Part shown: positions 1-64,000 of the stretch, one piece after another | How the letters are laid out: each line of letters starts with the position of its first letter | How positions within the stretch are numbered: position 1 is the stretch's first letter | IMG/VR virus record: IMGVR_UViG_3300047548_001236 | Span: 1-64,000 of that record | DNA: 64,000 nucleotides | Strand: one strand, 5' to 3' | Translations under genes and position numbers: made by a program | The notes under the pieces: model-generated | Told to the model about the DNA's origin: nothing | Database searches by the model: none | The model's input: the letters and a program-made list of their open reading frames with translations, nothing else

Positions 1-1276
1 CTTCTAGATTGTACAGCTTCATCTTCGAACGGTCAATCCCAACAACAAACCGTCTGTAGTAGTTAATGTCACCCCATCGATTCTTCAATTGTTTAATCAT
101 CACCTGGCCAAGATTGTCCAGTTCCTCTGATGTGATAAGAGCGAAGATTGCGTCAGCGGTATGGGTGATACCCATTGATTCGGACGTGTTGGTTAGATCG
201 ACGTCTGAGTTGTCATAGCCAGAACGGTTAAACTGTGAGGATGTGACGATAGCCACATTGAACTCCATTGCAAGACCACGAATCTCTTCTGCGATTGACT
301 TAACAAGAGTATACGAGTTAGCGGTGCCTGCACCCTTCACTCTAGAAGAAGCGCATATATTCAAATAGTCAACTAAAATCACGTCTGGCGTGAAGTTTTT
401 CTTCAAACGCAGTTCGTTCAACAGGTGACGGAAGTGACCCGCATGAGCAGATCCCGTCGGATATTCCTTGATGATCAGCTTGCCTGGCGTCTTGTCCTTA
501 AATCTAGACATCTTCTTCTCCAACACATGCAAAGGAAGATCCTTCACCTGGTCGAGCGTAATGTCCATGATGTTTGCATCAATACGTCTTGCAACCTCTT
601 CTTCTGCAAGTTCCATTGTGATGTACAGCACATTACGACCATACAACAGCTGCTGAGCTGCAATGTGACATTTCACAAGAGATTTACCACCACCAGTCGT
701 TGCCAACAGAACTGTCATCGACTTTCTTGGCAGACCGCCTTTCGTGATCTTGTTAAGCATATCAACGTCAAAATCAAGACGTTCGTCTTTGCGATGGTAG
801 TAGTCATAACGAGCTTCGTACTCCTCAAGGAAGTCGTGACCAATACTCGTGTCAAAGCTGATTCCGAGTGAATCAGAAAGTAGCTTCGGAATTGACCCTT
901 TGTCATACTCTTTGTCTTGACCATCAAGGATCAGAATTGCTCGACGGATCGAGTTATACAGGTCCTTGTCTTGACAGAACTTCTCCGTCTCAGCTACGAG
1001 CCAATCCAGATTTGTATTGGGGTCAACCTTCAACTCGTCGACGGACTGCATGACTTGCTTGAAGCCTTCTTCATTCAAGTCTTTACGTTTATCGAGTGAG
1101 ATTTTCAGGGCTTCGATTGAGGGAGATTGCTTGTATGTGTTGACGTACGAAGCATATGTTGTAAAGATCTTTTTCAGATCGTCTCGATCGAAATATTCTT
1201 CCTTGATATAAGGGAAGACTTTGCGACAGTAATCGTCGTTGTATATCAGGTTTGATATAATGGTTTGTTCTAACAT
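1..1276 (-). CDS. 41: Replicative DNA helicase (T4 gp41/DnaB-like), 3' end runs off the window
   Basis: Manual translation starts MLEQTIISNLIYNDDYCRKVFPYIKEEYF; Walker A-like LATTGGGKS, VDYL and SQFNR motifs; follows uvsX as in T4. Confidence 0.92.
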   Translation of the reverse strand, partial: MLEQTIISNLIYNDDYCRKVFPYIKEEYFDRDDLKKIFTTYASYVNTYKQSPSIEALKISLDKRKDLNEEGFKQVMQSVDELKVDPNTNLDWLVAETEKFCQDKDLYNSIRRAILILDGQDKEYDKGSIPKLLSDSLGISFDTSIGHDFLEEYEARYDYYHRKDERLDFDVDMLNKITKGGLPRKSMTVLLATTGGGKSLVKCHIAAQQLLYGRNVLYITMELAEEEVARRIDANIMDITLDQVKDLPLHVLEKKMSRFKDKTPGKLIIKEYPTGSAHAGHFRHLLNELRLKKNFTPDVILVDYLNICASSRVKGAGTANSYTLVKSIAEEIRGLAMEFNVAIVTSSQFNRSGYDNSDVDLTNTSESMGITHTADAIFALITSEELDNLGQVMIKQLKNRWGDINYYRRFVVGIDRSKMKLYNLE

Positions 1277-1330
1277 TTTCTCTCCTTACTGATGGGTAAT
1301 CAGGTGGGACTATTCATCCCACCTAGTATA

Positions 1331-2398
1331 TCACTCATCGTCGTCAAGATCAATGTCTTCGTCGTCCTGTTCGGTGTCGGATCCATTAGCTGTCAGTTTG
1401 AACCGATTCTCGATGAACTCTTTGAACGTCGGATCCTTGATCAGCTTTGTGAACAACTCAGTATTGTTCTCCAATTCTTTGGATCTGTAGCTCTTTTCTT
1501 CGACTTCACCTGTAGTCATATCCACCAATTGATACCAGCCCTTCTTGGCACTGGTAATGTGACCAGACTCCATAGCAAGGTCGAACAGACCAGACCACTT
1601 CTGGATACCCTTGTTCATCAACACCGTGAACGGTAGCTTGGATTTCTCCTTAACGTAGCGCGACTTTTCAATGTTAATGGTGAACTTGAATCCAGCCAGA
1701 CCCTCGTTATCTTTCTCTTGCGAGCGCGTGATAATAAAGATTTGGTTAGCAGAGTAGTAGATACCCGTACCACCGCTAACGATCGACTTAGGATACATGC
1801 CGATTTCTTTGTAGACGTGGTTGATTGCCAAGCAGGGAATCGACTTGGTTGTCAGGTATGGAGTGACAATGCGGAACAGAGACTTCAAGCTCTTAGCACG
1901 AGACATGTCAGCAACGGACTTCTCATTTTCTGCATCTTCAACTTCTTTCTTTGAAGCCAGGTTACCGATCGAGTCGATCATGATGAACACCTTTTCATTG
2001 GTTTCGACCGCTTGCAGCTTTTGCAACAAGTCGAACTTCAACTGCTCAACGTCGGTAATCGGAATGTGAAGTACGCGATCTGTATCAATGCCAAAACCAG
2101 CAAGATACTCAGGCGTCACACCAAACTCCGAGTCGTAGAACAACGCGATTCCGGTCTCATGTTTATCCAGAAATGCCTTCATGCAATAAAGGGAGAGCAT
2201 CGTCTTGAAGCTCTTCGATTCACCTGCAACAACAGTTAGACCTGGCAGTAAACCACCATCGAGAGTGCCACTAAAAGCGATGTTCAGGATTGGAAGATCG
2301 GTGGGGGTGCTGTCCTTTGCCCCGAAAAATTTTGACTTTGACAACACAGAAGCCGACTTTGTGCTTCCCGTTTTAAGCATCTTTTCTATAAGACTCAT
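1331..2398 (-). CDS. uvsX: RecA-like recombinase UvsX
   Basis: GESKSFKT P-loop, YDSEFG, DSIGNLASKKE, GGTGIYYSA motifs. Confidence 0.95.
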   Translation of the reverse strand: MSLIEKMLKTGSTKSASVLSKSKFFGAKDSTPTDLPILNIAFSGTLDGGLLPGLTVVAGESKSFKTMLSLYCMKAFLDKHETGIALFYDSEFGVTPEYLAGFGIDTDRVLHIPITDVEQLKFDLLQKLQAVETNEKVFIMIDSIGNLASKKEVEDAENEKSVADMSRAKSLKSLFRIVTPYLTTKSIPCLAINHVYKEIGMYPKSIVSGGTGIYYSANQIFIITRSQEKDNEGLAGFKFTINIEKSRYVKEKSKLPFTVLMNKGIQKWSGLFDLAMESGHITSAKKGWYQLVDMTTGEVEEKSYRSKELENNTELFTKLIKDPTFKEFIENRFKLTANGSDTEQDDEDIDLDDDE

Positions 2399-2399
2399 C

Positions 2400-2687
2400 T
2401 CATTTCCCCTCTACGATCGCTTGAAGTTTCTTTTTGTATGCTTCGATTTTCGCAGCTCGGTCGGGCCAATGAATGCTTGGCTTATCAGCGTCGCGGCTGA
2501 GGTTATCCAACAGTGGAAGAATAGCTGCATGCAATTTATGCAGTCTATTTGTCAGATCTTCAATTTTCTGTTGGCTTGTTTGTTGCTCAGCTTCGAGTCT
2601 ATCTACCTCGACGCGTATCTGCGATGTGTCATCAGCAAAGCTGAATCCGAAATCGAAGTCTTCGATTCTATCAATATGTTTTACCAT
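2400..2687 (-). CDS. Hypothetical coiled-coil protein
   Basis: 95-aa ORF tightly packed between gp32 and uvsX. Confidence 0.7.
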   Translation of the reverse strand: MVKHIDRIEDFDFGFSFADDTSQIRVEVDRLEAEQQTSQQKIEDLTNRLHKLHAAILPLLDNLSRDADKPSIHWPDRAAKIEAYKKKLQAIVEGK

Positions 2688-2737
2688 GTTTGAATGTTTA
2701 TGGGTGGAGCACTATGTACCCCACCCATAATCCCTAC

Positions 2738-3706
2738 TTAGGTGCGAGCTGCCAGAGTCTTGAAGTATTCAAGGTCGTCATCGTCTTCACCGCTCGAAGT
2801 GATCGACGGACCTTCGTCCTCCTTGATCTTAGGAGCAGGAGCCGACTTCATTTGAGGCTTGCTCAGTTTGCTCATATCAATTTCGTCATCGACGTCGTCT
2901 TCAAAGGTCGTGGCAGGAGCCGACTGAGAAGCACCAGCATCGGACGATACACCGAGTACTCGATGCAGACGAGCCTGCAGTTCATCGTAAGGCTTGAAGT
3001 TGTGAGGAGCGATAACATCCTTCAACGGATGGCATTGCTTCCAAATAGCTTCCATACGGTCGTCGTCCTCGAACAGAGCGCCAGGCGAGTCGAATTCAGA
3101 CTTATCGTAGTTAGGATATCCGTCAACAACACGGATCTTGAGGCGGAAGTTTGCACCTTCCCACAGATCGAACGGATTGACCTTTTCCTCGTCTTCGAAC
3201 GAAGGGTTCATCAGCTCGTTCAACTTATCGTACACCTTCTTACCGTACTTGAACAAGAACACTTTACCCTCATTTTCAGGATTACCGGTGTCTTTGATCA
3301 CGTAGATGTTGGAAATGTAGTGCAGACGACGCTTCTGCTTGCGGACTTGCTTGCGCTGGGGCGATTCGTCGTCAGTTGTAGAGTTCCACAGCTTTGCGTT
3401 CAGCTCAGCAACGGGATCGGGCTCGTCCATGCTGATAGTTTTGCGAGAGTTCTCGATATACCATTGGCCAGTGGGACCTTGGAAAGCATGATCCCACAGA
3501 CGAACGAAGGGGAAATCTTCTCCATCAGGTTCAGGAAGGAATCGGATAATCGCGAAGGCGTTGCCAGCTTGATCTCGAGTGGGCTTCCAGTACTTGTCCG
3601 CTTCTGGATTGGTGTAGCCCTTATTGCCTATCTTTTGAAGCTGCTCGGTCAGCTTTTCAAAGGCTTTGTTGCGGTTCTTCTTAAGCGATGCGAAAGATGA
3701 TGTCAT
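2738..3706 (-). CDS. 32: Single-stranded DNA-binding protein gp32
   Basis: AIIRFLP, WYIENS, FKYGKK, NPFDLWEGANF motifs; acidic tail. Confidence 0.95.
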   Translation of the reverse strand: MTSSFASLKKNRNKAFEKLTEQLQKIGNKGYTNPEADKYWKPTRDQAGNAFAIIRFLPEPDGEDFPFVRLWDHAFQGPTGQWYIENSRKTISMDEPDPVAELNAKLWNSTTDDESPQRKQVRKQKRRLHYISNIYVIKDTGNPENEGKVFLFKYGKKVYDKLNELMNPSFEDEEKVNPFDLWEGANFRLKIRVVDGYPNYDKSEFDSPGALFEDDDRMEAIWKQCHPLKDVIAPHNFKPYDELQARLHRVLGVSSDAGASQSAPATTFEDDVDDEIDMSKLSKPQMKSAPAPKIKEDEGPSITSSGEDDDDLEYFKTLAART

Positions 3707-3768
3707 TATGTGTCTCCTTATGTATAGACGGTGTATGTTTCGATGTATGTTCGTTGTATTACCGACTT

Positions 3769-4395
3769 CTAATGTTCGGCTTCGTATTTATGCTGTCCCA
3801 CATAGGTTTTGAGCAATGTAGCAAACTTTTTTTTGTCCACCTTGATGAAGGGAAGATACTTCGTTGCTAGCTTGATTGCATCCTGTGCAACAACGTCATA
3901 CTCCAACTGTTGCTTCCAATATGGAAAAACATTGGTAATGTGAGTCAGGATCGTAAAGAACTCCAGTGATATCTGGTTTCTAAACAGCAACGTAATTACA
4001 TACGGATGTGATCCATTAGCCACGGTGAAGTTGTCTTCCAATGTGGGTTTGAGCTTGTTTAGCTCGCTCGTGAAATGGTGAGTCAAACCATCAATTTTTC
4101 TCTTCCATTCCACGTACACCTGTTCGGCTGACTCTTCGCAGAGATCGCGGACCCATATGTTCGGATCCTTGATCAGATTTGCGAGAATGAGGTCGTTCCA
4201 ATTCCTGTTCTTCGATAGCTTGAAAAAGAAGTATGCGTCGCTTCTTGTTTGGAACGAGTCGAACGATGCTTTCACCTTACCATGGTATTTGTGAAAATCA
4301 TACGATTCAGTGGTGAAGTGCCTTTTCAAAGCTAGATATTTCAGGTATACGTCAAACGACTCTTTAGTCGCAAAGTTGACGGGGAGCGTTGTCAT
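3769..4395 (-). CDS. 59: Helicase loader gp59
   Basis: YLKYLALKRHF...YDFHKYHGK N-terminus; 33-59-32 synteny. Confidence 0.9.
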   Translation of the reverse strand: MTTLPVNFATKESFDVYLKYLALKRHFTTESYDFHKYHGKVKASFDSFQTRSDAYFFFKLSKNRNWNDLILANLIKDPNIWVRDLCEESAEQVYVEWKRKIDGLTHHFTSELNKLKPTLEDNFTVANGSHPYVITLLFRNQISLEFFTILTHITNVFPYWKQQLEYDVVAQDAIKLATKYLPFIKVDKKKFATLLKTYVGQHKYEAEH

Positions 4396-4609
4396 CTGGT
4401 TTTACCAATCTCATCTTGATAGCTTCGGACTTGATCTTTTCTTTCATGATCTGCGACCGCTTGACTATCTCTGCAACGGTTTCGATCTCAAGGTTGTGCT
4501 TGCTTGCATATTCAACAAGCGCATCGATATACGAAACCCCACGTGATAGGTATTCTGCAATTTCGTGATGTATTTTCTCTGGTGTGCGGGGTTCTATCAT
4601 TGGCATCAT
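4364..4609 (-). CDS. 33: Late transcription coactivator gp33
   Basis: SYIDALVEYA...EIETVA...KEKIKSEA motif; synteny. Confidence 0.85.
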   Translation of the reverse strand: MMPMIEPRTPEKIHHEIAEYLSRGVSYIDALVEYASKHNLEIETVAEIVKRSQIMKEKIKSEAIKMRLVKPDDNAPRQLCD

Positions 4610-4881
4610 CCGTTCAACGTTTTGATGCCATCAATCCAATTCTCAACAGCGTCTTTGACGTAATGGATTGACCTAGCTGAAAAGTCTTCGGTCTTGAACT
4701 TCTCGCCGGTAGGTTTATAGTACTCAACGATATATCCAGATTGGTTCTGGTGTATCTCTGCTTTGTATTGACCCTCTGGGGTCTCTTTGAAATATGACGT
4801 TAGAAACACTCTATTCTCCTGTGTTGTTTTTGGCCATGAACCCAAGCCGAGGACGCTCGATAAACCCATCAGCGTCGTCAA
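4606..4881 (-). CDS. Hypothetical protein (true start probably further downstream)
   Basis: ORF in operon. Confidence 0.55.
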   Translation of the reverse strand: MTTLMGLSSVLGLGSWPKTTQENRVFLTSYFKETPEGQYKAEIHQNQSGYIVEYYKPTGEKFKTEDFSARSIHYVKDAVENWIDGIKTLNG

Positions 4882-5464
4882 AGCTCTCTATATAGATATA
4901 CCCTAACTCCTTGAAATGTTCAACAATTTCCTGCTCGTTCTGCCAAATTGGAATCAACTCGTCGTATTGAGGGTCGGGTGAATGTCTCAAATGAACCTCG
5001 ATCACTTTATCGCCTATAAACTCAACGTTGATACGGGTGATGTTGTGATCGGCTGGTTCTTCGAAAAACAAGCTGGTCAAAGGTGGAAGATCGTGAATCC
5101 TCGTCCATTTCTTGAACTTGTAGAGGTTGTCAGCATCAACAGACGCTTCCCAACCCGAAACAGGAACCCATTTACCTTCCCATTGATAGTCAACAGAAAT
5201 CTGACGTCCTTGAAACTCTTCACACCAAAAATATCCGGGTGGGACAACCGTTGCATCGTCAGCATGAATCCACTTGATACGAGCACCGGCTGACATCCCA
5301 ACAATGTTCATCACTGGTCGGATCACGTAGGCAGCTGATGTTTTTGGAGCTATTCCAGCAGGTCCACAATAGTAGCCGAGCTCCTCAGCTAGCCACAGTT
5401 TGTTGAACCAATGTCTCAAACCAGGATACTTTTGATACGCTTCGATGTCCGTTGTAGCCATCAC
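4811..5464 (-). CDS. Conserved phage protein, possibly ATP-grasp-like
   Basis: WFNKLWLAEELGYYCGPAG; INVEFIGDKVIEVHLR resembles an ATP-grasp C-terminal strand. Confidence 0.55.
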   Translation of the reverse strand: MMATTDIEAYQKYPGLRHWFNKLWLAEELGYYCGPAGIAPKTSAAYVIRPVMNIVGMSAGARIKWIHADDATVVPPGYFWCEEFQGRQISVDYQWEGKWVPVSGWEASVDADNLYKFKKWTRIHDLPPLTSLFFEEPADHNITRINVEFIGDKVIEVHLRHSPDPQYDELIPIWQNEQEIVEHFKELGYIYIESFDDADGFIERPRLGFMAKNNTGE

Positions 5465-6126
5465 TCAACCTCTGGGAATAAACATTTGCTTACGAAGTAA
5501 TCGACGTCTTGCTCGTCAAGACCCAACGCTTTCATTGTTCTAGGCGTGTGGGGATTCTGCTTCTGAAAATAAGCGTAGCGGTTGTGCGCATACGAAGAAG
5601 GCATGTCGTCCTCCACGTTCATAATGTTTACATACCAACGGGTGTTGGCCGTCACTAGCGAGACCACATCCTCAATTTCCTTTTCTGTTTGAATGTTGCC
5701 AGCGGCAATCATACTACCAGAAAAAATCGCACGAGCCCAATCAGGCAACTCGCGGTTTTTCGACCAGTTGTATTTTGACGCAACATCGGAAAAGTATTTT
5801 AACGCAGGGTCATTCAAATTGACAGGAGAGAAGTCGTGAAACGCTCCTGTTACTTTTGTCGGGCCAGATATCACATCAAACCCGTATATAGGAGCTCCTG
5901 ACTGCAGGTTTGGGAATATACACACGTGCATCATCCACAGCTTCTTACTTTCGCGAGCGTCGACAACGTCAATGTGAGCGCGTCGAAACTTGTCCGACTT
6001 CCATGTCAGATTGACCCACCCAGGACGATTGAACCTATCCATCTGATCCTCTTGATACCTTTCAAGGGATCGATCAAAAATAGTTTCAATCTCCCTTTGG
6101 AGCTTTATTAGAGGATCCCACATCAT
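5461..6126 (-). CDS. pcyX: Ferredoxin-dependent bilin reductase (PcyX/PcyA-like)
   Basis: FRRAHI, MMHVCIFP, PIYGFD, GAFHDFSP, LPDWARAIFS, QKQNPHT motifs; adjacent to heme oxygenase. Confidence 0.8.
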   Translation of the reverse strand: MMWDPLIKLQREIETIFDRSLERYQEDQMDRFNRPGWVNLTWKSDKFRRAHIDVVDARESKKLWMMHVCIFPNLQSGAPIYGFDVISGPTKVTGAFHDFSPVNLNDPALKYFSDVASKYNWSKNRELPDWARAIFSGSMIAAGNIQTEKEIEDVVSLVTANTRWYVNIMNVEDDMPSSYAHNRYAYFQKQNPHTPRTMKALGLDEQDVDYFVSKCLFPEVE

Positions 6127-6670
6127 TGAATTCTTGCTCCAATTCTTCAAAAAACTCGTATATCATGTCGAAACAGCGGTTAGCCTCATCTGCCATCCCG
6201 TCGTGCAGTTTATCGCGGATTTTCTGTTTGAGAACGTCCACGTCTTCGTCAAACTGGTAGTGGAGTCCTGAACCAGGCACTAACTTACGAAGGATTTGAC
6301 CTCCAGAAAGATCGCCCATATGTCTGACGTAGATATGAGCCATCAATCTGTCAGGTTCTGACGAAATTGACCCTACATAGTCAATGTATCTATCAATGGA
6401 CTTGAGATGTTTAGGGATAGAGAACCCATGTTCTCTTTCAAGCTCAGTTAGATCTTTGGATATCTGATTCGATCTCTTGATGACCTCAATCCCATTCAAC
6501 AAACCTTTGTTTGTGGCTGCTGATTCAAGAACGTAATAGCACAACAGTTGGTTAGATAGATAGACGTAGTACTGGTAAGGAGTTATCTCCTTTTTGATCA
6601 TACGTCTGACAAAATTTGATCGCTCGGCTCTCTTGTGATTTTCAAGCGTCAGTTCTTTCAAATTATTCAT
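6086..6670 (-). CDS. hemO: Heme oxygenase
   Basis: LKELTLENHKRAE proximal His; AHIYVRHMGDLSGGQIL. Confidence 0.9.
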   Translation of the reverse strand: MNNLKELTLENHKRAERSNFVRRMIKKEITPYQYYVYLSNQLLCYYVLESAATNKGLLNGIEVIKRSNQISKDLTELEREHGFSIPKHLKSIDRYIDYVGSISSEPDRLMAHIYVRHMGDLSGGQILRKLVPGSGLHYQFDEDVDVLKQKIRDKLHDGMADEANRCFDMIYEFFEELEQEFNDVGSSNKAPKGD

Positions 6671-6879
6671 GGTTTGCATATGTTTGTGCTCGGTAATACC
6701 AAAGACGTGAGCTCTTTCGTGAACACAACAGCGTTGTTGGTTATCACTTTGCAAAGCTCGGTTTGTTTATCGACAAATTCGTGAAGGCCTTTACGGATCA
6801 CATCGTTGGTGACTGTTGCATCCACGAATTGTTTTTTCGACTGCTGAATATAGTCGATTGTCCAGTTAACGTTTAACAT
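6667..6879 (-). CDS. Hypothetical helical protein
   Basis: ORF starting MLNVNWTID with GGAG SD. Confidence 0.55.
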   Translation of the reverse strand: MLNVNWTIDYIQQSKKQFVDATVTNDVIRKGLHEFVDKQTELCKVITNNAVVFTKELTSLVLPSTNICKP

Positions 6880-6933
6880 GGTGTTAACTCCTAGCAGGGC
6901 GAGTAACACTATGCTACTCGCCCTATATTTATG

Positions 6934-7218
6934 TTACCTTGAAGATTTATCGTTTCTCACATAACGCGTGGCGTTTGTGGCGGAACTGCTATCTGATACG
7001 AAGTTGTATAGAGCAGATGCCTTGGCTACAAGATCTTCTGGAGTATACATCTTAGGTGCGTTATCGACCGCACCATTAAGTGCTCCAATGTCGACTTGTT
7101 TAGCAGCTTCGATCTGATGGTAGTACTTCTGAGCGTTGAGCTCAAGCTCTTTGTCCATCATCTCTTGAGCCATCTTGAGAACGTCAAGCCGAATCTCGAA
7201 AGGGTTCTTATTGGTCAT
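6934..7218 (-). CDS. Conserved hypothetical phage protein
   Basis: KNPFEIRLDVLKMA...A.ALYNFVS. Confidence 0.65.
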   Translation of the reverse strand: MTNKNPFEIRLDVLKMAQEMMDKELELNAQKYYHQIEAAKQVDIGALNGAVDNAPKMYTPEDLVAKASALYNFVSDSSSATNATRYVRNDKSSR

Positions 7219-8047
7219 CTTTCGTTACCGCCGATTGACGCTCTAGGTCAGTGAAGCCCATGGAAGCATATGTTGCAGATGTTTCCATTCCCGATGCATA
7301 AGCCGACTTCATACGAGTCGTCATAGCCGAAGCTGCACGGATCGTGTTTGCTGTTCCGTGTGTATCATACTGCATTGTGTTGTTGACGTTGAACCCAAGC
7401 GCGGAGCCAGCGTGGAACGCATTGATGTTAGCTCCGAGGAATATGAAGCCCCAGTTCTTGGCTTCCGCCTTTTCGACCATCGTTTTGATGTCATCATTAC
7501 GGAAAGTGCGAGATGAATTCTCTTCTCCGTCCGTGAGAACGGTGACGATCACCGATTCACGATCCGCTTTCTTAACCTTTGAAAGTTGCTCGTTGATTTT
7601 CATCATCACACCGCCCATTGCATCAAGCAGATTGGTGCCACCGCGAGGATTGTAGCTGTTGTGATCGAGCGGATTCACGTCTTTGACATTGACATGGTCA
7701 ATCGTGCATTTGACGGATGAACCATCAAACTTATATAGCGAGACAAACGTTTCGATTCCACTCTTTTCAGCGTCGACTTTTTGACCATCGAGGAATTCGT
7801 TGAATCCGGAAATGGTGTTGTCTCGGCAGCTCTGCATTGAGCTCGAGTCATCAAGAACAAAGATGATGTGGGAGGTTTTCTTGCCAGCCTTCTTGGGCTT
7901 GAACGCTTCCCCGAGAGTCGGCTTCGCTTGAACCGTCTGAGGAGCTTGTTGCACAACTGTGTGCGGGAGAATCGTAGTAGTTATATGAGGAGTTTGTACA
8001 ATTGACGGGTTGATCAAATTGTGGTAGGGGTAGTTTATATATGTCAT
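7208..8047 (-). CDS. von Willebrand factor A (MIDAS) domain protein
   Basis: FVLDDSSSM, GGTNLLDA, LTDGEENSS. Confidence 0.88.
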   Translation of the reverse strand: MTYINYPYHNLINPSIVQTPHITTTILPHTVVQQAPQTVQAKPTLGEAFKPKKAGKKTSHIIFVLDDSSSMQSCRDNTISGFNEFLDGQKVDAEKSGIETFVSLYKFDGSSVKCTIDHVNVKDVNPLDHNSYNPRGGTNLLDAMGGVMMKINEQLSKVKKADRESVIVTVLTDGEENSSRTFRNDDIKTMVEKAEAKNWGFIFLGANINAFHAGSALGFNVNNTMQYDTHGTANTIRAASAMTTRMKSAYASGMETSATYASMGFTDLERQSAVTKDDQ

Positions 8048-8108
8048 TTAGACCATAACCTTTCTGTGTTGTGTTGTGTGTTGTATTTTTCACAGAATCA
8101 TAATAAAC

Positions 8109-8168
8109 GTCACCGTTTCTGTTTCGAGGTAGGTGACCCACCCAAGAGAATCAGGCTGCGAGAGCCAT
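8109..8168 (-). pseudogene. Displaced 3' remnant of a tmRNA coding piece (...MALAA* plus pseudoknot)
   Basis: ATG GCT CTC GCA GCC TGA followed by GGGTGGGTCACCTACCTC...GGTGAC, which can form a pseudoknot. Confidence 0.6.
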
Positions 8169-8244
8169 GATATTATAAATAAGTATGGTTCGCGGATTTC
8201 GTGGTAGTCATCCCAACCATTCTAGAAACAATAGGAGTCCCAGC

Positions 8245-9036
8245 ATGTCTATTTATACACCTTATACCTATCTTATAGGATGGTCTTCAATAAGTAAATA
8301 TTATTATGGCGTCCGTTTTGCGAAAAACTGCCACCCAAGTGATTTGTGGGTGAAGTACTTCACCTCTTCCAAAACCGTAGCTGAATACCGTAAACTTTAC
8401 GGTGAGCCTGACGTGATTGAGGTTCGAAAAACATTCACAGATAAACACTCGGCAATTTTGTGGGAGGAGAGAGTGCTCCGAAAACTAGATATCAAGCACA
8501 ACGAAAAGATGCTTAATGCGAACGTTGCAGGCGCAATCGTGAAGAATCTTGATCACGCAAAAGGAAGACCGAGTAAACTCAGAGGCAGATATTGGACGGA
8601 GGAACAGAAAGCGAAGCTCAGAAAACCAAAATCAGTCCCTAGTCCGTTAAAGGGAAAACAATTGACAGATGAACATAAAGAGAAGCTCCGTGCTGCTAAA
8701 CGCGACTATAAACCGTGGAACGCTGGCAAAACTGGCCTACAGAGTCATTCGAGCGAAACAAAAGAAAAAATGCGGATGGCTAAGATCAAGTCAAAAGTCA
8801 TTATATTTTCAGAATGCCCTTGCTGTAAGGAAATAAAAGTTAAGCCAAATCAAACTTTCTGTAGCAATTCGTGTAGAGCGAAACACAACGCACAAAAATT
8901 ATCAGCTCAGGGAAAATTTGGATTTCAGAACAAGTCTAACCAAGATGCTGCGCAGTTAGCTAGAAGGCCCGTTGGGTTATACGGTGGAGCCCATACCGCA
9001 GACTCAATCAAGCAGCTAGGCGAACCTGTGGCTTGA
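8245..9036 (+). CDS. Homing endonuclease, GIY-YIG-like with NUMOD3 repeats
   Basis: YTYLIGW...YYYGVR, HSSETKEKMR repeats; late promoter TATAAATA at 8174-8181; antisense to its neighbours. Confidence 0.8.
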   Translation: MSIYTPYTYLIGWSSISKYYYGVRFAKNCHPSDLWVKYFTSSKTVAEYRKLYGEPDVIEVRKTFTDKHSAILWEERVLRKLDIKHNEKMLNANVAGAIVKNLDHAKGRPSKLRGRYWTEEQKAKLRKPKSVPSPLKGKQLTDEHKEKLRAAKRDYKPWNAGKTGLQSHSSETKEKMRMAKIKSKVIIFSECPCCKEIKVKPNQTFCSNSCRAKHNAQKLSAQGKFGFQNKSNQDAAQLARRPVGLYGGAHTADSIKQLGEPVA

Positions 9037-9336
9037 AATTATCGTTTGCAATGTTTGTTGCAGTTATTATTGTCTTCGCGGTAACGGCGCTTAGATCCCG
9101 GTAGCTCCATCCTGCCTAGTCCGCCTGTCGATCCTATTTCGAGCCCATCAAAGATACACTTGCTGATATCCTGTTAGATTTCAACTTGACCCACTACAGA
9201 TCAAAGTATCTAACACCGCTTCCGTTATCAGTCCGGTAGGTAGTTAACCTGTTTCCTTTGGCAAGTGTATCTATGGTGGACCCGCTGGGTACCGCCCCCA
9301 GGTCCAGAACGTGTTCAGTGAATATCATCACTACAA
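8962..9336 (-). ncRNA. ssrA: Circularly permuted (two-piece) tmRNA
   Basis: Acceptor piece ends GGGGGCGGTACCCAGCGGGTCCACCA (9274); intervening segment 9147-9273; coding piece starts GGGCTCGAAATAGGATCGAC (9146); tag ANDNFKPQVRLAA* (9008-9049); G3.U70 pair. Confidence 0.93.
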
Positions 9337-9339
9337 TTG

Positions 9340-9370
9340 TATTTATACTAGATCATGCTGAACAAGTCAA
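9340..9370 (-). promoter_or_regulatory. Overlapping sigma70-type (TTGACT-17-TATAAA) and T4 late (TATAAATA) promoter for tmRNA
   Basis: TTGACTTGTTCAGCATGATCTAGTATAAATA. Confidence 0.75.
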
Positions 9371-9500
9371 CCGCGATCGTATCTTCTTTGCTTTTCTTCG
9401 TAGGTGTCGTATCTTTCGGTCTCGCTTCCCATCAACTCCTCCTATGAAAAGAGGGGCTAACCATTGGCCCCTCACGAGTCTATTACGCGACCAGACGTAT

Positions 9501-9695
9501 TTATGCGTTCACCTTGCTGTTATAGAAGGCGATCACTTGTTTATCGAGAGCGGTGAGGGGTTGAGCAAACGGTGCTCCAAAACTTTCAAGCTTTTGAGAC
9601 ACCCTTGAAAGCGCATTTGCTATCTCATGGTTTGGGTATGTAGAAGCCATTTCAGCCATACCAAAAGCAAGAGTTCTTGCTATGTTCTGATTCAT
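9501..9695 (-). CDS. Hypothetical protein
   Basis: 64-aa ORF with GGAG SD. Confidence 0.6.
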   Translation of the reverse strand: MNQNIARTLAFGMAEMASTYPNHEIANALSRVSQKLESFGAPFAQPLTALDKQVIAFYNSKVNA

Positions 9696-9711
9696 GATAT
9701 CTCCAGGTCAA

Positions 9712-9743
9712 AAAGAAAGGGGAGGCCCGAAAGAGCCTCCCCT
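9712..9743 (-). terminator. Rho-independent terminator after porin gene
   Basis: GGGGAGGC...GCCTCCCC hairpin followed by T-run. Confidence 0.75.
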
Positions 9744-9749
9744 TGTTGA

Positions 9750-10343
9750 TCAGAATGCCATGCCGAGCTTGATGGCGACGTTGGTCTCGTCGGCAGCGGT
9801 GTCGAACGAACGGGTCACGCTCGGACGAACATAGAGACCGTCTTGGATGTTGTAGGTAGCACCGACTTCAACCAGACCACCTTGCTGAGCCCAGTCGTTG
9901 GTAGCGTCCCACGAATACGACACTTCACCAAATGCGCTCAGCTTGTCGTTGAAGCGGTACGATGCGCCGACCAGCGGAGTAGCCAGCCACACGCCATCGG
10001 TCGAACCCGATGCGACGGTATACGCAGCTTCCAGCTGACCATATGCAGTCACGGCATTGAACTCCTTGGACACGCCATAGGTAGCGCTGACCGTTAGATC
10101 TTCGGTGACGACACCATATTCAGCACCCAGGGTCAAGTCGGCAGTGGCACCGAGCACTTCGTGGGGCAGAACAGCGACGTCGACGCCAAGCGATGTTGCT
10201 TCACCAGCAACAGTGCCCAGGCTAAATGCAACGTTGTCACGATACAGTTCCAGCGTCGCGGTGTTGTTGTCAAAATCATCGGCCATAGCAGCAGTACCGA
10301 GAACAGCAACAGCGGCAGTAGCCAAAAGAACAGACTTCATCAT
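9750..10343 (-). CDS. Outer-membrane beta-barrel (porin-like) protein
   Basis: Signal peptide (...AAMA/DD), amphipathic beta strands, C-terminal Phe. Confidence 0.8.
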   Translation of the reverse strand: MMKSVLLATAAVAVLGTAAMADDFDNNTATLELYRDNVAFSLGTVAGEATSLGVDVAVLPHEVLGATADLTLGAEYGVVTEDLTVSATYGVSKEFNAVTAYGQLEAAYTVASGSTDGVWLATPLVGASYRFNDKLSAFGEVSYSWDATNDWAQQGGLVEVGATYNIQDGLYVRPSVTRSFDTAADETNVAIKLGMAF

Positions 10344-10390
10344 TATTTTCTCCTTGAGGTTGATTGTGGGATGGTGTTATGCCATCCCTT

Positions 10391-10861
10391 TTAAATAGTG
10401 TTGTGAGCGTAGTGGTCGCCAGCGAAGCTCGCAGCAAATGCTTGTGGCTTCATCTTGGGTTCTACGCCTGTGACACCAAGCACGTATCCTGCTGCTTGCG
10501 TAGCAACACAGTTAGAACCGTGTTTTGGGTCGGTGTTGACATCGCAGTGGATCTCAACATCAAATTCGTCAATGAACGGAGCGAGCTGAATATACAGTTC
10601 ACAAGACTTCATAACCTCATTCATGAGGCGCGTTGAAGGACGATTCTTCTTAACGTCGAAGTCGGGTTCGACAGAGCGGTGCTTGAAGACTCTACATCCT
10701 CTATTACCGTTCATGTGGACAACGCATACTGTTGCATATTTTGCGAACCAGCGACCATCCTTACGAAAACGAACGGAGTCTGTACCGATATAGACTTTTG
10801 TATCCTTGTTGAGCGAGTACAGTAAGTCGACCAACTCTTCTACTTGTGCTTGTGTGAACAT
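10391..10861 (-). CDS. RNase H-like YkuK family protein
   Basis: VYIGTDS, RLMNEV, EIHCDVN, AASFAGD. Confidence 0.8.
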   Translation of the reverse strand: MFTQAQVEELVDLLYSLNKDTKVYIGTDSVRFRKDGRWFAKYATVCVVHMNGNRGCRVFKHRSVEPDFDVKKNRPSTRLMNEVMKSCELYIQLAPFIDEFDVEIHCDVNTDPKHGSNCVATQAAGYVLGVTGVEPKMKPQAFAASFAGDHYAHNTI

Positions 10862-10941
10862 TATAACACCTCATTATCTCCTTTCTGATGTAAACGTAAT
10901 TGTTTCACATCAGTAGGTACAATTACGAAAACCTGTAGTAT

Positions 10942-11628
10942 TTATGACGTCCAACGATCGTTTGTAAACTCATGAAAGTCAACAGGACCGTTTACACCTT
11001 TGTAATATTCTCCGATCACATATCTTCCGTGATACACAGCACCGCAGTCAAGATTGACGCGATTGGGTGATTTGATCGGACCGTGCTTTCTTGGTGTATG
11101 ACCATGAGTGAGAAACAGACGATTGTCTTTACTCGGGAAACTCATCCAGTCGTCCATTCGAGTCCACAACAGACTGCCGCTACTTTGTAGCCCAGGAGGA
11201 TACGTGTCATCGTAGAACGCATGTGCAAAAACGTTATTATCCTCGAAGTGGAACTTTTTCAGTCCCCTCATCCACTCGATCACTTCTTTAGGAAACGCAG
11301 CGTGAGCTCTGTCGTAGTTGACAGGTTGAATTGAAGGGGGGCAAAAGTGAACAAACACGTTGAAGTCATAAAGGCGATCTTTGCGGTCATACGCATCCAG
11401 AAACATGTCTTCGTGGTTGCCCATCAGGCAAATGAACTCCCAGTTCTTGGGAGTATACATTACGGTCTCAACGACTTTCTTGTTGTCTGGACCACGGTCG
11501 ATGTAGTCGCCAAGGAAGATGATCTTCCCACCGTTAGGGTTGTTCTTGTACACAAAATCCAGAGCTTGATCAAGTAGATCGTCACACCCATGAATATCGG
11601 GAAATACGTAATATCTTTGTTCATCCAT
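10942..11628 (-). CDS. Ser/Thr phosphatase-type metallophosphoesterase
   Basis: DIHG, GDYIDRG, GNHE, HGHTP. Confidence 0.92.
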   Translation of the reverse strand: MDEQRYYVFPDIHGCDDLLDQALDFVYKNNPNGGKIIFLGDYIDRGPDNKKVVETVMYTPKNWEFICLMGNHEDMFLDAYDRKDRLYDFNVFVHFCPPSIQPVNYDRAHAAFPKEVIEWMRGLKKFHFEDNNVFAHAFYDDTYPPGLQSSGSLLWTRMDDWMSFPSKDNRLFLTHGHTPRKHGPIKSPNRVNLDCGAVYHGRYVIGEYYKGVNGPVDFHEFTNDRWTS

Positions 11629-11962
11629 TTTTCAATTCTTTCTGCCATACAGAGAGTTCCTTGTATGTGCTACAACCACATGGTTTCCAGTTCAAACACT
11701 TTCTACCGAGCCAACCTAACGTGATGCAATGACATTTTTGTTTACTGCAAACTCCGTAATGTTCATTCAGGTAATGCGTTAAGTCTTTGTCTTGCATCTT
11801 GTATCTGCTTTTCCGCAAAATCGAGTAGGTAGTTACTCCTGTCACGACAATCATCTTCAAGGAACAGTTTTAAGTTAACAATAGCAGACTGTATATCGTC
11901 CTCTATCGTCCCCTTCATATTGAGACCAAACAACCCCATCAATATACTCCTAATCTCTAAAA

Positions 11963-12039
11963 TGGCGCCCCCGGCAGGAGTCGAACCCGCAACCCTCGGA
12001 GTCGAAATCCGATACTCTATCCAGTTGAGCTACAGAGGC
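11963..12039 (-). tRNA. tRNA-Arg(UCG)
   Basis: Cloverleaf, loop TTTCGAC, CCA. Confidence 0.92.
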
Positions 12040-12131
12040 TAAATGAGTGGCCTAACAGACGATCTTAATGGGCATTGGCATAAGCCTGGAGGTTCCTGGT
12101 TTGCCACTCGCTACTACGAACCTTTATTCGC

Positions 12132-13274
12132 TCAGATCTCAACCACCCTTAGTGGAGGAAACCCATTGAAAGCAACGCTGCTATATGTAGTAGTGTACGC
12201 TCCAGTGTTATTTATGATCACCTTATCGCCTGTTTTTATCGTTGCAGGCAACAGAATCTTGTGTTTTTCATAAAGCACGTCAGCACTGTCGCATGTTGGA
12301 CCAGCGAGTATGAAACCCTCCACAGGTTCATTTTCCTTACCAATCACGGCGATCTGATACTTAATAGCTTCCTGCTCTGTTTCTGCCAAACCAGAGAATC
12401 TACCAATGTTCAAATACACCCATTTTGTCGAATCGTTGTTTGACTTTTGCGACACTAGGAGAACGTCTGCAGCAATTGCACCGAGGTTTGCAACCATACC
12501 TCGACCAGGTTCAACAATCAGATAGTCGACTCCTTTGAATCTCTTTTTAATCATCGTATTGAGTAATTTATTATACTTCGAAGCTGGTGTAATGTCAACA
12601 CCGTAATAGCTTGGAAAACCACCTCCTATATTCAGCACATGAAAGTCGAATCCCTGCTCACGACATTCTTTCCATATCTCGGAAATGTAGTCCAACGTCG
12701 ATGTCCACATTTGTGGGTGTTTTGTTTGACTGCCGATATGGAAGCTCAATCCAACAGGATTCAGTCCTTTTGATTTAGCACGCTCGGCGAGCGGAATTAC
12801 CATGTCACGATGGCATCCAAACTTACGGCTGAGTGGCCAATCTGCTTCCGTATCGAGAATGATCACACGGATAAACACTCTCGAACCAGGAGCGTGTTCT
12901 GCTACTTTATCAATTTCATCAGACGAATCGACGGCAAAGAGATCAATACCTACACGATGTGCAAACCGTATATCGGAAACGCTCTTAATCGTGTTACCAA
13001 AGCTGATATCGGCAGGCTTTGCTCCTGCATCTAGACACTTTTGAATTTCACCAGCGCTTGCTGCATCAAACTTGCCTCCATACGAGCTGATTGCCTTTAA
13101 AATAGAAGGGTGAGGGTTTGCTTTAACCGCATAATGCACATTGCAGTTGGTAAAGTTTTCAGTGAAACTATCATAGTTCTGTTTAAGCGGTTCGAGATCA
13201 AGAACCAAGGTGGGATAGTCAAACGAGTTGTCTCGTATGAAACGATGTAGTTTACTTTCCATGAAACCCTCCAA
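12132..13274 (-). CDS. Fold-type III PLP-dependent ornithine/lysine decarboxylase
   Basis: HYAVKAN, FDAASAGE, SFHIGSQ, NIGGGF, EPGR, GPTCDSAD, GAYT. Confidence 0.92.
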   Translation of the reverse strand: MEGFMESKLHRFIRDNSFDYPTLVLDLEPLKQNYDSFTENFTNCNVHYAVKANPHPSILKAISSYGGKFDAASAGEIQKCLDAGAKPADISFGNTIKSVSDIRFAHRVGIDLFAVDSSDEIDKVAEHAPGSRVFIRVIILDTEADWPLSRKFGCHRDMVIPLAERAKSKGLNPVGLSFHIGSQTKHPQMWTSTLDYISEIWKECREQGFDFHVLNIGGGFPSYYGVDITPASKYNKLLNTMIKKRFKGVDYLIVEPGRGMVANLGAIAADVLLVSQKSNNDSTKWVYLNIGRFSGLAETEQEAIKYQIAVIGKENEPVEGFILAGPTCDSADVLYEKHKILLPATIKTGDKVIINNTGAYTTTYSSVAFNGFPPLRVVEI

Positions 13275-13331
13275 AAAGAAAAAGGTGAACGGACAACTCC
13301 GTTCACCTATTTATTACATTTTTTTCTACTA

Positions 13332-13646
13332 TCAGGCCTTCGACAGCTTCTGGTAGTAGGTAGCGGCAGTGTTCTTGCCAACACCACGGGCCACAGCTTC
13401 GGCGATCAGCTCGCTGCGCTTGACCTTGCCGAACTTCTCAGCAAACAGGGTGCGGAAGATCGACACGGGCGATTCGATGTTGGAAGCAGTCGTGCGGCGC
13501 TTCACAACAGCTTTGACGATGGCTTCGCTGACAACGACCTTGCCATCAGCACGTTTGGTGAACACCGGATTCGCGATCTTTGCGCGAACAGCACCGCGCT
13601 TGGCGCTCGACATCGAGGAGTAGATCTTTTCAACGGTTGCGGTCAT
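13332..13646 (-). CDS. Small basic hypothetical protein
   Basis: MTATVEK... with AAGGAA SD. Confidence 0.65.
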   Translation of the reverse strand: MTATVEKIYSSMSSAKRGAVRAKIANPVFTKRADGKVVVSEAIVKAVVKRRTTASNIESPVSIFRTLFAEKFGKVKRSELIAEAVARGVGKNTAATYYQKLSKA

Positions 13647-13902
13647 CTGTTTGTTCCTTCTGTGTGAGTGTGGTTTGTTTCTTTCGATGACCCTCATATA
13701 ACCCATGACACTGGGTCGCTCAACAGGAAAAACACACCGCAACACATTTTTTTCAAAAAAACTTAGACCAGCCTTACTTTTTCTTCTGCTGCTCTCGATA
13801 CTCGGCCAATTTCTTGAAGTACTCGGCACCTTCGAGATTGTGCCATTCATCACACTTACCGGTTGGCGACTTACCGCAGTTACACTCTTGTTGTTCCATG
13901 GC

Positions 13903-14121
13903 TTACTCCTTTCGTCTGTCGGTATTTATTGGTTCATCGTCGATCAGAGCTTCGTAAAACGCCCATACGAAAAGCAGAGCTGGAGCTACGATCAATGTGA
14001 ACAAAGCTAACCACCAACAACGTCCAAAAGCCTTGACTACTCCAATAAACAGGCACTTGCTGACCCAGAATAGCAGGACAGCAAGTGCAATAAGGAATAG
14101 TAACGCTAGAGGTTGTTCCAT
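13903..14121 (-). CDS. Small membrane protein
   Basis: Two hydrophobic segments. Confidence 0.55.
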   Translation of the reverse strand: MEQPLALLFLIALAVLLFWVSKCLFIGVVKAFGRCWWLALFTLIVAPALLFVWAFYEALIDDEPINTDRRKE

Positions 14122-14265
14122 TACAGACGCGTTTTGTTGGTAACCTTATCTTGCAGATCACGGGCCCACTTCGGCTGAGGGAGATTCCACCCAACGACCA
14201 GACCAACGATACCACCGATAATGAATGCAAACATCTTTCTCATCCTTTCATGTTATAGAGATTTC

Positions 14266-14357
14266 TCAGGAACGCGTTTGCCACCATGGCGATCAGTCGA
14301 AGTTACTCGATTGACAGGAGTCGAACCTGCTATTTCGTGTTTGCTGAAACGTTCCTT
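14266..14357 (-). ncRNA. CAGCAA-stem cassette 1: permuted tRNA-elbow mimic (T arm, loop-closed acceptor, D arm)
   Basis: AGGAACG/CGTTCCT closing stem, TTCAGCAAA, GCAGGTTCGACTCCTGT. Confidence 0.7.
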
Positions 14358-14363
14358 TGTATG

Positions 14364-14435
14364 TGGCCCTTCCTGCGTGAATTGAACACGCCTTCCCTGG
14401 TTTAGGAAACCTGGCCCCGACCCAGCGGAGGAAGG
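14364..14435 (-). tRNA. tRNA-Arg(CCU), atypical D arm
   Basis: Loop TTCCTAA, 7-bp acceptor, CCA. Confidence 0.7.
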
Positions 14436-14436
14436 A

Positions 14437-15726
14437 TTATTTTGGATAGTATGTCATTTCTGAGCCGTAGTCAACATCGTAGTCTGGCTCGTCGTGTTTG
14501 AAGCCGTGCTTCTCATACCACTTGATTAGTCTTTTGGTCGATTTAATATGCTCAGGACGGTTTGAGTACGCCTTTGCGAACAAGTTGATCTTAACACCGT
14601 GTTTATCTGCAAGCCCAGTCAGATGTTTCAAAGCCTTTGTGCCTGCCCCGCTCTTTGGCGCAAGAGATACGATATCGTGCATATGAACGTCGTTGCCATC
14701 TCTCGACAGATCGACGGTTGCGCCGTGTAGAATTCTGGCTGAGCGGTGAAACGGATGCTCAGTAGAGTCATTCCCGTATTCTGCCATAAATTGCTTAGCA
14801 CGCTCACCCGTTGCACCTTTACCTAGCTTGATACGAACAGGCTCTTCGGATTCGTTTATAGAGGTCTTGTACGCAGATGCTGGTATGCGATAAAAAGCAT
14901 AGCCAGACCCTGCTTCCGTATGTCCGCCCAATTTGTTTGTGTATCTGCGATATAACTTTCCCCGAGATGGTTCGGTGCTATCTGATGTGAAAAGTACAGT
15001 ATGTATTTGCGGGTTTCTTTTTAGATGGTGAGCGATGATGTTATGCATAGTACTCATCACTTTACCCGAACTTGCACCAGCATTGCCGGTAACGCCAACG
15101 TTACCATGTTTAGTCATGAAATACACATGCGCTGTGTTTGAATTGGCTTTGTCGTGGTTGACAAAGGCAATGTACGGCGTGCCATTATGCTCAAATTCGT
15201 AATTAGCACCACCACGCTGATTAATTGCCGTAGTAGTGAATAATAGGGGACTATCTCCAGCCTCGTTTATGGAAGATTTGTAGGCACTTGCAGGGACCAC
15301 GTGGATTGTATCATAGCCCGTTGGATCGGATATTCCACCGTGCTTTTCGGCATACCGCGCGTAGAGCTTTTCACGAGAAGGTTCATCAGGAGATGACGTG
15401 AACCGTACTTCTTCGATTTCAGGGTGCTTACCTAGGTGGTGCTTGACAATATTGTGTACCGTTGATAAGACTTTGACAGCCCCATGTCTTGCTCTACCTG
15501 TTACGTTCATGTCTCCCAATTCTGGTCTTTGGGAGTAGTCAGCAAAATTGACAAAGGCTGTTGGGAACGGCGCATCGTGGTGCGCGATGTTTACACGAAA
15601 CGGCTTTCCGTTATGTTGGAATGAATAGCGGTGATACCGTTGATCATACTCGTCGTGCTCGCCATCAAACTTGAATGGCAGCGCACCATCGCCTGCTTCT
15701 TTGAGGAATTGTGAAAATGACAACAT
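14437..15726 (-). CDS. Putative internal head polyprotein: capsid-targeting-like N-terminus, two repeated domains, C-terminal GNAT
   Basis: MLSFSQFLKE start; internal SINE/AGD and SINE/SEE linkers; GAGTKAL...LIKWYEKHGF; TATAAATA upstream. Confidence 0.7.
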   Translation of the reverse strand: MLSFSQFLKEAGDGALPFKFDGEHDEYDQRYHRYSFQHNGKPFRVNIAHHDAPFPTAFVNFADYSQRPELGDMNVTGRARHGAVKVLSTVHNIVKHHLGKHPEIEEVRFTSSPDEPSREKLYARYAEKHGGISDPTGYDTIHVVPASAYKSSINEAGDSPLLFTTTAINQRGGANYEFEHNGTPYIAFVNHDKANSNTAHVYFMTKHGNVGVTGNAGASSGKVMSTMHNIIAHHLKRNPQIHTVLFTSDSTEPSRGKLYRRYTNKLGGHTEAGSGYAFYRIPASAYKTSINESEEPVRIKLGKGATGERAKQFMAEYGNDSTEHPFHRSARILHGATVDLSRDGNDVHMHDIVSLAPKSGAGTKALKHLTGLADKHGVKINLFAKAYSNRPEHIKSTKRLIKWYEKHGFKHDEPDYDVDYGSEMTYYPK

Positions 15727-15757
15727 AATGGGATCTCCTTTATGCTGTATTTATACA

Positions 15758-15847
15758 TGGCGGATGGAGAGGGAGTCGAACCCCCACGAGTCGTTATCTC
15801 CTAACGCATTTCGAATGCGCGGCCACCACCTATTGGCTTGTCCATCC
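15758..15847 (-). tRNA. tRNA-Ser(CGA)
   Basis: Long variable arm, loop TTCGAAA, CCA. Confidence 0.88.
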
Positions 15848-15854
15848 GTTATTA

Positions 15855-15928
15855 TGGTGCCCTCGAAAGGATTCGAGCCTTTTCCTCTACGATGTGAACG
15901 TAGTGTCCTCCCATTAGACGACAAGGGC
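15855..15928 (-). tRNA. tRNA-Val(CAC)
   Basis: Loop TTCACAT, CCA. Confidence 0.82.
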
Positions 15929-15933
15929 AATTT

Positions 15934-16007
15934 TGGTCCTGACTGATGGGCTCGAACCATCCCTACCGGTTCCACAGACCGGTGTGCTACCGCTATCACT
16001 AAGTCAG
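15934..16007 (-). tRNA. tRNA-His(GUG), no G-1, A73
   Basis: Loop CTGTGGA; 3' end GGACCA. Confidence 0.88.
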
Positions 16008-16016
16008 GTTGATTTT

Positions 16017-16093
16017 TGGCACCGCGCCGGGATTCAAACCCTGTCCGCCTCAGTCACAGTGAGGAATGCAAATTCAATTACACCTGTCGCGGC
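16017..16093 (-). tRNA. Atypical tRNA-His(GUG)
   Basis: Loop CTGTGAC; degenerate D and T arms; G73. Confidence 0.6.
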
Positions 16094-16130
16094 ATTGTTA
16101 TTCTATTTATACTATATCTGGTCGGACGTG

Positions 16131-16505
16131 TCAACCGATTCTTTTGGTCAATTCGGCGAGCTCTGCCTCGAGCCTTTGTTTTTGCCTAATAGCATATTCA
16201 AGATCGTACGCTTTCCGTCTGATTTCTTGAAGCTCTTTTGATCGAATCGTTTTATCAGACTCTTTCCACTCGAGAGCAGGAATTGCTTCGACTTCACTCA
16301 TCACAACTTCAAACGTCACCACTTCACAGTCGTGGTAGTAATCAGCCTTTGTTTTTCTTGAGTAGCTGGATCCAACTTGCTTCATGTGAGATGTTACATG
16401 ATTGCGCGCTTTCCACTGCTTGCCCTTTCCATTGAACGTTGGAGACGTTCCACCTGTGCTGAAAAGGCCATCGCTTTTACGTCGAATCATATAGATGGTA
16501 GTCAT
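16131..16505 (-). CDS. Hypothetical protein
   Basis: ORF in operon. Confidence 0.65.
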   Translation of the reverse strand: MTTIYMIRRKSDGLFSTGGTSPTFNGKGKQWKARNHVTSHMKQVGSSYSRKTKADYYHDCEVVTFEVVMSEVEAIPALEWKESDKTIRSKELQEIRRKAYDLEYAIRQKQRLEAELAELTKRIG

Positions 16506-16792
16506 GTATCACCCTTAGCTGGATATTTGTTATCGCGGTTCTTACCTACATGATATCCATCGCAATGTAGGCACTTGTAGTTGGAAAACCACACACCGTG
16601 CTTTTTCGTCATCGATTCCGCGGCTCTCGTGGCAGATGCTTTAGTATTATACATCACTTTTGGCTTTCCGCTACCCTGCGAAATGTGGGAATTGATGTGA
16701 AACAACCCCCACGCATTTCGAGTAATAAAGAAGTTGCGAATAAATCGTTTCAACGGCATCTGATCCTTAACAACAAGGATGATGTTTCGCAT
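16502..16792 (-). CDS. Hypothetical protein with CxxC..H zinc-finger-like end
   Basis: YKCLHCDGYHVG. Confidence 0.6.
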   Translation of the reverse strand: MRNIILVVKDQMPLKRFIRNFFITRNAWGLFHINSHISQGSGKPKVMYNTKASATRAAESMTKKHGVWFSNYKCLHCDGYHVGKNRDNKYPAKGDT

Positions 16793-16793
16793 C

Positions 16794-17483
16794 TTATACA
16801 CGATTCTTCTCCAGGAATTCGTCAACCCAAAACGGAACAGTCTGTGTTGCAAGACCAATGTAATGTTCATCAAAGTCTTTGTAGTTTTCTGATTCTTTCA
16901 GATTGAACTCAATCGTCTGAGCTTTCTTCTTAGCCACATAAACAAAACCTGCAGCAGGATAGACGTTACCCGACGTGCCTATTGCCATGAAGATGTCACA
17001 ACGACGCAGCTCGTGATCGATGTCCAGCATATAGAATGGCTCTTCACCAAACCACACGATGTCGGGACGGACGGTCAACTCTCCACACTCGTAGCAAGGA
17101 TCGTTGACTGACATATGATCTGTTGCTAGTTGCTTATGGCCACAACATTCGCAGACAGCTTGAGCGAGGGATCCGTGCATATGGAGAACTTTTGACCCAG
17201 CTTTCTCGTGCAGGTCATCGACGTTCTGAGTTACGATTGTGACCTTATGTCCACTTTGCTGCAATTTAGTCAAAGCAAAATGTGCCGCATTCGGCTGAGC
17301 AGGTGCCGCGTCTTTACGACGCTGATTGTAGAAGTCCAATACCATCTGAGGATTGCGACGATACCCTTGAAGGGTGGCAACTTCTTCAATAGAGTAGCCA
17401 CTCCACAGACCGTCAGAATCTCTAAATGTCGGTATACCGCTTTCTGCGGAGATTCCGGCTCCAGTCAAAATCACTATATGCAT
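16794..17483 (-). CDS. cobB: Sir2/CobB NAD-dependent deacylase
   Basis: TGAGISAESGIPTFR, TQNVDDLHE, HMHG, RPDIVWFGE, GTSGNVYPAA. Confidence 0.93.
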   Translation of the reverse strand: MHIVILTGAGISAESGIPTFRDSDGLWSGYSIEEVATLQGYRRNPQMVLDFYNQRRKDAAPAQPNAAHFALTKLQQSGHKVTIVTQNVDDLHEKAGSKVLHMHGSLAQAVCECCGHKQLATDHMSVNDPCYECGELTVRPDIVWFGEEPFYMLDIDHELRRCDIFMAIGTSGNVYPAAGFVYVAKKKAQTIEFNLKESENYKDFDEHYIGLATQTVPFWVDEFLEKNRV

Positions 17484-17498
17484 AATGTACGTTTCCTA

Positions 17499-17951
17499 TC
17501 ATCTGTAAGCGTCTGCTTGTATCACGTGCCGATGTTCATGGCCAAGGTCAATTGTACGGCCGCCCATTTGTTTTGTGTACCTTGTATACACCGAAGCTCT
17601 TGAGGGCTCCGTTTTATCCGAGGTAAAGTCTATTGTTTGAACGTGGGGTCGATTTCCAACATGATGTTTGATTATGTGATGGACGGTGGACATTATACGG
17701 GCAGCTTTTGTTCCCTTATCACCAGTCATTTTATATACGTGGCTTTTTCTATCATCGTGGAAAGGTTCGAATGATACTTCCGCCTCACCTTGTGTATAAT
17801 GTCTCACGTCTACAAGTAGTTTGTGGCCATCTGCATCAAACGCATACGAAGCTGAATCACCGTGCCCCAATTCTGGGGACTTTTCAACTTCCTTAAAGGA
17901 GTAAGGGTTATCACGGGATTCCATTACAACAAATTGATGAAATGTCAGCAA
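17499..17951 (-). CDS. Putative internal head protein (paralog of 14437 domains)
   Basis: MLTFHQFVVME start; STVHHII...FTSD.TEPSR..Y motif. Confidence 0.7.
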   Translation of the reverse strand: MLTFHQFVVMESRDNPYSFKEVEKSPELGHGDSASYAFDADGHKLLVDVRHYTQGEAEVSFEPFHDDRKSHVYKMTGDKGTKAARIMSTVHHIIKHHVGNRPHVQTIDFTSDKTEPSRASVYTRYTKQMGGRTIDLGHEHRHVIQADAYR

Positions 17952-17980
17952 TTGTTTATCTTTCTTCGTTGTTGCTTTTA

Positions 17981-18064
17981 TGGTGCGGTCGGAGAGATTC
18001 GAACTCTCACGCTTTGCAGCACAGCGACCTCAACGCTGCGTGTCTACCATTCCACCACGACCGC
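17981..18064 (-). tRNA. tRNA-Leu(GAG)
   Basis: Class II cloverleaf, CCA. Confidence 0.92.
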
Positions 18065-18065
18065 T

Positions 18066-18524
18066 TTATTTTCTGTATGCGTCTGCAGGTACTGTATGGA
18101 CGTTAGTATCATATACCATGTTCGACCGATGGGTTGTTCCTCCCATCCTCATTGTGTAACGGTGATACAGGGAAGCTCTTGACGGTTCCGTAGTATCGGA
18201 CGTAAACCCTATCGTCCTCAATTCTGGATGTTTGGCAACATGTCTTTTAACGATATGATGAACAGTTGAAAGAATTCTTCCAGCCTTCATCCCTTGTTCG
18301 CCTGTCATGTGAAACGTAGGCATCTCCTCGCCATATTCATCTTCGCCATGATGTGTATGAAAAGTAACGTCTGCGTCTTTACCAAAATGCGTTATCGTTG
18401 CTGTATAAGGTGTTCCGTCAGCATTGAAATGATAACGTGTTTCAACTTCATCTTCGTCGCGGAGGTGGAAGTCGTAAGGTTTATCGCCAGCTTCTGCAAG
18501 CATAAAGGTTTTGAAGGAAAGCAA
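18066..18524 (-). CDS. Putative internal head protein (paralog)
   Basis: MLSFKTFMLAE start; same FTSD..EPSR motif. Confidence 0.7.
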   Translation of the reverse strand: MLSFKTFMLAEAGDKPYDFHLRDEDEVETRYHFNADGTPYTATITHFGKDADVTFHTHHGEDEYGEEMPTFHMTGEQGMKAGRILSTVHHIVKRHVAKHPELRTIGFTSDTTEPSRASLYHRYTMRMGGTTHRSNMVYDTNVHTVPADAYRK

Positions 18525-18569
18525 TTGTATTCTCCATAAACATTCAGTCGTTCTGTATATTTATGAAAT

Positions 18570-18674
18570 TGGTATCCCAGACAGGATTCGAACCTGCACC
18601 TACGTCGACTGATAACCAGCGGTAGGCCCTAGCTTTTTATGGCCCCGGTGTTTACCCACTTCCACCACTAGGAT
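18570..18674 (-). tRNA. Degenerate Leu-like tRNA with enlarged variable arm
   Basis: Acceptor, D and T arms and CCA intact; anticodon stem poorly paired. Confidence 0.5.
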
Positions 18675-18680
18675 ATTTTT

Positions 18681-18757
18681 TGGAGGTCGACCATGGACTT
18701 GAACCACGACCCCAGCTCTTGCAAGAGCTGTACATTAACCAATTTTGCTAATCGACC
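18681..18757 (-). tRNA. tRNA-Cys-like with 8-nt anticodon loop
   Basis: CAGCT-CTTGCAAG-AGCTG; U73; CCA. Confidence 0.7.
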
Positions 18758-19117
18758 TTATTGTTTAGGATCGCGGTACATCGCTTCTCGAGTACTGTAA
18801 TCCTTGTTACGTCCTTTGTTCTCGACAAACCCATGACGCTTGTAGAACTTGATCAACCGAGACTTTGAACCACCAAAGTCTGATGAGGGAGTCAACGTCA
18901 CACGCTTTTGTTTATCATCAGCGTATGCCGTGATACGCTTCATGGCTTCTGTTCCAAGACCTTCATTCCGACGATCCTTCGGCACGATGATCTTGCCAAC
19001 GTGCAAATAGCCAGGACGACTGTGATGGACGGAGTGGTCAACACCAAGCTCATCCAGAGCCTGGCGAAGCTGATCGATATCGTTACTTTCAAGAATGTAT
19101 TGTTTGAACGAAAACAT
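18758..19117 (-). CDS. GNAT acetyltransferase with capsid-targeting-like N-terminus
   Basis: MFSFKQYILE; RRNEGLGTEAM; LIKFYKRHGF. Confidence 0.8.
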   Translation of the reverse strand: MFSFKQYILESNDIDQLRQALDELGVDHSVHHSRPGYLHVGKIIVPKDRRNEGLGTEAMKRITAYADDKQKRVTLTPSSDFGGSKSRLIKFYKRHGFVENKGRNKDYSTREAMYRDPKQ

Positions 19118-19414
19118 GGTCCACCCTTTTGGGTGTATTTATCAATAGTATTCGTACATCTGATTGAGGCAGCGCTTACACTCGCCCTTGTAGTATTCGT
19201 TCATCGTTATCCTTAGCAGCCATATTATGGCCTGCGATTTTGCTGGTATCATTTTTGTCTCTCTGTGTGTCTATGAGGCAGGTGCGGTATCCCCAGCATC
19301 TTTAAAGCCAAAAACAGGCTCGCTAGTCCCATGCTCCTTTTGAGATTAGGGCCCTAATCCCTCCAGCTGTATTTATGATCACTAGATACAGTTGGACTTT
19401 CCTTACCTCGGTTC

Positions 19415-19490
19415 TGGTGCTGGAGGTGGGATTTGAACCCACGACCTTCGCTTTACGAGAGCGCTGCTCTGGCCTCTGAGCTACACCAGC
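19415..19490 (-). tRNA. tRNA-Thr(CGU)
   Basis: Loop CTCGTAA, CCA. Confidence 0.9.
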
Positions 19491-19815
19491 ATATGATTAG
19501 TTAAGAGCACATCGAGATCAATTACACCACAATGGTTCTAAGCCAAAGCCAGGTCGCCAACTGGTTCTTCTGGTGATCAAACCAGATGTGTTTTAGATGT
19601 GGGAGCATCGTAGGCGAAGATCTTTGTTCTGTTGTAGAACTCTCCCAAGCTCTGTCTAGTCAGACGTGCTCGTAACTAACCATATAGAAACAGATACCCA
19701 CTATACGCTGACGAGGCGTTATGTGTCTGGTGATAGCGAACGAGAATGCCTTCTAATCCGTTGTTCTATCTAAGTTCCGCCCAGAACGGCTAAACGTCAA
19801 GTATCTGTTTGTATA

Positions 19816-19891
19816 TGGTGCCGCCACGAGGACTTGAACCCCGGACATCCTGATTACAAATCAGGCGCTCTACCAGCTGAGCTATGACGGC
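19816..19891 (-). tRNA. tRNA-Thr(UGU)
   Basis: Canonical cloverleaf. Confidence 0.95.
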
Positions 19892-19892
19892 G

Positions 19893-19965
19893 CAGGGGTG
19901 CCCGGATTCGAACCAGGTTTGCATCGTTTTGGAGACGAGCCGCGCACTGCCACACGCACACCCCT
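19893..19965 (-). tRNA. tRNA-Trp(CCA), no encoded CCA, abutting tRNA-Thr
   Basis: Loop CTCCAAA; acceptor AGGGGTG/CACCCCT. Confidence 0.75.
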
Positions 19966-19972
19966 ATATGTG

Positions 19973-20296
19973 TTATTTATATTTATCAACAATCGCGGCA
20001 GCTTTCTTCCGCCACTTTTTCAGCTCAATCACGCGCTCTTTGATGCTCGGATTGTTTTCGATGAATTTCAGAAGAGCCTCTTTTTTCGAGGTCCCGCGAC
20101 CATAGTTACCACCGTAAATGTAGTGAGCAATGCACCAATCGTTAGCGTTACCATTCAGACAGTAGGCGTGATATGCACCATAACGATCTCCGTTGATGCA
20201 GACGTTGCCGTGCTCGTCAAATCCCGCAACAGGGTAAAGTGCAGCGCGTTCAACAATTGCTTGAGCTTGACGCAGCGACGTGATCTTCGGAAGCAT
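19973..20296 (-). CDS. Hypothetical protein
   Basis: GAGG SD, 107 aa. Confidence 0.6.
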   Translation of the reverse strand: MLPKITSLRQAQAIVERAALYPVAGFDEHGNVCINGDRYGAYHAYCLNGNANDWCIAHYIYGGNYGRGTSKKEALLKFIENNPSIKERVIELKKWRKKAAAIVDKYK

Positions 20297-20405
20297 TCCA
20301 ATACCTCTTTCTGTATGAGGATAGGTATAGCTGATTTGGTGTTAGGCGACAACGGGCAGTTTCGCTTCATGCCCAGGAAGTTTTAGTAGGAGAATTAATC
20401 GCTGC

Positions 20406-20780
20406 TTATTGTTGATCGACCCATGCTTGAATATGCTTGAGGTCGATGTTCGGGTTGTCGTACTTTTTGACGAGTGCAAGAACTCTAGGGAGAATTTTGT
20501 TATAGAAGGTTGCTTCTTTACTCTCTTCTCTCTTAGCCTCTACGCTCTTATACGGCTTACCTGCAATGTAAGCTCTGGCGAGGAACGTCGATCGATTTTC
20601 GTTGCGCACATCCCATCTACGGTGTTCGTTCAACGAAAACCACTGGTTTGCCATACCGGCCCAGTCTTGTTCGTTCGTCTTTGCCCATTCGATCTGTCGC
20701 TTGAGCTTGTGCTCTTCGTGACGAATGATCTTTGCTTCCACGCTCAGGTGTTTGGACTTCACTTTAAGTTCGATGCTCAT
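20406..20780 (-). CDS. Conserved hypothetical phage protein
   Basis: ELKVKSKHL..EAKIIR.EE; LARAY..GKPY. Confidence 0.7.
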   Translation of the reverse strand: MSIELKVKSKHLSVEAKIIRHEEHKLKRQIEWAKTNEQDWAGMANQWFSLNEHRRWDVRNENRSTFLARAYIAGKPYKSVEAKREESKEATFYNKILPRVLALVKKYDNPNIDLKHIQAWVDQQ

Positions 20781-20838
20781 CTTAGCTTCCTTTTCTGATT
20801 TGAATTTGATTGGTAGTCTGGTTCAATTCAGAAGGTCG

Positions 20839-21108
20839 CTAAGGAGGTACCCAGTCTTCGATGATGGCATGGTTATCCTCATCGATCGTCAACCGACACT
20901 TTTTAACCTTGATCGCGCCTTTCGTGTGCGGGTTATCTGGCGTCTGCTTGGTTGTCCAAGGCTTGTTACATTCTACGCTATTGCAATAGAACGACTGTCC
21001 CTTGGCTTTGAGCACCCACATCGGAATGCTAGAGTCTTCGAGGTGTTTTTTGTTGAAGTGGAATACAATATCATCACACCTCATATCAACCTAGAAAGTC
21101 ATAGTTTT
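20839..21108 (-). CDS. Hypothetical protein
   Basis: ORF with AAGG SD. Confidence 0.55.
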
Positions 21109-21237
21109 ACCCTTTCGTTTGTTACGTTTGTCGGATATGTGAACGCTCTCCGTTCGCGTTTCAGTAACCTTCTCCACTTAGCCTTGGGCTCATCCAGCAG
21201 AGTCGGTTTAGGCTGTCACATTCAGCACTGAAATCTA

Positions 21238-21313
21238 TGGCGGCCCTGGTGGGACTCGAACCCACGACCATGAGTTTTAGAGGCTCTAGCTCTACCATCT
21301 GAGCTACAAGGCC
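21238..21313 (-). tRNA. Amber suppressor tRNA (anticodon CUA)
   Basis: Loop CT-CTA-AA, canonical D/T arms, G73, CCA; two mismatches in anticodon stem. Confidence 0.8.
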
Positions 21314-21694
21314 GTATGCTGGTTTTGAGGAGGATCCAGCAACCTCACTAATAGCAGAATCGCACGCATTGATTCCGAGTCGCCAGACATTGCGATGTGG
21401 CCATTGTAGTTATTACCTACAAATCATGGGCGATGAACACCCGCCATATATTCTGGTCGAACAAGACCTAAAAGCGAGCCTCTAGGCTGGTTGGGCTTTG
21501 ACATAATTTCACCACGTTTGAAAGCAGGGTGGCTTGTGGCTACTTTAGTGTCATACCAACCAAACGCTGATTTTATCATTCTTGGTTGCAGTATCCACCC
21601 AAATTCTTCGACCTTTCACCGGTTAAGGTCGACTGTTGCTTTCACGGGCTCCCCTGAGCGGACAGGGTAAAGCAAGCAATCAGATTCTTAAAAA

Positions 21695-21806
21695 CAGATT
21701 GAGATTTCTACTTCTTTGATAGACCAGGAAATCGAAGACTGGGGTGACCGGTGAGCCGGAGCTCTGGTGGTCGTGCTATGTTTCTTAGTTGCGGAACACT
21801 CAATCT
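21695..21806 (-). ncRNA. CCGCAA-stem cassette 2 (non-tRNA cargo)
   Basis: AGATTGAG/CTCAATCT stem plus TGTTCCGCAA. Confidence 0.55.
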
Positions 21807-21842
21807 TGAATACGTTATACTATACTCTTTAGTGAGAAACAA

Positions 21843-22020
21843 CAGGATCATTTTACGTGCTCTACTAACTGAGCTACTCTCCCATCAAAGATACACCGTT
21901 TTTACAGATTTCCCTCTTTCGAGTAACGCACCTCTGTCGATGTATCTGTGGTGGGAGAGGGTGGATTTGCACCACCGACCACGGCTTTATCGGAGCAAAA
22001 AGATTGCTGAATTGATCCTT
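21843..22020 (-). tRNA. Circularly permuted tRNA-Ile(GAU) in CAGCAA cassette 3
   Basis: 3' half 21949-21996 transcribed before 5' half 21856-21883; rejoins to 76 nt with CGGCT/AGCCG stem and loop CCGATAA. Confidence 0.85.
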
Positions 22021-22031
22021 TTGAAATTATT

Positions 22032-22157
22032 TCAGGTTCGCCTTTTACGTTGACCTAACTACTTAGTCGATCACCCCGTAGTGAAGTTGGCGGGGTGAGC
22101 AGGACTTGCACCTGCATCTACGGCTTGACATGCATAATTGTATGCTGAACCGAACCT
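22032..22157 (-). tRNA. Circularly permuted tRNA-Asp(GUC) in cassette 4
   Basis: 3' half 22088-22133, 5' half 22048-22077; stem ACGGC/GCCGT, loop ATGTCAA, G73. Confidence 0.85.
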
Positions 22158-22164
22158 TTTAATC

Positions 22165-22238
22165 TGGTGCTCCAGCGCGGTAACGATCCGCGGTCTCACC
22201 CGTACCAAGGGCGTGTAATACCTTTATACTACAGGAGC
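22165..22238 (-). tRNA. tRNA-Thr(GGU)
   Basis: Loop TTGGTAC; variant T loop. Confidence 0.85.
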
Positions 22239-22391
22239 AAAAACACTCACTTCAAACGAAGCAACCACTTAACAAACTTGGTCATCGCCATCTCGTTGTT
22301 CGGCTGAGGCGGAAGATGCCCTGCCTTCGGAGTGTCGATGTAACGCTGGATTGGGTTGGTCATATTCACTTCTCCATCATGTTGTTGAAAG

Positions 22392-22479
22392 TGGTACCCC
22401 CTGCCGGACTCGAACCGGCACGCCCTTCCGGACAGTAGATTTTAAGTCTACGGCGTCTGACCTGTTTCGCCAAGGGGGC
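22392..22479 (-). tRNA. tRNA-Leu(UAA)
   Basis: Class II cloverleaf. Confidence 0.92.
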
Positions 22480-22484
22480 ATATC

Positions 22485-22561
22485 TGGTAGTCCCTGTAGG
22501 ACTCGAACCTACAACCGACCCGTTATGAGCGGGGGGCTCTAACCAATTGAGCTAAGGGACC
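22485..22561 (-). tRNA. tRNA(CAU), Ile2 or Met
   Basis: Loop CTCATAA. Confidence 0.9.
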
Positions 22562-22568
22562 ATTATCT

Positions 22569-23030
22569 CTATTTATTGCAAAGCTCACGAGGCAGCAGGT
22601 CGAATTCAGGAAGATAATCGTTGAAATAACGACGGTAGCTTCCGACGACTGACTTGATCTTACCCTTGACCTTGCGACGCTCTTCAACGTTGCGAATACT
22701 GTTCATCAGGTTGCCGAGCAGATGACGAACCGAAGCAATGTGAGCCTGTTTGTACAGCCTCTCTGCTTCAACCTTGGAGTAACCACGTTCGACAACATAA
22801 TTGACGAAGCAACGATTACCACGTTCTTCATTGCACTTCCGGCACATCACGAACATGTTGTCCGTAGTATCTGGACCACCGTACGACTTTGCTACCATGT
22901 GGTCAACAGTCGCCATGTTGCGTTGCACTTTATCAGGATTTGCTTTCCAGACCAACTGAACGTTGCAGCAAGGGCAACGACGAAGTCCGCTTTCGAAAGC
23001 ATTCTGCAGGGCTGTTTTCTTGAAGCACAT
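22569..23030 (-). CDS. HNH endonuclease
   Basis: CPCC...ATVDHMVAKSYGG...NMFVMCRKCNEERG. Confidence 0.85.
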   Translation of the reverse strand: MCFKKTALQNAFESGLRRCPCCNVQLVWKANPDKVQRNMATVDHMVAKSYGGPDTTDNMFVMCRKCNEERGNRCFVNYVVERGYSKVEAERLYKQAHIASVRHLLGNLMNSIRNVEERRKVKGKIKSVVGSYRRYFNDYLPEFDLLPRELCNK

Positions 23031-23087
23031 TTGAGTTTTTCCTCTCTTGTGCCGTCTATATAGGGGAAGTTGGTTGTACAGGCAACA

Positions 23088-23399
23088 TCAATAATTGTGA
23101 AAAAGATCGTATGTCTTCTCAAAAATATCTGGCTTGCAAGGATAATGCTCACCATTGACACCTCGAATAATATAATCGCCAGGAAGCGCGTTCATCGTAC
23201 CTTCCAGAGTAATTATTTTGAAGATTTTACCGTCGTTCTTCACGTGATCCTGATACTGTTCGAAGGAGTTGAACCACTTGAACCAATCAGGATGCTTACC
23301 CGTGAAGTCGAGTACTTCTCTAAGGTTGTCTCCTGTGTATTGTATCGCTTCGATCACAACAGGTCTTTTAATGTATTTGTTGATCATCACGTTCTCCAT
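23088..23399 (-). CDS. Conserved phage protein (PGDYI-type)
   Basis: KRPVVIEAIQY...TLEG.M...GDYIIRG..GE.YPCKPDIF..TY. Confidence 0.8.
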   Translation of the reverse strand: MENVMINKYIKRPVVIEAIQYTGDNLREVLDFTGKHPDWFKWFNSFEQYQDHVKNDGKIFKIITLEGTMNALPGDYIIRGVNGEHYPCKPDIFEKTYDLFHNY

Positions 23400-24355
23400 T
23401 CTACTTGCAACGGGGAGTACGAGGGGATTTGCACCAGGCCCCTGAACCTTCTCCTCTTTTCAGCTCCTCAGGGAAGGAGCCTACTTCTGCACCTTGCTTA
23501 CTCCGCTCTGGAAGTAGAATATTGTTGCGGGTGAGATTACCCCGTATTGTGAGCGCCTTTCCGATGTACCACATCCCTTGCGAGGAGTGTTGTCGGGTTA
23601 TCCACAAGAGTCTTTCGATCATCTTGTATCGCTCAGTGCTGCCGTTTTTGAGGTCTGGCTGTTGACCTGTCGCATGTTACTACTCGTCCGTCTTTCCTAC
23701 GCCTGCCTTGCGAGCAGCTCAGAGGCGCTAACCTCCTACGTGATCATTCTGAACAACTACTCTAGCCTTGCGAGCCTTCGTAGGCCTGATTATCTTTCGA
23801 CTCAGGCATTAAGCACCTTTCGTAACACACCGGAGCAGACTTTCGCTTTTTGAATCTATGTTGCTTTGAACCAAAATCAAACGCTAATTTAATAGCTGCG
23901 AACCTACTGAGAAGTGCTGCTCCAGTTGCTCCACACCTTGTTAGATGCAGAATACCACACTCCTCCTGTCTTTCTCCTTGCGGGATACTCAACGTCACTT
24001 CACGAATCCGGTGTGACCCTTCCTCGTTGATGATCCTACACCGCCCTTCTACGCGAATAGTCGGACTATGTAGACACCTGTTGGACTTTTCCATTCGTTA
24101 GTTTGGCTGAAAACTGTTTGGGCGCCAACCCTCTTACACCTCACCGATCGGCTCTGGTGCTATCCTTTCGGACAGTCTTCCTAACTTACTGGATACCTCC
24201 TAGCTTCTAAGGCTAGAAGGGACTTGCTTTCGGTTTAATCCGAGTCAAGTCTATCCCAGGCTTGTATGAATGGACCATTTTACTGGCGCAGGTATGTAGG
24301 AATCCCTGCTTTGGGTGTGTTACCACACTTACCCTGACGACGTCATACCGCCATT
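23400..24355 (-). ncRNA. Candidate large structured ncRNA (about 950 nt)
   Basis: No credible ORF, many hairpins, downstream of a promoter and boxA within the tRNA island. Confidence 0.45.
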
Positions 24356-24567
24356 ACACTGTTTATATCTAACACAATGAGCAACTTACTCGTGCACATT
24401 TCAGTCACAACTGCAGGAATCGAACCTGTACTCCTATCTTTTTAATGATAGGTGCGCACCTAGCGCTGTTCAGCCTACTAATGCTCGGTCATCAACCGTC
24501 GGTACGTTAATGTACAGCATCTAGCATCGTGTTAGATAAAAACAGTGTATGTCACTGTTTTCTAAAT

Positions 24568-24578
24568 TGTCAAAGAGC
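24568..24578 (-). promoter_or_regulatory. rrn-type boxA antitermination element
   Basis: GCTCTTTGACA just downstream of a TTGACT-17-TATACA promoter. Confidence 0.65.
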
Positions 24579-24644
24579 GTGAAGACTTTCATCTTCGGTA
24601 GAGATCTGTATAAACTATTCTTTCCAGACAGTCAACAGATTTTA

Positions 24645-24768
24645 ACGGGAACATCTGATTTTTGCCGGCTGCTCTACCACTGAGCTACAAGATCCTTGTG
24701 GGGACCTTGGAGGGATTCGAACCCACGACCCGCTGGTTGGTATATCAATATTTGCTGTATTGTTCCCT
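24645..24768 (-). ncRNA. CAGCAA cassette 5: permuted tRNA-like RNA with G-1:C73-type acceptor
   Basis: T arm, CAAGGTCCCCA-CAA-GGATCTTG, then D arm; GGGAACA/TGTTCCC closing stem. Confidence 0.75.
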
Positions 24769-24938
24769 AATTGGGATTCAAGATGGGAGTCTTTTCCTCC
24801 CTGCCAGCCTGGCATTCGCTTCAATGGGGCTCTCGGTGAGTCACTCCCCTCCACGGGATGGAACAAATTCCATCGCAGCCACCGTCTACAAGCATCTAAC
24901 TACAGGCGTGTCAGTGTAGACGTTCCAACACCCTTAAT

Positions 24939-25016
24939 TGGCTCCCTCTGCTGGACTCGAACCAGCCTCATTCTTGATTAACAGTCAAGCGCCATCACCT
25001 GGACGACTCAGAGGGA
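24939..25016 (-). tRNA. tRNA-Asn(GUU), atypical D arm
   Basis: Loop CTGTTAA, CCA. Confidence 0.8.
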
Positions 25017-25404
25017 ATGAAAGGTTACAGTCGCAAACCCGTTGCCATAGCCATCCAAAGAGGCATCAGCTGAGGAACGAATGTGGTCAGCACACATGCA
25101 ACAAACGTAGAAAGAACCATCGAGCTGACCAGTTCGGTTTTGTCGTTGATTCTGACCAGAGTGGGCAGACCAAGGGAGATTCCAATGTTTTTCATCTGTT
25201 TCACCTTCACTTGAGATTTGCGTTGTAGGCTTTCGAGCCTGCTGCCTTCGCTTTGGTAGTGGCTTCGAACTTGGTCATTCCTTCGCTGATACTCTTTTTG
25301 TATTCAGCGTCGAATGCTTCCTTAGCCGCCAGCATCGCTTTCTCTTCAATGTCTAGTGTCAAAGTTGCCATGACTCAGTTCCTTTCGTTCGTCATGTGAG
25401 TAAC

Positions 25405-25674
25405 TTAGCTGATATGCTTGGACGAGTCAACAACTTTTTTCAGATATTCATAAACTTCATCATAATCGTCAAACATCCTCGTTCCATGCTTGCTCATCAC
25501 TCGGACTTTTGACCCGAAACACTGAACCAGACCAAAACCTGGATATCTTCCGTTACCGAGACGTCTAGCATTCCAGCGTGTTCTTCTCGGCACTGGTTCT
25601 ACAAAAGCATAATCGACGTTGAGGATTTCTCCGCAGGTTTCGTAGAACTTCTTCTTTTCTTCGTTTGTTTTCAT
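25405..25674 (-). CDS. Hypothetical protein
   Basis: ORF overlapping upstream stop (ATGA). Confidence 0.6.
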   Translation of the reverse strand: MKTNEEKKKFYETCGEILNVDYAFVEPVPRRTRWNARRLGNGRYPGFGLVQCFGSKVRVMSKHGTRMFDDYDEVYEYLKKVVDSSKHIS

Positions 25675-26072
25675 GGATTGTAAGGGATTGCCAGCCTTTC
25701 GTCTAACATCAGTTGGTTGATATTCACACCATCGACGTACAGCACAGCAAGATAACGTCCATACTTGTCGGGCTCATCCTTGATCGATTCAATCACGATC
25801 GTACGACCCTGAGAGATTTTAGCGCGAAGCCAATCTCGAACAGCAAGACCTCTTTCCCTTGTGGCTCCTCTAACTTCTGGAGCGTCAAGACCATACAACC
25901 TAAGACTCTTGTCTTTGATCCAGATGGAAAATCCGAGGTCGATGTCTACTGTTAGCGTGTCGCCGTCGTATACGGAAACAACCTCTACCTCGTAGATATA
26001 GTTTCGAGTGGCTTGTTGTGCATGAGCAGATGTTGCAAACAACAACGCACATATGGAAAGTATTTTGATCAT
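25671..26072 (-). CDS. Thermonuclease (SNase-like) with signal peptide
   Basis: VYDGDT, LRLYGLDAPE, DKYGRYLA. Confidence 0.9.
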   Translation of the reverse strand: MIKILSICALLFATSAHAQQATRNYIYEVEVVSVYDGDTLTVDIDLGFSIWIKDKSLRLYGLDAPEVRGATRERGLAVRDWLRAKISQGRTIVIESIKDEPDKYGRYLAVLYVDGVNINQLMLDERLAIPYNP

Positions 26073-26740
26073 GTGAAGTCTACACCAAACGCGATACTGA
26101 TTCTTGTAAAGTTAGTTTTCTTGGTTGGACTAACCATGTGAGGCATCCAGCAAGGAAACAATACGAGGGTGCCTTCCTTTGGCGTGATACAGATTGGGTT
26201 ACCAAAAAATGGATACCGCTGAACGTTATCTTTCATGATAACTGGAGTTTTTGCGAAGTGGATAGGATCAAGAAACACAAGATCGCCAGGATCTGGACGG
26301 CTTGCAGACTTGATCAACACCTCTTCATCTAAGGGAACGTCCACATCTAGGTTGTCTTTATCAATGCCGCTGGTTGGAAAATACACGCCAGCAAGCATGT
26401 CTTTAGCATTATGAGAGTGGGGCATGTGATATGCGTATCCGTCATTGTTAATGTTACCCCAGTACGTTCTAGAGTTGGGAGTTCCGCTAATTCCAAAGAA
26501 CGATTGTGAGCTGAGAACAATATTGTCAATGATCTGCTTCAAAGACTTAAAGCTGTCATACCGATCTTGAAGTCCCGCGACTGTTTGATCGATATCGACA
26601 CCTGAACGCATTTGTAAAGGGTCGATGTTCGCAACGTGCAGTAGATCGTGGATCAGTTGTTTGTTCAGTTCTTTAGATTTCTCTCCAAGCGACATGTATG
26701 CGATTGGATTGGGAAAAGCTGACATTGTCTGTAGTTTCAT
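26069..26740 (-). CDS. Putative 2OG-Fe(II) oxygenase
   Basis: WGNIN...HMPHSH, GVYF, LVLFPCWMPHMV, RISIAF. Confidence 0.85.
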   Translation of the reverse strand: MKLQTMSAFPNPIAYMSLGEKSKELNKQLIHDLLHVANIDPLQMRSGVDIDQTVAGLQDRYDSFKSLKQIIDNIVLSSQSFFGISGTPNSRTYWGNINNDGYAYHMPHSHNAKDMLAGVYFPTSGIDKDNLDVDVPLDEEVLIKSASRPDPGDLVFLDPIHFAKTPVIMKDNVQRYPFFGNPICITPKEGTLVLFPCWMPHMVSPTKKTNFTRISIAFGVDFT

Positions 26741-26756
26741 ATTGTTCTCCGATTAT

Positions 26757-26830
26757 TGGAGCGGGTGAAGGGAATCGAACCCTCATCTTCTGAGTGGAAG
26801 TCAGTGGCTCTGCCATTGAGCTACACCCGC
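26757..26830 (-). tRNA. tRNA-Gly(UCC)
   Basis: Canonical. Confidence 0.92.
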
Positions 26831-26843
26831 ATCAATGGCCGCA

Positions 26844-27947
26844 TCAAGCGGCCATATCTACTTCATAAAGGAATCTTGTGTTCGGCATCAGCTTGCGATT
26901 GTAGGAAGTCGATTGAACGAACACGTCATACGGAAGACCATTAGGACTAACGTTGCCACGCATACCATAAGGAATTCCGATCATTTCTCGGGCGCGAGCA
27001 CCAGTGTACATATCACCAGTCAGCTTGTCTCGCAGCACGACTTCTTTGTTTGGTTGGATTTCTTCACGCTTGGTGAATTCGTAGAACCCACGACCAGTTT
27101 GGAAGATCAGGTTATGATCCTGCACAAACTCTTTAATGACGCGAGGAGCTGAACCGACATCCATCACCTGGAATCTGCCTGGATCGACCGGCTTGAGATC
27201 AGCCGACATATTCTGGTCGATCTTAACATAACGTCCCTTTGCATCGCGAGGACGGTTGGTGAGAACACCAAACGACTTGTCCAAAGTACGGTTCATGCGA
27301 CCGCTATTAGCTACAACTTCTTCATACTCACGAACGCGCTCTTCGGATACCTGACGATATACGATAGCGTTCACGAGGCTCAAGATGTCAGTGAACTGAT
27401 CCAAATACAGATGGTATCCATTACCGATACGAGCCAACTCTGAGTAGTAAGGAGGAGCTTCTGGCCTGGACAAGCATTGAATGGTATAAATCTGGATTCC
27501 CATGTCAGCCAACTTGCGAGCTTCTTGTCTCCAGTCGATACGATCTCTGTTGTCGCGATAGTTTGGCGTGTGAGCAATCTCATCGCCAATCATTACAAGA
27601 ATTTTACGAGCGTTCAATGACCAGTTGAAAGCAGTCTGTGCTTGACGAAGCACTAGTTCATAGGCTTCACCGCCGTTACCGCCACCACCAGTTGGATTGA
27701 CATTTCGCACGAATTGTGTAAGAGTGTAGAGATCCGTAGTCAGATCGACTTGCTTGGTAATGTACCCATAGCGATGGAGATCGCAGTAGTCGCCGTTTGC
27801 ACCAAGGCCGATTCTGAGATTGGGGATTTCTTTAAAAAGAGAACCTACAGTGTTCTCCAGGTTTCGCCTGACTTGGTCTAGGCAGGGGTACATCGACCCG
27901 GTAGTGTCAAAATTGAAAACGATTTCGAGCTTATCTTGCGTATTCAT
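26844..27947 (-). CDS. vWA domain protein
   Basis: FNFDTTGSM, GDYCD, GGG..EAYE, LVMIGD. Confidence 0.88.
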   Translation of the reverse strand: MNTQDKLEIVFNFDTTGSMYPCLDQVRRNLENTVGSLFKEIPNLRIGLGANGDYCDLHRYGYITKQVDLTTDLYTLTQFVRNVNPTGGGGNGGEAYELVLRQAQTAFNWSLNARKILVMIGDEIAHTPNYRDNRDRIDWRQEARKLADMGIQIYTIQCLSRPEAPPYYSELARIGNGYHLYLDQFTDILSLVNAIVYRQVSEERVREYEEVVANSGRMNRTLDKSFGVLTNRPRDAKGRYVKIDQNMSADLKPVDPGRFQVMDVGSAPRVIKEFVQDHNLIFQTGRGFYEFTKREEIQPNKEVVLRDKLTGDMYTGARAREMIGIPYGMRGNVSPNGLPYDVFVQSTSYNRKLMPNTRFLYEVDMAA

Positions 27948-28078
27948 GTGTATTCTCCGTATGTTTTGTATATGTGCGTATATTTTTGTATGAACAATGT
28001 GTAGGCACGATGTAGTAATGCGTTCACAACACTATTTATACACGGTTACGCATACGATACAGCACCTACGAAGAAAAA

Positions 28079-28177
28079 TATCCTGGTTGGACTCGAACCA
28101 ACGGCCTGCGCTTTATTCCCAGCGTTTGGGTCCTTCACCATGAGGGAGCACTGCTCTACCGACTGAGCTACAGGATG
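28079..28177 (-). ncRNA. tRNA-like RNA with 34-nt anticodon loop, no CCA
   Basis: Canonical D and T arms; two hairpins in the anticodon loop. Confidence 0.6.
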
Positions 28178-28190
28178 TTTCGGAATTCGT

Positions 28191-28248
28191 TGGTACCCCC
28201 GGCCGGACTCGAACCGGCAAGCCCGAAGGCGCTTCATTTTGAGTGAAA
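28191..28248 (-). pseudogene. 3' remnant of tRNA-Leu(CAA)
   Basis: TTTCA-CTCAAAA-TGAAG, variable arm, T arm, CCA; 5' half absent. Confidence 0.8.
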
Positions 28249-28284
28249 TCTCTACTAATATAAATACCCCAAAAGGATGTAGAA

Positions 28285-29100
28285 ATGCACTTGTTATTTG
28301 ACTGCGTCGAGGGAAAGAACCCCGAAGATATCATACCCCGTAAGTATCGTGCCTTGATCAAACTGCTTGGGAAGCATACTCCCACATATCATGATCTTCA
28401 ACAATTTCGTGATAAGGTTCATGATATGATTCATGTCACTGGTTACAGTCCTAGTCAGATACAGAACCTCTTGGGGGTCGAATATTCTGATTTTGGTATG
28501 TTTATTAAGCGCTGTCTCGGCATCAAGCTTAAACATATACGCGACGCTAACATCGCATCTGCTGTTAGGATGGGTAGAAACACATCAGACGAAAAGCAAC
28601 GTTACATGAAATCGTGTGAGTTTTCTTTCGATCCATATTCTTATCCGGATGTTCCGGGGTATCAACTATTACTCGACCGTGGTATATATCACCCCAAGAG
28701 TAACCCAACCGGGGTGTGTAGAGACCATATGGTATCGAAAGAGTATGGTTGGAGGAACCACATACCACCTAATGTGATTTCAAGTGTGTACAATTGTGAA
28801 TTTCTGTTGCATCACGACAATGTCAAAAAGAGTACAGCATGCTCGATTACACCAAATATGCTGTACGAAAGAATAGCAAGTGCTAGTTTTGATCCCCTGG
28901 TAAAAACTACACATATGCTATCTAAAACCGTCGAACACAAGACAAAAATTTCTAAAACCCTTTCCACATACATGTGTGTTACAGATGGCACTTGTAATAT
29001 CAGGATATTGAAGACAGACCCAATACCAGAGGGGTTTAGGAGAGGTATGACTAGAAAGCGTAAAATGGTAGGCGTGGTCGGACTCGAACCGACAGAATGA
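28285..29100 (+). CDS. Putative HNH-like homing endonuclease
   Basis: RDHMVS...NCEFL...N..K; C-terminal TDG...IPEGFRRG motif; TATAAATA at 28259. Confidence 0.7.
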   Translation: MHLLFDCVEGKNPEDIIPRKYRALIKLLGKHTPTYHDLQQFRDKVHDMIHVTGYSPSQIQNLLGVEYSDFGMFIKRCLGIKLKHIRDANIASAVRMGRNTSDEKQRYMKSCEFSFDPYSYPDVPGYQLLLDRGIYHPKSNPTGVCRDHMVSKEYGWRNHIPPNVISSVYNCEFLLHHDNVKKSTACSITPNMLYERIASASFDPLVKTTHMLSKTVEHKTKISKTLSTYMCVTDGTCNIRILKTDPIPEGFRRGMTRKRKMVGVVGLEPTE

Positions 29101-29146
29101 CGCTCTTTTTGAGAGAGCCGACTTTACCAAATTTGCCCACACGCCC
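29066..29146 (-). tRNA. tRNA-Leu(CAA), short variable region
   Basis: GCTCT-CTCAAAA-AGAGC; CCA. Confidence 0.88.
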
Positions 29147-29154
29147 ATTTTTAT

Positions 29155-29227
29155 TCAGGATGGCCTTCTGTAAGCTACTACAAATTGGAGGTTTGTTGCT
29201 TTCTGAGATATTGGCTGAAACCATCTT
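29155..29227 (-). ncRNA. CAGC-stem cassette 6
   Basis: GATGG/CCATC stem plus TTTCAGCCAA. Confidence 0.5.
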
Positions 29228-29236
29228 ATAATTTAT

Positions 29237-29321
29237 TCAGGATCAATGTTTGTGGAATCGAACCACTTCGACAAGTTTTTCAAGACTCGTTTTATCCGAA
29301 GATGTTGCGGAACTGATCCTT
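29237..29321 (-). ncRNA. CCGCAA cassette 7 carrying anticodon-like arm and T arm
   Basis: AGGATCA/TGATCCT; CGAGTCTTGAAAAACTTG; GTGGTTCGATTCCAC. Confidence 0.7.
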
Positions 29322-29713
29322 TATTTGTCTTTACATACTATCAAACAGTTCCTCATGGAAGTCAATAATTAATTTGCCCAGCCGCTTCCTGGGCGATGTA
29401 CCTACTTTGACCTTACGTCCTAGACCGGTACCCGGTGCTCGCGCGGACCCAAGCCACTAGTGCTCTCCATATTTATAGACCCATGGGCTGATGATGGGTC
29501 TTTCTTACATAGGTTGAGTCTGATATGCATTTTAAGATCCCCGCTTATACTCTGCTCGGATCACGTTTGAAGTTAGACTTCAACTCGTCTTAGACGGACC
29601 ATCCCGTTGCTTTCAGAGGTTAAACCACCTATGTGAGTCATGTCCCGGGTCCCCGTACGGTGAACCTATTACCCCCTCGAGGCAAGCCTCACTACAGGAC
29701 GGGCATTTCATAC

Positions 29714-29830
29714 TTACGAGCTGGCTTTCTTATCGTTGTAAGCCTTGAGCTTCGCAAGAAACTCTTCTTCTGTTAGCGAGTGCCAACCAACACATTTGCC
29801 AGTCGGCGATCGTCCACATCCACAGTCCAT
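29714..29830 (-). CDS. 38-aa CDGSH-like Fe-S/Zn mini-protein
   Basis: MDCGCGRSPTGKCVGWHSLTEEEF...; AAGGA SD; below the ORF-track size cutoff. Confidence 0.7.
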   Translation of the reverse strand: MDCGCGRSPTGKCVGWHSLTEEEFLAKLKAYNDKKASS

Positions 29831-29852
29831 TTTCATTATCCTTTGTTTTGTT

Positions 29853-29981
29853 TCTGGATCATCTTTGATGCGTCGTTGCGTTTACCATTCCGCCACACGA
29901 ACATTGGCTCGTGGTAGGACTCGAACCTACAATTGCTTGTGCAATACGATTTTACAATGCAGAGTTGCTGTACTGATCCAT
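29853..29981 (-). ncRNA. CAGCAA cassette 8: permuted class-II tRNA-like RNA (Tyr-GUA or Leu-like)
   Basis: TTGTAAA loop, variable arm, T arm, CCA in loop, then D arm GGCGGAATGGTAAACGC. Confidence 0.72.
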
Positions 29982-29989
29982 TAATTGAA

Positions 29990-30433
29990 TTATACCTCTT
30001 CAAAAGCCTTTAGTTTCCACTGGAGAGTTTCGTGGATATCAATTTGACCTTCAAGGAAGTTAAGCACACCACGTTCATTCAATTCTTCCGCCATTTTTGC
30101 AGCCGTACGCAGCTCATCAAGAACTACTTCGTTATCAGATGCAAGACGAATAAACATGAACTTAGCGCTTGGGATAGCAATCTCGTCGGAGATTGCGCTT
30201 AGCTCCGAGAATCTTTTCAACGATCCTGGGGTGAATGCTCCCATTGCACGGATATGCTCAGCGTAGAGATCTACAGAGTTCCACGTGTCTGTATATACTG
30301 TTCCGAAGAACGTGTGATACTGGTCAAAGTTTGGACCTGTAACGTTCCAGTGATAGTTATGTGCTTTCAGGTAGAAAGCAAATACAGATGCGAGAACTTT
30401 CTTCATCTGTTCTATGAGTTGTTGTTTGTCCAT
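29990..30433 (-). CDS. dps: Dps/ferritin-like DNA protection protein
   Basis: KAHNYHWNVTGPNF..YH..F; D..AEHIR. Confidence 0.92.
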   Translation of the reverse strand: MDKQQLIEQMKKVLASVFAFYLKAHNYHWNVTGPNFDQYHTFFGTVYTDTWNSVDLYAEHIRAMGAFTPGSLKRFSELSAISDEIAIPSAKFMFIRLASDNEVVLDELRTAAKMAEELNERGVLNFLEGQIDIHETLQWKLKAFEEV

Positions 30434-30450
30434 GTTAGGGCCCTCTCGAA

Positions 30451-30819
30451 TTACGGATATCTGTTGATTGAAGGATAGTTGCCAGTCTTAGCAAGATGGA
30501 ATCCGCGGTCGACAGCACCTTGTAGCGTGTCATGTGGCTCTTTTCCAAGAGCACCATATGCACCAGTACGTAGGTAATACTTTCCATCACCCTCCTGTCT
30601 GATTACAACAACTTCATCCCCATCCTTTTCAACCTCATGAACAACGTGAGGATCTTCTCTGTGAATCTTAGAAACGTAAACAGAGTATCCTTTGGAACGA
30701 AGATCACGTACTTCTGGATGTTGGTTCAGTGGAGGAATATCATCATTGTATCCGACATCCGCCTCCGACAAGTTAGCACGAATAGCCTGCTCGACAAGCA
30801 GCTTGATATTGGTCATTGT
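30451..30819 (-). CDS. Late hypothetical protein, possible internal protein
   Basis: TATAAATA upstream; LVE/LSE motifs near N-terminus. Confidence 0.55.
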   Translation of the reverse strand, partial: TMTNIKLLVEQAIRANLSEADVGYNDDIPPLNQHPEVRDLRSKGYSVYVSKIHREDPHVVHEVEKDGDEVVVIRQEGDGKYYLRTGAYGALGKEPHDTLQGAVDRGFHLAKTGNYPSINRYP

Positions 30820-30859
30820 GTTCCCCTTGTAGTATACTGACACAACAGTATTTATACTA

Positions 30860-31075
30860 CTAGGCTAGTTCACCTTTTTCAGCGACGCAAGCACCATCAA
30901 TAGACGTGACCGTGTACATTGATGACAGAATGACAAACAAATCCTGGCTCATTTGATTCACTCGAATGTTACAGTTTTCGATGGTGTTGTAAGGTCCCCA
31001 TTCATCTTCAACCACAGCACATCGTTCGGATGTAGGGGTCACCATCAAGCATACAAGAACCATTGCCTTAAACAT
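30860..31075 (-). CDS. Small Cys-containing hypothetical protein
   Basis: MFKAMVLVC...D.WGPY...C. Confidence 0.6.
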   Translation of the reverse strand: MFKAMVLVCLMVTPTSERCAVVEDEWGPYNTIENCNIRVNQMSQDLFVILSSMYTVTSIDGACVAEKGELA

Positions 31076-31331
31076 AGACACATCTCCTTTTGAATACAAC
31101 TCTAAGCAAGAGCACGTTTGTACTCAGGGCGTGCAGATGCTATGCCTTGATATTTATTTCAGAACAGCCGCAGTCCTCGATGATCATCATACTGCCACAA
31201 CCACATGTTGCACGTTCCCTGGCTCGTCCACGATCCACCGCCAGGTCTCTAAGCTGCTCTAGGATAATCACCTGCCGGCTTCTACCCTAGCCTCACGGTT
31301 TGTTCTAGAATTTATCCACTTTGGCTTATTT

Positions 31332-31425
31332 TGGTGCCCATGACAGGATTCGAACCTGCATGCCCCTTTTACAAGGCGGCGCCATCTCAGGGCGCTGTGG
31401 CTACCAGAAGTTACACCACATGGGC
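31332..31425 (-). tRNA. tRNA-Leu(GAG), second copy
   Basis: Loop CTGAGAT, long variable arm. Confidence 0.82.
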
Positions 31426-31520
31426 AGAATATTGGTCGGTCTCTCCCTGATGTCACACCTTTGCAGAGCGGTCTCTACAACCGTAAAGGATGCTTCGATG
31501 TTTACAGAGCCTTTGGATAA

Positions 31521-31626
31521 TGGTGGTCTCAGCAGGATTCGAACCTGCACCGCGCCGGAAGCACATTCCGGTGTTCACCCGAGGTTTCACTCTGCAGCGC
31601 TACTACCCTCAACGAACTCCGAGACC
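31521..31626 (-). ncRNA. tRNA-like RNA with acceptor, T arm and CCA but aberrant body
   Basis: GGTCTCG/TGAGACC-A-CCA; GCAGGTTCGAATCCTGC. Confidence 0.6.
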
Positions 31627-31631
31627 ATAAT

Positions 31632-31712
31632 TGGTGCTGATGGAGGGACTCGAACCCTCAAAAACTCACTTTCTGAAAATGAGATGTCTACCTGAAATTG
31701 CATCACATCAGC
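31632..31712 (-). tRNA. tRNA-Leu(CAG), short variable region
   Basis: Loop TTCAGAA. Confidence 0.8.
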
Positions 31713-31717
31713 GTTAT

Positions 31718-31793
31718 TGGATGCCCCGCTTGGACTCGAACCAAGGTTTTCGCGCTCAGAACGCGACGTCCTACCGGCATAGACGACGGGGCA
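31718..31793 (-). tRNA. tRNA-Gln(CUG)
   Basis: Loop TTCTGAG; U1-A72. Confidence 0.88.
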
Positions 31794-31797
31794 AAGA

Positions 31798-32523
31798 TTA
31801 TATGGTGCGGCCGAAGTTCCACCCGTCAGGGAGAGTGTCTCCTTTAGCCATTTTCCTATTGTTGTGACCGTCTGTTATCCAAACAGAGTTCTCTGTTTTT
31901 CCACGCACCCAACCTTCTGGTATATCGGAATCGTTAGTTAGACGTTTATTCGTTTTACCGTCGGTTATCCACATAAACGGTTGTCTCTTTCCTTTATTCC
32001 GCTCTTTAGAGCGGTAATTTGAATCTTTCCATTTCTGAGAAATACTTTCTGATATTTTCTGTTTATGTTCTTCGGTTTTTGCCACACCTTTGTGGAGTTT
32101 GCTATTGTGTTCAGCTATACGCTTTTTGTGATCAACCGTCAACTTGCGCCCAACACCGTGCTTATTCCCTTTCATGGCGCGTGAAATAAGTTTTTTTGTT
32201 GATTCGTTATGTGTTCTACCCTCGAACGTCAACCCATTGATCTGTTTACCGCCCAGACCACCCCCAACGCAAATGTTATATGTATCAGAACGCGCGACAA
32301 AATCTTCGTTAACTATTTCTCGTTCTTTTTGAATTGCAGCGTCAAGAGTATCGAAGCGGTACATTACTTCCTTAGAAAAGGTGTCTCTACCATACTTTAC
32401 AATAGCCCTTTTTAATAGTTTTCCGGAACCCATATATCCGTCATCAACATCGTCGGTTTTATGAAGTCCAATGTATATTTTACCATTAGCCAAATTAGTA
32501 ACTTTGTAAATGGTGTAATCCAT
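31798..32523 (-). CDS. Seg-like GIY-YIG homing endonuclease with NUMOD3
   Basis: TIYKVTNLANGKIYIG, YMGSG, HNESTKKLIS. Confidence 0.9.
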   Translation of the reverse strand: MDYTIYKVTNLANGKIYIGLHKTDDVDDGYMGSGKLLKRAIVKYGRDTFSKEVMYRFDTLDAAIQKEREIVNEDFVARSDTYNICVGGGLGGKQINGLTFEGRTHNESTKKLISRAMKGNKHGVGRKLTVDHKKRIAEHNSKLHKGVAKTEEHKQKISESISQKWKDSNYRSKERNKGKRQPFMWITDGKTNKRLTNDSDIPEGWVRGKTENSVWITDGHNNRKMAKGDTLPDGWNFGRTI

Positions 32524-32556
32524 GTGCTAATACCTCCAGCACATATTTATGATTTT

Positions 32557-32584
32557 GGAGATTTTACCATTAAACTACCTCCCA
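32557..32584 (-). pseudogene. 5' remnant of a tRNA (Gln-like)
   Basis: TGGGAGGTAGTTTAATGGTAAAATCTCC, truncated by the HEG promoter. Confidence 0.6.
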
Positions 32585-32779
32585 TCGCTCTTCTTTGAAC
32601 TGCACCGGCTGCATTCGGATCCTTGGCCGAGGCGTTCTGGCATGCAGCAGCGTACCCGTCGATGCAGTCCAAAGAAGAGTCGGTTATTACTGGTTTCCTC
32701 ACCGAAAGGTCTTTAATACACCAGTCCTATTGTCAGTCATTAAAAAGATCGTACGTCAGACTGACAATTGAGTACGATC

Positions 32780-33154
32780 TCATCCCACCGTGTCGATATG
32801 AGTCAACCGAGACGGTTCAATTTTTCCGTGATGAATATATCCATGTCCGTCTGTTCCAGGTGCAAACTTGCTCGACCAATCACTCATATCATCTGTTTCA
32901 TGATCTTTATGAAGTGGTAGGTTACTCGAATCAACTTTCCATATATCCATGGACTTGCCATCATCTGCATGGAGATTAGCAAACCACTTGGCATTATTTA
33001 AGTCTTTCCACACATACACCTTTCCAGATCTAGTGTCAAGACCTTTTTGCTTGATGGTATTATGTCTGTCAGCCAGCGACACGTGGTAGCTTGTATCGAT
33101 ACTGTGAGTCGTTTGCTCGTGTAGCTTGGTAATAAATTGGATGAAACTATCCAT
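32780..33154 (-). CDS. Putative internal protein, ADP-ribosyltransferase-like fold
   Basis: MDSFIQFI..LHE start; YHVS...IKQKGL...VYV. Confidence 0.55.
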   Translation of the reverse strand: MDSFIQFITKLHEQTTHSIDTSYHVSLADRHNTIKQKGLDTRSGKVYVWKDLNNAKWFANLHADDGKSMDIWKVDSSNLPLHKDHETDDMSDWSSKFAPGTDGHGYIHHGKIEPSRLTHIDTVG

Positions 33155-33184
33155 CACTTTCTCCGATTGTTTGATATCGGATAT

Positions 33185-33472
33185 TTATTGTTGTGATTGT
33201 TTCAGAAGAGCTTCTCTACGTCTCGCGACCTTGAGGTTACGGATCAACGTTTTTACTTCTGTTGGAGCTTTGAGATTGCATTCCATGCAAGCAGAGAGCG
33301 CTTTTACTCTAACCTCACGATCGGAAATGGTAGACACAACATCCACATAATGAAAGTAGTCGCTAACGTGTCTCATAACCTTGGATTGTAGTGCCGGATC
33401 ATTGCTTACGATCCTTTGCAGCAACAAAGCAGCTTCCGACTTTCCAAACAGATAATCCATTTCACACTCCAT
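33185..33472 (-). CDS. Hypothetical protein
   Basis: ORF. Confidence 0.5.
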   Translation of the reverse strand: MECEMDYLFGKSEAALLLQRIVSNDPALQSKVMRHVSDYFHYVDVVSTISDREVRVKALSACMECNLKAPTEVKTLIRNLKVARRREALLKQSQQ

Positions 33473-34010
33473 GCTAATTCGAATGACTGGCCCCACCTAT
33501 CTCGCCGTCAAACCGATCCTACCATTTTACCCTGGATTTACCCAGTCAAAAATAGGACCCTCCGTGATTCCGTTGGGAGGAGCAACCCTCCCGGAGTAAC
33601 AATCGAAGTGATGAGCTTCTACAAATTCGGTGTGTTACCAACCTAGCCATTTCCCAGTATAGCCTACTGCCCAACGCCTTCACGATCGGTTGGCAATCGA
33701 ATCCTGATAACCCGCAGATTCCTAGGGTATTGCAAGGGATGTTCATCACACATCCACAGGCCATATTCTTTATGCCGCTTCGAGTTTCCATTGAATTTGC
33801 AGTAACACTTCTTGCAGCCTATGATACTCGACCCGAGCATCAAGCCGTTCTGCAGCAGTGTAATCGGGATTTCTCGTTTCTTCGTGCTTGATAGACATTT
33901 GACGAGAGATCTCAACCCACTGCTTGATTAAACTATCGCGGTCCACGTCGAACTCCTAATCTTGTAAGCAGGACATACGTCCTTTTCGATTCGCAGTCAA
34001 CGTGTTTTTG

Positions 34011-34070
34011 CGGGATCATCTTGCTTTTCAACCAAAATGAAAGTTTGTATTTGTTGCGGAACTGATCCCT
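34011..34070 (-). ncRNA. CCGCAA cassette 9 displaying only an anticodon stem-loop
   Basis: GGGATCA/TGATCCC; TTTCA-TTTTGGT-TGAAA. Confidence 0.7.
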
Positions 34071-34074
34071 TTAT

Positions 34075-34149
34075 TGGTGCAGCTTAGAGGATTCGAACCT
34101 CTGACATCTGTCGAGTCAGGACAGCACTCTACCACTGAGTTAAAGCTGC
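34075..34149 (-). tRNA. tRNA-Val(GAC)
   Basis: Loop CTGACTC. Confidence 0.88.
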
Positions 34150-34156
34150 GTTATTC

Positions 34157-34232
<76 letters not shown>

Positions 34233-34369
34233 AAATATGCTCCTGGTGGGAATTGAACCCACTTCGGTCTAGAAGTTAACTTCTCTCACTGGCTCACCAG
34301 CTCGTTCGACCTACCGAGTATGTTTCAACTCTGCATTTCCCTGTGTAGCGAACTGCACAGGCAGGAGTA

Positions 34370-34430
34370 TGTGTTTGGCTCTACCACCTAATTGGCGACT
34401 TAGCTTCGTAAAGGTTAACACGAAGTACCA
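34370..34430 (-). repeat. Three-way-junction leader motif, copy 1 of 4
   Basis: GGTA-stem-CTAAGTC-stem-AGAGCCAAACACA. Confidence 0.7.
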
Positions 34431-34435
34431 GTATT

Positions 34436-34747
34436 TCATTTTTGTCTTGCTTTTGCAAAACGTGCTTGTTGTCGCTTCCATGAACGATCAGCTTTTGCCT
34501 GTTCAGCAAACACATAAGCCTTGTGTTCTGCTACCCGTCGATCATACTCCTCTTCTGTTTCCAGTCGAAGCTCGAGAATGCCGATGCCGTTACTCCCCTC
34601 CAACACGATTTCATTATCGGGGTTAGCATCTTTCGTGAACTCTTCGATCTTATCGAGTAGATCTGAAACGGTTACATATCCAGTGTTGATCGTGGTTCCT
34701 CGTACTTCAATGATCCTACGATGTAATGCTTGTTCGAGAATACTCAC
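34436..34747 (-). CDS. Hypothetical protein
   Basis: AAGGAA SD; R.ETEEEY..R motif. Confidence 0.6.
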   Translation of the reverse strand: MSILEQALHRRIIEVRGTTINTGYVTVSDLLDKIEEFTKDANPDNEIVLEGSNGIGILELRLETEEEYDRRVAEHKAYVFAEQAKADRSWKRQQARFAKARQK

Positions 34748-34773
34748 GACAGATTCCTTTCATGAACATATTT

Positions 34774-34848
34774 TGGTCAGTCTGGCGGGGATCGAACCCG
34801 CGACCTCTAGGCTCCCGACCCAGCACTCTCCCGCTGAGCTACAGACTG
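34774..34848 (-). tRNA. tRNA-Pro(GGG) with C33/A37
   Basis: Loop TCGGGAG; C1-G72, A73. Confidence 0.82.
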
Positions 34849-34854
34849 ATGAAT

Positions 34855-34931
34855 TGGTCAGGGTAGTCGGATTCGAACCGACGGTCTCCGGAGTCCAGGT
34901 CCGGCACTTTACCAAACTAAGCTACACCCTG
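34855..34931 (-). tRNA. tRNA-Pro(UGG) with C33/A37
   Basis: Loop CCTGGAC; C1-G72, A73. Confidence 0.82.
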
Positions 34932-35092
34932 TTTATTTTACTCTACGAACTTTGAAGCTCTCAGTTGTCCAATCGCCTCTTTTCTTCCACTTCATTCTGA
35001 CATCGAACACCGATGTTGCCTCAATCGTTGAATAATATTCAAATCTGAACCCATTATTCACGAGAATCTCGAACATCGTGTGATCTTTCCTA

Positions 35093-35317
35093 TCAGAAGT
35101 ACACATGAAGGTTTTTGCTTACTTTGCCTTCACCTTGAAACAGCTCCGAACCAGTCAGGAGGATCGTTTCACCCTGTTCCGTCTTGACGGTAACAGAAAG
35201 GTCAGTACCAGCCTTGGTACGAACACTCTCAATGTGACCGTAGAACGGCTGGTCGTTGTAAACACCCGTGACAACCGAACCATTTGCATTCCACAGAGCG
35301 TTCATGAAGCTGTTCAT
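35093..35317 (-). CDS. Early hypothetical protein
   Basis: AAGGAG SD, sigma70-type promoter upstream. Confidence 0.65.
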   Translation of the reverse strand: MNSFMNALWNANGSVVTGVYNDQPFYGHIESVRTKAGTDLSVTVKTEQGETILLTGSELFQGEGKVSKNLHVYF

Positions 35318-35539
35318 CTGTCGATCTCCTTTGTTGCGTTCCTTTTAGCTGATTTGAACAGCCACGTCAACGCACAAAACAGATATTTTTGAAAAATTGC
35401 AGTAGCAGCGCTCGCTTAGCACGACGGGGTCGAAAGCTGTCATTAGACATCCTGCAAGTCGGTCTTATCCGCAAACCGTCACCCAACAAGGACAGCCCAA
35501 TATCGGAATGACGGCGGTCCTAGATGCTCTTGTGAAACT

Positions 35540-35623
35540 TGGTGCTGACGGTGAGACTCGAACTCACGGTGGGTTTCCCGACGGATTACAAAACCGTTCC
35601 AATCGCCGCTATGGGACGTCAGC
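35540..35623 (-). tRNA. tRNA-Thr(UGU) with long variable arm
   Basis: Loop TTTGTAA; GGGAAACCC variable hairpin. Confidence 0.75.
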
Positions 35624-35632
35624 ATATATTTT

Positions 35633-35770
35633 TCTGGATCAACTTTTTGCTGTATACTGTGCTGCTATTACACTAATCCGCCATAGTTAGATTTGGTGGC
35701 GGACCTAGGATTTGCACCTAGACTAGTCGTTTATGATACGAAAAGCTAATTTGTTGCTGGAATGATCCAT
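35633..35770 (-). tRNA. Circularly permuted tRNA-Met(CAU) in cassette 10
   Basis: 3' half 35694-35740, 5' half 35656-35682; stem GT|CGT/ACGAC, loop ATCATAA. Confidence 0.85.
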
Positions 35771-35777
35771 TATTGAT

Positions 35778-35856
35778 TGGAGCGGGCAGGGAGAGTTGAA
35801 CTCCGCGTTCTACGGCTTGGAAGGCCGCTGGTCGCCCCTTGACCTTGTCTACCCGC
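35778..35856 (-). tRNA. tRNA-Gly(UCC), atypical
   Basis: Loop CTTCCAA; U73; odd D arm. Confidence 0.75.
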
Positions 35857-35867
35857 ATTTTTTGTTT

Positions 35868-35943
35868 TGGTCGGGGTGGCCAGACTCGAACTGACGACTT
35901 TTAGTACCCAAAACTAACGCTCTACCACCTGAGCTACACCCCG
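35868..35943 (-). tRNA. tRNA-Pro(UGG)
   Basis: Loop TTTGGGT. Confidence 0.9.
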
Positions 35944-36323
35944 TAATGTACTTTTCTATGACAGTTGGAACACAAGACTATACACTTCTGTGCTTCCTCG
36001 TAAAAGAGGCGCCGTCCTCTTGCATCGCTCGGATGCAAGTCTTTAACGGTAGGATCGAGATGGTGCAGATCAAGTACCGCAGGGTGATTCTCACCACAGT
36101 GAGCACATCCTCTCGATACCTTATACTCTCTCACCTCATCGGCAAATTTATCTCGTGCCTTTTTACGTATTACGTCATACTTCTGTTTCTTTTTAGCCTC
36201 AGATAAAGCACTAAATGCGTTTGAGCACTTCTTACAATACCGTTGATAGCCATCAGGCGACTTCGCTTGTTTGTAGAAGTTACCCAACGGTTTAGTTTGT
36301 TGGCACTGTAGACACGTTTTCAT
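35934..36323 (-). CDS. HNH endonuclease whose stop codon lies inside tRNA-Pro
   Basis: CAHCGE..LDLHHLDP...KCIVLCSNCHRKVH; TATAAATA upstream. Confidence 0.88.
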   Translation of the reverse strand: MKTCLQCQQTKPLGNFYKQAKSPDGYQRYCKKCSNAFSALSEAKKKQKYDVIRKKARDKFADEVREYKVSRGCAHCGENHPAVLDLHHLDPTVKDLHPSDARGRRLFYEEAQKCIVLCSNCHRKVHYGV

Positions 36324-36468
36324 ACGAACCCCCGTTTTGGGGTATTTATATAAACCCGAATCTCACCATATTCTAACTGTAGGGGTCTGAATCCTACAGC
36401 AGAGAAGGAAAGGGATAATCGTCAAAGGCTCTACAGACTATAGCCTCGGATCAGTGCGCTATTCCTTC

Positions 36469-36750
36469 TTATTCTTCGTACTTGGCCACTCCGCGAATGT
36501 ATTGCCAGCCATACCAATGGCGACCAACACGCGAATCAGTAATACGGATGTTGTGATCTTCCGGATTGTGACCATGCTTCTTCATGACGTCGATCAGCTT
36601 CTGCAGCTCACCTTGTACGTCTGCTTCGGTCAACATCGCACCGACGTTCCGAGCGCCTTCCTTTGCACACGGGTTGGTGTAGCACTGCCACACTCCAATA
36701 CCGGCTTCGCGAAGCATCGAACGGAACTGCTTGGTGGTCATCGTCAGCAT
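36469..36750 (-). CDS. Early hypothetical protein
   Basis: AGGAG SD before MLTMTTK. Confidence 0.6.
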   Translation of the reverse strand: MLTMTTKQFRSMLREAGIGVWQCYTNPCAKEGARNVGAMLTEADVQGELQKLIDVMKKHGHNPEDHNIRITDSRVGRHWYGWQYIRGVAKYEE

Positions 36751-36828
36751 TTGAGATTCTCCTGTGCTTGTGTTAAAGCATATATACGAGATTGCTGAAC
36801 GCTTGTCAACCAGTTTCTTGAAAATAAT

Positions 36829-36913
36829 TGGTGCCCGTGGAGGGACTCGAACCCCCATGCTTTACAGCGCTTGGACCTAAACCAAGTGTGTCTGCCAATT
36901 CCACCACACGGGC
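36829..36913 (-). tRNA. tRNA-Leu(UAG)
   Basis: Class II cloverleaf. Confidence 0.93.
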
Positions 36914-36920
36914 TAAGCTA

Positions 36921-37187
36921 TCAATCTCTCATAGGATAGATGCCTTCGGTCACGATAAACTTCTTCACTTCTCCTTGACGCCAATCACGCTTGACACCAT
37001 GTTCGTCTAGCGGTCTCAGATCTGGTAAAGCAAAATCGTGTACAGCATCGCCACCGTATGTGATTCCCAATAGCGAGAAAAGTGCTTCGTTGTTTTTGAT
37101 TGGCAGCTTTCTACCATCACATGGTAGTGTGTACATAGGTGTCCATGTAACTGCCATTTCTAATATCGTACTGATGTACAATTCCAT
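36921..37187 (-). CDS. Stand-alone phage tail-collar domain protein
   Basis: CDGRKLPI..NEALFSLLG.TYGGD...FALPDLR. Confidence 0.85.
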   Translation of the reverse strand: MELYISTILEMAVTWTPMYTLPCDGRKLPIKNNEALFSLLGITYGGDAVHDFALPDLRPLDEHGVKRDWRQGEVKKFIVTEGIYPMRD

Positions 37188-37409
37188 TTTTCAATACCTC
37201 CATAACGCACCGTGCGTTGAGGTATTTATTAAGTGTTATACAGAGCCCGTCGCCACAACATCGACAGCATTATCTACATATTTTCGGCCGTGTAGTTATA
37301 GACTTGCGTCCTTAGGGTACATCATTACAGTTACTCGAAGAACCGCGTGTTCCTTTTACTACAGCCGCTAAACCGTAGCACCTTTCACTTACTGACACTC
37401 TGTATTGTT

Positions 37410-37485
37410 TGGCTGGGGATCCAGGATTCGAACCTGGAACCTGCGGTACCAAAAACCGTTGCTCTGCCAATTGAGCTAATCCCCA
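37410..37485 (-). tRNA. tRNA-Gln(UUG)
   Basis: Loop TTTTGGT; U1-A72. Confidence 0.9.
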
Positions 37486-37486
37486 A

Positions 37487-37924
37487 TCATCTCTTTGGAA
37501 ACTGATCTAGGTTCAGATAGCTGACTTCGACCGTTTCATCTCCTCTTAGCTTTGCGGCCATCACAGCATGATGGCCATCGTCGATGTAGTGCTTTCCTTT
37601 ATGTGTCACAACTCTGATATGAGTCGGTTTTGTCTCACCGATCTTCATTCTCAGCGTTTCGACATTCTCCGTTCTGACGAACGGCTGTGTCGGAAGCAAC
37701 TCTTCAACACGCATGTTTGCCTTTGTAAACATACCTCTATAGACCGAACGCGTCAGTTTTGCTTCTACACGCATTTCACGAACAGCAACGGACTCAACCT
37801 TACGAGAGTCAAATGCTGTCAGCGGAATGTGCATGCCTTTGACAACCTTTTCCCATTTACCAAAACGAGAACGTTTGCCATAACGGCGTGCTACACGAAT
37901 AGCTAGCTGAACGGGGTCTACCAT
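37487..37924 (-). CDS. ParB/Srx-like domain protein
   Basis: LLPTQ...YIDDGHHAVMAA. Confidence 0.7.
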   Translation of the reverse strand: MVDPVQLAIRVARRYGKRSRFGKWEKVVKGMHIPLTAFDSRKVESVAVREMRVEAKLTRSVYRGMFTKANMRVEELLPTQPFVRTENVETLRMKIGETKPTHIRVVTHKGKHYIDDGHHAVMAAKLRGDETVEVSYLNLDQFPKR

Positions 37925-37991
37925 AGCATTCTCCTTTGTTGTCCATATAGACGTGGCACAGTGAAAATGCAACGGTGTAAGAGGCCAATAT

Positions 37992-38068
37992 TGGTTGCGG
38001 GGGTAGGATTTGAACCTACGACCTCCTGGTTATGAGCCAGGCGAGCTACCAGACTGCTCTACCCCGCA
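37992..38068 (-). tRNA. Initiator-type tRNA-fMet(CAU)
   Basis: GCGGGGTAGAGCAGTCTGGTAGCTCG; ...CCCCGCAACCA. Confidence 0.9.
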
Positions 38069-38117
38069 AAAAATTCAGGTTACAGTTTGCTTTTATTAGC
38101 CCCGTAACACGGCTATT

Positions 38118-38205
38118 TGGCGGAGCGTCTGGGAGTTGAACCCAGTGGACCCTTACAGGTCCTACAGATTAGCAATCTGCTGCATTACCGTCCTGCCCAC
38201 GCTCC
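38118..38205 (-). tRNA. tRNA-Ser(GCU)
   Basis: Class II, loop TTGCTAA. Confidence 0.9.
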
Positions 38206-38215
38206 ATTATATAAT

Positions 38216-38291
38216 TGGTAGCCGAGGAGGGATTCGAACCCCCGACATTTTCGGTGTAAACGAAACGCTACTACCACTGAGCTACTCGGCT
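38216..38291 (-). tRNA. tRNA-Val(UAC)
   Basis: Loop TTTACAC. Confidence 0.9.
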
Positions 38292-38298
38292 ATATTCT

Positions 38299-38429
38299 CT
38301 GGATCAACTTTTTGCTACGCGTTCTATCTACTAAACTAACCCCTGTCAGTAATATGGTCAGGGGTGTAGGATTTGCACCTACGTCTCGATCTCCCAAAGA
38401 TATGCTAATTAGTTGCTGTAATGATCCAT
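38299..38429 (-). tRNA. Circularly permuted tRNA-Pro(UGG) in cassette 11
   Basis: 3' half 38355-38401, 5' half 38318-38345; stem CG|ATC/GATCG, loop TTTGGGA, C1-G72, A73. Confidence 0.87.
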
Positions 38430-38436
38430 CAGAATG

Positions 38437-38703
38437 TTATTTCTTCTTAGACTTCATCTTCTCTTCGTACCTAAACTTACCACTTCTGATGAACCAAGTC
38501 AAGTCTTTTGGCGTCACTTGTAAAGACATAGGGACATCAAAGTCACAATCTCCTGCATGGAAACCACACGAACAGTAGCTACCAGCTCGAATAGAACCGA
38601 CTTCATCGTTCTTCCAAGCTCCAACGTGCCGAATCTTAGTGTGTGTCTTTCCGATGGAATACTCATAGGTCTTTCCATCAACTTCAATCTTACGGTACGA
38701 CAT
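38437..38703 (-). CDS. Hypothetical protein
   Basis: AAGGAG SD, MSYRKIEVDG. Confidence 0.65.
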   Translation of the reverse strand: MSYRKIEVDGKTYEYSIGKTHTKIRHVGAWKNDEVGSIRAGSYCSCGFHAGDCDFDVPMSLQVTPKDLTWFIRSGKFRYEEKMKSKKK

Positions 38704-38749
38704 GTATATCTCCTTTACAGGGTGGCTTGGCAACATTGCCAATTGAATT

Positions 38750-38824
38750 TGGAGCGGGAGATGGGATTCGAACCCACGACATTTTCCTTGGCAAGGAAAC
38801 ACTCTACCCCTGAGTTACACCCGC
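38750..38824 (-). tRNA. tRNA-Gly(GCC)
   Basis: Canonical. Confidence 0.92.
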
Positions 38825-38924
38825 ATTTATATGCACATCCCCTACCTGCGATTGCACATCGACCAGTCTCAAACAAAAGGTCCTACCGACGTATCCTATC
38901 GCGCGAACTCGATACGTTTCTCAA

Positions 38925-39018
38925 TGGAGCCCTGAATAGGATTCGAACCTACATTTGCCTTTTACAGCTCATTCCAGTTACCTTTCTCGACGTTCGTAGC
39001 GTCGGGGGATACCAGGGC
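38925..39018 (-). ncRNA. D-armless tRNA-like RNA with ACG anticodon arm and long variable region
   Basis: GCCCTGG-TATCCCC-CGACG(CTACGAA)CGTCG...T arm-CCA. Confidence 0.65.
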
Positions 39019-39068
39019 ATGTTATTTCAGCCGGAAATTCTTTAGTCGGACGCCGGATCGCCTCTGTT

Positions 39069-39422
39069 TGGTGGACTGTATCGGATTTGAACCGACATTG
39101 TAAGGTTATCTGACACCAGATGGTCGTTACCGACATGGATTTACACAGGCCCCACGGTTACCGTTGTTTACTAGTCAACAGCCCATTGGTGCCTAAGTCG
39201 TACATGCTAAAGTCAGCAAGACGAACATAGGACTTTATCTTGGTGGATCTGACGGGACTCGAACCCGCGTAACTCTGCCTTGTGTACCCCTAACGAATTA
39301 AGGTGGCAGTGTGATTCCTCACGTACACTAACAGACCCATAATTTGGTGGAACAGGGAAGTCGTGTAGTCGCTCCCAGGCGGCCCATATTGGCCCCGCAG
39401 TTATACACTCTGCGCATGCCCC
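39069..39422 (-). ncRNA. Three tRNA-like RNAs with G3.U70 Ala-type acceptors and aberrant bodies
   Basis: 39069-39184, 39241-39338, 39345-39422; each GGG.../...TCC-A-CCA. Confidence 0.65.
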
Positions 39423-39433
39423 ATAGTTAACTT

Positions 39434-39509
39434 TGGTGGAGCCTATCGGGATCGAACCGATGACCTTCTGAGTGCAAGTCAGACGCTCTCCCAACTGAGC
39501 TAAGGCCCC
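39434..39509 (-). tRNA. tRNA-Ala(UGC)
   Basis: Canonical. Confidence 0.95.
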
Positions 39510-39618
39510 AAATAGTATAAACAGGTTCGACCGCGGCACTCCATCGAAGCTCCCCTACTGCCTAAATCCGCGGTACTTCAAACGGCATGTTCAGGGCTCA
39601 GTTTCGCCTGTTTATTAT

Positions 39619-39699
39619 TGGTGGAGCCACCGAGGGTACGATCCCGGCTGATTTCCGCATTGCAAGTGCGGTGACCACCCCATAGCAGTCCCTGGCCCC
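39619..39699 (-). tRNA. tRNA-Ala(UGC), atypical
   Basis: Loop CTTGCAA; variant D/T arms. Confidence 0.7.
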
Positions 39700-39938
39700 G
39701 AATTCATTGGGTATTTCTGTTTTTAACGTGGCGCACACCCTACGTCCACATCATACTGGTTCTCACGTATCGAACCGAATGTCGTCTAGCATTACGACCC
39801 CTGCTTTGCTTGTTGCAGCGCCTAGGTAGCTAAATCAAACGAGTATAGACAGGGCTGTTTGCAGCTTTGACCATGAAGGAGACTATGCTCAGCGACATGG
39901 GACACCCTCACAAGGGGTGATTACATCACTATCTATTC

Positions 39939-40012
39939 TGGCGACCCATAGGGGAATCGAACCCCTAACCTCGGATAGACAATCCGGTATGATACCACTT
40001 CATCAATGGGCC
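39939..40012 (-). tRNA. tRNA-Asp(GUC)
   Basis: Loop TTGTCTA; G73. Confidence 0.88.
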
Positions 40013-40019
40013 ATTTATT

Positions 40020-40095
40020 TGGCTCCCAGTGCAGGGCTCGAACCTGCGACCCGATGATTAACAGTCATCTGCTCTACCAACTGAGCTAACTGGGA
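40020..40095 (-). tRNA. tRNA-Asn(GUU)
   Basis: Canonical. Confidence 0.93.
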
Positions 40096-40392
40096 ACATT
40101 CTGCCCGTGCTGTCCACGCGAATCGGACTTAACCTTATGCGCTTTCTACTCTGCCGGCGGGCTTCGGCTAGCTGTATTCTAGTTGTAGCTGGTTTGACAG
40201 GGTTCAGGAGGCTTTACGGTGGCACCATCTCCGGACTTTATTTAACCACGTCCGCCGTTAGTCAAACTAGTTAGAACAAGAACGAGCCTTTTCAAGACAT
40301 GCTCAGGTCAATACTCGTTACTGTACTATTCTATTTATAGGGCAATCAAGTCTTATGGTTTCATCAACCCGCTTGATCTTTGTTTGATTCTT

Positions 40393-40623
40393 TTACGCTA
40401 CTTGCGTTTCCGTGTCAACCACTTTTTTACGCTTTTGCTTCTTTTGTTTTTCCAGAAGCCGTTTGGCTTGCAGCCGATCTTGTGCTTCCTGATCTTCTTT
40501 TTGTGAGTGTGCCGTTCTCGCGAACTTTGCTACTTGGCGTCGAAGTCGTGCTGCGATGGATCGCTTCCAACGTTCAGCTCGCGAAGGTTTTTCGATGTGG
40601 ATATCTACTTCTTCATCAGTCAT
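40393..40623 (-). CDS. Basic hypothetical protein
   Basis: GGAG SD before MTDEEVD. Confidence 0.5.
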   Translation of the reverse strand: MTDEEVDIHIEKPSRAERWKRSIAARLRRQVAKFARTAHSQKEDQEAQDRLQAKRLLEKQKKQKRKKVVDTETQVA

Positions 40624-40651
40624 GGCATTCACTCCATTATCGTTGTTGTTA

Positions 40652-40742
40652 TGGCGGAGCCGCAGGGATTCGAACCCTGGGGACGAAAAAGACGCCCACT
40701 GCCTTTCCAAGGCAGCGCGATAGACCACTCTGCCACAGCTCC
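40652..40742 (-). tRNA. tRNA-Ser(GGA)
   Basis: Class II. Confidence 0.92.
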
Positions 40743-40752
40743 ATAGTAATAA

Positions 40753-40842
40753 TGGCGGAAGCGGTGGGATTCGAACCCACGGAACGATTTCTCGTTCGCT
40801 AGTTTTCAAGACTAGAATCTTAAACCACTCGATCACGCTTCC
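40753..40842 (-). tRNA. tRNA-Ser(UGA)
   Basis: Class II. Confidence 0.92.
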
Positions 40843-40845
40843 ATA

Positions 40846-40994
40846 TGTGTTCGGCTCTACTAGCGGACGCAACTAGCGATTTAACTACAGTTTTGTAAAG
40901 CGTCTCTCTGTAGTACCATAATAGTCATTGGCTCTGGCCCGGAATGCGTGGGCGACTTAGCAGAGAGAATCTATACCTTCCCCTCTCTGTACCA
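40846..40994 (-). repeat. Three-way-junction leader motif, tandem copies 2 and 3
   Basis: 40846-40918 and 40928-40994. Confidence 0.7.
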
Positions 40995-41003
40995 GAAAAT
41001 TAT

Positions 41004-41621
41004 CTAAGGTGTGTAATTACGACACTCTGATAATGACTGTATGAATACAATATTTTTGTAGGTATTCATCAGAATATGAACTTTCTCTGTCTGCGCTTTG
41101 AAAGCAGCGGGATTTTTAGGGTCGAGATACACGTCATATTTTGGCAGATAAAAATCAGGAAAATAATTGTGAGTCACTCCTGCTGTATCTATCCAAGGTA
41201 TAGGGTCTGGCCTAACCCATTCGATATTCAGTTCATCGAGCCTTTGAGCAAGTGCTAGTTCCCACGATGAGTCTAACATAACACCCTTATATTCGACAAC
41301 CCCTTTTCGCAGTCTTCTGTGCTTTGATGCGAGAGCTTTTACTCTGGTTTTTTGTTTCGATTCATCTGTATGTTTTCTACCGAGAAATGTTCTATGATCG
41401 ACGTGATCATACACACCGTTTTTATGGTGTTCAGACACTTTTTCAGCAGCTCTTTTTCTACCCTCTATGGTTTTAGCATTTCTTGCTTTTTCCATATTAT
41501 TAACGTAGGCGTTTCTTTTAGGATTTGAGTCACACCATCTACTGTGATTAGCCATCCAACCTTTTGGTTTATCGTCTAGATCATATGTTGTGTTGCAGTG
41601 TTTGCAAGACCCTTGCTTCAT
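41004..41621 (-). CDS. Putative PD-(D/E)XK homing endonuclease with NUMOD3
   Basis: GRKHTDESKQK; DSSWE...YFPDFYLP...YLDPK; late promoter upstream. Confidence 0.75.
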   Translation of the reverse strand: MKQGSCKHCNTTYDLDDKPKGWMANHSRWCDSNPKRNAYVNNMEKARNAKTIEGRKRAAEKVSEHHKNGVYDHVDHRTFLGRKHTDESKQKTRVKALASKHRRLRKGVVEYKGVMLDSSWELALAQRLDELNIEWVRPDPIPWIDTAGVTHNYFPDFYLPKYDVYLDPKNPAAFKAQTEKVHILMNTYKNIVFIQSLSECRNYTP

Positions 41622-41674
41622 TATAGCCTCCTTTTGAGACTATTTATAAAACGAAGGCTCTCGTTCTATCCAAA

Positions 41675-41800
41675 TGGCGACCCCGGTAGGACTCGAACCT
41701 ACAACCTACTGATTAGATCGTGCCTTAGAAGATTCGCACTTCACTGGGCTTCCATACCCTCAGGCCAAGTCAGTTGCTCTATCCATTGAGCTACGGAGTC
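41675..41800 (-). tRNA. tRNA-Arg(UCU) interrupted by a 50-nt insert in the anticodon
   Basis: Removing 41717-41766 restores a 76-nt cloverleaf with loop CTTCTAA. Confidence 0.85.
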
Positions 41801-41804
41801 GCTA

Positions 41805-41868
41805 TGTGTTTGGCTCTACCTCTAGGAACAAAGGCGACTTAGCTGCTTTAACCGCCAAGCAGTACCGA
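41805..41868 (-). repeat. Three-way-junction leader motif, copy 4
   Basis: GGTA-CTGCTT..AAGCAG-CTAAGTC-GCCT..AGGT-AGAGCCAAACACA. Confidence 0.7.
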
Positions 41869-41874
41869 TATATA

Positions 41875-41951
41875 TGGTAGGGGATACCGGACTTGAACCG
41901 ATAACCTGCGGATTATGAGTCCGACGCTCTAACCAATTGAGCTAATCCCCC
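41875..41951 (-). tRNA. tRNA(CAU), Ile2 or Met
   Basis: Loop CTCATAA. Confidence 0.9.
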
Positions 41952-42112
41952 ACTCTGTTTAGAATGATACACAATGCCATGATGTTCTCTGCTGTGTTTC
42001 AAGCAACACTTTCATGTCTACTCCAGATGGCGCACGCTATGTGTATCAATCAAAACAGAATTGATACTTACACTATTTAAGTGATATCGTCAACTATTAT
42101 TCTACTTTCAAC

Positions 42113-42211
42113 TGTGCGTGGGAGGAATCGAACCTCTGCCTGGCATCTTGCTGCCTACCCCGTATCCCTACGTCTCGGTCTTCCTGTGCTCCCACTACAC
42201 CATCACGCACA
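42113..42211 (-). ncRNA. tRNA-like RNA with D and T arms, expanded anticodon region, no CCA
   Basis: GTGCGTG/CACGCAC stem extended by a long flanking helix. Confidence 0.55.
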
Positions 42212-42463
42212 TGTAAAAGTAGAATTCTGTTTTCAGCTGCACTTTACAACGGAGCGACCGTTTTAACCTAGCCGTATCGAACGGCGACTCCCTTGCGCAA
42301 AGGTGAGCTCATTCCCCGATCGGAGATAAAGTACATGTGAAAACAGAATTTTCAGTGTTCCAAAGGAACACCTCCAACAAAGGAACTCACGGACACATTC
42401 GTCAGTTTGTTCTTCTGTCTCAGTTTCATGATCGGATTTCTCCTAGAAACATTCGTGCCAAAT

Positions 42464-42474
42464 TGTCAAAGAGC
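42464..42474 (-). promoter_or_regulatory. boxA antitermination element heading the tRNA operon
   Basis: GCTCTTTGACA downstream of a TTGACG...TAATCT promoter. Confidence 0.65.
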
Positions 42475-42531
42475 GTTTCGTTTGTGTCGTTAGATTAGCT
42501 TAGCTTCTTCGTAACGTCAACCCGAAAATTA

Positions 42532-42680
42532 AGAAACCCAGGATTTTTGATCCTGGGTCACTTTGAAGTAGAGATGTCGGTTTATCTTTACGTCGAAGTG
42601 ACCCTAAACATAGGGAGTGCACGGGCTACGCCGCGTCCCTGATTTCTATCTAGTGAGGATATGGAAGGTGAAGAAGTCAT
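42532..42680 (-). promoter_or_regulatory. Candidate leader-peptide attenuator (30-aa ORF, antiterminator, terminator)
   Basis: ORF 42588-42680; GGGTCACTT/AAGTGACCC overlaps terminator ACCCAGGAT-CAAAA-ATCCTGGGT-TTCTT. Confidence 0.55.
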
Positions 42681-42756
42681 TGGTCTCTCTTGGTTTGTGT
42701 TAGAGGTATTTATACCTTTTTGCAGCTATGATCAACGGGATTTGCAACTTTTTTTG

Positions 42757-43164
42757 TTATTTTTCTTCGATTGATATGATTCGATGTGGTGGCACATTTT
42801 CAGTGTGTAGGGATATATCCGCGCCCGTCAAATCGCCTGGATGTTTGTTGAGCAAGTCTTCGTGTGGATTGTCGGGATCGTATGCCATATCTGGTGTGAT
42901 GTGATGGGGGTGATTATCGTGTGGAGGTATTCTAAACTTGACGATGGTCTTTTTAACACTCGTGACAAAATTTGATGGCTGTCCTATAGTAGCAAAGATT
43001 CCATAGTCTCCGTTTATACCATGTTTCCGAAACGAATCAGCTACATGTCCGGGCGATTCATGGTAGGCGATTATACCGTTGGGCCAATGCTTACGTATAC
43101 GATCGTGAAACTCTCGTTCGTAATGATCATTGTCTTCCGTGATAAATTGCTTGAACGTTTTCAT
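42757..43164 (-). CDS. Putative internal head protein, ART-like
   Basis: MKTFKQFITE resembles T4 CTS MKTYQEFIAE; AYHES...KHGI...GIFAT. Confidence 0.65.
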   Translation of the reverse strand: MKTFKQFITEDNDHYEREFHDRIRKHWPNGIIAYHESPGHVADSFRKHGINGDYGIFATIGQPSNFVTSVKKTIVKFRIPPHDNHPHHITPDMAYDPDNPHEDLLNKHPGDLTGADISLHTENVPPHRIISIEEK

Positions 43165-43645
43165 ATCAGTGGATCCCCTTTCGTTGTGTTATTTATTGGA
43201 AAGGGGATCTGAGCGTTTATTCTGGTTGAGTGAGCACGTCGATCATGCTTAACATCTTCTTCGTTGAATGCGTTACGTTCTGGCTAAAAGTCCCAGATCT
43301 GTCTTTTAGGACCTGGCATGTTTTACCATCTTCCATAAGGAAGAGAACAAATGCGGCATATTGCATCTTTTGAAGGTGCGATTCGCGACGCTCGAGAGCA
43401 AGAGCTTCTAACATATGATCATGTGTGCTGTAAATATAGAGGTTTGAAGGGTTTGCGATCACATACATTATGCGTCCTCGGTAATCTTCGTAAGATGTTC
43501 GCTCAGTTGTTCTGCCGTGAGAAGCTGACCGACAGCATTTCCAGGCCGGTCCTTACGGACAAGAAACTTATCGCCTTCCCAGTGACCTGCAAAGTGAGCG
43601 TGAAATAAACGCCAACCATGCGCTTCACGGAACTCACGGTCGCTC

Positions 43646-43885
43646 TTAGCAATCAGAATGTTCATCATATTCTCCTCTACAGATTCTAACAATGTGCTTT
43701 GGTGAGACGATCTTGCAGATCGCTTCGATCTCCTGAATTCGTCGTTTGGGGATGTCGTAATGTGGATACGGTGTGGAATGAAACCAACACCTATCAATCC
43801 CTAGCTGGTTAGCCATCAGATGGAGATTCTCCAGACTGTAAGGCAGGCACACCAGATGTCTCTTTCTGTCGCATACGAATACCAT
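43646..43885 (-). CDS. DUF4031-like protein
   Basis: HL...LENLH.MA..LGI.R.WF....HYDIP. Confidence 0.7.
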   Translation of the reverse strand: MVFVCDRKRHLVCLPYSLENLHLMANQLGIDRCWFHSTPYPHYDIPKRRIQEIEAICKIVSPKHIVRICRGEYDEHSDC

Positions 43886-44249
43886 CTTTGTACTCCTTCT
43901 TCAACAGCCATCTAGTATTTTTATCAACCATGAACCACTCCTTGTGTTTCGCCTGCTTCCAAGGAACAGTCGATGCGATCCACGAAGGCCCATCAAAGTA
44001 CATCGTCGGAAAACGATCTACGATCTCATTTACTACTTCTTTGATCATTGACCATTCAATGCACCTCACATACCACCGAAGCTGGATGTATCGCTGGCAA
44101 GCAACGTGCATGTGTTCGTAATAGAACTGCCGAGCTTGCTCGTTATCACTAGTGATATATTCATCACCAATATCGATTGGTTCGGACTTGAAGTTATAAC
44201 GCTCAACCCGCATCTGTGTGGGGCCTGCAATGATCTTATACTTCATCAC
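43809..44249 (-). CDS. Hypothetical protein
   Basis: ORF in operon. Confidence 0.55.
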   Translation of the reverse strand: MMKYKIIAGPTQMRVERYNFKSEPIDIGDEYITSDNEQARQFYYEHMHVACQRYIQLRWYVRCIEWSMIKEVVNEIVDRFPTMYFDGPSWIASTVPWKQAKHKEWFMVDKNTRWLLKKEYKDGIRMRQKETSGVPALQSGESPSDG

Positions 44250-44617
44250 AATTCCTTCGCAAACTTCTCAACGAGATGAACGCTCTTAGAAAACGCTTCC
44301 ACTTCCCACCACCGTTGCATATACGGAATGTCGTGGCAGTTATCCATCCAGTGGCCGAGGTTTTCTTTCATATACTGCTTGACATGAATCATCTCGTGAG
44401 CAATCGTCGTGAAGATCTCACCGATGTTACGTTTACCGGTTTTGACAAGAATCACAAATTCGGATTCTGTGACATCCATGCAGAGACCATAGACACCATC
44501 GAGATCGTCTTCTCCGTGAATTGAAATGCTATCAGGCTGAATCTGCAGTTCCTTGCAGAGCCACAAAACAAACTTCTGAACGAGCGTTGCGTTGGTGATT
44601 TCAGTTTTGAGAAGCAT
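44246..44617 (-). CDS. HExxH metallopeptidase-like protein
   Basis: TIAHEMIHVKQY...WWEVEA. Confidence 0.7.
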   Translation of the reverse strand: MLLKTEITNATLVQKFVLWLCKELQIQPDSISIHGEDDLDGVYGLCMDVTESEFVILVKTGKRNIGEIFTTIAHEMIHVKQYMKENLGHWMDNCHDIPYMQRWWEVEAFSKSVHLVEKFAKEL

Positions 44618-44754
44618 CTGATTTCCTCCTTGATGCTTCTCATATATTTGAAATAAATGCAGACGTCAACAGGCTTTTGAAACAAACTGGATTTCAAAAC
44701 AACCTTTAATATTTCATAGAGCGTATCTCTAGTATACGTCGGTTGACCAAAAAA

Positions 44755-46635
44755 TCAACCTTTGTCTCTGTAGTATCGGTGAGTTACATGGCGTGGCTCA
44801 CCTCGCTTCTTTGCTAGAGCAGTTAGAGCTGCGTCCTGCACGCGATATGAGTCGTCGTTTTTGTAAGCATTCTCGAGCTGTTCTATAGTTGCCTTGCGAT
44901 GCTTGACTGCGTGTTCGCGTGTAAGCCAGTTGGGGCTCTGCAGTGCTTGAGCAACATGAGATTCATCTGCTTTTCTGTGCTTCAATGCGGCCTGGTGGAT
45001 GTGTGTCTCGTCTATCCACGATTGGTCAGTGTGGTTGAGAGCTTTTGTTAGTAGCTCTTTATCAGCATTCTTGTGTGAAACGACTGTCTTCTTAACGTAA
45101 GCAGAAGGATCTTCAAATCCTGCGTGCAGATCCGATGCTGTGTTTTCAGGATGTGCGTATGCAGCCTCACGTACAGTCCACGCAGGATCGGACTTCGCCA
45201 TCTTTATGTGCTCGGCTGTTGCCTTTGGATGTGTGACGACCGCAACACGAGCTATTGCACGATCGTTGGATTTCTTGTTCAAGACCCGAGTTAGAGTCTC
45301 TGGCGATGTCGATGGATGTTTCAAAACGTAAGCGACAGCGTTTCCAGATGTGGATGTGTCAACAATTTTATCAATGTGGTGCGATCGTGTGTTGGGATGG
45401 TCAGCAACTGCTGCTGTAATACTAACGTTATCAGCTGCCTCTGGACGCGATAGAATATCGTCAATATCTTTTGAAGTAGCATTTTGGTTTTTACGTAGTG
45501 CCGCTGCTGCTGTCATTAGATTAGAATGAGACATTCCAGCTCGAATTACTCTTGGTGTTGCATTTGGATGGTTAATAGCCATGTATGCAGATTGAGGATC
45601 TGTTTGGTTGTTCACAGCGTCCATCAGGTGGCGCTCTGTTGCTTGAGGGCTCTTCATGGCAGCTTGTCTAACCAAATTATGTTTGTCGCGAAGCGCCATA
45701 GTAATATGTTGAGGGATTATCTTATTTACATCTGTGAGAGCGGCAATGCGACTCTCATCATTACCCGTTTTAAGAATGTGTGTAATATGCGCCGATGTGA
45801 AATCTGGATGTCTTGCTACAAATCTTTTGACATCAGGATGTTGAGAGTCAAAGTTCTTCACCATCTGAACAATGTGTTGTTTAGTGATGGCGGGATGAAC
45901 GGTACGTGTCACATGATTATCATTGTAAACATCAGGGTGTTTTGTGAAAATGCCCGACGAGTATGGCCCACTTAGTTCTTTCGCTATACGATGAGAATCT
46001 TCCGTAAATTTTGGGTGACTAACTCCATATTCAGCATCGACGCTGTACATCGTGTGCCCTTGTTCGTTATGGTGCGGATGAAGAGTAGCACGGTATATTT
46101 CTTGGCCGTTTTGATCGTGGACAAAGTGAACGACCGTACCGTGCTTGATCTCATGCTTGAGGTAACGACGATTGATCCCATTGACAACATTCTTGCAGCT
46201 AATGTCTTTCCATGAATGTCCTCTCGGATGCTCGGCGTTAGGTGTGGGGTTTGTTTGTCCAGCAACTTCGGTTCCACGAACAGTCGTCGTCTTGTGATTA
46301 GTGTAGCCTGTTTGACGAACAGGGTCCTTGTCAAATTGCAGACGTAGGCTGTTGTCTTTGACAGCTCTACCTATCCGAACGTCACGACCATATTTGTCTT
46401 TAATGGAGCCACGAATGTAGTCATCATGAGATATGTCATGTCCGAGATGTCGTTCGATTTGACGATGGATTTCAGACTTATCGTCGTTCTTGATCTCACC
46501 ATGGACCTTATCGATGTCCTTGCCAAAGAAGTGATCGGTTGCTTCACGAGCTTTCGGTGTCATCTTTGTCTTAGCGTATTGATCACGCTGTTCGTCAGTC
46601 AAATACTCAAGAAGAAATGTCTTGAATCCAAACAC
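44755..46635 (-). CDS. Large HEAT/LRV-repeat protein with capsid-targeting-like N-terminus
   Basis: MFGFKTFLLE; about 24-aa repeats (VR.AA..HP.AT..HI..AL). Confidence 0.75.
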   Translation of the reverse strand: MFGFKTFLLEYLTDEQRDQYAKTKMTPKAREATDHFFGKDIDKVHGEIKNDDKSEIHRQIERHLGHDISHDDYIRGSIKDKYGRDVRIGRAVKDNSLRLQFDKDPVRQTGYTNHKTTTVRGTEVAGQTNPTPNAEHPRGHSWKDISCKNVVNGINRRYLKHEIKHGTVVHFVHDQNGQEIYRATLHPHHNEQGHTMYSVDAEYGVSHPKFTEDSHRIAKELSGPYSSGIFTKHPDVYNDNHVTRTVHPAITKQHIVQMVKNFDSQHPDVKRFVARHPDFTSAHITHILKTGNDESRIAALTDVNKIIPQHITMALRDKHNLVRQAAMKSPQATERHLMDAVNNQTDPQSAYMAINHPNATPRVIRAGMSHSNLMTAAAALRKNQNATSKDIDDILSRPEAADNVSITAAVADHPNTRSHHIDKIVDTSTSGNAVAYVLKHPSTSPETLTRVLNKKSNDRAIARVAVVTHPKATAEHIKMAKSDPAWTVREAAYAHPENTASDLHAGFEDPSAYVKKTVVSHKNADKELLTKALNHTDQSWIDETHIHQAALKHRKADESHVAQALQSPNWLTREHAVKHRKATIEQLENAYKNDDSYRVQDAALTALAKKRGEPRHVTHRYYRDKG

Positions 46636-46664
46636 TATCGTGTCCCCTCTTCATAAATAGGTTT

Positions 46665-46934
46665 ATGTTTATTTATGTTATAGGGACAGTTGAAAAGCAG
46701 AAGATCGGGTTCAGCAAGGATGTTGGACGCCGACTACGTGCGTTGCAAACAGGCAATAGCGAAAAACTAGTAATTCACCATTCTGTGCAAGTTCCAGACG
46801 AACAAGCGCGATACGTCGAAAAGACAATCCATCACGAATACAACTACTTGAGAATCAAGGGTGAGTGGTTCAAAATGACTCCTGATCAAGCTAAGATGTG
46901 CATCGAGCATGCAGCGATTAGATGGGCGAGTTGA
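46665..46934 (+). CDS. GIY-YIG (T5orf172/Mug113-like) protein
   Basis: IYVIG...KIGFS..V.RRL..LQTGN...GEWF. Confidence 0.85.
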   Translation: MFIYVIGTVEKQKIGFSKDVGRRLRALQTGNSEKLVIHHSVQVPDEQARYVEKTIHHEYNYLRIKGEWFKMTPDQAKMCIEHAAIRWAS

Positions 46935-46980
46935 ATTCAGATAAATACATCTGATTCAATCCCTCTATTAGGAGAACACA

Positions 46981-47343
46981 ATGTCCAAGTCTGATATTCG
47001 TACAATTGTCAACGAAGCATTCAAGGCTGCTCTAACTGAACAAGTCGATGAAGCTTTTGGAATTTTCAACAGACGTCGCGAAGAACCTCAAGGAATGTCT
47101 GCAAATGATGTCTCAATGAGAGAGCGCCATCATAGAAACATGACCGTCAAGCATACTGAGCTCGCCGATGATTTCGACAATGCAGGAAACCGCGAAGCTG
47201 GTGACTTCCATACAGCAGCCGCTGAGGCTCATAGCCGTGCTGCTAAAGCCCTTCAATTCCATCACCAAGATCCAGAAGGATACAAGAAAGCATCGGACGC
47301 TGCTGACAGGGCCTCGATGAGAGCAGACGTATTCATCAAATAA
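46981..47343 (+). CDS. Late hypothetical protein, possible internal protein
   Basis: ATAAATA and AGGAG upstream; VNE/LTE/VDE motifs. Confidence 0.6.
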   Translation: MSKSDIRTIVNEAFKAALTEQVDEAFGIFNRRREEPQGMSANDVSMRERHHRNMTVKHTELADDFDNAGNREAGDFHTAAAEAHSRAAKALQFHHQDPEGYKKASDAADRASMRADVFIK

Positions 47344-47357
47344 GATAAGGGCGCTGG

Positions 47358-47660
47358 TTAGGCGCCCTTTTTGTAAATCCGATGCTTAGCGATATGCCAC
47401 TTCTCGGTGACGAAGCCAAACTCAGTTTCGTCCGTCACAACATGAGCGACAATGCCCTTGACAAGAGCGCGACGCGTCTGAGTCGCGCCGGGCGGACCAA
47501 CATACACCAGATGAGGAAAGTGAACCAGTTTGCCGCCGTGCGCAGGAACGTGAAGAACAAACTCGGGATTGTCCGTATATTCGAACGTCTTACCATACTG
47601 ACGCTCAATGAACGAACCAGTAATGTCAGAAATCTGAACGTCGACCGGTGCATAAGCCAT
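47358..47660 (-). CDS. Hypothetical protein
   Basis: GGAG SD. Confidence 0.6.
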   Translation of the reverse strand: MAYAPVDVQISDITGSFIERQYGKTFEYTDNPEFVLHVPAHGGKLVHFPHLVYVGPPGATQTRRALVKGIVAHVVTDETEFGFVTEKWHIAKHRIYKKGA

Positions 47661-47733
47661 GTTACATCTCCTCTGTGGCAGGAATCACATACCACAAACA
47701 GAAATTGTGTACAACAAGAAAAAGGGCGCTAAA

Positions 47734-48630
47734 CTAGCGCCCTTCATATTTCTCTAATACTGCTTTCAGCTCTGCAATCATTCGGTCGACTGGAACCTCG
47801 CGTTTGACAGCATTGTCCAGAGAACCGTAATGATGCTCTAGGCAATTCATGAGAAGCTCTTTGACTGCTTCCTCGTCAGGGGCGTGCTGCAAGGTCGACT
47901 TGACGTACAGCTCTTCAAGATGCCTTTCAGCTTCGTTGAACCAATTGCGTAGCTTCTCCTCAGTCCATTCCCCACGACGGATCGATTTCAGGATCTCACG
48001 ATTCGCTTCGATATCAAGATCATGCTCGACAAGGATCTGCTGAGCTTCAAGAGCAAGTCGAACAACGTGATACGCAAACTTCACATCATAGCCAAACTCG
48101 TCGATTGAAGCCTGACGCTTTGGGTTCGAGGCATTAGCTTTCGTGCCGATCTTGTGAAGCTGAGCGTACGCGTATCCACGGAACTTGTGGTAGCTACCCT
48201 TATGGAGGAACAACTTGCGATTGTCTCGAACCATTTGCCCAATCTTCGATGCATACAGAACGCACCGTTGTGGGACAAACAAACTGTCGCACATGTTCGG
48301 GTTGTTTTCCATACACAGGTGGAAGTACTTCACGATCGAATAGATACTGAAATCGTATTCCTGACGAGCCTCAGCATCCATGATGTGGTGTTCCTGATAT
48401 TGTTCGAATCGCTGGATCTGTCGACCGAACCCAAGGATTTCTCCTCTTAGATGAGGGAAGACATCTTCCTTAGGCGGAATACAGAAACCATACACGTCCA
48501 TATCAGACGTATCGCTAGACACGCCATAGGCAACAGAACCCATGATCACCTCATAGTGAACATTCTGAGGCAGCCACTTAGGAGGAGCGATGAGCCCCTT
48601 TTGCTTCATTAGTTGAACACGAGATGCCAT
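47734..48630 (-). CDS. Pol-beta superfamily nucleotidyltransferase
   Basis: GSVAYG...SDMDVYG; NPN; YDVKFAYH..RL. Confidence 0.88.
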   Translation of the reverse strand: MASRVQLMKQKGLIAPPKWLPQNVHYEVIMGSVAYGVSSDTSDMDVYGFCIPPKEDVFPHLRGEILGFGRQIQRFEQYQEHHIMDAEARQEYDFSIYSIVKYFHLCMENNPNMCDSLFVPQRCVLYASKIGQMVRDNRKLFLHKGSYHKFRGYAYAQLHKIGTKANASNPKRQASIDEFGYDVKFAYHVVRLALEAQQILVEHDLDIEANREILKSIRRGEWTEEKLRNWFNEAERHLEELYVKSTLQHAPDEEAVKELLMNCLEHHYGSLDNAVKREVPVDRMIAELKAVLEKYEGR

Positions 48631-48633
48631 GTG

Positions 48634-49068
48634 TCATTCCTTTTGATCGAGAGCTTTACCCGATTCAATCCAACGAAAAAGATCGTCAGTTGAAGGGTTG
48701 TTAAACATTTGACGGAGAATCAAATACTCCATGCCTTTTGATGCAAGATGCTCGAGGGTCTTGCTGTCTCCATCGAGAGTGATCGTTACACTGTCCTCGT
48801 CCTCAATAATCTCGAAGTCGTCGCCGTCAGTGGTATCAAAATCCAGGCCTACGTCAAACTCTTGCAGATCGTCTTGCAGTTCATCAAGTAGCTCAGCGTG
48901 TTGTGCTGCAGTCGAGTAATACTCGTGGACAATCAACAAGCTGTTGATGAGTGCTTTGCCTTCGTAGTCGACTTCATGGGTACTTGCAACAACGCAAAGC
49001 GAATCAGCAAGACTTTGCCGGACGAGCTCAGAGACAGAGTCACTATCGACCGTTACGGTATATTCCAT
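48634..49068 (-). CDS. Acidic hypothetical protein
   Basis: ORF with SD. Confidence 0.6.
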   Translation of the reverse strand: MEYTVTVDSDSVSELVRQSLADSLCVVASTHEVDYEGKALINSLLIVHEYYSTAAQHAELLDELQDDLQEFDVGLDFDTTDGDDFEIIEDEDSVTITLDGDSKTLEHLASKGMEYLILRQMFNNPSTDDLFRWIESGKALDQKE

Positions 49069-49486
49069 TGTATTTCTCCTTGTATGTAGCCATCATATAT
49101 TGCTCGAGTTCGAAGGCTTGCCTTTCCCAAGGCAACTCAAAATAGTCAACCTCATGAACATTACCATTCCATGTGGACTTACGCGATCCTTCACCTAATG
49201 TCAACATACCACTTATGATCTGATTAACGTGAACCATTTCGTGAAATAACGTTGCGATGATGTCCTCTTTCGATGCGCGACGATTGACACGTATAGTTGC
49301 TTGTGTGTCATCATCCTGTTCAACGTCAGCATCCCCGTACTGTGGAAATACGATATCATATGTAAACAGTATCTCAATAGAAATGTCCTCGGGAATCCCG
49401 AGGACATCGCACGCATGGTTGATCACTGTATCGAGCTGCTCATATGATAACTTTCGAGTTGGTAAGTTATCAGCGAAATATATCAT
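49043..49486 (-). CDS. HExxH metallopeptidase-like protein
   Basis: TLFHEMVHVNQ...PWERQA. Confidence 0.7.
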   Translation of the reverse strand: MIYFADNLPTRKLSYEQLDTVINHACDVLGIPEDISIEILFTYDIVFPQYGDADVEQDDDTQATIRVNRRASKEDIIATLFHEMVHVNQIISGMLTLGEGSRKSTWNGNVHEVDYFELPWERQAFELEQYMMATYKEKYNGIYRNGR

Positions 49487-50835
49487 CAGCTAATCTCTTC
49501 GAGGTCGTCGATGAACTGCTCTTTCGGAGTAGTCGTCTTCCAGTATTTGATCTGCTTCTCAACGTCTTTGATCTGCTTTGCCAGCTCCTTGACCATCTCG
49601 TCAGTCAGGCTGAGCAGGTTGATGGTCAGCAGCCGATCGACGTCACTCGCCAGAGCGCTTGTCGTAGAAAGGATTTGTTTTTCAACGTCAGCCTTCTTCT
49701 TGTTCTTGAACTGGATTTTTTCATCCAACACAGCCTGGATGAACTGCATCTTGACATCGAGCCAACGTGCTTCCTCGGTGTTCAATTGCAGTTGATTGTC
49801 GATACGCTTCTGCAGAATCGTTGAACGGTAGTCGCAAAAGTCGACGATCAAATCCCGCTCATCAACATATTCTTTCAGACGTCCGTTGTGATCGATGACA
49901 GTCAGGTTCTCAGAAAGCGGCTTAGACAGCTTGAACTCTTTGATGATCTTATCATCGTCCCAAAGAGCAGAGATCTGCTGCTTTAGTTTAACCTCAAAGC
50001 GGAATCCATCTTTATCGCACATATCATCGTAGCTGACGATGTCTCCCTTCTCTTCGAGCTTGTCGAGCACTTCGACATAACCCTCACGGTCGAAACCGTA
50101 TGGGATCTCAGTGATCAGAAGAACCGTCTTGCTCTTGCGTTCAAACTTGCCGTTGCAGTAGTACTTCTGCTCTTGCTCATTATAGATCACCTCACCGTTG
50201 AAATGAGGATATTTGACTTTCGTCCGCTTCTTGATCTTGCCTGTCGTGACGTATTCCTTACACGCTTTGATAAGATCGACAGGGTCACGAGGAAGGATGT
50301 TGGTTGCGAAACCTGTTGCAATCCCTTTGATCCCATTTGCGAGAACCAAAGGAATCACTGGAACGTAGAATGCAGGCGGCTCATGTTCCGGATCAGGGTG
50401 AACAGGTGACAGCTTAACGTCCTTGATATACTTGTCAAAGTTGCTATGCAGCTTCGAGTATGTGTAACGCGGAGCAGCAGCGGACTGAACTAGCCTCGTG
50501 CCAAAGCTACCACGTCCTTCAACGAGGCAGATGTTGTTCGACCATTCAGCCGCCATCAATTGACCAGCACCTGCAGCGGCAGACTCGCCGTGGTTGTATC
50601 CATAGTCAGAAACAACGCCAGCGATTGCACTGACCTTCTTGAACTCGCGCTTCGAATTGACAATCGAGCTGTATAGGTAGAATCGTTGAACAGGCTTCAA
50701 TCCGTCAATCATATTCGGGATTGCACGAGATTCGACGGTATACATAGCAAACGAACGCCACTCGTTGTTGGCAATCGAAGATACAGGATAGAGACGAACA
50801 TCGTCGTCTTGGAAGAATTGTGTAAGATTGCTCAT
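49486..50835 (-). CDS. 52: DNA topoisomerase II medium subunit gp52
   Basis: RAIPNMIDGLKPVQR, YNHGE, AAPRY. Confidence 0.95.
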   Translation of the reverse strand: MSNLTQFFQDDDVRLYPVSSIANNEWRSFAMYTVESRAIPNMIDGLKPVQRFYLYSSIVNSKREFKKVSAIAGVVSDYGYNHGESAAAGAGQLMAAEWSNNICLVEGRGSFGTRLVQSAAAPRYTYSKLHSNFDKYIKDVKLSPVHPDPEHEPPAFYVPVIPLVLANGIKGIATGFATNILPRDPVDLIKACKEYVTTGKIKKRTKVKYPHFNGEVIYNEQEQKYYCNGKFERKSKTVLLITEIPYGFDREGYVEVLDKLEEKGDIVSYDDMCDKDGFRFEVKLKQQISALWDDDKIIKEFKLSKPLSENLTVIDHNGRLKEYVDERDLIVDFCDYRSTILQKRIDNQLQLNTEEARWLDVKMQFIQAVLDEKIQFKNKKKADVEKQILSTTSALASDVDRLLTINLLSLTDEMVKELAKQIKDVEKQIKYWKTTTPKEQFIDDLEEIS

Positions 50836-52664
50836 TTTGTCATAAACTCCTTGCGTAGGTTCGAGTCGTTACCAAACATCATCTGGAAGTATTCAGACTT
50901 GTCGACAACAACAGTATCGAACACAGGCTCGTTGAGAATCCGACTATACTCCTGTTCGGTCAAAGATCCAAGCCCTTTGATGTAGCGGTGCGTGTATCCC
51001 TTGCTGTTCTGCTTGAACGTGTTTGCTTCTTCATATGTGTAGAACCACTTGGTGTCCTTGCCGTTGGAAGAGATCATGATCGGGGAGCGAGTGATTTTAA
51101 CACGCTTCTCTTCGAGAAGTCTCGGCCAGAACTTGTACAAGAATGCGACAATCAGCGGCGAGATGTGACCGCTACCATCATGGTCGGAGTCAGTCAATGT
51201 CGCAATGCTTTGATACGTCATGCTATCGACACTGTCTGGATCACTGATATCCAAGCCAAGCACAGCAACAAGCTCGCTCAGCTCCTTGTTCTTCAACACC
51301 TCGGCGGGCTTCATATCCCACGTGTTGAGGATCACACCACGAAGAGGATATGCACCGATCTTAGAAGGATCGCGAACCTTGAGCAAGAAGCCCATAGCTG
51401 AATCCCCCTCGACCAAGCACAGAGTAGCTTTGTCGTTGTTTGCTGCAATGTGTTTTGCAACCTTGACCTTTTTCAGCTTTTTCTGCTCTTTCTTAGCATC
51501 GCGATATTCATCTGCTTCCTTCTTGGCAATCTGAGCGGCAATGACAGGCTCGACAATATCATCAGCAGCCATTAGCTTCTTGGCGATGTACTTGAAGTCG
51601 TGAGCCGTAGATCCTTCAAAGTGCTCTTTGACATTCCCTGCCGAGTTGGTCAAGCGCTCTTTAGTTTGGCTGTCAAACTTGGGATTGACGAAGTTGCGAG
51701 CAAACATAACAAACGTGAGGCCATTCTTCACTACTGATTTTGCGACTTCAATCTTATGCTTCTTCTTAATCATTGCGAGAAGCTCGTCCACGACGCCGTT
51801 AACAATAAAGTCGACATATGCGCCACCCTGACGAGTGTTGACCCCATTGACGAAGCTGGTCGTCCGGAATCCATCGTCCGATGCAGTGAAGAAGAACGAC
51901 AGGTTGTCTGTCTTTTCGATGATCACGGAAGCCTGCTCATCAGCGTAGAGAGCAGCGTACTTCTTGAGATCGTTGACCTCGATCTTGTTCTTATTGAACG
52001 AAAAGGTGATCTCAGGAAAGGCCATTTGAAGGCTAGTCAGACGATCGTGGATCAATTCCACGGTGTCGAAATCAGCCAGAGACTTGCACTCAAACAGAGA
52101 GAAGTCTGGAATGAATGTCACAGACGTGCCGCTTCCTGCGTGACGTGACTTACGCTTTACATCGATGTTTAACCCACCGTCGGTGCAATTGACCTCGACG
52201 ATCTTCCCTTCTCTCCAGGTGTGACCTTTGAAGGACGTAGAAAGGAAGTTGGTAGCAGACGATCCGACCCCGTTGGTTCCGATCGTCACTCGCTCGCTGT
52301 CGAAAGACGTTCCAGCATTGACACGAGTCCAAGCTGCAACCGGACGAAGGATCTTTTCGCCAGACGCAGCATCGAGAATCTCATCCTGAGGAATCCCACG
52401 TCCGTTGTCTGTGATAGTGACAGCATCCTCATCGACCGAGACGTCGATACGGTTTGCATGCTTGAAATTTGTTCTGATTGCTTCGTCGATGGAGTTGTCG
52501 AGAATCTCATCGATCATTTTGGAAAGTGCGGGAACGTATGTCGCTTTCTTCCACTTTCCGAGTACGAATCTCTCTACTTCTTCTTTCGAGGAAGATCCCA
52601 TGTACATCCCCACACGCAGCCTCACGTGATCTCTTGGAGATAGAATCTGAAATTTTTCCGTCAT
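50832..52664 (-). CDS. 39: DNA topoisomerase II large subunit (fused gp39+60)
   Basis: EILDNSIDE, DNGRGIP, EGDSA, PLRG, DSDHDG, YIKGLG. Confidence 0.95.
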   Translation of the reverse strand: MTEKFQILSPRDHVRLRVGMYMGSSSKEEVERFVLGKWKKATYVPALSKMIDEILDNSIDEAIRTNFKHANRIDVSVDEDAVTITDNGRGIPQDEILDAASGEKILRPVAAWTRVNAGTSFDSERVTIGTNGVGSSATNFLSTSFKGHTWREGKIVEVNCTDGGLNIDVKRKSRHAGSGTSVTFIPDFSLFECKSLADFDTVELIHDRLTSLQMAFPEITFSFNKNKIEVNDLKKYAALYADEQASVIIEKTDNLSFFFTASDDGFRTTSFVNGVNTRQGGAYVDFIVNGVVDELLAMIKKKHKIEVAKSVVKNGLTFVMFARNFVNPKFDSQTKERLTNSAGNVKEHFEGSTAHDFKYIAKKLMAADDIVEPVIAAQIAKKEADEYRDAKKEQKKLKKVKVAKHIAANNDKATLCLVEGDSAMGFLLKVRDPSKIGAYPLRGVILNTWDMKPAEVLKNKELSELVAVLGLDISDPDSVDSMTYQSIATLTDSDHDGSGHISPLIVAFLYKFWPRLLEEKRVKITRSPIMISSNGKDTKWFYTYEEANTFKQNSKGYTHRYIKGLGSLTEQEYSRILNEPVFDTVVVDKSEYFQMMFGNDSNLRKEFMTK

Positions 52665-52891
52665 ATATTTACACCTTATCGTTATATGTATTCGTATGTT
52701 GTTTTGTCCATATGTGTTTTGCGAGTATCTCGACGTTATCGTGCATCAGAAAATATTTACGCTCGATGAGATACTTAGCCTTTTCAATGAAAAGGTCTTT
52801 ATCAGCTTGCGAAATTTTTTCCCATTTCAACTCTTCTACCATGTCGCGCACCTACTTATATAACTACAACAAAGCCTACCAGAAGAAAACA

Positions 52892-53299
52892 CTACCGGTA
52901 GCGCTGGACGTTCACACCAAGTTTTTGCAATAATGTTATCCCTGCAGCGTCACGGTACATTTCATCGTAGTACACCTCTTTAATTCCAGCTGTGTACATC
53001 TGCTTGGCACACTCAACACATGGGGAATGCGTAACGAAAAACACCGCCCCTTCCGAACTTTCAGTGCACTTTGCTAGCTTAGCAATGCAGTTGGCCTCGG
53101 CATGCAATACTTCGATTTTTGTCTTACCGTTTTCGTCCTCACATGTATTGTCAAACCCTGGAGGGGTTCCATTGTACCCTATCGAAAGGATTCTTCCATC
53201 TTTAACAGCTATCGCGCCTACTTTAAGCCTCTGTGCCTTTGACAGAGAGGCAAAAACATGAGCCACTTGCATATAAGCATCTTTCATTTCTTGCTTCAT
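52892..53299 (-). CDS. cd: dCMP deaminase
   Basis: GYNG, HAEAN, SPCVECAK. Confidence 0.92.
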   Translation of the reverse strand: MKQEMKDAYMQVAHVFASLSKAQRLKVGAIAVKDGRILSIGYNGTPPGFDNTCEDENGKTKIEVLHAEANCIAKLAKCTESSEGAVFFVTHSPCVECAKQMYTAGIKEVYYDEMYRDAAGITLLQKLGVNVQRYR

Positions 53300-54165
53300 C
53301 GCTTGATCCTTCCTTTAACAAACCCGTCGGGAATGATTTCACCCTCTTTGAACTGGGTCTCAGTGTCTCCGTTATTGTACCACGATCTCTTGAGTCTCAC
53401 AATTTTACCAGATCTAACATCATCCCAGTAAGACGTTGCTATTCGAGATAGGTGACCTGATTCAGCATTTCGCTTGCCTTGTACTTTACCACCAAGCGAC
53501 GATGACTTTCGACGTAGCTCATCGTCAAGAAAGCACCCCGTTCTCTTTTCGTGCAATGCCTTTTTAACGTTTTTTATTCGCTTTTCTTCATCAACCATTG
53601 CACGAATGCGGTCCATGTGGCCGTTCTCTGCATTTCGTCTACCCTGGACAGAACCCCCCATTGACGCATACATCTTCTGTTGTTCTTCCGTTAGGGAAAG
53701 CCACCCTGTTTTATTTTCGTACATTGATTTCTTCAACGCTTCGACGCGCTTCTCGTGATCTATCATTGAGCGGATTCTTTCCATGTGACCGCTCTCAACA
53801 TTTCGGGCCCCTTGCATTTTTCCTCCAATGGAGTTGTATGTGATAAGGGTACCGTCTGTTTCATACCCCAAGGTGAGGTTATTGTTATGCATGTTCAAAA
53901 ATGATGGATTGTTGGCCGCATTCACCCTTTTCAAAAACCTTGTCTCGTACTGGTATGCTTGTTCGGGTGTATCAAACACTCTTATCTTCACTATTTCAAA
54001 TGAAGTGATACCTTCATCGGCTATTATCTGATTTACGACCTTAGATGAAGTCGTGTAGCCATTCTCTTTTAGGAGATTATCGGGATTTGAATGTTTTGAT
54101 CTCTTGCTTCCAGCGTAGTACACGCCTGAGCTCTTGTGCCGGATTATGTAAAAATATGGTTTCAT
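53296..54165 (-). CDS. GIY-YIG-like homing endonuclease with three internal repeats
   Basis: YFYIIR...YYAGS; GG..QG.RN.E.GH repeated three times; late promoter upstream. Confidence 0.75.
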   Translation of the reverse strand: MKPYFYIIRHKSSGVYYAGSKRSKHSNPDNLLKENGYTTSSKVVNQIIADEGITSFEIVKIRVFDTPEQAYQYETRFLKRVNAANNPSFLNMHNNNLTLGYETDGTLITYNSIGGKMQGARNVESGHMERIRSMIDHEKRVEALKKSMYENKTGWLSLTEEQQKMYASMGGSVQGRRNAENGHMDRIRAMVDEEKRIKNVKKALHEKRTGCFLDDELRRKSSSLGGKVQGKRNAESGHLSRIATSYWDDVRSGKIVRLKRSWYNNGDTETQFKEGEIIPDGFVKGRIKR

Positions 54166-54482
54166 AGTAGACCTCCTATTGAACTCTACCACTATTTATA
54201 TTTTTGTTCATCTCGGCATGTATAACAAGACTACCTTGATCAAGCCACCAAAGTGATGGCCTTATTAAGGTAGTCTTTCTTCAACTGAACCTTGTCCTGA
54301 CGGCGAATCGCCTTCTTGGACTTCTGGTGAACGCCGCCACCGTTACGGTTGATCAGATGCTGAACGAACGGGTTGCGTTCCTTCGGCGCTTGTTTCTTCT
54401 TGGTCTTCATCTTGTGCCTCCACATAGAAATGCTTGCTGTTGTACACCACATACAGCAAGCATATGTATCTTTCAACAGGGC

Positions 54483-54827
54483 CTAGAGTAGTTTCAGATT
54501 GCCGGTGATTGGTTGAAGGTTTTCGTGCGTGTCTGGCCCAACAGCAATGCACGTATTGGTCGGAACGCCGTTGAATACGGTTAGTCCCGAGTCGGTGATC
54601 AATTCAGCTATCAGACCAGCTTCGCGCGCTTTGTTATAGACCTCCAGCAATTCTTCTTCACTATTGACTCCTACAGCAATTTTTGTGAAAAGTCCACTGA
54701 GCCATTCTTTCACACGAGGATCATCCATATGAAGTAGAGTTGCTTTCATTGATGCATGTGCACCTTGTGCGATCTCTTTGCCTCTAGGCATCTTAAGATC
54801 TTTACGCATCACAATAATCTGTTTCAT
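54483..54827 (-). CDS. pth2: Peptidyl-tRNA hydrolase, Pth2 type
   Basis: KQIIVMRKDLKM..GK..AQGAHA; DSGLT; TCIAVGP. Confidence 0.92.
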   Translation of the reverse strand: MKQIIVMRKDLKMPRGKEIAQGAHASMKATLLHMDDPRVKEWLSGLFTKIAVGVNSEEELLEVYNKAREAGLIAELITDSGLTVFNGVPTNTCIAVGPDTHENLQPITGNLKLL

Positions 54828-55321
54828 TTTGCCTCTCTTACACCGTATCGCAAACGGTATTGGGTTTTGTATGGATACCACATGCCATGCATCGGTTTGA
54901 ACGTCGTTGGGTCGGTATAGAACCGTTCGACGGTCCGTTCAGCTTCCAGATTATCCACATATTCCTTGAGAACCATGTACAGAGGACCTGTGTTCGACAT
55001 TGCAAACAAATGGTCTTCTGTAGGCATGGCTACCGTTCTAGCCATGTACAAATTATCGTGGAAAATTGCAGTGGGTCCTGTCATGAAAGCCTTTTGAGCT
55101 TTCGCAAAGCGCTCACACACATCATCGAATTCCGGAGGCTTTCGAGTTACAGACCAAGCGTTTGGGGTGGAAGGGGTTTCAACAGCGAGGTGTCGATCCA
55201 TCACAGACTTCCACTCGTCATACGACGTTGTGATGGTGCACTCAAAGCCGTTCAGTGGTGTATCTTCGAACAGGCTGTCCTTACGAGAGGGGATTACCTG
55301 CACACTTTCAATTTGCATCAT
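54824..55321 (-). CDS. Hypothetical protein
   Basis: ORF in operon. Confidence 0.55.
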   Translation of the reverse strand: MMQIESVQVIPSRKDSLFEDTPLNGFECTITTSYDEWKSVMDRHLAVETPSTPNAWSVTRKPPEFDDVCERFAKAQKAFMTGPTAIFHDNLYMARTVAMPTEDHLFAMSNTGPLYMVLKEYVDNLEAERTVERFYTDPTTFKPMHGMWYPYKTQYRLRYGVREAK

Positions 55322-55829
55322 TGTTCTTCTCTCCATCTTGCTCTGCAGTCGGGGCAATGAAAATCAATCCAGTAGCTGTCTGCAGTCGGATCGTAGTTTC
55401 CTGTGTTGCTCCCGTGTTTCTTTGTAAGTCCAGGGTGTTGACAGGTTGCCTGTAGTTTGGCCAATTCTCCATCGAGCTTTTCACTGCGACGGTCAATACC
55501 TGCTAGCTTCTTACGGATCTCTTCTTGGGTCATTTCGTTGCTTTCTTGGGAAAACAGGTGCACTTTGTTCCGCACGGTTTTCCTACAATACAAAAATTGT
55601 TGGGGCAGATCTTTTTGATTGCTCTAACCTTTCCAAGTAATGTCAATTCACCACCCACCATACTTCATCTTTTGAATGTCTTGGAGAGCTTGAATCAGCA
55701 TACCGATGTTCTTAATGGAGACGGAAGAAGTTTCCTCCCGTCCCCAATAATTATCGGTGTGCGTGATGGTGACTTCTTCGCCGCCATCGTAAGCGATGGT
55801 GGTATGTTCATCAACGCGGCAACGATATG

Positions 55830-56468
55830 TCACTTTTGCTTCTCCTCAAGCACTTTACGAGCCATGTCATGGTTTGCTCTTTCAAAAACACGACCCAGAC
55901 CGTAGTAAACCTGTTCCCAAACCCAAATAAACGGTTTGTGAGACAGCTCCCACACAATGCTTGCAGGCCACAGAAGAACCCAGGACGATACACGATCTTT
56001 GTTCTTACGAACAGAGTAGGGATAGCTGTCTGAATTCAGGAAGGTATCGAAGGATACATCAGCTGTCGATTTTTCATCTTTTTCACTCGGCGACATCACG
56101 ACATCACGAGCTTTGCGCTTCCAGTCAAGTTCTTCACGAGTTTTCCGGTCTGCCCAGGCGGCATACGAAATCTGGATGTTCTCTTTATTTTTGTTGATGT
56201 AGTTCGGTAGCTTCCACATTCTGGTGTAGACTGCACCGACAGCCACATACAGAACCAAATAGACAATCAACATCAACGGATTTGCTGCAATTGAAGCAAG
56301 AATCGGAATGTTGAACACCCACTCACCAACCGCCCATGCAAGCGCAATCACACCAAGGCCGATGAAGAAGCTGTCAGTTTCACTGGCCCAAACGAGGCCT
56401 CCCAGCACAATTAACAGATACAAACCAAGCCAAAAACCAGCCACGCTTGCGAAGATCATTTCAACCAT
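55830..56468 (-). CDS. Membrane protein
   Basis: Several hydrophobic helices. Confidence 0.7.
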   Translation of the reverse strand: MVEMIFASVAGFWLGLYLLIVLGGLVWASETDSFFIGLGVIALAWAVGEWVFNIPILASIAANPLMLIVYLVLYVAVGAVYTRMWKLPNYINKNKENIQISYAAWADRKTREELDWKRKARDVVMSPSEKDEKSTADVSFDTFLNSDSYPYSVRKNKDRVSSWVLLWPASIVWELSHKPFIWVWEQVYYGLGRVFERANHDMARKVLEEKQK

Positions 56469-56471
56469 TAT

Positions 56472-57065
56472 TCACTCCTTATTTTTACGGTTATCAAACC
56501 ATTGCTTCCATACTTTACGAGAGACTGTATCATACAGATCTTCATACCCTGTTTCAACCGCCTCGTCAGAACCGCCCAGCTTCACGTGAAACATAGCTGG
56601 AGCTCCATGATTTTGTTTGCAGAATGTTTCGGCTTGCTCGAGATTGTCTGCTATCTTCATCAACTCGTGCGAACCTTCGAAGAACTCGCCCTGCCAGTTT
56701 AGCTTGAGGCCATAGCAGATCACGTCGATCTCCCAGTAGTCGACCAACATAGCAAGATCCCACACCTGTTCCTTCGTCAGGAACTGGGCTTCGTCGATTA
56801 GTATGAAGTCGGGCTTGGGTTGGTTGGATTGAAACAACCGGAAGACACGAACGCTAGGAAGAATGTCTTTAGATACGATCACGCATTCTTCTTCAATCCC
56901 AAGACGACTTGAAATCGTGGTCGTCCGGTCGTCAATCTCGGGTTTCATCAGAAGAGTCTTAAAACCCTTTTGCTTAAGCATGTAGTTTTTGGTCAGTAGA
57001 CTCAAGCTCTTACCCGAATTCATGCTCGAAAATATGAACGTTAGCTTACACATTTCTTCTCCCAC
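56472..57065 (-). CDS. tk: Thymidine kinase
   Basis: SSMNSGKS, ISSRLG, LIDEAQFL, CYGL, FEGS. Confidence 0.92.
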   Translation of the reverse strand: MGEEMCKLTFIFSSMNSGKSLSLLTKNYMLKQKGFKTLLMKPEIDDRTTTISSRLGIEEECVIVSKDILPSVRVFRLFQSNQPKPDFILIDEAQFLTKEQVWDLAMLVDYWEIDVICYGLKLNWQGEFFEGSHELMKIADNLEQAETFCKQNHGAPAMFHVKLGGSDEAVETGYEDLYDTVSRKVWKQWFDNRKNKE

Positions 57066-57568
57066 TGCCCCATGATAGACATGGCATGCTTCATTTGTTT
57101 CATAAGGATACCGTTTTCGGAGTCACACCGAATCCAACGTTTGATTCCAAGAGTGGTGTTGAAATCGTAGTTGCTGTCGTCAAACAGCAAGAAGTCGTTA
57201 TAGGGTCCAAACTCTTTCAGATAGTCTGCAACCTCGACGGCACGACCATTCAGACGGTTGTATTTATCAAGCTCGTTCAACGGGTTGGTTTTCCAGTTGG
57301 GCCATGGGAATTTTCCCCGAAATCCCGCGTTCCTGAACGAAGAGTTGATCCAGTGGTAGTATACCGGATCGTCGTGTTTAATGTGGTTTTTCCACGTAGA
57401 AATCAGAACAAAGTCGACGTTGTAAAGATCGTCGATCTTGTTCATGAAATCGATGGCGATAGGATCAAAGCGATCCCACATCATGTGGTTAGTGCACGTG
57501 TGACCTAATTGCACACGTGCACTACAGAATACACCATCGATGTCGAGGAAGATTGCGTATTTAGACAT
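57041..57568 (-). CDS. HAD phosphatase (Swiss-army-knife RNA repair type)
   Basis: IFLDIDGV, LISTW, R..EV..YL, LFDD. Confidence 0.8.
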   Translation of the reverse strand: MSKYAIFLDIDGVFCSARVQLGHTCTNHMMWDRFDPIAIDFMNKIDDLYNVDFVLISTWKNHIKHDDPVYYHWINSSFRNAGFRGKFPWPNWKTNPLNELDKYNRLNGRAVEVADYLKEFGPYNDFLLFDDSNYDFNTTLGIKRWIRCDSENGILMKQMKHAMSIMGQWEKKCVS

Positions 57569-57784
57569 CTCACTCCCCAAAGAAACCAGCTTCGTAACCG
57601 TACACCATATATGCATCCTCAGCGCGTTTACTCCACAGAGCAATCGCAGCTTCGTTACCCGAAGCGACAGCAGCGTGCATCATCGCCAGGCAGAAGTCAT
57701 AAACGTTGCGCAGATTCATCAGCATTGGTCGATCTCCTTTGTTGAAATCAATATAGGCGACTCCTGTATGAGTGGCAACAGCAA

Positions 57785-58078
57785 TCACTCTTCCCAACGA
57801 TGGGTTTCATAATCCCAGTGTCGATGGTCATACACCTTGATATTGAACATAACCCCAAGCGTTTCTACTCGGAAGTCGGGACCCTGATGATCCGACCCCC
57901 ACCAATGCAGATCGATGAGAAAGTCAAATACAGTTTGGAACGACTTGAAGTTTGTGATCTGGATTTCTGCACTCTTATTTTTGGTTAGTGTCCAGTGCTT
58001 ATAGAAGTAGTCCACTTGTGATTTTTCTTTGATAGGCGGACTATAAAACAGGTTATCTATTTTCAGAGAAAGTCTCAT
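57785..58078 (-). CDS. Hypothetical protein
   Basis: DH.GP...YDHRHWD. Confidence 0.55.
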   Translation of the reverse strand: MRLSLKIDNLFYSPPIKEKSQVDYFYKHWTLTKNKSAEIQITNFKSFQTVFDFLIDLHWWGSDHQGPDFRVETLGVMFNIKVYDHRHWDYETHRWEE

Positions 58079-58614
58079 CACTCTCTCCCGTGATGATCGA
58101 TCGGCTTCCACGTCTTCTTTTTCATGATTCGACGAACATCGTCCATATTCAGCGGCATGTAGTTGTGACAGTCGACGCCGACGTCGAAGCTCAGAGCGTT
58201 AGGATCGTCAGGTAGAGATCCATGGCTATGGCCATATAGCATCCAGGCACCATGGTGAGACTTATTCCACACGCGCATTGAGTAGTGGCACAGAACGATG
58301 AACTGGCCATCGATAGTCATTTCGTGGTAGTCCTTAATCCACTGCCACCCTTTCAGGCGACGTCCTACCTTGTCGTGATTGCCAAGCACAAGGTGCTTAC
58401 GACCATTGAGACGATCGAGAATCGACTGGCCCTTTTCTTGATCCATGAAACAGAAGTCGCCGACGTGAAACACATCATCGTCGACACCAATCCTGCTGTT
58501 CCAGTTCTCGATCATTTTTGAATCCATTTCTTCCTTGGATTTGAAAGGTCGATTACTGTATTTGATAATGTTGGCGTGCCCAAAATGGGTATCGGACGTA
58601 AACCATGTAGTCAT
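58078..58614 (-). CDS. Calcineurin-like phosphoesterase
   Basis: FTSDTHFGH, VGDF, GNHD, HY, YGHSH, DVGVD. Confidence 0.9.
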   Translation of the reverse strand: MTTWFTSDTHFGHANIIKYSNRPFKSKEEMDSKMIENWNSRIGVDDDVFHVGDFCFMDQEKGQSILDRLNGRKHLVLGNHDKVGRRLKGWQWIKDYHEMTIDGQFIVLCHYSMRVWNKSHHGAWMLYGHSHGSLPDDPNALSFDVGVDCHNYMPLNMDDVRRIMKKKTWKPIDHHGRE

Positions 58615-58806
58615 TTTGCTATTCTCCACAATCCATTCTCCACGGGCACATCGAAAGCATCAGAGTGGAGCAATCATCTTCACCAAAACACGGAGGTGGA
58701 GGTTGCTGTCTGAGCTTCCTGATCTGCTCGAAGAGTTCTTGTTGTTTTTGTTTGTTTCCTAGACGTTCCTGAACAACAGATTCGTCTAGCAATTGTTGAA
58801 TCCTGC

Positions 58807-59106
58807 TCACACCCCAGCTTTCTCTTTCCACTTGGCAAGTTTCCGGCTGTTGAGAGCTTTTAGGTAATGTTCGTCGGCCAGCACACCGTAATGAATGTAG
58901 ATGATGTCGATCATACAGTTGATCACATCCAGAGCTTCGCCAACTACACCGTCGACACCTTGCTGCTTATATGACTTGCCCTCAGCAATCTGAACCTCTT
59001 GGGCCAATTCGCCGAGCTCCGTCATCGCATGGGTCAACACGTCTTGGATGGTACGTCCGTTGTCGACCTGACGTGACGTTTCGAGGATTTCAGAAACAAG
59101 TGTCAT
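58807..59106 (-). CDS. MazG-like NTP pyrophosphohydrolase
   Basis: TELGELAQE...GEALDV. Confidence 0.75.
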   Translation of the reverse strand: MTLVSEILETSRQVDNGRTIQDVLTHAMTELGELAQEVQIAEGKSYKQQGVDGVVGEALDVINCMIDIIYIHYGVLADEHYLKALNSRKLAKWKEKAGV

Positions 59107-59284
59107 TCAGCTACTCCAATGATGTCTTCGTCAGTTTCTTTGTCGTCCCAGCGATACCATCCTTTATCGTTTCGGCATGTTTGCTTTCCAGTCGTGTCAG
59201 CAAATACTGTGACGCCGCTTGACTTACGGACAAAGGTGTATTGTCTACCCTTGCGATCGACGTAGTTTTGATTTTCTTCGAACT

Positions 59285-59686
59285 TCATTCGATGCCGTCC
59301 AACTCTTTTTGCAGCTTTTCGAGTTGCTTCCGCTTGCGTTCCAGCTCTGTAGCCTTACGCTTTTCTTCGCGTGCAATTCGAGCCTTCTCTTCCTTTTCTT
59401 GCTGCTTACGCAGTTTCTCCTGCCGCGCTTCGTAAAGCTCTTTAGCCTTTTCCAAATGCTGCTCGACAGTCGATGGAGTAATCTCCTCAACCAATCGTAG
59501 AAGGTAATTTGCTTTTAGTTCGTACCGATATTGGTTAGCAAAACTGATCAACTTTTCTAGCTCAGCCACTCGTTTATCGTCCACCTCGTGCCAATCAATA
59601 CCGTCTGTGATAGTCCGAACAGTTTCGGTGCTTTCGTAGTCGTATTGCTCGTCACTATAGACTTTGACAATCTTAATTCGTCTCAT
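59285..59686 (-). CDS. Hypothetical coiled-coil protein
   Basis: ORF in operon. Confidence 0.6.
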   Translation of the reverse strand: MRRIKIVKVYSDEQYDYESTETVRTITDGIDWHEVDDKRVAELEKLISFANQYRYELKANYLLRLVEEITPSTVEQHLEKAKELYEARQEKLRKQQEKEEKARIAREEKRKATELERKRKQLEKLQKELDGIE

Positions 59687-60792
59687 ACTGTATCCTCATT
59701 GTGCTTGATACCATTCACGTCATGGTTGTTGCTTCCATAGAACCAGTGCTTTTGCGTCGCTACGTGGTTCGCTCGAACGAATTTTGCAACTGATGTCTTG
59801 AAGTCTTTGTATTCAAAACTATCAGCCAGCCTTACTACGTAACCTTCGTGGATGTCACGGTCGGTCTTTTCATTGTAGAGCTTCTTGATTGCCGCTTCGT
59901 CCCAGATCCCGTCAAACAAGACTGGCACCATCGGCATATCAAGCAAAGAGAACCATTCAATGGTATCGTCCCAGCTTAGACATTGATTATACTCGTTCCA
60001 AATCGAAAAGCCAAGTAGATATCCAGGCAGATCTTCATATTTGATCGAATGGACTGCATAAAGGTTCTCAGCGCAAACACGCCATCCTTCTGGCAGCTCA
60101 TATGAGCGCCGCATCCAGAAATTCTTTGCCCAATCTCGAGTGTAGTGACTACGACCATCAACGGACCGTGCGTGGCAGTAGTCCCGATACCCCGAGAAGT
60201 TTTCACCATCCATCTTGCGAGTAACAATCACTCGCTTCCCCTCGAACACCGAGAGATCGCTCATCGTCCGATCGTCTTCGGTTTTGCCTGGAGACCACGG
60301 AAGGTGATAGGTGCGAGGATATTTGACGTATTCGACAAAACGAATCGGCTCCAGATCACCAACGAGCTCTTCACCCATCGACAGATATTCAAACCGATTG
60401 TAGTCGGCCAGAACCTTACGAACGGATTCGTCGTTGTAAAGAGGTCCTTTTGTACGTCGACCATCTGTTAGGATCACATTACCCCACTTATCGTAGACGT
60501 GATCAGGATACATGTCTTCCGGCAGCGCAATCTTCTCGATCTTTGCCGCCCGACGAACATCCTCGACGCTCAGCCAAGTCGTTTCGGCTTTATAGTGACA
60601 CCCATCTTTACCGTCGTCGCAGAGCGTTGCTCCATTGTCTAGGTAATATCCGCCATCTGTCCAGAGACGACGTTCGATGACGTGATGAGCATCAATCTTG
60701 TGCCCGTTGTGAAGCCCATTTCCACAGACAACACAACGGTGCCGGTCTCGTTCGAATACCAAATTTCTGAAATCGTCTCTTGATAGTAGCAT
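59683..60792 (-). CDS. HNH-domain / ATP-dependent RNA ligase fusion
   Basis: CVVC...DAHH...NGATLC..CH N-terminus; KYPRTYHLPWSPG, KMDGEN, EGYVVR, KFVR. Confidence 0.85.
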   Translation of the reverse strand: MLLSRDDFRNLVFERDRHRCVVCGNGLHNGHKIDAHHVIERRLWTDGGYYLDNGATLCDDGKDGCHYKAETTWLSVEDVRRAAKIEKIALPEDMYPDHVYDKWGNVILTDGRRTKGPLYNDESVRKVLADYNRFEYLSMGEELVGDLEPIRFVEYVKYPRTYHLPWSPGKTEDDRTMSDLSVFEGKRVIVTRKMDGENFSGYRDYCHARSVDGRSHYTRDWAKNFWMRRSYELPEGWRVCAENLYAVHSIKYEDLPGYLLGFSIWNEYNQCLSWDDTIEWFSLLDMPMVPVLFDGIWDEAAIKKLYNEKTDRDIHEGYVVRLADSFEYKDFKTSVAKFVRANHVATQKHWFYGSNNHDVNGIKHNEDTV

Positions 60793-61398
60793 AACATTAC
60801 TCTTAATTCTTGCGAATGGAAGGGACGAGTCGGCCAGTATACTGCTTACCGAATACATCAACGGTTGCAATTTGATTGTTGGCGTAACCCACAAGGAGAC
60901 CCTGGACGTAGGTGTTATTGTAGACGATGGTTCTGATCATGCGATGACCTCGTACACACGGTGATATTCACCGTCTTGATTCGCCCATTGTTTTGTTTTA
61001 CGAAGCACCCGCTGAGCATCTACCTTGACGCCAATGAACGTCACCATATTGTCGATCTCGTCGATTGCATCCTTGAGCTTATCGTTACGAGTCGATAGTT
61101 GGGATCCACCTTGGCAGGTCACCTCCACGACAAACTCATCATTGAAGTGTTTTGGCATCAGAACTTTATCCATATTACTGACCTTTCTGGCTGAGTTTGC
61201 GGATGACGATGTCACGGTTGGTGATGGCAGCGGCAATCTTCTTGATTGCATCTTCCTTGGATTCGTTATCCAGGATCATCTTGACGAATGCTTCATTCAT
61301 TTTGGTGGTCGTTTCCATGATCTTGCTCCTCATTTGATAAACAACATATAGAAGGTTCGACGGACGCAGTCAACAAAAAAAGGGCCGAAGCCCTCTTT

Positions 61399-61896
61399 TC
61401 ACCAATAATCCCAAACATACTGCTTACCGAGATAGGTATCGGGGTAAGGTTTTTGCTCCCAGCTATCATCGTCCTTAATGATTTTACGAGCAAGCTCGCG
61501 GTTCAGACGGCGCAGATCGCTGGCACAGTGCTTCTTGTAGGAACGATTCAGATCGCCGTCATAGAAACGACCGTCACGTTTGAACTTTTTATATTCTTCG
61601 GTCGCATACTTCACTTCTTCGTCGTGATCGTATTCCACGTAGGTGATACGAACATTTTTGAACTCGTATTCAGTTGGTTGGCTTGGAGGAAACCAGCTGG
61701 TGCAAGGACGACCATACAGCCAATGGCCGTAAGCGGTTTCCCACTCTTCCATGGCCTTTTCGTAGGCCTTGCGACCACCTTCGGTCATGTAGTATTCCCA
61801 ACGGCGACGCTTTTTGACCACGTTAATGTGGTCATTAATGTATTTGACAAGGCTCTCCTGTTCGGTGATGGAGCTCTTGCGATAGGTTCTAGACAT
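61399..61896 (-). CDS. Hypothetical protein
   Basis: MSRTYRK...; AAGGAG SD. Confidence 0.65.
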   Translation of the reverse strand: MSRTYRKSSITEQESLVKYINDHINVVKKRRRWEYYMTEGGRKAYEKAMEEWETAYGHWLYGRPCTSWFPPSQPTEYEFKNVRITYVEYDHDEEVKYATEEYKKFKRDGRFYDGDLNRSYKKHCASDLRRLNRELARKIIKDDDSWEQKPYPDTYLGKQYVWDYW

Positions 61897-61957
61897 TTAC
61901 TTCTCCTTCTAGCTATGATAGCTCAGAAGTCGTCGTAAAACTTTCTATAATGGATCA

Positions 61958-62482
61958 TCAGATCTTTCCTTCAATGGTTTCGAGTACGCGTGATACTACA
62001 AATTGCTCTTGGCTGTCAACAGGTACATCCCACACAGGCCAAGGAGATTGGCGAATGAAATTGGTGATTGCATCTCCAGCTTCTTGTGCATACTGTTGAT
62101 CCGGTGTTCTGCCTCGAGGGTCATAGTTGTCACGACCTGGTAGAACGAAAAAGATGGATTCGAACTTAGTGTCTGCAATGTGCTTGAATAGATCGACGCC
62201 GTGATTGTCAAACTGGTTTTGTCCATAAAACAGAGAGCAGTATAGAGGACTATCAGTTACAACAACATCGACATTCTCAAATTGCTTGATCCGCCGATAT
62301 TTCTCTGAGAATACAAGAAGCTCATCAGACAGTGTCCAGTAATCCTGGCGACGATGGAGCTCTTTTGTATACTCGATAACCAATTCAACATCCATCGACA
62401 GCGCTTTGAGCTCTCTGAACACTCCTGCTGCGAGTGTTGATTTACCTGCACTAGGCGGTCCTGTAAAGTTAACGAGAAGCAT
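61958..62482 (-). CDS. P-loop kinase (NadR/AAA_28-like)
   Basis: GPPSAGKST, EYTKE, VVTDSPL. Confidence 0.8.
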   Translation of the reverse strand: MLLVNFTGPPSAGKSTLAAGVFRELKALSMDVELVIEYTKELHRRQDYWTLSDELLVFSEKYRRIKQFENVDVVVTDSPLYCSLFYGQNQFDNHGVDLFKHIADTKFESIFFVLPGRDNYDPRGRTPDQQYAQEAGDAITNFIRQSPWPVWDVPVDSQEQFVVSRVLETIEGKI

Positions 62483-62494
62483 GATATATACTCT

Positions 62495-63004
62495 TTATGG
62501 AGTTGTCTTGTTGGAAAATTGCTCAACGATAGTGTAATCGTTGCGTGTGATCGTTATTTGATTGGAAATGAGCACGCTTTTGTGTTCGATGATCTTCTTG
62601 AGTCCGTTACTATCAAACCCAAGCATTGCAAGCTGTGGCAGCCCCATAAACCGTACAAACTCGTCGATGTCGATGATCTGGTCGCGGATTGGAACGGTCT
62701 TAGTTATGAGTATTTTGTATTGCCCTTCTTGTAACTTCTGACCTCGTGAAGTCATACGAGCGATGTTCAGATCTTTTGTCCACGTTGTATAGTCACTGAG
62801 TTGTGCACGGGAACGGTAAGCATTATCAATGAATGTATCATCTACGACGATAGCAAGGTGCAACAGCTTTGTATAATTGCGCAATTGGTTTGGAATTTGC
62901 GTTTTGTTTGACTCGAGCTGTCCTGCAGCTCGAGAGGTTTGACTGCTGAGCCAAGTGTTCAGCGATTGTTTGAAGTTTTCAGAGCCGACGTAGCTTATTG
63001 GCAC
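62495..63004 (-). CDS. Hypothetical protein
   Basis: 169-aa ORF. Confidence 0.55.
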   Translation of the reverse strand: MPISYVGSENFKQSLNTWLSSQTSRAAGQLESNKTQIPNQLRNYTKLLHLAIVVDDTFIDNAYRSRAQLSDYTTWTKDLNIARMTSRGQKLQEGQYKILITKTVPIRDQIIDIDEFVRFMGLPQLAMLGFDSNGLKKIIEHKSVLISNQITITRNDYTIVEQFSNKTTP

Positions 63005-63155
63005 CTAATGCGTTCCTCTCTAGTAAGTGAATTCAAGGTCCGTGTTGCCCAGCCTTTGGTTTTAAACCTTTGTGGATAGGCTACAGTGCAGTCAGGCCAA
63101 CGGATACTCCACGATCCATCGACACATTCGATATGACACTGATACCACATATTTA

Positions 63156-63629
63156 TCACTCCAAGATGTATACATACGGTTTGACGTTCTTCAACTCTGA
63201 TTCGATGATAGCAGCAATCACGTTCCAATCACCGCCTCCAAGACCTGCGCCAATTTGGGGCATTGCAACTGCTGAAATACCGTAGATTTCAAAGAAGCTG
63301 TTGATTTTACTCATCGACTCAGCAACTGCATCATAGCTAACATAGCGCTGTCCATCACGACCATAAAGGTTTTGCGTGATTGCGTTAACAATAACTTTGT
63401 AGTTGTCGGGGTCGTTCACACGATCGCCACAAGGAACCGTAATGACGTCTCCCAGCTTTAAGTGATGGTGCTGTTCGTAAGCAGAACGATAGCGGTCATA
63501 CGCCTTCGGATACTTCTCGCGAATAATCTTCGCAACGCCAGATCCCATAACACCTTGAGCATTGCACCCATGTACAATCACTTTGATTGGGGTCTGGAAC
63601 AGATCGCCTTTGACATATTCAATTTGCAT
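63156..63629 (-). CDS. Macro domain (ADP-ribose processing) protein
   Basis: GDLF, HGCNAQGVMGSGVA, MPQIGAGLGGGDW. Confidence 0.92.
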   Translation of the reverse strand: MQIEYVKGDLFQTPIKVIVHGCNAQGVMGSGVAKIIREKYPKAYDRYRSAYEQHHHLKLGDVITVPCGDRVNDPDNYKVIVNAITQNLYGRDGQRYVSYDAVAESMSKINSFFEIYGISAVAMPQIGAGLGGGDWNVIAAIIESELKNVKPYVYILE

Positions 63630-63852
63630 TTTCGAGGTCCTCCGGCATATCAATTTGGATTACTGTGTTGGCGTCCACGCAGAGGCGGTATCTTCCATCA
63701 TCTGTAACAGCTATCCCTCCAGCTTGTTCGCACAATGCTACTTTTCGATTGTGTTCGGGCACAGCAACAAAAAAAGCATAACTCACCATTGTACCAATGA
63801 TGCTGACCATAACTCCTGCAAAGATCGCCCATAGAGTTGTTTCTGTATCCAT
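63619..63852 (-). CDS. Small membrane protein
   Basis: N-terminal transmembrane helix; AGGAG SD. Confidence 0.55.
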   Translation of the reverse strand: MDTETTLWAIFAGVMVSIIGTMVSYAFFVAVPEHNRKVALCEQAGGIAVTDDGRYRLCVDANTVIQIDMPEDLENAN

Positions 63853-64000
63853 TTACTTCGCTCCTTCTAACATCTCCAAATGCTTGCGAACGTAACGCAT
63901 AAACAGAGGAGCGTAATCTTCGGCCTTGAACGTAGCGTTCCCAATATCAGAGATCGGAACAGGAAATGCAAAGTGATCTTGCGTTTCATACCAGAGGTTG

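What the first reader, a model, noticed from the sequence alone, without database searches (positions are those of the whole stretch)
41675..41800. tRNA-Arg(UCU) with a 50-nt insert that itself resembles a miniature tRNA elbow
Seen: insert 41717-41766 sits within the anticodon, and precise removal restores a canonical tRNA. It can fold as GCCT/AGGC closing two hairpins, GGG-TATGGAAG-CCC (D-loop-like) and GAAG-TGCGAAT-CTTC (T-loop-like). Known: it is too short for a group I intron, and bacteria lack EndA. Inference: a new intron type removed by phage or host nucleases plus the phage RNA ligase, or a masked/decoy tRNA.
Basis: partly seen in the sequence, partly recalled or inferred. Interest (0 to 1): 0.82.

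Follow-up and report, generated by a model that had tools for sequence, protein, structure and literature searches.

The report
Mini-tRNA-shaped intron in phage tRNA-Arg
A phage tRNA-Arg gene is split inside its anticodon by a 50-base insert that belongs to a previously undescribed family of small, tRNA-elbow-like introns found only in uncultured phage tRNA genes, which suggests a new way of splicing tRNA in bacterial systems.

Summary
A tRNA-Arg(UCU) gene lies on the minus strand at 41800-41675 and carries a 50-nt insert at 41766-41717 between anticodon positions 34 and 35.

The insert is not a one-off. Pattern and covariance-model searches found 18 distinct relatives of 45-71 nt. They interrupt Arg, Lys, Met, Leu, Thr and Asn tRNA genes of uncultured phage and metagenome contigs. 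None turned up in the scan of one genome from each of 185,579 bacterial and archaeal species, or in 50,697 GenBank phage records.

All members fold as a closing helix P1, a variable hairpin, and a hairpin with an invariant G-C-closed loop UGCRANN that resembles a T-loop. Covariation is strong: 95-100% of cells pair and 11 of 15 pairs show compensatory changes.

One rule restores a 7-nt anticodon loop with the right anticodon in every member: cut 1 nt before P1 and 5 nt after it. The 3' cut lies 15-16 nt from the T-like loop, as the 3' end does in a tRNA.

It is not a group I intron, not a bulge-helix-bulge intron, and matches no Rfam family. Splicing by structure-measuring nucleases plus the phage RNA ligase is inferred, not shown.

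The parts
41675..41800 (-). Interrupted tRNA-Arg(UCU) gene (126 nt including the encoded CCA)
   Evidence: Rfam tRNA model at 58.5 bits, positions 1-71. ARAGORN with introns allowed. It sits where intronless tRNA-Arg(UCU) genes sit, about 100 nt upstream of the 205-aa gene, in 57 of 80 related loci. With the anticodon loop masked, its nearest intronless tRNAs are all Arg.
41767..41800 (-). 5' exon (positions 1-34, ends CUU)
   Evidence: It is homologous to 5'-half tRNA-Arg remnants in related loci that stop at C32-U33(-U34).
41717..41766 (-). 50-nt intron
   Evidence: Covariance model R1 scores 84.3 bits over 41708-41774. No Rfam match to the intron alone at E<=10.
41675..41716 (-). 3' exon (starts CUAA, ends CCA)
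41762..41765 (-). P1 5' strand GCCU, preceded by the unpaired or purine-paired G at 41766
   Evidence: Pairs with 41722-41725. Three of the four P1 pairs covary in relatives: GCCU/AGGC, GUCU/AGAC, GUCC/GGAC, UCCC/GGGA, GGCA/UGCC.
41746..41759 (-). H1 hairpin GGG(U)-loop-(G)CCC; variable loop
   Evidence: The stem covaries (UCC/GGA in L091, CCAG/CUGG in L099) and the loop is not conserved.
41728..41742 (-). H2 hairpin GAAG-UGCGAAU-CUUC; T-loop-like 7-nt loop at 41732-41738
   Evidence: The closing G-C pair is invariant in 13 distinct sequences and the stem covaries (GUGG/CCAC, CCG/CGG). The loop is UGCRANN in all members.
41717..41725 (-). P1 3' strand AGGC (41722-41725) plus the 5-nt tail ACGAU (41717-41721)
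   Evidence: The tail is always 5 nt. Its first base faces the base before P1: G.A in most members, G.G in L160/L161, A.G in L088/L090, C-G in L139.
41004..41621 (-). 205-aa endonuclease-like gene directly downstream of the tRNA
   Evidence: PHROG 'endonuclease' 4e-11 and 'Holliday junction resolvase' 2e-8. Some homologues carry NUMOD3. It is syntenic with tRNA-Arg(UCU) in most related loci. A role in intron biology is inferred only.
59683..60894 (-). RNA ligase with an N-terminal HNH-like region; candidate exon-sealing enzyme
   Evidence: PF09414 at 2e-25 over aa 221-373. PHROG RNA ligase at 4e-128, plus HNH PHROGs over aa ~40-110. Weak match to the IscB HNH region. HNH-Rnl2 fusions in jumbo phages are mentioned in PMC7824862.
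58078..58629 (-). Metallophosphoesterase next to the ligase; possible RNA end-healing enzyme
   Evidence: PF12850. PHROG phosphoesterase at 2e-55. Function inferred.
47734..48630 (-). RlaP-family nucleotidyltransferase (associated with RNA repair)
   Evidence: PF10127 at 1e-21. The family is described in PMC7824862. L111 carries a 90%-identical copy.

Best explanation
The insert is a genuine intron of a new, small, ORF-less, structured class. It interrupts the anticodon (34/35 or 35/36) of tRNA genes in T4-like and other large uncultured phages.

The intron RNA folds into a three-way junction that imitates the acceptor/T-arm half of a tRNA. It has a closing helix P1 extended by one flanking pair, a variable hairpin H1, and a hairpin H2 with a T-loop-like loop.

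The two cuts are set by the intron's own shape, not by the host tRNA. One falls 1 nt 5' of P1. The other falls 5 nt 3' of P1, which is 15-16 nt from the T-like loop. The excised piece therefore has tRNA-like ends: a paired 5' base and a 4-nt 3' overhang.

I infer that protein or RNP nucleases that measure from the T-loop make the cuts. RNase P is the obvious candidate for the 5' cut; the 3' nuclease is unknown. I further infer that the phage ATP-dependent RNA ligase (59683-60894) reseals the anticodon loop to give a working tRNA-Arg(UCU).

Shown: the family, its fold, the cut-site rule, and selection on the exons. Inferred: that splicing occurs, the cut chemistry, and which enzymes act.
For: Existence and position of the intron.

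Family: 17 distinct anticodon-arm sequences plus the tRNA-Leu member, in seven anticodon classes.

Fold: 100% of cells paired and 11/15 pairs compensatory in 7 sequences, 0/500 shuffles as good, and slid controls at or below 56%. In 13 distinct sequences 95% of cells pair. Six other members give the same minimum-free-energy topology. G.U pairs occur, so the pairing is at the RNA level on the tRNA strand.

Cut-site rule: the unpaired intron bases flanking P1 always sum to 6. Only the 1+5 split gives Arg(UCU) for the window and Leu(UAA) for the class II tRNA in L099 at the same time.

Independent identity checks: synteny with intronless Arg(UCU) in 57 loci, and nearest intronless tRNAs with the loop masked are Arg, Asn or Leu as predicted. 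The L139 tRNA lacks G3.U70 and has G1-C72 and C2-G71, which fits the rule's Thr(UGU) rather than ARAGORN's Ala.

Selection on the exons: orthologue L111 differs at 6 exon positions, including two compensatory pairs, but at only 1 of 50 intron positions.

Need for the tRNA: AGA is 76 of 358 Arg codons in 23 window ORFs.

Ruler: the distance from T-like loop to 3' cut is 15-16 nt while intron length runs 45-71 nt.

Ligase. In L091 a PF09414 ligase lies about 950 nt downstream of a lone intron-bearing tRNA-Lys.
Against: No RNA data exist, so splicing itself is unobserved.

The energy of the intron fold is not better than shuffles.

No nuclease gene was found that co-occurs with the intron. The 123-aa neighbour also occurs in intronless loci, and neighbours in L086, L099, L100 and L105 have no Pfam match.

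The ligase could not be tested for co-occurrence, because only close relatives were retrievable and none lies on another intron contig.

No known tRNA 3'-processing endonuclease is a good fit for the 3' cut. Canonical RNase Z would cut 3 nt further upstream. The tail has no CCA.

PF09414 ligases are best known for sealing nicks in duplex RNA rather than open anticodon loops (my knowledge).
Confidence: 0.6

Rival explanations
1. It is a small self-cleaving or self-splicing ribozyme. The three-way junction with the T-like loop catalyses both cuts, and perhaps the rejoining, without a protein nuclease. A host RtcB or the phage ligase would seal the ends if needed.
For: A 20-nt core, AGUGAAGUGCRAAUCUUCUA, is identical in eight lineages across five tRNA species. 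That is more conservation than base pairing needs. Its size is in the range of hammerhead, twister and pistol ribozymes. A phosphoesterase that could heal cyclic-phosphate ends lies beside the ligase.
Against: No Rfam ribozyme or other family matches, even at E<=10. The bases at both cut sites vary: U|G, C|G, A|G, U|A and G|C at the 5' site; U|C, C|C, U|U, G|U, C|A and A|U at the 3' site. The junction strands differ between the Asn, Thr and Arg-type subfamilies. Only the T-like loop and the topology are universal.
Confidence: 0.12
2. The insert is never removed. The tRNA body serves as a carrier that stabilises and processes a small structured RNA displayed in place of the anticodon, such as a decoy for tRNA-targeting host defences or a protein-binding RNA. 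Alternatively the tRNA is kept masked.
For: Hairpins with the same unusual G-UGCAAAU-C loop occur outside introns in the window (4 copies) and in L139 (3 copies). This suggests a module with a function of its own. The host tRNAs (Lys, Asn, Arg, Leu, Thr, Met) include classic anticodon-nuclease targets (my knowledge).
Against: Without splicing there is no reason for the flanks to total exactly 13 nt in every member. There is also no reason for U33, A37 and an anticodon matching the tRNA body to be kept on both sides of inserts sitting at two different positions. At this locus the interrupted gene stands where intronless Arg(UCU) genes stand in relatives, and no other Arg(UCU) gene was found in the window.
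Confidence: 0.13
3. It is a DNA-level selfish insertion that has killed the gene (a pseudogene). Its apparent RNA structure would be a leftover of the element's origin.
For: The tRNA-Arg anticodon loop is a recombination hot spot in relatives. There, 5' halves of this tRNA type stop at U33/U34 and are followed by a promoter-like spacer, a different tRNA-Arg gene and the endonuclease gene. L104 has a P1 mismatch and an anticodon-stem mismatch and may be decaying.
Against: Exons of diverged copies keep the cloverleaf through compensatory changes. Intron helices covary and use G.U pairs, which only makes sense in RNA. The intron is kept in many independent contigs from different environments.
Confidence: 0.05

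Closest known systems
Archaeal/eukaryal tRNA introns cut at a bulge-helix-bulge motif by EndA/Sen and joined by RtcB or Trl1
   Same: Short, ORF-less, protein-dependent (as inferred here), located in or next to the anticodon. Archaeal examples also occur at non-canonical positions. The cut sites are defined by RNA shape.
   Different: No bulge-helix-bulge motif can be drawn. Both cuts lie in one asymmetric internal loop (4-5 nt on one strand, 8-9 nt on the other) on the same side of P1, not in two 3-nt bulges separated by 4 bp (sequence). The hosts are phages with bacterial features: tmRNA and T4-like replication genes. No EndA gene was seen in the window, though not every ORF was searched.
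Bacterial group I introns in tRNA anticodon loops (e.g. cyanobacterial tRNA-Leu(UAA), tRNA-fMet, tRNA-Arg)
   Same: Same location in the gene (anticodon loop), sporadic distribution among related genes, and occurrence in tRNA-Leu(UAA) and tRNA-Arg. A neighbouring free-standing endonuclease gene recalls 'collaborative homing' (PMC3984707).
   Different: 45-71 nt rather than more than 200 nt. No P3-P9 core, no conserved terminal G, and the base before the 5' cut is not always U. No Intron_gpI hit. The 2014 review states that all phage introns then known lay in protein-coding genes, despite the many phage tRNA genes.
tRNA-like processing signals cut by RNase P and RNase Z (mascRNA, mitochondrial 'tRNA punctuation', two-piece tmRNA)
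   Same: A tRNA-like acceptor/T-arm module embedded in a longer RNA marks where it is cut. Here the 5' cut falls exactly 5' of the base that pairs at the foot of the acceptor-like helix, and that base is usually G with U before it.
   Different: Here the module is an intron inside a tRNA, so the flanks must be rejoined. It has no anticodon arm. The stack is 11-12 layers if the junction bases pair. The 3' cut is 4 nt after the helix, not 1 nt, and there is no CCA.
Phage T4 anticodon-loop repair (PrrC cut, then Pnkp and Rnl1 reseal)
   Same: A phage-encoded ligase is expected to reseal a broken anticodon loop. The window has a ligase, a phosphoesterase and an RlaP nucleotidyltransferase.
   Different: That pathway is repair of damage with nothing removed. 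Here 50 nt must be excised by two precise cuts. The ligase here is of the PF09414 (Rnl2-like) family with an HNH-like N-terminus, not Rnl1.

Membership tests
Group I intron | Conserved catalytic core (P3-P9), usually more than 200 nt | tested here: not met
   Family members are 45-71 nt. No Intron_gpI or other Rfam hit in the window region or on the intron alone at E<=10.
Group I intron | U before the 5' splice site in a U.G pair, and a terminal G before the 3' splice site | tested here: not met
   The last exon base is U, C, A or G. The last intron base is U, C, G or A.
Bulge-helix-bulge (EndA-type) tRNA intron | Two 3-nt bulges on opposite strands separated by a 4-bp helix, each holding one splice site | tested here: not met
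   Between the anticodon stem and P1 there are 4-5 nt on the 5' strand and 8-9 nt on the 3' strand. Both inferred cuts lie in this one internal loop. Neither orientation of the motif fits.
Known small self-cleaving ribozymes (hammerhead, twister, pistol, hatchet, HDV, hairpin) | Match to the family's covariance model | tested here: not met
   No hit at E<=10 with permissive filters on 56 nt centred on the intron or on 41600-41880.
T-loop structural motif | Five-base U-N-N-R-A unit in a hairpin loop closed by a G-C pair, as in tRNA 53-61 | tested here: met
   The loop is UGCRANN in all members and the closing G-C is invariant in 13 distinct sequences. The three-dimensional fold itself (reverse-Hoogsteen U.A) is not testable here.
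tRNA-like RNase P substrate (acceptor/T-arm minihelix) | Coaxial acceptor plus T stem of about 12 bp ending at a T-loop, cleavage 5' of the base paired at the foot, single-stranded 3' tail | tested here: inconclusive
   The stack is 1 (flanking pair) + 4-5 (P1) + 2-3 (junction bases, pairing assumed) + 3-4 (H2), or about 11-12 layers. The 3' strand runs 15-16 nt from loop to cut, against 16 in a tRNA. The base after the cut is G in most members and the base before it is usually U. There is no CCA. Actual cleavage is not testable here.
Functional tRNA-Arg(UCU) after removal of the insert | Cloverleaf, U33, 7-nt loop, Arg-type body, conserved genomic position | tested here: met
   The D-loop reads AAUGGAUA with A at position 20, an Arg identity element in E. 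coli (my knowledge).

The most novel reading that the evidence does not exclude
This is a third kind of tRNA splicing, and the first protein-dependent one in a bacterial/phage system. The intron is a miniature tRNA whose ends are made by enzymes that measure from its T-loop (RNase P at the 5' end, an unknown nuclease at the position equivalent to tRNA nucleotide 75/76). A phage RNA ligase then rejoins the anticodon. The released mini-tRNA, and the free-standing copies of the same hairpin in these phages, may have a function of their own.
Probability: 0.3. Interest if true: 0.92.

Novelty: categorically new. Interest (0 to 1): 0.85.

Why it matters
Bacterial tRNA genes are known to be interrupted by self-splicing group I introns. 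A 2014 review states that all phage introns then known lay in protein-coding genes, despite the many phage tRNA genes (PMC3984707).

A 50-nt, ORF-less, covarying intron inside the anticodon of phage tRNAs does not fit any known intron class. If it is spliced, three consequences follow:

- There must be an unrecognised cut-and-join pathway in phage-infected bacteria.
- Phage RNA ligases, so far seen as repair enzymes, would gain a routine substrate.
- tRNA-shape mimicry would be shown to serve as a splicing signal.

It would also matter for annotation, because standard bacterial tRNA finders miss these genes. It could also provide a compact, portable RNA excision module.

Tried and rejected
1. 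Folding energy as evidence. The intron and the precursor are no more stable than shuffles, so I relied on covariation instead.

2. Hammerhead-like reading of CUGA...GAA. The junction strands are 2, 3 and 2 nt rather than 7, 3 and 1, and no Rfam hit supports it.

3. Bulge-helix-bulge drawings in both orientations. Neither fits (sequence).

4. 'Only tRNAs reading ANN codons are hosts.' The tRNA-Leu(UAA) member in L099 rejects this.

5. Other cut rules. Splits of 0+6 or 2+4 around P1 give the wrong anticodons for the window (Thr) or for L099-Leu (UCA).

6. A co-occurring splicing protein.
   - The 123-aa ORF at 44246-44617 is shared with L111 and L086 but also with the intronless loci L020 and L023.
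   - Neighbours of the introns in L086, L099, L100 and L105 have no Pfam match.
   - Relatives of the ligase found in viral contigs are not on other intron-bearing contigs.

7. Closest homologues of the 205-aa protein (63-65% identity; L122-L131). All have intronless tRNA-Arg(UCU), so no intron-minus twin with identical exons was found.

8. Cultured phages. No match to the Arg-type or Asn-type intron in 50,697 GenBank phage records.

9. Literature. Six full-text searches found no description of such introns. Subscription-only papers were not searchable.

Full report
**What is at the coordinates**

The window equals positions 1-64000 of IMG/VR contig IMGVR_UViG_3300047548_001236, which is 282,855 bp long.

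On the minus strand, the Rfam tRNA model matches 41800-41678 over its whole length at 58.5 bits. The match has 54 bases where 4 are expected in the anticodon loop.

ARAGORN in its default bacterial mode misses the gene. With introns allowed it calls tRNA-Arg(UCU) at c[41675,41800] with a 50-nt intron after position 34.

Read, the parts are:
- 5' exon: 41800-41767, ending CUU
- intron: 41766-41717
- 3' exon: 41716-41675, starting CUAA and ending in an encoded CCA

Because of a shared U, a 33/34 insertion gives the same product.

However, its energy equals that of shuffled sequences (z = -0.18; precursor z = -0.91).

**It is a family**

The gene just downstream (41004-41621, 205 aa) has relatives in 80 viral contigs. 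In three lineages of those loci, tRNA-Asn(GUU) genes carry 51- or 71-nt inserts with the same layout.

Degenerate DNA patterns built from these sequences were scanned over the public collections:
- IMG/VR gave further members.
- JGI metagenomes gave further members.
- One genome from each of 185,579 bacterial and archaeal species gave only two chance hits, both inside PTS genes.

A covariance model (R1) found one more member, a tRNA-Leu(UAA) in L099.

In total there are 17 distinct anticodon-arm sequences plus the Leu member:

| Host tRNA | Members | Intron length |
|---|---|---|
| Arg(UCU) | window, L111, L105, L100/L106/L121 | 50 nt |
| Lys(UUU) | L091, L099 | 48 nt |
| Met or Ile2 (CAU) | L086 | 50 nt |
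| Leu(UAA) | L099 | 49 nt |
| Thr(UGU) | L139/L149 | 45 nt |
| Asn(GUU) | several subtypes | 51, 67, 71 nt |

No GenBank phage record contains the Arg-type or Asn-type intron. The exact 20-mer core occurs in only three IMG/VR contigs. The element is therefore rare and so far confined to uncultured phages.

**Structure**

Reading along a member, the order is:
- anticodon stem
- 3-4 exon bases
- one base (G in most, A in L088/L090, C in L139)
- P1, 4-5 bp
- 2 or more junction bases
- H1, a hairpin with variable stem and loop; the 71-nt forms have an extra hairpin here
- 0-3 junction bases (AGU in the Arg type)
- H2, 3-4 bp closed by G-C around the loop UGCRANN
- UA, or 2-3 other bases
- P1', the 3' strand of P1
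- a 5-nt tail
- 3-4 exon bases
- anticodon stem

On the seven Arg/Lys/Met-type sequences, all 105 cells pair and 11 of 15 pairs show changes on both sides. None of 500 shuffles reaches any of the five measures. Sliding the 3' partners drops pairing to 56% or less.

On 13 distinct sequences aligned by the model, 95% of cells pair, with G.U pairs present. One Asn variant has P1 GGCU/GGCU with two G.U pairs. This places the structure in RNA on the tRNA strand.

Six other members fold on their own into the same three-way junction.

The loop of H2 differs from a tRNA T-loop (UUCRANN) only at the second base.

**A single cut rule**

The unpaired intron bases on the two sides of P1 always add up to 6. 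The total single-stranded bases between the anticodon stem and P1 always add up to 13, split as 4+9 or 5+8.

Cutting 1 nt before P1 and 5 nt after P1' gives, in every member, a 7-nt loop of the form C-U-NNN-A-A.

The resulting anticodon agrees with independent evidence:
- The window gene sits where intronless tRNA-Arg(UCU) genes sit in 57 of 80 related loci.
- With the loop masked, the nearest intronless tRNAs are Arg for the window, L111 and L105. For L100 Arg(UCU) ties for first with Val and Met. They are Asn for six of the seven Asn-type sequences tested, and Leu(UAA) for the class II tRNA in L099.
- The L139 tRNA lacks G3.U70 and has G1-C72 and C2-G71. That fits the rule's Thr(UGU), not ARAGORN's Ala (identity rules from my knowledge of E. 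coli tRNAs).

Other splits fail. A 0+6 split makes the window tRNA Thr(UGU). A 2+4 split makes the L099 class II tRNA read UCA.

The same intron type sits at 34/35 in the window but at 35/36 in the Arg(UCU) gene of L100. The cuts therefore follow the intron, not the tRNA body.

**The gene is under selection**

L111, an independent NCBI metagenome contig, carries the orthologue. It has the same downstream gene and a 90%-identical RlaP gene.

Its exons differ from the window's at six positions. Four of these form two compensatory pairs, in the anticodon stem and the T stem. The intron differs at one position of 50.

AGA makes up 76 of 358 Arg codons in 23 window ORFs. No other tRNA-Arg(UCU) gene is in the window. 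The remaining 218 kb of the contig could not be read.

**What it is not**

- It is too small for group I and has no conserved bases at the splice sites.
- It has no bulge-helix-bulge geometry.
- It matches no Rfam family, ribozymes included, even at E<=10.

**tRNA-like geometry**

The base before P1 faces the first tail base. The pair is G.A in most members, G.G in L160/L161, A.G in L088/L090, and a Watson-Crick C-G in L139.

Counting that as a pair, the excised intron has a paired 5' end and a 4-nt 3' overhang, like a mature tRNA.

The 3' strand from the end of the T-like loop to the 3' cut is 15 nt in eight members and 16 nt in five. Meanwhile intron length ranges from 45 to 71 nt. In a tRNA, positions 61-76 span 16 nt.

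This points to recognition by something that measures from the T-loop. RNase P does this for 5' ends, and it would cut exactly at the inferred 5' splice site, which is usually U|G. That step is inference.

Canonical RNase Z would cut 3 nt too early for the 3' site, so the second nuclease is unknown.

**Enzymes at hand**

The window encodes:
- a PF09414 RNA ligase at 59683-60894 with an HNH-like N-terminal region; such fusions are noted in PMC7824862
- a metallophosphoesterase beside it, at 58078-58629
- an RlaP nucleotidyltransferase at 47734-48630

In L091, from a 490-kb phage contig, the intron-bearing tRNA-Lys is the only tRNA in 10 kb. An HNH gene abuts it, and a PF09414 ligase lies about 950 nt downstream on the same strand. 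This is suggestive, but it is a single case.

**DNA-level context**

The phage is T4-like (UvsX, gp32, gp59) and carries cyanophage-type genes for heme oxygenase and bilin reductase. Its tRNA region is dotted with HNH, GIY-YIG, NUMOD3 and other nuclease genes.

The 205-aa neighbour looks like a DNA endonuclease.

In at least a dozen related loci, a 5' half of a window-type tRNA-Arg stops at C32-U33(-U34). It is followed by a TATAAATA-containing spacer, a different complete tRNA-Arg(UCU), and the endonuclease gene. The break point in those loci coincides with the intron's insertion site.

This resembles 'collaborative homing', in which a free-standing endonuclease and an ORF-less intron share a target site (PMC3984707). 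It suggests one benefit of the intron: it interrupts an endonuclease target in the DNA. This is a hypothesis only.

**Novelty and limits**

Six full-text literature searches found nothing on such introns. A 2014 review says all phage introns then known lay in protein-coding genes. A 2020 survey of interrupted bacterial tRNA genes dealt with group I introns only. Papers behind paywalls were not searchable.

The main gap is that no RNA evidence is available. The cut chemistry and the enzymes remain inferred.

Noticed in passing
window ~38290-38450, 35630-35790, 22020-22180, 21880-22045 (minus strand): Four homologous elements of about 150 nt. Each has a closing helix GGAUC../..GAUCC and a T-arm-like hairpin with the same unusual loop as the intron (G-UGCAAAU-C). 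That hairpin is followed directly by a 7-nt 'acceptor 3' strand', ACCA, a loop of about 9 nt, and the complementary 'acceptor 5' strand'. They look like circularly permuted tRNA-like genes. ARAGORN and Rfam do not call them. The T-arm and acceptor hairpins covary.
   Followed up: partly
L139 2529-2553, 2661-2683, 2977-2999: Three free-standing hairpins, GUGAGG/GUAUGG-UGCAAAU-CCUCAC/CCAUAC, lie just upstream of an intron-bearing tRNA-Thr. The last one ends 4 nt before the tRNA. Rfam sees no tRNA there.
   Followed up: partly
L016, L067, L020, L022, L003, L008, L025, L046, L122, L126, L129, L131 (about 150 nt upstream of the 205-aa gene): 5' halves of a window-type tRNA-Arg end at C32-U33(-U34). 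They are followed by a spacer containing TATAAATA (like a T4 late promoter), a different complete tRNA-Arg(UCU), and the endonuclease-like gene. L131 also has a 3' half right after the ORF (3729-3769) whose acceptor strand matches the 5' half. In L016 and L067 the complete tRNA-Arg seems to lack a D-arm and to have a long extra arm.
   Followed up: partly
window 28077-28178 (minus strand): A second interrupted tRNA (Rfam 47.2 bits) has 27 extra bases in the anticodon loop (CCCUCAUGGUGAAGGACCCAAACGCUGGGAAUAA). It has no T-like hairpin, no obvious U33, and is not of the family described here.
   Followed up: partly
window 18570-18674, 18681-18757, 21238-21313, 39241-39338 (minus strand): Other odd tRNAs: one with a very long extra arm and a doubtful anticodon loop; one with an 8-nt anticodon loop (ARAGORN reads the anticodon as 'tgca'); a CUA-anticodon (amber suppressor-type) tRNA; and an ARAGORN-only call with an 18-nt insert.
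   Followed up: no
window 23528-23965 and 8962-9374 (minus strand): A GOLLD RNA (194.9 bits) lies inside the tRNA array. A permuted two-piece tmRNA is also present (90.4 and 74 bits).
   Followed up: no
L019 595-756; L054 7104-7227 (= L055 5398-5521): tRNA-like genes in related phages carry other inserts (27-90 nt) with repeated YUGAUCA motifs. The same GAUC helix motif closes the permuted elements in the window.
   Followed up: no
window 59683-60894; L091 5483-6172 and 7245-7973: In the window, the RNA ligase is fused to an HNH-like N-terminal region. In L091 the ligase has no HNH domain, but a separate HNH gene abuts the intron-bearing tRNA.
   Followed up: partly
window 5461-6754, 1331-4395: Cyanophage-type auxiliary genes (heme oxygenase, ferredoxin-dependent bilin reductase) lie next to T4-type UvsX, gp32 and gp59. 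This suggests a large T4-like cyanophage, which fits the permuted tmRNA.
   Followed up: no

Follow-up and report, generated by a model that had tools for sequence, protein, structure and literature searches.

A candidate leader-peptide transcription attenuator at the upstream edge of the tRNA array of a T4-like giant phage

Introduction

To our knowledge, the manner in which phages regulate their tRNA genes is essentially unknown. The genes themselves have been discussed both as compensating for codon usage and as offsetting the action of tRNA-destroying host enzymes (for example PMC10264068). The window examined here, a stretch of 64,000 nucleotides of the 283 kb IMG/VR contig IMGVR_UViG_3300047548_001236, belongs to an uncultivated T4-like giant phage, and raises the question of how transcription enters a large tRNA island. 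Nearly all genes of the window are encoded on the minus strand, as is the island, which extends from ~42.2 kb down to ~12 kb and involves at least 38 tRNA genes, a GOLLD RNA, and a permuted tmRNA. The large subunit of the topoisomerase II encoded upstream is ~50% identical to proteins of KVP40-like Vibrio phages, which are the nearest cultured relatives.

The initial annotation of this locus had proposed that a 30-codon ORF acts as a translation-sensing attenuator, in which full translation would allow termination and stalling would allow read-through into the tRNA genes. The ORF and its peptide as quoted there, the inverted repeat GGGTCACTT/AAGTGACCC, and the terminator that overlaps it are all present on the minus strand, at a site that forms the upstream edge of the tRNA array (Table 1). 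The comparison of relatives and the predicted folds described below somewhat favor the reading of this site as a ribosome-mediated (leader-peptide) transcription attenuator, for which we infer translation of the ORF, activity of the terminator, a dependence of read-through on the position of the ribosome, and the nature of the physiological signal.

Table 1. Coordinates within the window of the leader region, of the elements behind it, and of the topoisomerase genes; (-), minus strand
Feature	Position (strand)	Details
T4-type topoisomerase II subunits	49486-52664	
TTGATC, -35-like hexamer	42730-42735 (-)	15 nt to TATAAA, 17 nt to TAAATA
T4-type late promoter TATAAATA	42707-42714 (-)	exact match; 26 nt upstream of leader ATG
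Purine tract AGAGAG, sole candidate ribosome-binding site	42685-42690 (-)	conserved
Leader ORF, 30 codons + TAA, peptide MTSSPSISSLDRNQGRGVARALPMFRVTST	42588-42680 (-)	ATG at 42680, TAA 42590-42588
P1 mid-ORF hairpin, AGGGA...TCCCT with inner stem	42612-42640 (-)	predicted folds
P1' CCCTA/TAGGG hairpin	42602-42615 (-)	RNAalifold consensus of group A
Antiterminator hairpin	42555-42604 (-)	5' arm 42604-42593 (last ORF codons), 3' arm 42566-42555
Intrinsic terminator	42525-42559 (-)	stem 42559-42535, then T-rich tail TCTTAATTTT
Sigma70-type promoter TTGACG-17-TAATCT behind terminator	42492-42520 (-)	read from sequence
Conserved leader RNA of tRNA array	42337-42474 (-)	17-sequence alignment, 10 pairs with compensatory changes
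boxA-like GCTCTTTGACA	42474-42464 (-)	
GNRA-tetraloop hairpin	42450-42423 (-)	covarying
Invariant core CAGAAGAACAAACTGACGAA	42417-42398 (-)	

Content of the tRNA island

The island carries a full-length GOLLD RNA (23528-23965, minus strand; 195 bits), and the tmRNA gene is of the permuted, two-piece, alpha-proteobacterial type (8962-9374, minus strand). One tRNA with a CTA anticodon (21238-21313, minus strand), labeled Pyl by ARAGORN, is a candidate amber suppressor, and evokes the question of whether some phage genes read TAG as sense; TAG ends none of the 19 leader ORFs described below, which terminate in TAA (groups A, C, D, and E) or TGA (group B). For another tRNA-like gene (18681-18757, minus strand), ARAGORN reports a four-base anticodon (tgca), which could represent either a frameshift-suppressor-like tRNA or an artefact. 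Near the head of the array, a tRNA-Arg(UCU) with a 50-nt intron in its anticodon loop and a weak tRNA-Cys(GCA)-like sequence, enlarged by an insert of 26 nt, together account for the minus-strand stretches 41675-41800 and 42113-42210, and several other Rfam matches of excessive length for a tRNA occur in the island (28078-28177 and 18573-18674). Endonuclease-like ORFs, each with its own TATAAATA, are found among the tRNA genes on the minus strand (41004-41621 and 36323-35934), the former with matches to PHROG endonuclease / Holliday junction resolvase families, and are consistent with homing elements. A few kb upstream of the array lies a gene for a nucleotidyltransferase of the RlaP family, of the RNA-repair pathway (47734-48630, minus strand), which is found in the same neighborhood in contig L003.

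Relatives of the leader region

Relatives were identified through metagenomic homologs of a 135-residue protein encoded just upstream of the leader, which led to contigs L003, L005, and L016, and further loci were obtained from viral, metagenome, and genome collections by means of a conserved 20-mer located behind the terminator. The 20-mer matches in L021, L022, L030, L032, and L035 (metagenome) and in L039 and L041 (genome) lie in unrelated sequence and were discarded as chance occurrences. Searches of cultured phage genomes, at the DNA and protein levels, with the region and the neighboring gene gave no match. Including the window, 19 leaders (18 distinct sequences) were collected, which fall into five sequence groups: group A (the window, L016, L019, L029, L037, L003, and L005), group B (L013, L031, L020, L024/L026, L033, L034, and L040), group C (L025), group D (L017, leader at 819-991 on the minus strand), and group E (L023, leader at 5479-5634 on the plus strand, L028, and L036). 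L018 carries the downstream element without the leader, and in L042, where this element is also present, the contig ends too soon to show the leader region. Conservation in related phages, which had been proposed at the outset as a check, is thus borne out by 18 other metagenomic leaders, with both covariation and complete sequence turnover.

The order of elements is common to the 19 leaders: a late promoter, an ORF of 27-35 codons, an antiterminator, a terminator, a sigma70 promoter, a boxA leader, and the tRNA array. Such an array follows the cassette on the same strand in the nine relatives with enough sequence, eight of which have no tRNA before it, L028 having one just upstream. Upstream protein genes vary among the relatives, the cassette from TATAAATA onward remaining attached to the array, which indicates that it belongs to the tRNA genes. 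From its recurrence, the layout of the leader is judged to be the product of selection, beyond what chance would give. No Rfam family corresponds to the leader, and an nhmmer profile revealed no second copy in the window. In two more distant relatives (L006:612-1011 and L008:553-900), the homolog of the 135-residue protein is followed by TATAAATA and then by 350-400 nt of G+C-rich, structured-looking non-coding sequence, and not by a leader and a tRNA array. Public runs labeled as RNA that contain a close relative were considered as a source of transcript ends, and were set aside on finding that they hold contigs, probably of DNA.

Promoters around the leader and within the island

The octamer that precedes the leader ORF matches the late-promoter consensus reportedly described for T4-like phages. 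TATAAATA occurs 15 times in the window, where 1.4 occurrences are expected, and 13 of the 15 lie on the coding strand; the exact motif, its strand-biased excess in the window, and the presence of T4-like topoisomerase II genes place it in the T4-type late class. Each of the 16 leaders of groups A-D has it at a distance of 26-37 nt upstream of the ATG, and group E displays the variants GATAAATA/TATAAAAT. By contrast, the promoter named in the initial annotation, TTGATC-17-TATAAA, stands only in part: both hexamers are present, but their spacing is shorter than stated, the 17 nt being reached at TAAATA. A TTGAC-like hexamer at the corresponding distance is confined to group A, being absent from groups B and C, so that a sigma70-like promoter cannot be retained as the key upstream element; TTGATC is doubtful as a functional -35, and the conserved promoter is TATAAATA.

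The caveat that another promoter lies downstream of the terminator was well founded, since TTGACG-17-TAATCT (42520-42492) is conserved in relatives: TTGAC(A/G)-17-TAnnnT follows the T tract in every one of them, in some as tandem copies. A GAATC motif is common to the spacers of these promoters, as in TAGAATCAG and GAGAATCGG, and the T tract of the terminator occupies the place of an UP element. In addition, nine further coding-strand TATAAATA sites are distributed from the leader to the far end of the tRNA array, several of them immediately ahead of a tRNA or another RNA, as at 19981 and 16111. A further copy (9347-9340) precedes the tmRNA and falls inside the span of the tmRNA match. The sigma70 promoter behind the attenuator would permit early transcription of the array without passage through it, and, together with the late promoters of the island, would leave the attenuator to gate only late or upstream-derived transcription into the head of the array. 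On this arrangement, the element is expected to gate only part of tRNA transcription, and the main entry into the array is most plausibly the downstream sigma70 promoter with its rrn-type boxA leader.

The leader ORF

Between TATAAATA and the leader ATG lies an A/C-rich stretch of 26 nt that includes AGAGAG, and an AGAGAG/AGAAAG tract is conserved 5-11 nt before the ATG. Pairing with an E. coli-type anti-Shine-Dalgarno sequence, which may not be that of the host, is weak, at -0.7 to -4.9 kcal/mol where the genes of the phage have a median of -6.6, and the Shine-Dalgarno match is no better than at random positions. The ATG is nevertheless conserved and the frame kept, as in a short ORF under selection to be read: the frame is open in 19 of 19 leaders, over 27-35 codons, and the other two frames are closed by 1-4 stops in all 15 leaders tested from groups A-C. 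Counted from the ATG, the antiterminator arm begins with its first G after 76, 79, 73, 70, or 67 nt in groups A and C; for group B the corresponding values are 87, 84, 93, or 90 nt. Within the groups this implies at least seven indel events, all of them multiples of three; if each event is given a one-in-three chance, the probability that all seven would be of this kind is estimated at ~0.0005. The frame in which the arm itself is read differs between group A (AGG GTC ACT) and group B (GGG CTG TTT), and the stop codon is shifted along with it. These comparisons support the existence of selection on the frame of the leader ORF. The peptide is little conserved except for an MTS start and a D-x-N-x-G-R stretch, whose glycine is encoded by GGA, GGC, or GGT. 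The main targets of selection therefore seem to be the RNA and the act of translating it.

The suggestion that the ORF samples many different codons is correct in so far as 25 distinct codons are found among 29, but this places the leader only in the top 6% of gene windows, and its codon adaptation is that of random sequence, which hence offers no argument for its translation. Codon adaptation was also abandoned as a test for a slow leader, being unable to separate a slow leader from non-coding sequence. Tandem codons for a cognate amino acid are lacking, and there is no run of any one codon. Codons 2-10 are, however, rich in serine, threonine, and leucine, which make up 4-8 of the nine in the individual leaders counted and 5-7 of the nine in representatives of the five groups, against a proteome frequency of 0.19; serine is nearly always encoded by UCN, L023 having also one AGT. 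This bias may also just mirror the presence of G-poor, unstructured RNA around the start site. In the attenuator model, a ribosome that stalled at codons 2-10 would leave the antiterminator free.

Antiterminator and terminator

The last codons of the ORF form the 5' arm of a hairpin in which GGGTCACTT (42604-42596) pairs with AAGTGACCC (42563-42555), and this repeat is paired in the minimum-free-energy fold of 42710-42500, whose z-score against shuffled sequences is -3.5. The antiterminator forms a 12-pair helix with a predicted free energy of -17 to -25 kcal/mol. In an alignment of 15 sequences, 95% of the cells of this helix are paired, as opposed to 27-55% in controls in which the 3' partner was slid by one to three columns. 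Four pairs have changed on both sides (U:A/C:G, C:G/U:A, A:U/G:C, and C:G/U:A), and single compensatory changes have arisen independently in L003, L025, and L040. Between the leader ORF and the array there follows an intrinsic terminator, with a G+C-rich stem of 8-10 bp that is 98% paired across 14 sequences. Its lowest 3-5 pairs employ the (G)ACCC that also belongs to the 3' arm of the antiterminator, and the two structures are mutually exclusive. Their overlap amounts to 3-5 nt in groups A-C, and in groups D and E it extends to 8-9 nt. The two full-length states of groups A-C are close to equal in energy, and which of them is the minimum-free-energy fold changes from one relative to another, so that, given the small overlap, anti-termination could be partial in these groups.

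In groups D and E the arms are unrelated to those of group A (AGACCCCCTTG/CAGGGGGTCT and GGAGGGTTT/AAACCCTCC) and the architecture is kept: once more a small ORF ends in codons that make up the 5' arm, and this arm can pair with 8-9 nt of the terminator's own 5' arm. Such unrelated arms in one architecture would settle the question of design, and, with the covariation described above, they indicate that the alternative between terminator and antiterminator is real.

Further helices are predicted within the ORF. P1 is the first link of a G3-C3-G3-C3-G3 chain and could possibly serve as a pause or synchronizing hairpin; equivalent hairpins of other sequence occur in groups B and E (CAGGAT/ATCCTG, CCGGA/TCCGG, and CCGGAT/ATCCGG). 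P1', according to the model, would tie up the GGG within the antiterminator 5' arm, and would thus act as an anti-antiterminator; its fifth pair covaries (AU in three sequences, CG in two, and GC in one), and the hairpin is broken in L037. Within the GGG-CCC-GGG-CCC-GGG chain of group A, P1 and P1' can, as modeled, pass the choice of helix along.

Position of the ribosome and predicted order of folding

In group B the stop codon is part of the 5' arm of the antiterminator. It follows the arm directly in group D, at a distance of 2 nt in groups A and C, and at a distance of 7-10 nt in group E, and a terminating ribosome would consequently cover this arm. When only the RNA up to the loop of the terminator is folded, the full base of the antiterminator is predicted for every one of the 19 leaders but L040, which has A.C as its outermost pair and lacks the full base in the minimum-energy fold; the central G:C pair of the antiterminator has a probability of 0.99-1.00 in all 15 leaders of groups A-C. 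Conversely, masking of the RNA from -15 to +12 nt around the stop codon, to mimic a ribosome, yields the full terminator in 19 of 19 leaders under constrained folding. Geometry and constrained folding are consistent with the position of the ribosome as the putative deciding factor. Taken together, helices that appear to be real, selection on the frame, the placement of the stop codon, and the predicted order of folding fit, in all five groups, a logic in which full translation would lead to termination and stalled or absent translation to read-through, and to this extent the attenuation scheme first proposed is supported; control of the island by this element alone, however, is not, in view of the promoters described above.

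The boxA leader and the RNA modules behind the terminator

The RNA that follows the downstream promoter is an element of ~135 nt that is far better conserved than the neighboring proteins, is present in at least 17 metagenomic loci, and has no family in Rfam. GCTCTTTGACA, at its start, matches the boxA of E. coli rrnB, TGCTCTTTAACAATTT (PMC2176067), and agrees with the gamma-proteobacterial boxA consensus GYTCTTTAANA (PMC5725501) at 10 of 11 positions in the window and at 11 of 11 in L025 and L018. These matches suggest that Nus-factor antitermination may operate on a phage tRNA operon. Behind the hairpin with the GNRA tetraloop and the invariant core there follow a second covarying hairpin and the arm TTCTGTTTTCAC (42337-42350), which is complementary to CTGAAAACAGAA (42226-42240, minus strand), located beyond the next RNA module. 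A 25-codon ORF within the element (42429-42352) is not conserved, its frame being broken in L003 and its ATG missing in L013, and the stretch was therefore treated as RNA.

The first genes behind the element are a structured module, the tRNA-Cys-like sequence, a tRNA(CAU), and the tRNA-Arg(UCU). The module (42245-42330, minus strand), which separates the boxA leader from the first tRNA-like gene, is closed by an acceptor-like stem (ACTTTA...TAAAGT), contains GTTCGAT motifs resembling a T arm, and received no assignment from ARAGORN or Rfam. Long inverted repeats (TTCTGTTTTCAC/CTGAAAACAGAA and also TTCTACTTT/AAAGTAGAA) bracket each RNA module, with further repeats downstream, in the manner of the RNase III processing stems of rRNA operons. 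A downstream CTGACGA...GAAA stretch was considered as a hammerhead and dropped, as no Rfam family matched it. With its strong sigma70 promoter(s), its boxA, and its long stems flanking structured RNAs, the array looks like an rRNA operon.

Proposed mechanism and alternatives

The course of events under the attenuator reading would be as follows. Transcripts initiated at the late promoter TATAAATA, as well as those coming in from genes further upstream, would carry the 30-codon ORF, and as the RNA emerges its last codons, GGGTCACTTCGA, would pair with TCAAAGTGACCC. This pairing would occupy bases that the lower part of the terminator stem requires, so that the polymerase would read on, pass the sigma70 promoter, pick up the boxA leader, and enter the tRNA genes. 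A ribosome at or near the leader stop codon would instead cover the 5' arm, allowing the terminator to form and the transcript to end at ~42530. Slow, stalled, or absent translation late in infection would then bring more transcription into the tRNA array, and efficient translation would bring less. The signal could be the supply of charged serine, threonine, and leucine tRNAs, or general translation capacity. More speculatively, and with rather little confidence on our part, the leader may be seen as part of a translation homeostat, in which a late leader rich in serine, threonine, and leucine gauges the speed of ribosomes as a virus-encoded sensor of tRNA supply. Demand from late genes, or a host defense that cleaves tRNAs, would slow decoding and let polymerases escape the attenuator; the escaped polymerases would gain boxA-dependent resistance to termination and transcribe the rRNA-operon-like tRNA array.

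Part of this anatomy could also be explained by an ordinary small late gene, whose 27-35-residue peptide would be the product, whose terminator would simply end the mRNA, and whose hairpin would be a stabilizing 3' structure, with no switching involved. The ORF does have a late promoter and a terminator of its own and a conserved frame, and the MTS start and the D-x-N-x-G-R stretch look conserved as peptide, with synonymous variation. Most of the peptide, however, is unconserved between groups; the pairing is kept even though the frame of the arm differs between groups A and B (AGG GTC as opposed to GGG CTG); and the ORFs of groups D and E end in sequence that can pair with the entire 5' arm of the terminator, which a plain gene end would not require. 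The ribosome-binding site is weak, and the cassette always travels with the tRNA array and never with any protein gene. We consider this explanation unlikely. Less likely still is a switch that is set by a factor other than the ribosome, be it an RNA-binding protein of phage or host, a small RNA, or a tRNA, with the ORF being incidental. The alternative helices are indeed well supported whether or not the ORF is translated, the Shine-Dalgarno match is weak, and the nearby boxA/boxB-like site may point to protein-mediated antitermination in the region, but without translation there is no explanation for a frame that has survived at least seven 3n indels, or for a stop codon that is always placed at the 5' arm; moreover, no Rfam family, the T-box included, matches the leader, and the five groups have no conserved single-stranded recognition motif in common.

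A further alternative is that the terminated RNA of ~150 nt is itself the product, acting in trans as a late small RNA, and that read-through is irrelevant. The dedicated unit of promoter and terminator and the strong structure of the RNA (z = -3.5) would suit such a role, and trans-acting attenuator RNAs are documented, rnTrpL being one example (PMC6614838). Sequence turnover between groups is nonetheless complete outside the paired arms, leaving no conserved seed region, and no target was identified from the present data, which makes this explanation highly improbable.

Comparison with known systems

The attenuator reading places the phage leader next to the leader-peptide attenuators of amino-acid operons (trp, his, leu, thr, ilv, and pheA). 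In both, a short leader ORF is followed by an intrinsic terminator, and the end of the ORF supplies the 5' strand of an antiterminator that cannot coexist with this terminator; a ribosome at the stop codon would favor termination. The mid-leader hairpin could play the pausing role of trp 1:2, and the alternating G3/C3 chain of group A recalls trp segments 1-4. The phage element differs in that its leader has no codon run for one amino acid, in that its untranslated default is predicted to be read-through and not superattenuation, and in that it is found in a phage, behind a late promoter, with tRNAs and other RNAs downstream in place of biosynthetic enzymes.

Antibiotic-responsive, ribosome-mediated attenuators have been found by Term-seq, for example upstream of vmlR, lmo0919, and ermK, where the slowing or stalling of ribosomes on a short upstream ORF switches the terminator to the antiterminator. 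These drug-responsive systems, which serve resistance genes of Firmicutes, represent the closest functional analog of a sensor of translation capacity, with the difference that nothing in the phage leader points to a specific stalling peptide or ligand. The rrn and lambda nut sites (boxA, boxB) resemble the neighboring element, with its GCTCTTTGACA and covarying GNRA-tetraloop hairpin, and not the attenuator itself; an element of this type would confer resistance to termination past the attenuator. T-box riboswitches also couple the status of tRNA to the choice between terminator and antiterminator, but they bind uncharged tRNA directly, without an ORF, and the T-box reading of the leader was dropped since no Rfam match to this family was present at E <= 1 within 41600-42800.

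Concluding remarks

Full-text literature searches revealed no account of a phage tRNA array that is headed by a translation-coupled attenuator or by a boxA leader. The comparisons presented here support what appears to be a classical mechanism in a new setting, in which it is encoded by a phage, lies behind a late promoter, and leads into tRNA genes that are preceded by a boxA leader. If the attenuator reading is true, it would represent the first viral use of classical leader-peptide attenuation, and the first case in which such attenuation governs tRNA genes rather than biosynthetic enzymes. The element is compact, at ~190 nt, and its predictions are directly testable in reporter constructs. 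For the biology of the phage, it suggests that late tRNA transcription may be adjusted to the performance of the ribosomes.

What the first reader, a model, noticed from the sequence alone, without database searches (positions are those of the whole stretch)
54483..60792. RNA-repair and translation-rescue toolkit that could mature the split tRNAs
Seen: an HNH-RNA ligase fusion, a HAD phosphatase, a calcineurin-like phosphoesterase and Pth2 lie within about 6 kb, with a nucleotidyltransferase at 47734. Known: T4 Pnkp/Rnl1 heal and seal cut tRNA, and Pth2 is mainly the archaeal/eukaryotic type. Inference: a nuclease-ligase fusion is a natural cut-and-join candidate for the permuted and insert-bearing tRNAs.
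Basis: partly seen in the sequence, partly recalled or inferred. Interest (0 to 1): 0.62.

Follow-up and report, generated by a model that had tools for sequence, protein, structure and literature searches.

The report
Jumbo-phage RNA repair gene set
The genes are real and form an ordinary jumbo-phage kit for mending cut tRNAs and freeing stalled ones, but the "permuted tRNAs" it was proposed to mature are Y-RNA-like tRNA mimics that go with a phage Ro60-like protein and need no cut-and-join enzyme.

Summary
On the minus strand lie Pth2, a HAD "Swiss-army-knife" phosphatase, a metallophosphoesterase, an HNH + RNA-ligase fusion and, further off, an RlaP nucleotidyltransferase. A P-loop kinase and a Macro domain lie just upstream. 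The window is the first 64 kb of a 283-kb freshwater jumbo phage with about 56 tRNAs, a two-piece tmRNA and GOLLD RNA. This gene complement, including HNH-Rnl2 fusions, has been described for jumbo phages as repair of host-cut tRNAs.

The proposed link to "split tRNAs" is not supported. The CAGCAA cassettes have the layout of YrlA-type Y RNAs: a terminal stem with a conserved motif, a T-arm, a loop-closed 7-bp acceptor stem and a D-arm. They track a Ro60-like gene (G000:71132-72592): 10 of 11 cassette-bearing records have it intact. Only 4 of those 11 carry the HNH-ligase, which also occurs in phages with no cassette hit. The phage has two more RNA ligases, T4 Rnl1-like and Naegleria Rnl5-like.

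One tRNA-Arg(UCU) carries a 50-nt insert in its anticodon loop that a relative lacks. Whether and how it is removed is open. The role of the HNH domain is untested.

The parts
54483..54881 (-). Peptidyl-tRNA hydrolase, Pth2 (archaeal/eukaryotic type). The probable start is the ATG at 54827.
   Evidence: PF01981 E 5e-31; TIGR00283 over its cut-off; PDB 2ZV3 E 3e-23; phrog_1866 E 1.5e-37
57041..57643 (-). HAD phosphatase of the 'Swiss Army Knife' RNA-repair family. Inferred to be an RNA 3'-phosphatase. The probable start is 57568.
   Evidence: PF18143 49.3 bits; DIDG and DD motifs; a homologue lies directly after the HNH-ligase in relative G015
58078..58629 (-). Calcineurin-like metallophosphoesterase. 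Inferred to be a 2',3'-cyclic or 3'-phosphoesterase.
   Evidence: PF12850; phrog_547 E 2e-55; PDB 1XM7 E 5e-11; all metal-binding motifs present
59683..60894 (-). HNH nuclease domain + conserved middle region + ATP-dependent RNA ligase (PF09414) fusion. The probable start is 60792.
   Evidence: The CxxC..DAHH..N..C..H residues and the ligase motifs KMDGEN, EGYV and KxVR are invariant in 7 homologues; the last Cys of the zinc motif is absent in one of them. Homologues occur in Salicola, Ralstonia, Caulobacter, Acinetobacter and Halogranum viruses.
61958..62482 (-). P-loop kinase, AAA_28/KTI12-like with a weak PSTK-like match. It is a candidate polynucleotide or tRNA 5'-kinase.
   Evidence: PF13521 E 2e-10 and KTI12 E 9e-6; Walker A motif GPPSAGKST; homologues about 2 kb from the fusion in G013 and G014
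63156..63653 (-). Macro domain protein (binds or hydrolyses ADP-ribose derivatives)
   Evidence: PF01661 E 2.5e-11; homologues lie near the fusion in G010 and near Pth2 and the cassettes in G006
47734..48630 (-). [quoted passage not shown]
   Evidence: PF10127 E 1e-21; phrog_388 E 9e-48; GS..DxD motif. The family adds 1-2 NMP to damaged RNA 3' ends (bioRxiv 10.64898/2025.12.29.696909).
56472..57065 (-). Thymidine kinase. It is interspersed among these genes and is not part of RNA repair.
   Evidence: PF00265 E 2e-30

Best explanation
The segment is one part of a dispersed phage gene set that keeps the translation apparatus working during infection. The proposed pathway runs as follows.

1. Host defence nucleases cut tRNAs and leave 2',3'-cyclic-phosphate and 5'-OH ends.
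2. The metallophosphoesterase and the HAD_SAK phosphatase clear the 3' end.
3. A P-loop kinase phosphorylates the 5' end.
4. RlaP restores one or two lost 3' nucleotides.
5. An ATP-dependent ligase seals the break. Candidates are the HNH-ligase here, or the Rnl1-like and Rnl5-like ligases at about 201-205 kb.
6. Pth2 recycles tRNA from peptidyl-tRNA dropped by stalled ribosomes. It works alongside the phage's own tmRNA, about 56 tRNAs and CCA-adding enzyme.

What is shown: domain identities, intact catalytic motifs, recurrence of the fusion in other large phages, and partial conservation of the neighbourhood.

What is inferred: every substrate and the order of the steps. The HNH domain looks catalytically intact, but its substrate (DNA or RNA) is unknown.

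The CAGCAA cassettes are not substrates to be spliced. They are Y-RNA-like partners of a Ro60-like protein, a module that in bacteria sits in the same operon as RNA repair genes.
For: - Catalytic motifs are.
- The record is a 282,855-bp phage with 56 tRNAs, a tmRNA and GOLLD RNA, a CCA-adding enzyme, an Rnl5-like ligase (PDB 5COT, E 4e-61), an Rnl1-like ligase (PDB 2C5U, E 6e-25) and an AAA_33 kinase.
- Iyer et al. 2021 describe the same complement in jumbo phages: HNH-Rnl2 fusions, SAK-HAD, RlaP, tRNAs and ROT/TROVE.
- In relative G015 the order is HNH-ligase, HAD_SAK, Y-like cassette, Ro60-like gene, all contiguous.
- In G006, Pth2 and Macro lie 2-4 kb from four cassettes.
- Y RNA reading: the 486-aa neighbour carries DUF2828, DUF7788 and VWA. 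Its model's top 13 PDB matches are all Ro60/TROVE proteins. It is adjacent to cassettes in 9 of 12 loci and present in 10 of 11 cassette-bearing records, with a remnant in the 11th.
- The acceptor-like stem covaries, with 4-9 double changes per pair. Sub-threshold YrlA matches fall on the cassettes. A 64-nt copy keeps only the stem, the CAGCAA motif and the A-rich strand.
Against: - No expression or activity data exist. The 'RNA-Seq' runs that hold parts of the region behave as DNA of related phages.
- The cluster is not conserved around the fusion in CcrBL9, SCTP-2, RsoM2USA or ME3.
- Thymidine kinase and unassigned ORFs are interspersed, so some members could serve nucleotide metabolism or signal degradation instead.
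- The kinase assignment is weak.
- The fusion has no close solved relative, and its predicted structure was unusable.
- No host nuclease is known for this uncultured phage.
Confidence: 0.6

Rival explanations
1. The HNH-ligase fusion cuts and rejoins precursor RNAs. It matures the permuted CAGCAA cassettes and the insert-bearing tRNAs into working tRNAs, with the phosphatases and RlaP tidying the ends.
For: - HNH nucleases leave 3'-OH and 5'-phosphate ends, which is what an ATP-dependent ligase needs (established enzymology).
- tRNA-Arg(UCU) at 41675-41800 carries a 50-nt insert inside its anticodon loop. An orthologue in G009 lacks it.
- No group I intron, RtcB or archaeal splicing endonuclease was found in the phage.
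- Several cassettes encode N-CCA after a 7-bp acceptor stem.
- The fusion co-occurs with cassettes in G000, G006, G010 and G015. RsoM2USA has related cassettes that lack CAGCAA.
Against: - Complete cassette-bearing genomes G002, G003 and G004 have no homologue of the fusion or of its HNH half.
- CcrBL9, SCTP-2 and ME3 have the fusion but no full-length cassette hit above 24 bits; SCTP-2 gives one at 23.6 bits, E 0.005.
- The cassettes track a Ro60-like gene instead.
- The conserved stem + CAGCAA + A-rich module also occurs with no tRNA-like part at all. This fits a protein-binding site, not a splice signal.
- The junctions I could infer sit at different tRNA positions in different cassettes, so there is no common splice geometry.
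- The phage has a T4 Rnl1 homologue, the ligase type known to act on anticodon loops.
Confidence: 0.08
2. The two halves of the fusion do unrelated jobs. The HNH domain attacks host or competitor DNA, or acts as a homing-type nuclease. The ligase half repairs RNA independently. This is the suggestion of Iyer et al. 2021.
For: - The authors state this in PMC7824862.
- The HNH part matches phage HNH endonuclease PHROGs and, weakly, the IscB HNH domain.
- The genome carries other homing-type nuclease genes: GIY-YIG at 53296-54192, T5orf172 at 46665-46934 and NUMOD3 at 31798-32523.
- Ligases of this clade also exist without the HNH domain, in Atu_ph07, XacN1 and Phosso.
Against: - The fusion, including a conserved roughly 100-residue middle region, is kept from proteobacterial phages to a haloarchaeal virus at 29-54% identity.
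- That persistence is unusual for a selfish homing nuclease and suggests the domains work together.
Confidence: 0.2
3. The neighbours are not one pathway. The HAD protein, the metallophosphoesterase, the Macro domain and thymidine kinase serve nucleotide salvage or destroy host nucleotide and ADP-ribose alarm signals. Their closeness to a ligase is incidental.
For: - Thymidine kinase and dCMP deaminase lie in the same stretch.
- The neighbourhood is not conserved in four isolate phages.
- Iyer et al. assign Macro domains and phosphoesterases also to counter-signalling.
- The promoter and terminator scan was no better than shuffled sequence.
Against: - The HAD protein belongs to the RNA-repair-specific SAK family and sits next to the fusion in G015.
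- RlaP, three RNA ligases, Pth2, the tmRNA and Ro60/Y RNAs in one genome make an RNA-centred reading the simpler one.
Confidence: 0.12

Closest known systems
RNA repair complement of jumbo phages (Iyer, Anantharaman, Krishnan, Burroughs & Aravind 2021, PMC7824862)
   Same: It has the same parts list. That list covers Rnl2-family ligases with an N-terminal HNH domain, standalone SAK-type HAD phosphatase, RlaP, Macro, many tRNAs, several non-redundant ligases in one genome, and a ROT/TROVE protein with a tRNA-like partner.
   Different: This phage is an uncultured freshwater relative. Here Pth2, a tmRNA and about ten Y-like RNA copies are added. No biochemical data exist for either.
Phage T4 Pnkp + Rnl1 repair of PrrC-cut tRNA-Lys
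   Same: It follows the heal-and-seal logic. An Rnl1 homologue is present in this genome at about 204-205 kb.
   Different: The kinase and phosphatase are separate proteins of other families rather than one Pnkp. The ligase in the flagged segment is PF09414-type with an HNH domain, not Rnl1. The host nuclease is unknown.
Bacterial Ro60 (Rsr) with YrlA Y RNAs next to RtcB/RtcA (Chen et al. 2014, PMC4201824); Thermus phage phiLo Ro60 with Yrl1/Yrl2 (PMC12135203)
   Same: - The RNAs have a terminal stem with a conserved 5'-strand motif, then V, T, acceptor-like and D stem-loops.
- A Ro60-fold protein is encoded beside them.
- They are linked to RNA repair genes.
- M. smegmatis YrlA has a 7-bp acceptor stem, is cut by RNase P and receives CCA.
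   Different: - The motif is CAGCAA rather than GNCGAA/CGAA.
- The protein matches DUF2828/DUF7788 and not the Pfam TROVE model.
- Copy number is about ten, scattered through a tRNA array.
- Rfam YrlA scores stay below the family threshold.
- Binding is untested.
Archaeal and eukaryotic tRNA splicing, and the permuted tRNA genes of Cyanidioschyzon merolae
   Same: The gene order is the same: 3' half, linker, 5' half, with the precursor ends paired.
   Different: There is no bulge-helix-bulge motif and no splicing endonuclease domain. There is no RtcB. No consistent splice position could be inferred. A Ro60 partner is present instead.

Membership tests
ATP-dependent RNA ligase, PF09414 (Rnl2/Rnl5-like nucleotidyltransferase) | Pfam model over its gathering score | tested here: met
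   90.2 bits against a cut-off of 27, residues 221-373
ATP-dependent RNA ligase, PF09414 (Rnl2/Rnl5-like nucleotidyltransferase) | Motif I lysine (KxDG) plus motifs IV (EGxxx) and V (KxK/R-like), conserved among homologues | tested here: met
   KMDGEN, EGYV and KxVR are invariant in 7 sequences
Canonical T4 Rnl2 | C-terminal domain after motif V that is needed for nick sealing | tested here: not met
   The protein ends about 30 residues after motif V. There is no PDB relative at E <= 0.01 for the sequence and only E 0.6 to NgrRnl for the profile.
ATP-dependent RNA ligase | Self-adenylylation and sealing of 3'-OH/5'-phosphate RNA | not testable with these tools
   Needs purified protein
HNH (beta-beta-alpha-metal) nuclease | CxxC ... 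HH ... N ... CxxxCH zinc and catalytic motif | tested here: met
   The motif is read. C, C, DAHH, N, C and H are invariant; the last Cys is absent in one homologue. PHROG HNH families match at E 1e-6 to 7e-4. No Pfam HNH model reaches E 0.01.
Pth2 peptidyl-tRNA hydrolase | Equivalog model over its cut-off and full-length match | tested here: met
   TIGR00283 101.8 bits against a cut-off of 82; PF01981 positions 1-115 of 115; PDB 2ZV3
HAD_SAK_2 (RNA-repair HAD) | Pfam model over its cut-off and the DxD nucleophile motif | tested here: met
   49.3 bits against a cut-off of 27.5; DIDG at residues 34-37
RlaP | PF10127 over its cut-off and the Pol-beta GS..DxD motif | tested here: met
   77.9 bits against a cut-off of 23; motif
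RlaP | Gene next to an RNA ligase | tested here: not met
   It lies 11 kb from the nearest ligase, with the topoisomerase II genes between them
tRNA splicing system (endonuclease + ligase acting on introns or permuted genes) | Phylogenetic co-occurrence of the enzyme with its substrates | tested here: not met
   The fusion is absent from 3 of 5 complete cassette-bearing genomes. It is present in 3 isolate phages that give no full-length cassette hit above 24 bits.
tRNA splicing system (endonuclease + ligase acting on introns or permuted genes) | Spliced product observed | tested here: inconclusive
   The only runs labelled RNA behave as DNA of relatives. No joint matches a splice.
Ro60 / Y RNA (for the cassettes) | Ro60-fold protein encoded beside the RNAs | tested here: met
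   The top 13 Foldseek PDB matches are Ro60/TROVE, at E 1e-7 to 5e-5. It is adjacent in 9 of 12 loci. The Pfam TROVE model itself gives no match.
Ro60 / Y RNA (for the cassettes) | Rfam YrlA model over its gathering score | tested here: not met
   Best match 35.8 bits against a threshold of 69, covering the tRNA-like part only
Ro60 / Y RNA (for the cassettes) | Terminal stem, T-arm and closed acceptor-like stem supported by covariation (the D-arm is seen by inspection and single-sequence folds only) | tested here: met
   15 of 19 pairs show double changes. The outer stem changes to six other complementary versions.

The most novel reading that the evidence does not exclude
The HNH-ligase fusion is a self-contained RNA cut-and-seal enzyme. 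Its HNH domain trims damaged or inserted RNA to give 3'-OH/5'-phosphate ends that its own ligase domain then joins. Possible substrates are the 50-nt insert in tRNA-Arg(UCU), or cut tRNAs presented on the Ro60/Y-RNA platform that lies next to it in relative G015.
Probability: 0.1. Interest if true: 0.75.

Novelty: new member of a known kind. Interest (0 to 1): 0.3.

Why it matters
The kit itself adds one more uncultured example to a pattern already catalogued for jumbo phages. Two things make the follow-up useful.

First, it removes a tempting but wrong link. What look like permuted tRNA genes in phage tRNA arrays can be Y-RNA-like tRNA mimics paired with a Ro60-like protein that the Pfam TROVE model misses.

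Second, it leaves two clean open questions. One is what the conserved HNH domain on an RNA ligase cuts. The other is whether a phage tRNA with a 50-nt insert inside its anticodon loop is spliced or dead. A bacterial-virus protein-only tRNA splicing route would be new.

Tried and rejected
- **Megablast against isolate phages.** The segment gave no match.
- **Structure of the fusion.** The AlphaFold model came from a 7-sequence alignment and had mean pLDDT 41.8, so I made no fold search. Sequence and profile searches of the PDB gave nothing usable.
- **Short pattern scan of IMG/VR.** The 14-base pattern returned mostly chance hits. The two-anchor pattern worked.
- **Sequencing runs.** The first call failed. 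The second found only the probable source sample and small shares in wastewater runs labelled RNA-Seq. Laid on 5,001 bases, those behave as DNA of related phages and show no splice joints.
- **Bulge-helix-bulge or fixed splice site in the cassettes.** I looked for these by hand. Chimeric anticodon stems could be built, but at different positions (28/29 to 31/32), with enough freedom to arise by chance. I dropped this in favour of the Y RNA reading.
- **Resemblance to U6 snRNA.** The ACAGCAA...AGC stretch resembles the U6 ACAGAGA/AGC motifs. I judged this a coincidence.
- **Promoter and terminator scan.** It was no better than shuffled sequence.
- **Burroughs & Aravind 2016.** The paper could not be fetched.
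- **Genetic code.** No alternative code was applied, although a CTA-anticodon tRNA is present.

Full report
**Context.** The window is bases 1-64000 of a 282,855-bp IMG/VR virus record rated complete. It comes from a freshwater metagenome. Nearly all genes and RNAs in the window are on the minus strand. ARAGORN finds 38 tRNAs in the window and 56 in the genome. Rfam adds a GOLLD RNA at 23528-23965 and a two-piece, alphaproteobacterial-type tmRNA at 8962-9374.

**The observation.**
- Pth2 lies at 54483-54881 and passes the TIGR00283 cut-off. Its nearest solved relatives are archaeal Pth2 proteins.
- The HAD protein at 57041-57643 belongs to the RNA-repair-specific HAD_SAK_2 family and has the DxD nucleophile motif.
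- The protein at 58078-58629 has every metallophosphoesterase motif.
- RlaP lies at 47734-48630.
- The ORF at 59683-60894 is a fusion and most likely starts at the ATG at 60792. Residues 40-112 carry a zinc-type HNH motif. Residues 221-373 are a PF09414 RNA ligase with a KxDG motif I. A conserved stretch of about 100 residues lies between them.

Thymidine kinase and several unassigned ORFs are interspersed.

**What is already known.** The fusion matches a full-length PHROG family. It has 29-54% identical homologues in Salicola phage SCTP-2, Ralstonia phage RsoM2USA, Caulobacter Bertelyviruses, Acinetobacter phage ME3, huge uncultured phages and Halogranum tailed virus 1. Ligase-only relatives occur in Atu_ph07, XacN1 and Phosso. 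Iyer et al. 2021 describe Rnl2-family ligases fused to N-terminal HNH domains, SAK-type HAD phosphatases, RlaP, Macro domains, tRNA arrays and ROT/TROVE proteins. They treat these as the jumbo-phage answer to host attacks on tRNA, and they suggest the HNH domain attacks DNA. RlaP enzymes add one or two nucleotides to damaged RNA 3' ends. The toolkit is therefore a new member of a catalogued kind.

**The rest of the genome.** The flagged segment is not the whole kit.
- The phage has a second PF09414 ligase with an N-terminal OB domain at about 200.9-202.0 kb. It matches the Naegleria Rnl5 ligase at E 4e-61.
- It has a T4 Rnl1 homologue at about 204.1-205.2 kb, E 6e-25 to PDB 2C5U.
- It has an AAA_33 kinase near 244.7 kb and a CCA-adding enzyme near 76.6-77.0 kb.
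- It has no RtcB, Pfam-TROVE, splicing endonuclease, SmpB or KptA match.

**The "split tRNAs".** Six to ten elements on the minus strand share one layout:
1. a 6-7-nt stem strand, three bases, then CAGCAA;
2. a variable stretch that often holds a small hairpin;
3. a T-arm;
4. a 7-nt acceptor 3' strand, often followed by N-CCA;
5. a 3-70-nt linker;
6. the complementary acceptor 5' strand;
7. a D-arm;
8. an A-rich strand;
9. the complement of the first stem.

A two-anchor pattern scan of IMG/VR returned 29 loci, of which about a dozen hold real relatives. A generic scan found copies whose outer stem is changed to six other self-complementary versions.

An alignment of 15 copies gives a consensus fold of outer stem, T-arm and loop-closed acceptor stem. 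Fifteen of its 19 pairs show double compensatory changes. A covariance model built from that alignment finds about ten copies in this genome and several in every related record.

These elements are therefore real and are not tandem tRNA artefacts. One 64-nt copy at G000:68847-68910 keeps only the stem, the CAGCAA motif and the A-rich strand.

**What the cassettes are.** I compared all ORFs of the genome with the cassette loci from other phages. One 486-aa protein stood out: G000:71132-72592, next to the cassettes at 72854-73121. It is adjacent to cassettes in 9 of 12 loci. It carries DUF2828, DUF7788 and a weak VWA match. A moderate-confidence model (pLDDT 70.8) has Ro60/TROVE proteins as all of its top 13 PDB matches. 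These include the Ro60 of Thermus phage phiLo and Deinococcus Rsr.

A whole-record search finds this gene in G000 and in nine of the ten related cassette-bearing records. The tenth (G004) keeps a remnant directly beside its best cassette.

The cassette layout matches the YrlA class of bacterial and phage Y RNAs. That class has a Ro-binding terminal stem with a conserved 5'-strand motif, then V, T, acceptor-like and D stem-loops. The M. smegmatis member has a 7-bp acceptor stem, is cut by RNase P and receives CCA (PMC4201824). Phage phiLo has two Y-like RNAs beside its Ro60 (PMC12135203). Rfam's YrlA model touches three cassettes below threshold.

I therefore read the cassettes as Y-RNA-like tRNA mimics. 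The CAGCAA stem would be the protein-binding module. Binding is inferred, not shown.

- Among the five complete cassette-bearing genomes, the HNH-ligase is present in G000 and G006 and absent from G002, G003 and G004. This holds whether I search with the whole protein or with the HNH half.
- Counting fragments, 4 of 11 cassette-bearing records have the fusion (G000, G006, G010, G015), while 10 of 11 have the Ro60-like gene.
- In the other direction, CcrBL9, SCTP-2 and ME3 carry the fusion, yet CcrBL9 gives only a partial hit, SCTP-2 a partial hit and one weak full-length hit (23.6 bits), and ME3 none.
- RsoM2USA has related cassettes that lack CAGCAA. G011 has one weak hit and G015 two strong ones.
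- Each complete cassette-bearing genome has some RNA ligase, but no single family is universal. Rnl1 is in four, PF09414 in four, RtcB in one.

A looser link does exist. In G015 the order is HNH-ligase, HAD_SAK, cassette, Ro60-like gene. In G006, Pth2 and Macro lie within a few kb of four cassettes. This echoes the bacterial rsr-yrlBA-rtcBA operon. It fits a shared role in RNA surveillance and repair, not in maturation of the cassettes.

**Insert-bearing tRNAs.** tRNA-Arg(UCU) at 41675-41800 scores 58.5 bits as a tRNA but carries a 50-nt insert between anticodon-loop positions 34 and 35. The orthologue in G009 is a normal 76-nt gene without the insert. A second tRNA-like gene at 28077-28178 has a 27-nt insert at 37/38 and no CCA. 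Neither insert has the CAGCAA motif or a group I intron signature. I cannot tell whether they are spliced or are broken genes.

**Mechanism and confidence.** The best-supported reading is heal-and-seal repair of host-cut tRNAs plus recycling of peptidyl-tRNA, with the steps given under Best explanation. Domain identities and motifs are shown. All substrates are inferred. The neighbourhood is only partly conserved, and the promoter and terminator scan carries no signal.

Noticed in passing
window 38300-38428, 35635-35769, 29855-29980, 24647-24767, 22034-22157, 21845-22018, 14268-14356 (all minus strand); also G000:72995-73121, 72854-72990, 68847-68910: About ten Y-RNA-like cassettes are scattered through the tRNA arrays. 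Each has an outer stem, the CAGCAA motif (CAGCAT in one copy), a T-arm, a loop-closed 7-8-bp acceptor stem (often followed by CCA) and a D-arm. One 64-nt copy has only the stem module. The copy number is far above the one to four known in bacteria.
   Followed up: yes
G000:71132-72592 (minus), 7 kb beyond the window end: A 486-aa Ro60-like protein (DUF2828 + DUF7788 + VWA) that the Pfam TROVE model misses. Its model matches Ro60 structures. It lies beside cassettes in this phage and in nine other loci.
   Followed up: yes
window 41675-41800 (minus): tRNA-Arg(UCU) has a 50-nt insert inside the anticodon loop. The insert contains a copy of the loop sequence CTTCTAA. The orthologue in related record G009 (19001-19074) has no insert.
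   Followed up: partly
window 28077-28220 (minus): A tRNA-like gene with a 27-nt insert at position 37/38 has a mismatched acceptor stem and a T-run instead of CCA. It is preceded by an orphan T-arm + acceptor + CCA that gives a weak YrlA match.
   Followed up: partly
window 39241-39338, about 39070-39185, about 38925-39020, about 31520-31630 (minus): Further T-arms whose matching acceptor 5' strand lies 66-88 nt upstream. ARAGORN's default run misses them. They may be more tRNAs with inserts or long arms.
   Followed up: no
window 23528-23965 (minus): A full-length GOLLD RNA (194.9 bits) sits in the middle of the tRNA array.
   Followed up: no
window 8962-9374 (minus): A phage-encoded two-piece (permuted, alphaproteobacterial-type) tmRNA. 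No SmpB gene was found in the genome.
   Followed up: partly
window 21238-21313 and 18681-18757 (minus): A tRNA with a CTA (amber-reading) anticodon, and a tRNA with an 8-nt anticodon loop (tgca). I inferred no recoding and applied no other genetic code.
   Followed up: no
G000: about 200873-202018, about 204077-205201, about 244713-245192, and the open frame holding 76617-77006 (all minus): Outside the window lie a Naegleria-type Rnl5 ligase, a T4 Rnl1 homologue, an AAA_33 kinase and a CCA-adding enzyme. With the fusion in the window, that makes three RNA ligases in one phage.
   Followed up: yes
window 38313-38404 and 35770-35776: In contigs of related wastewater phages, the inside of the cassette is replaced by 97-98 other bases while the flanks are kept. 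The cassette bodies seem to be swapped as modules.
   Followed up: no
Ralstonia phage RsoM2USA MG752970.1, 75218-75329 and 49873-49984 (minus): Permuted tRNA-like elements with an outer stem, a closed acceptor stem and a D-arm, but no CAGCAA motif. No homologue of the Ro60-like gene was found in that phage.
   Followed up: partly
window 53296-54192, 46665-46934, 31798-32523: GIY-YIG, T5orf172/MUG113 and NUMOD3 proteins are present. They look like homing-type nuclease genes among the replication and tRNA genes.
   Followed up: no
G000:73983-74603 and 74898-75326 (minus): A PP-loop ATPase (TilS-like family) and a cytidylyltransferase-like protein lie next to the Ro60-like gene and the second tRNA array. 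Both are conserved beside cassettes in several relatives.
   Followed up: no
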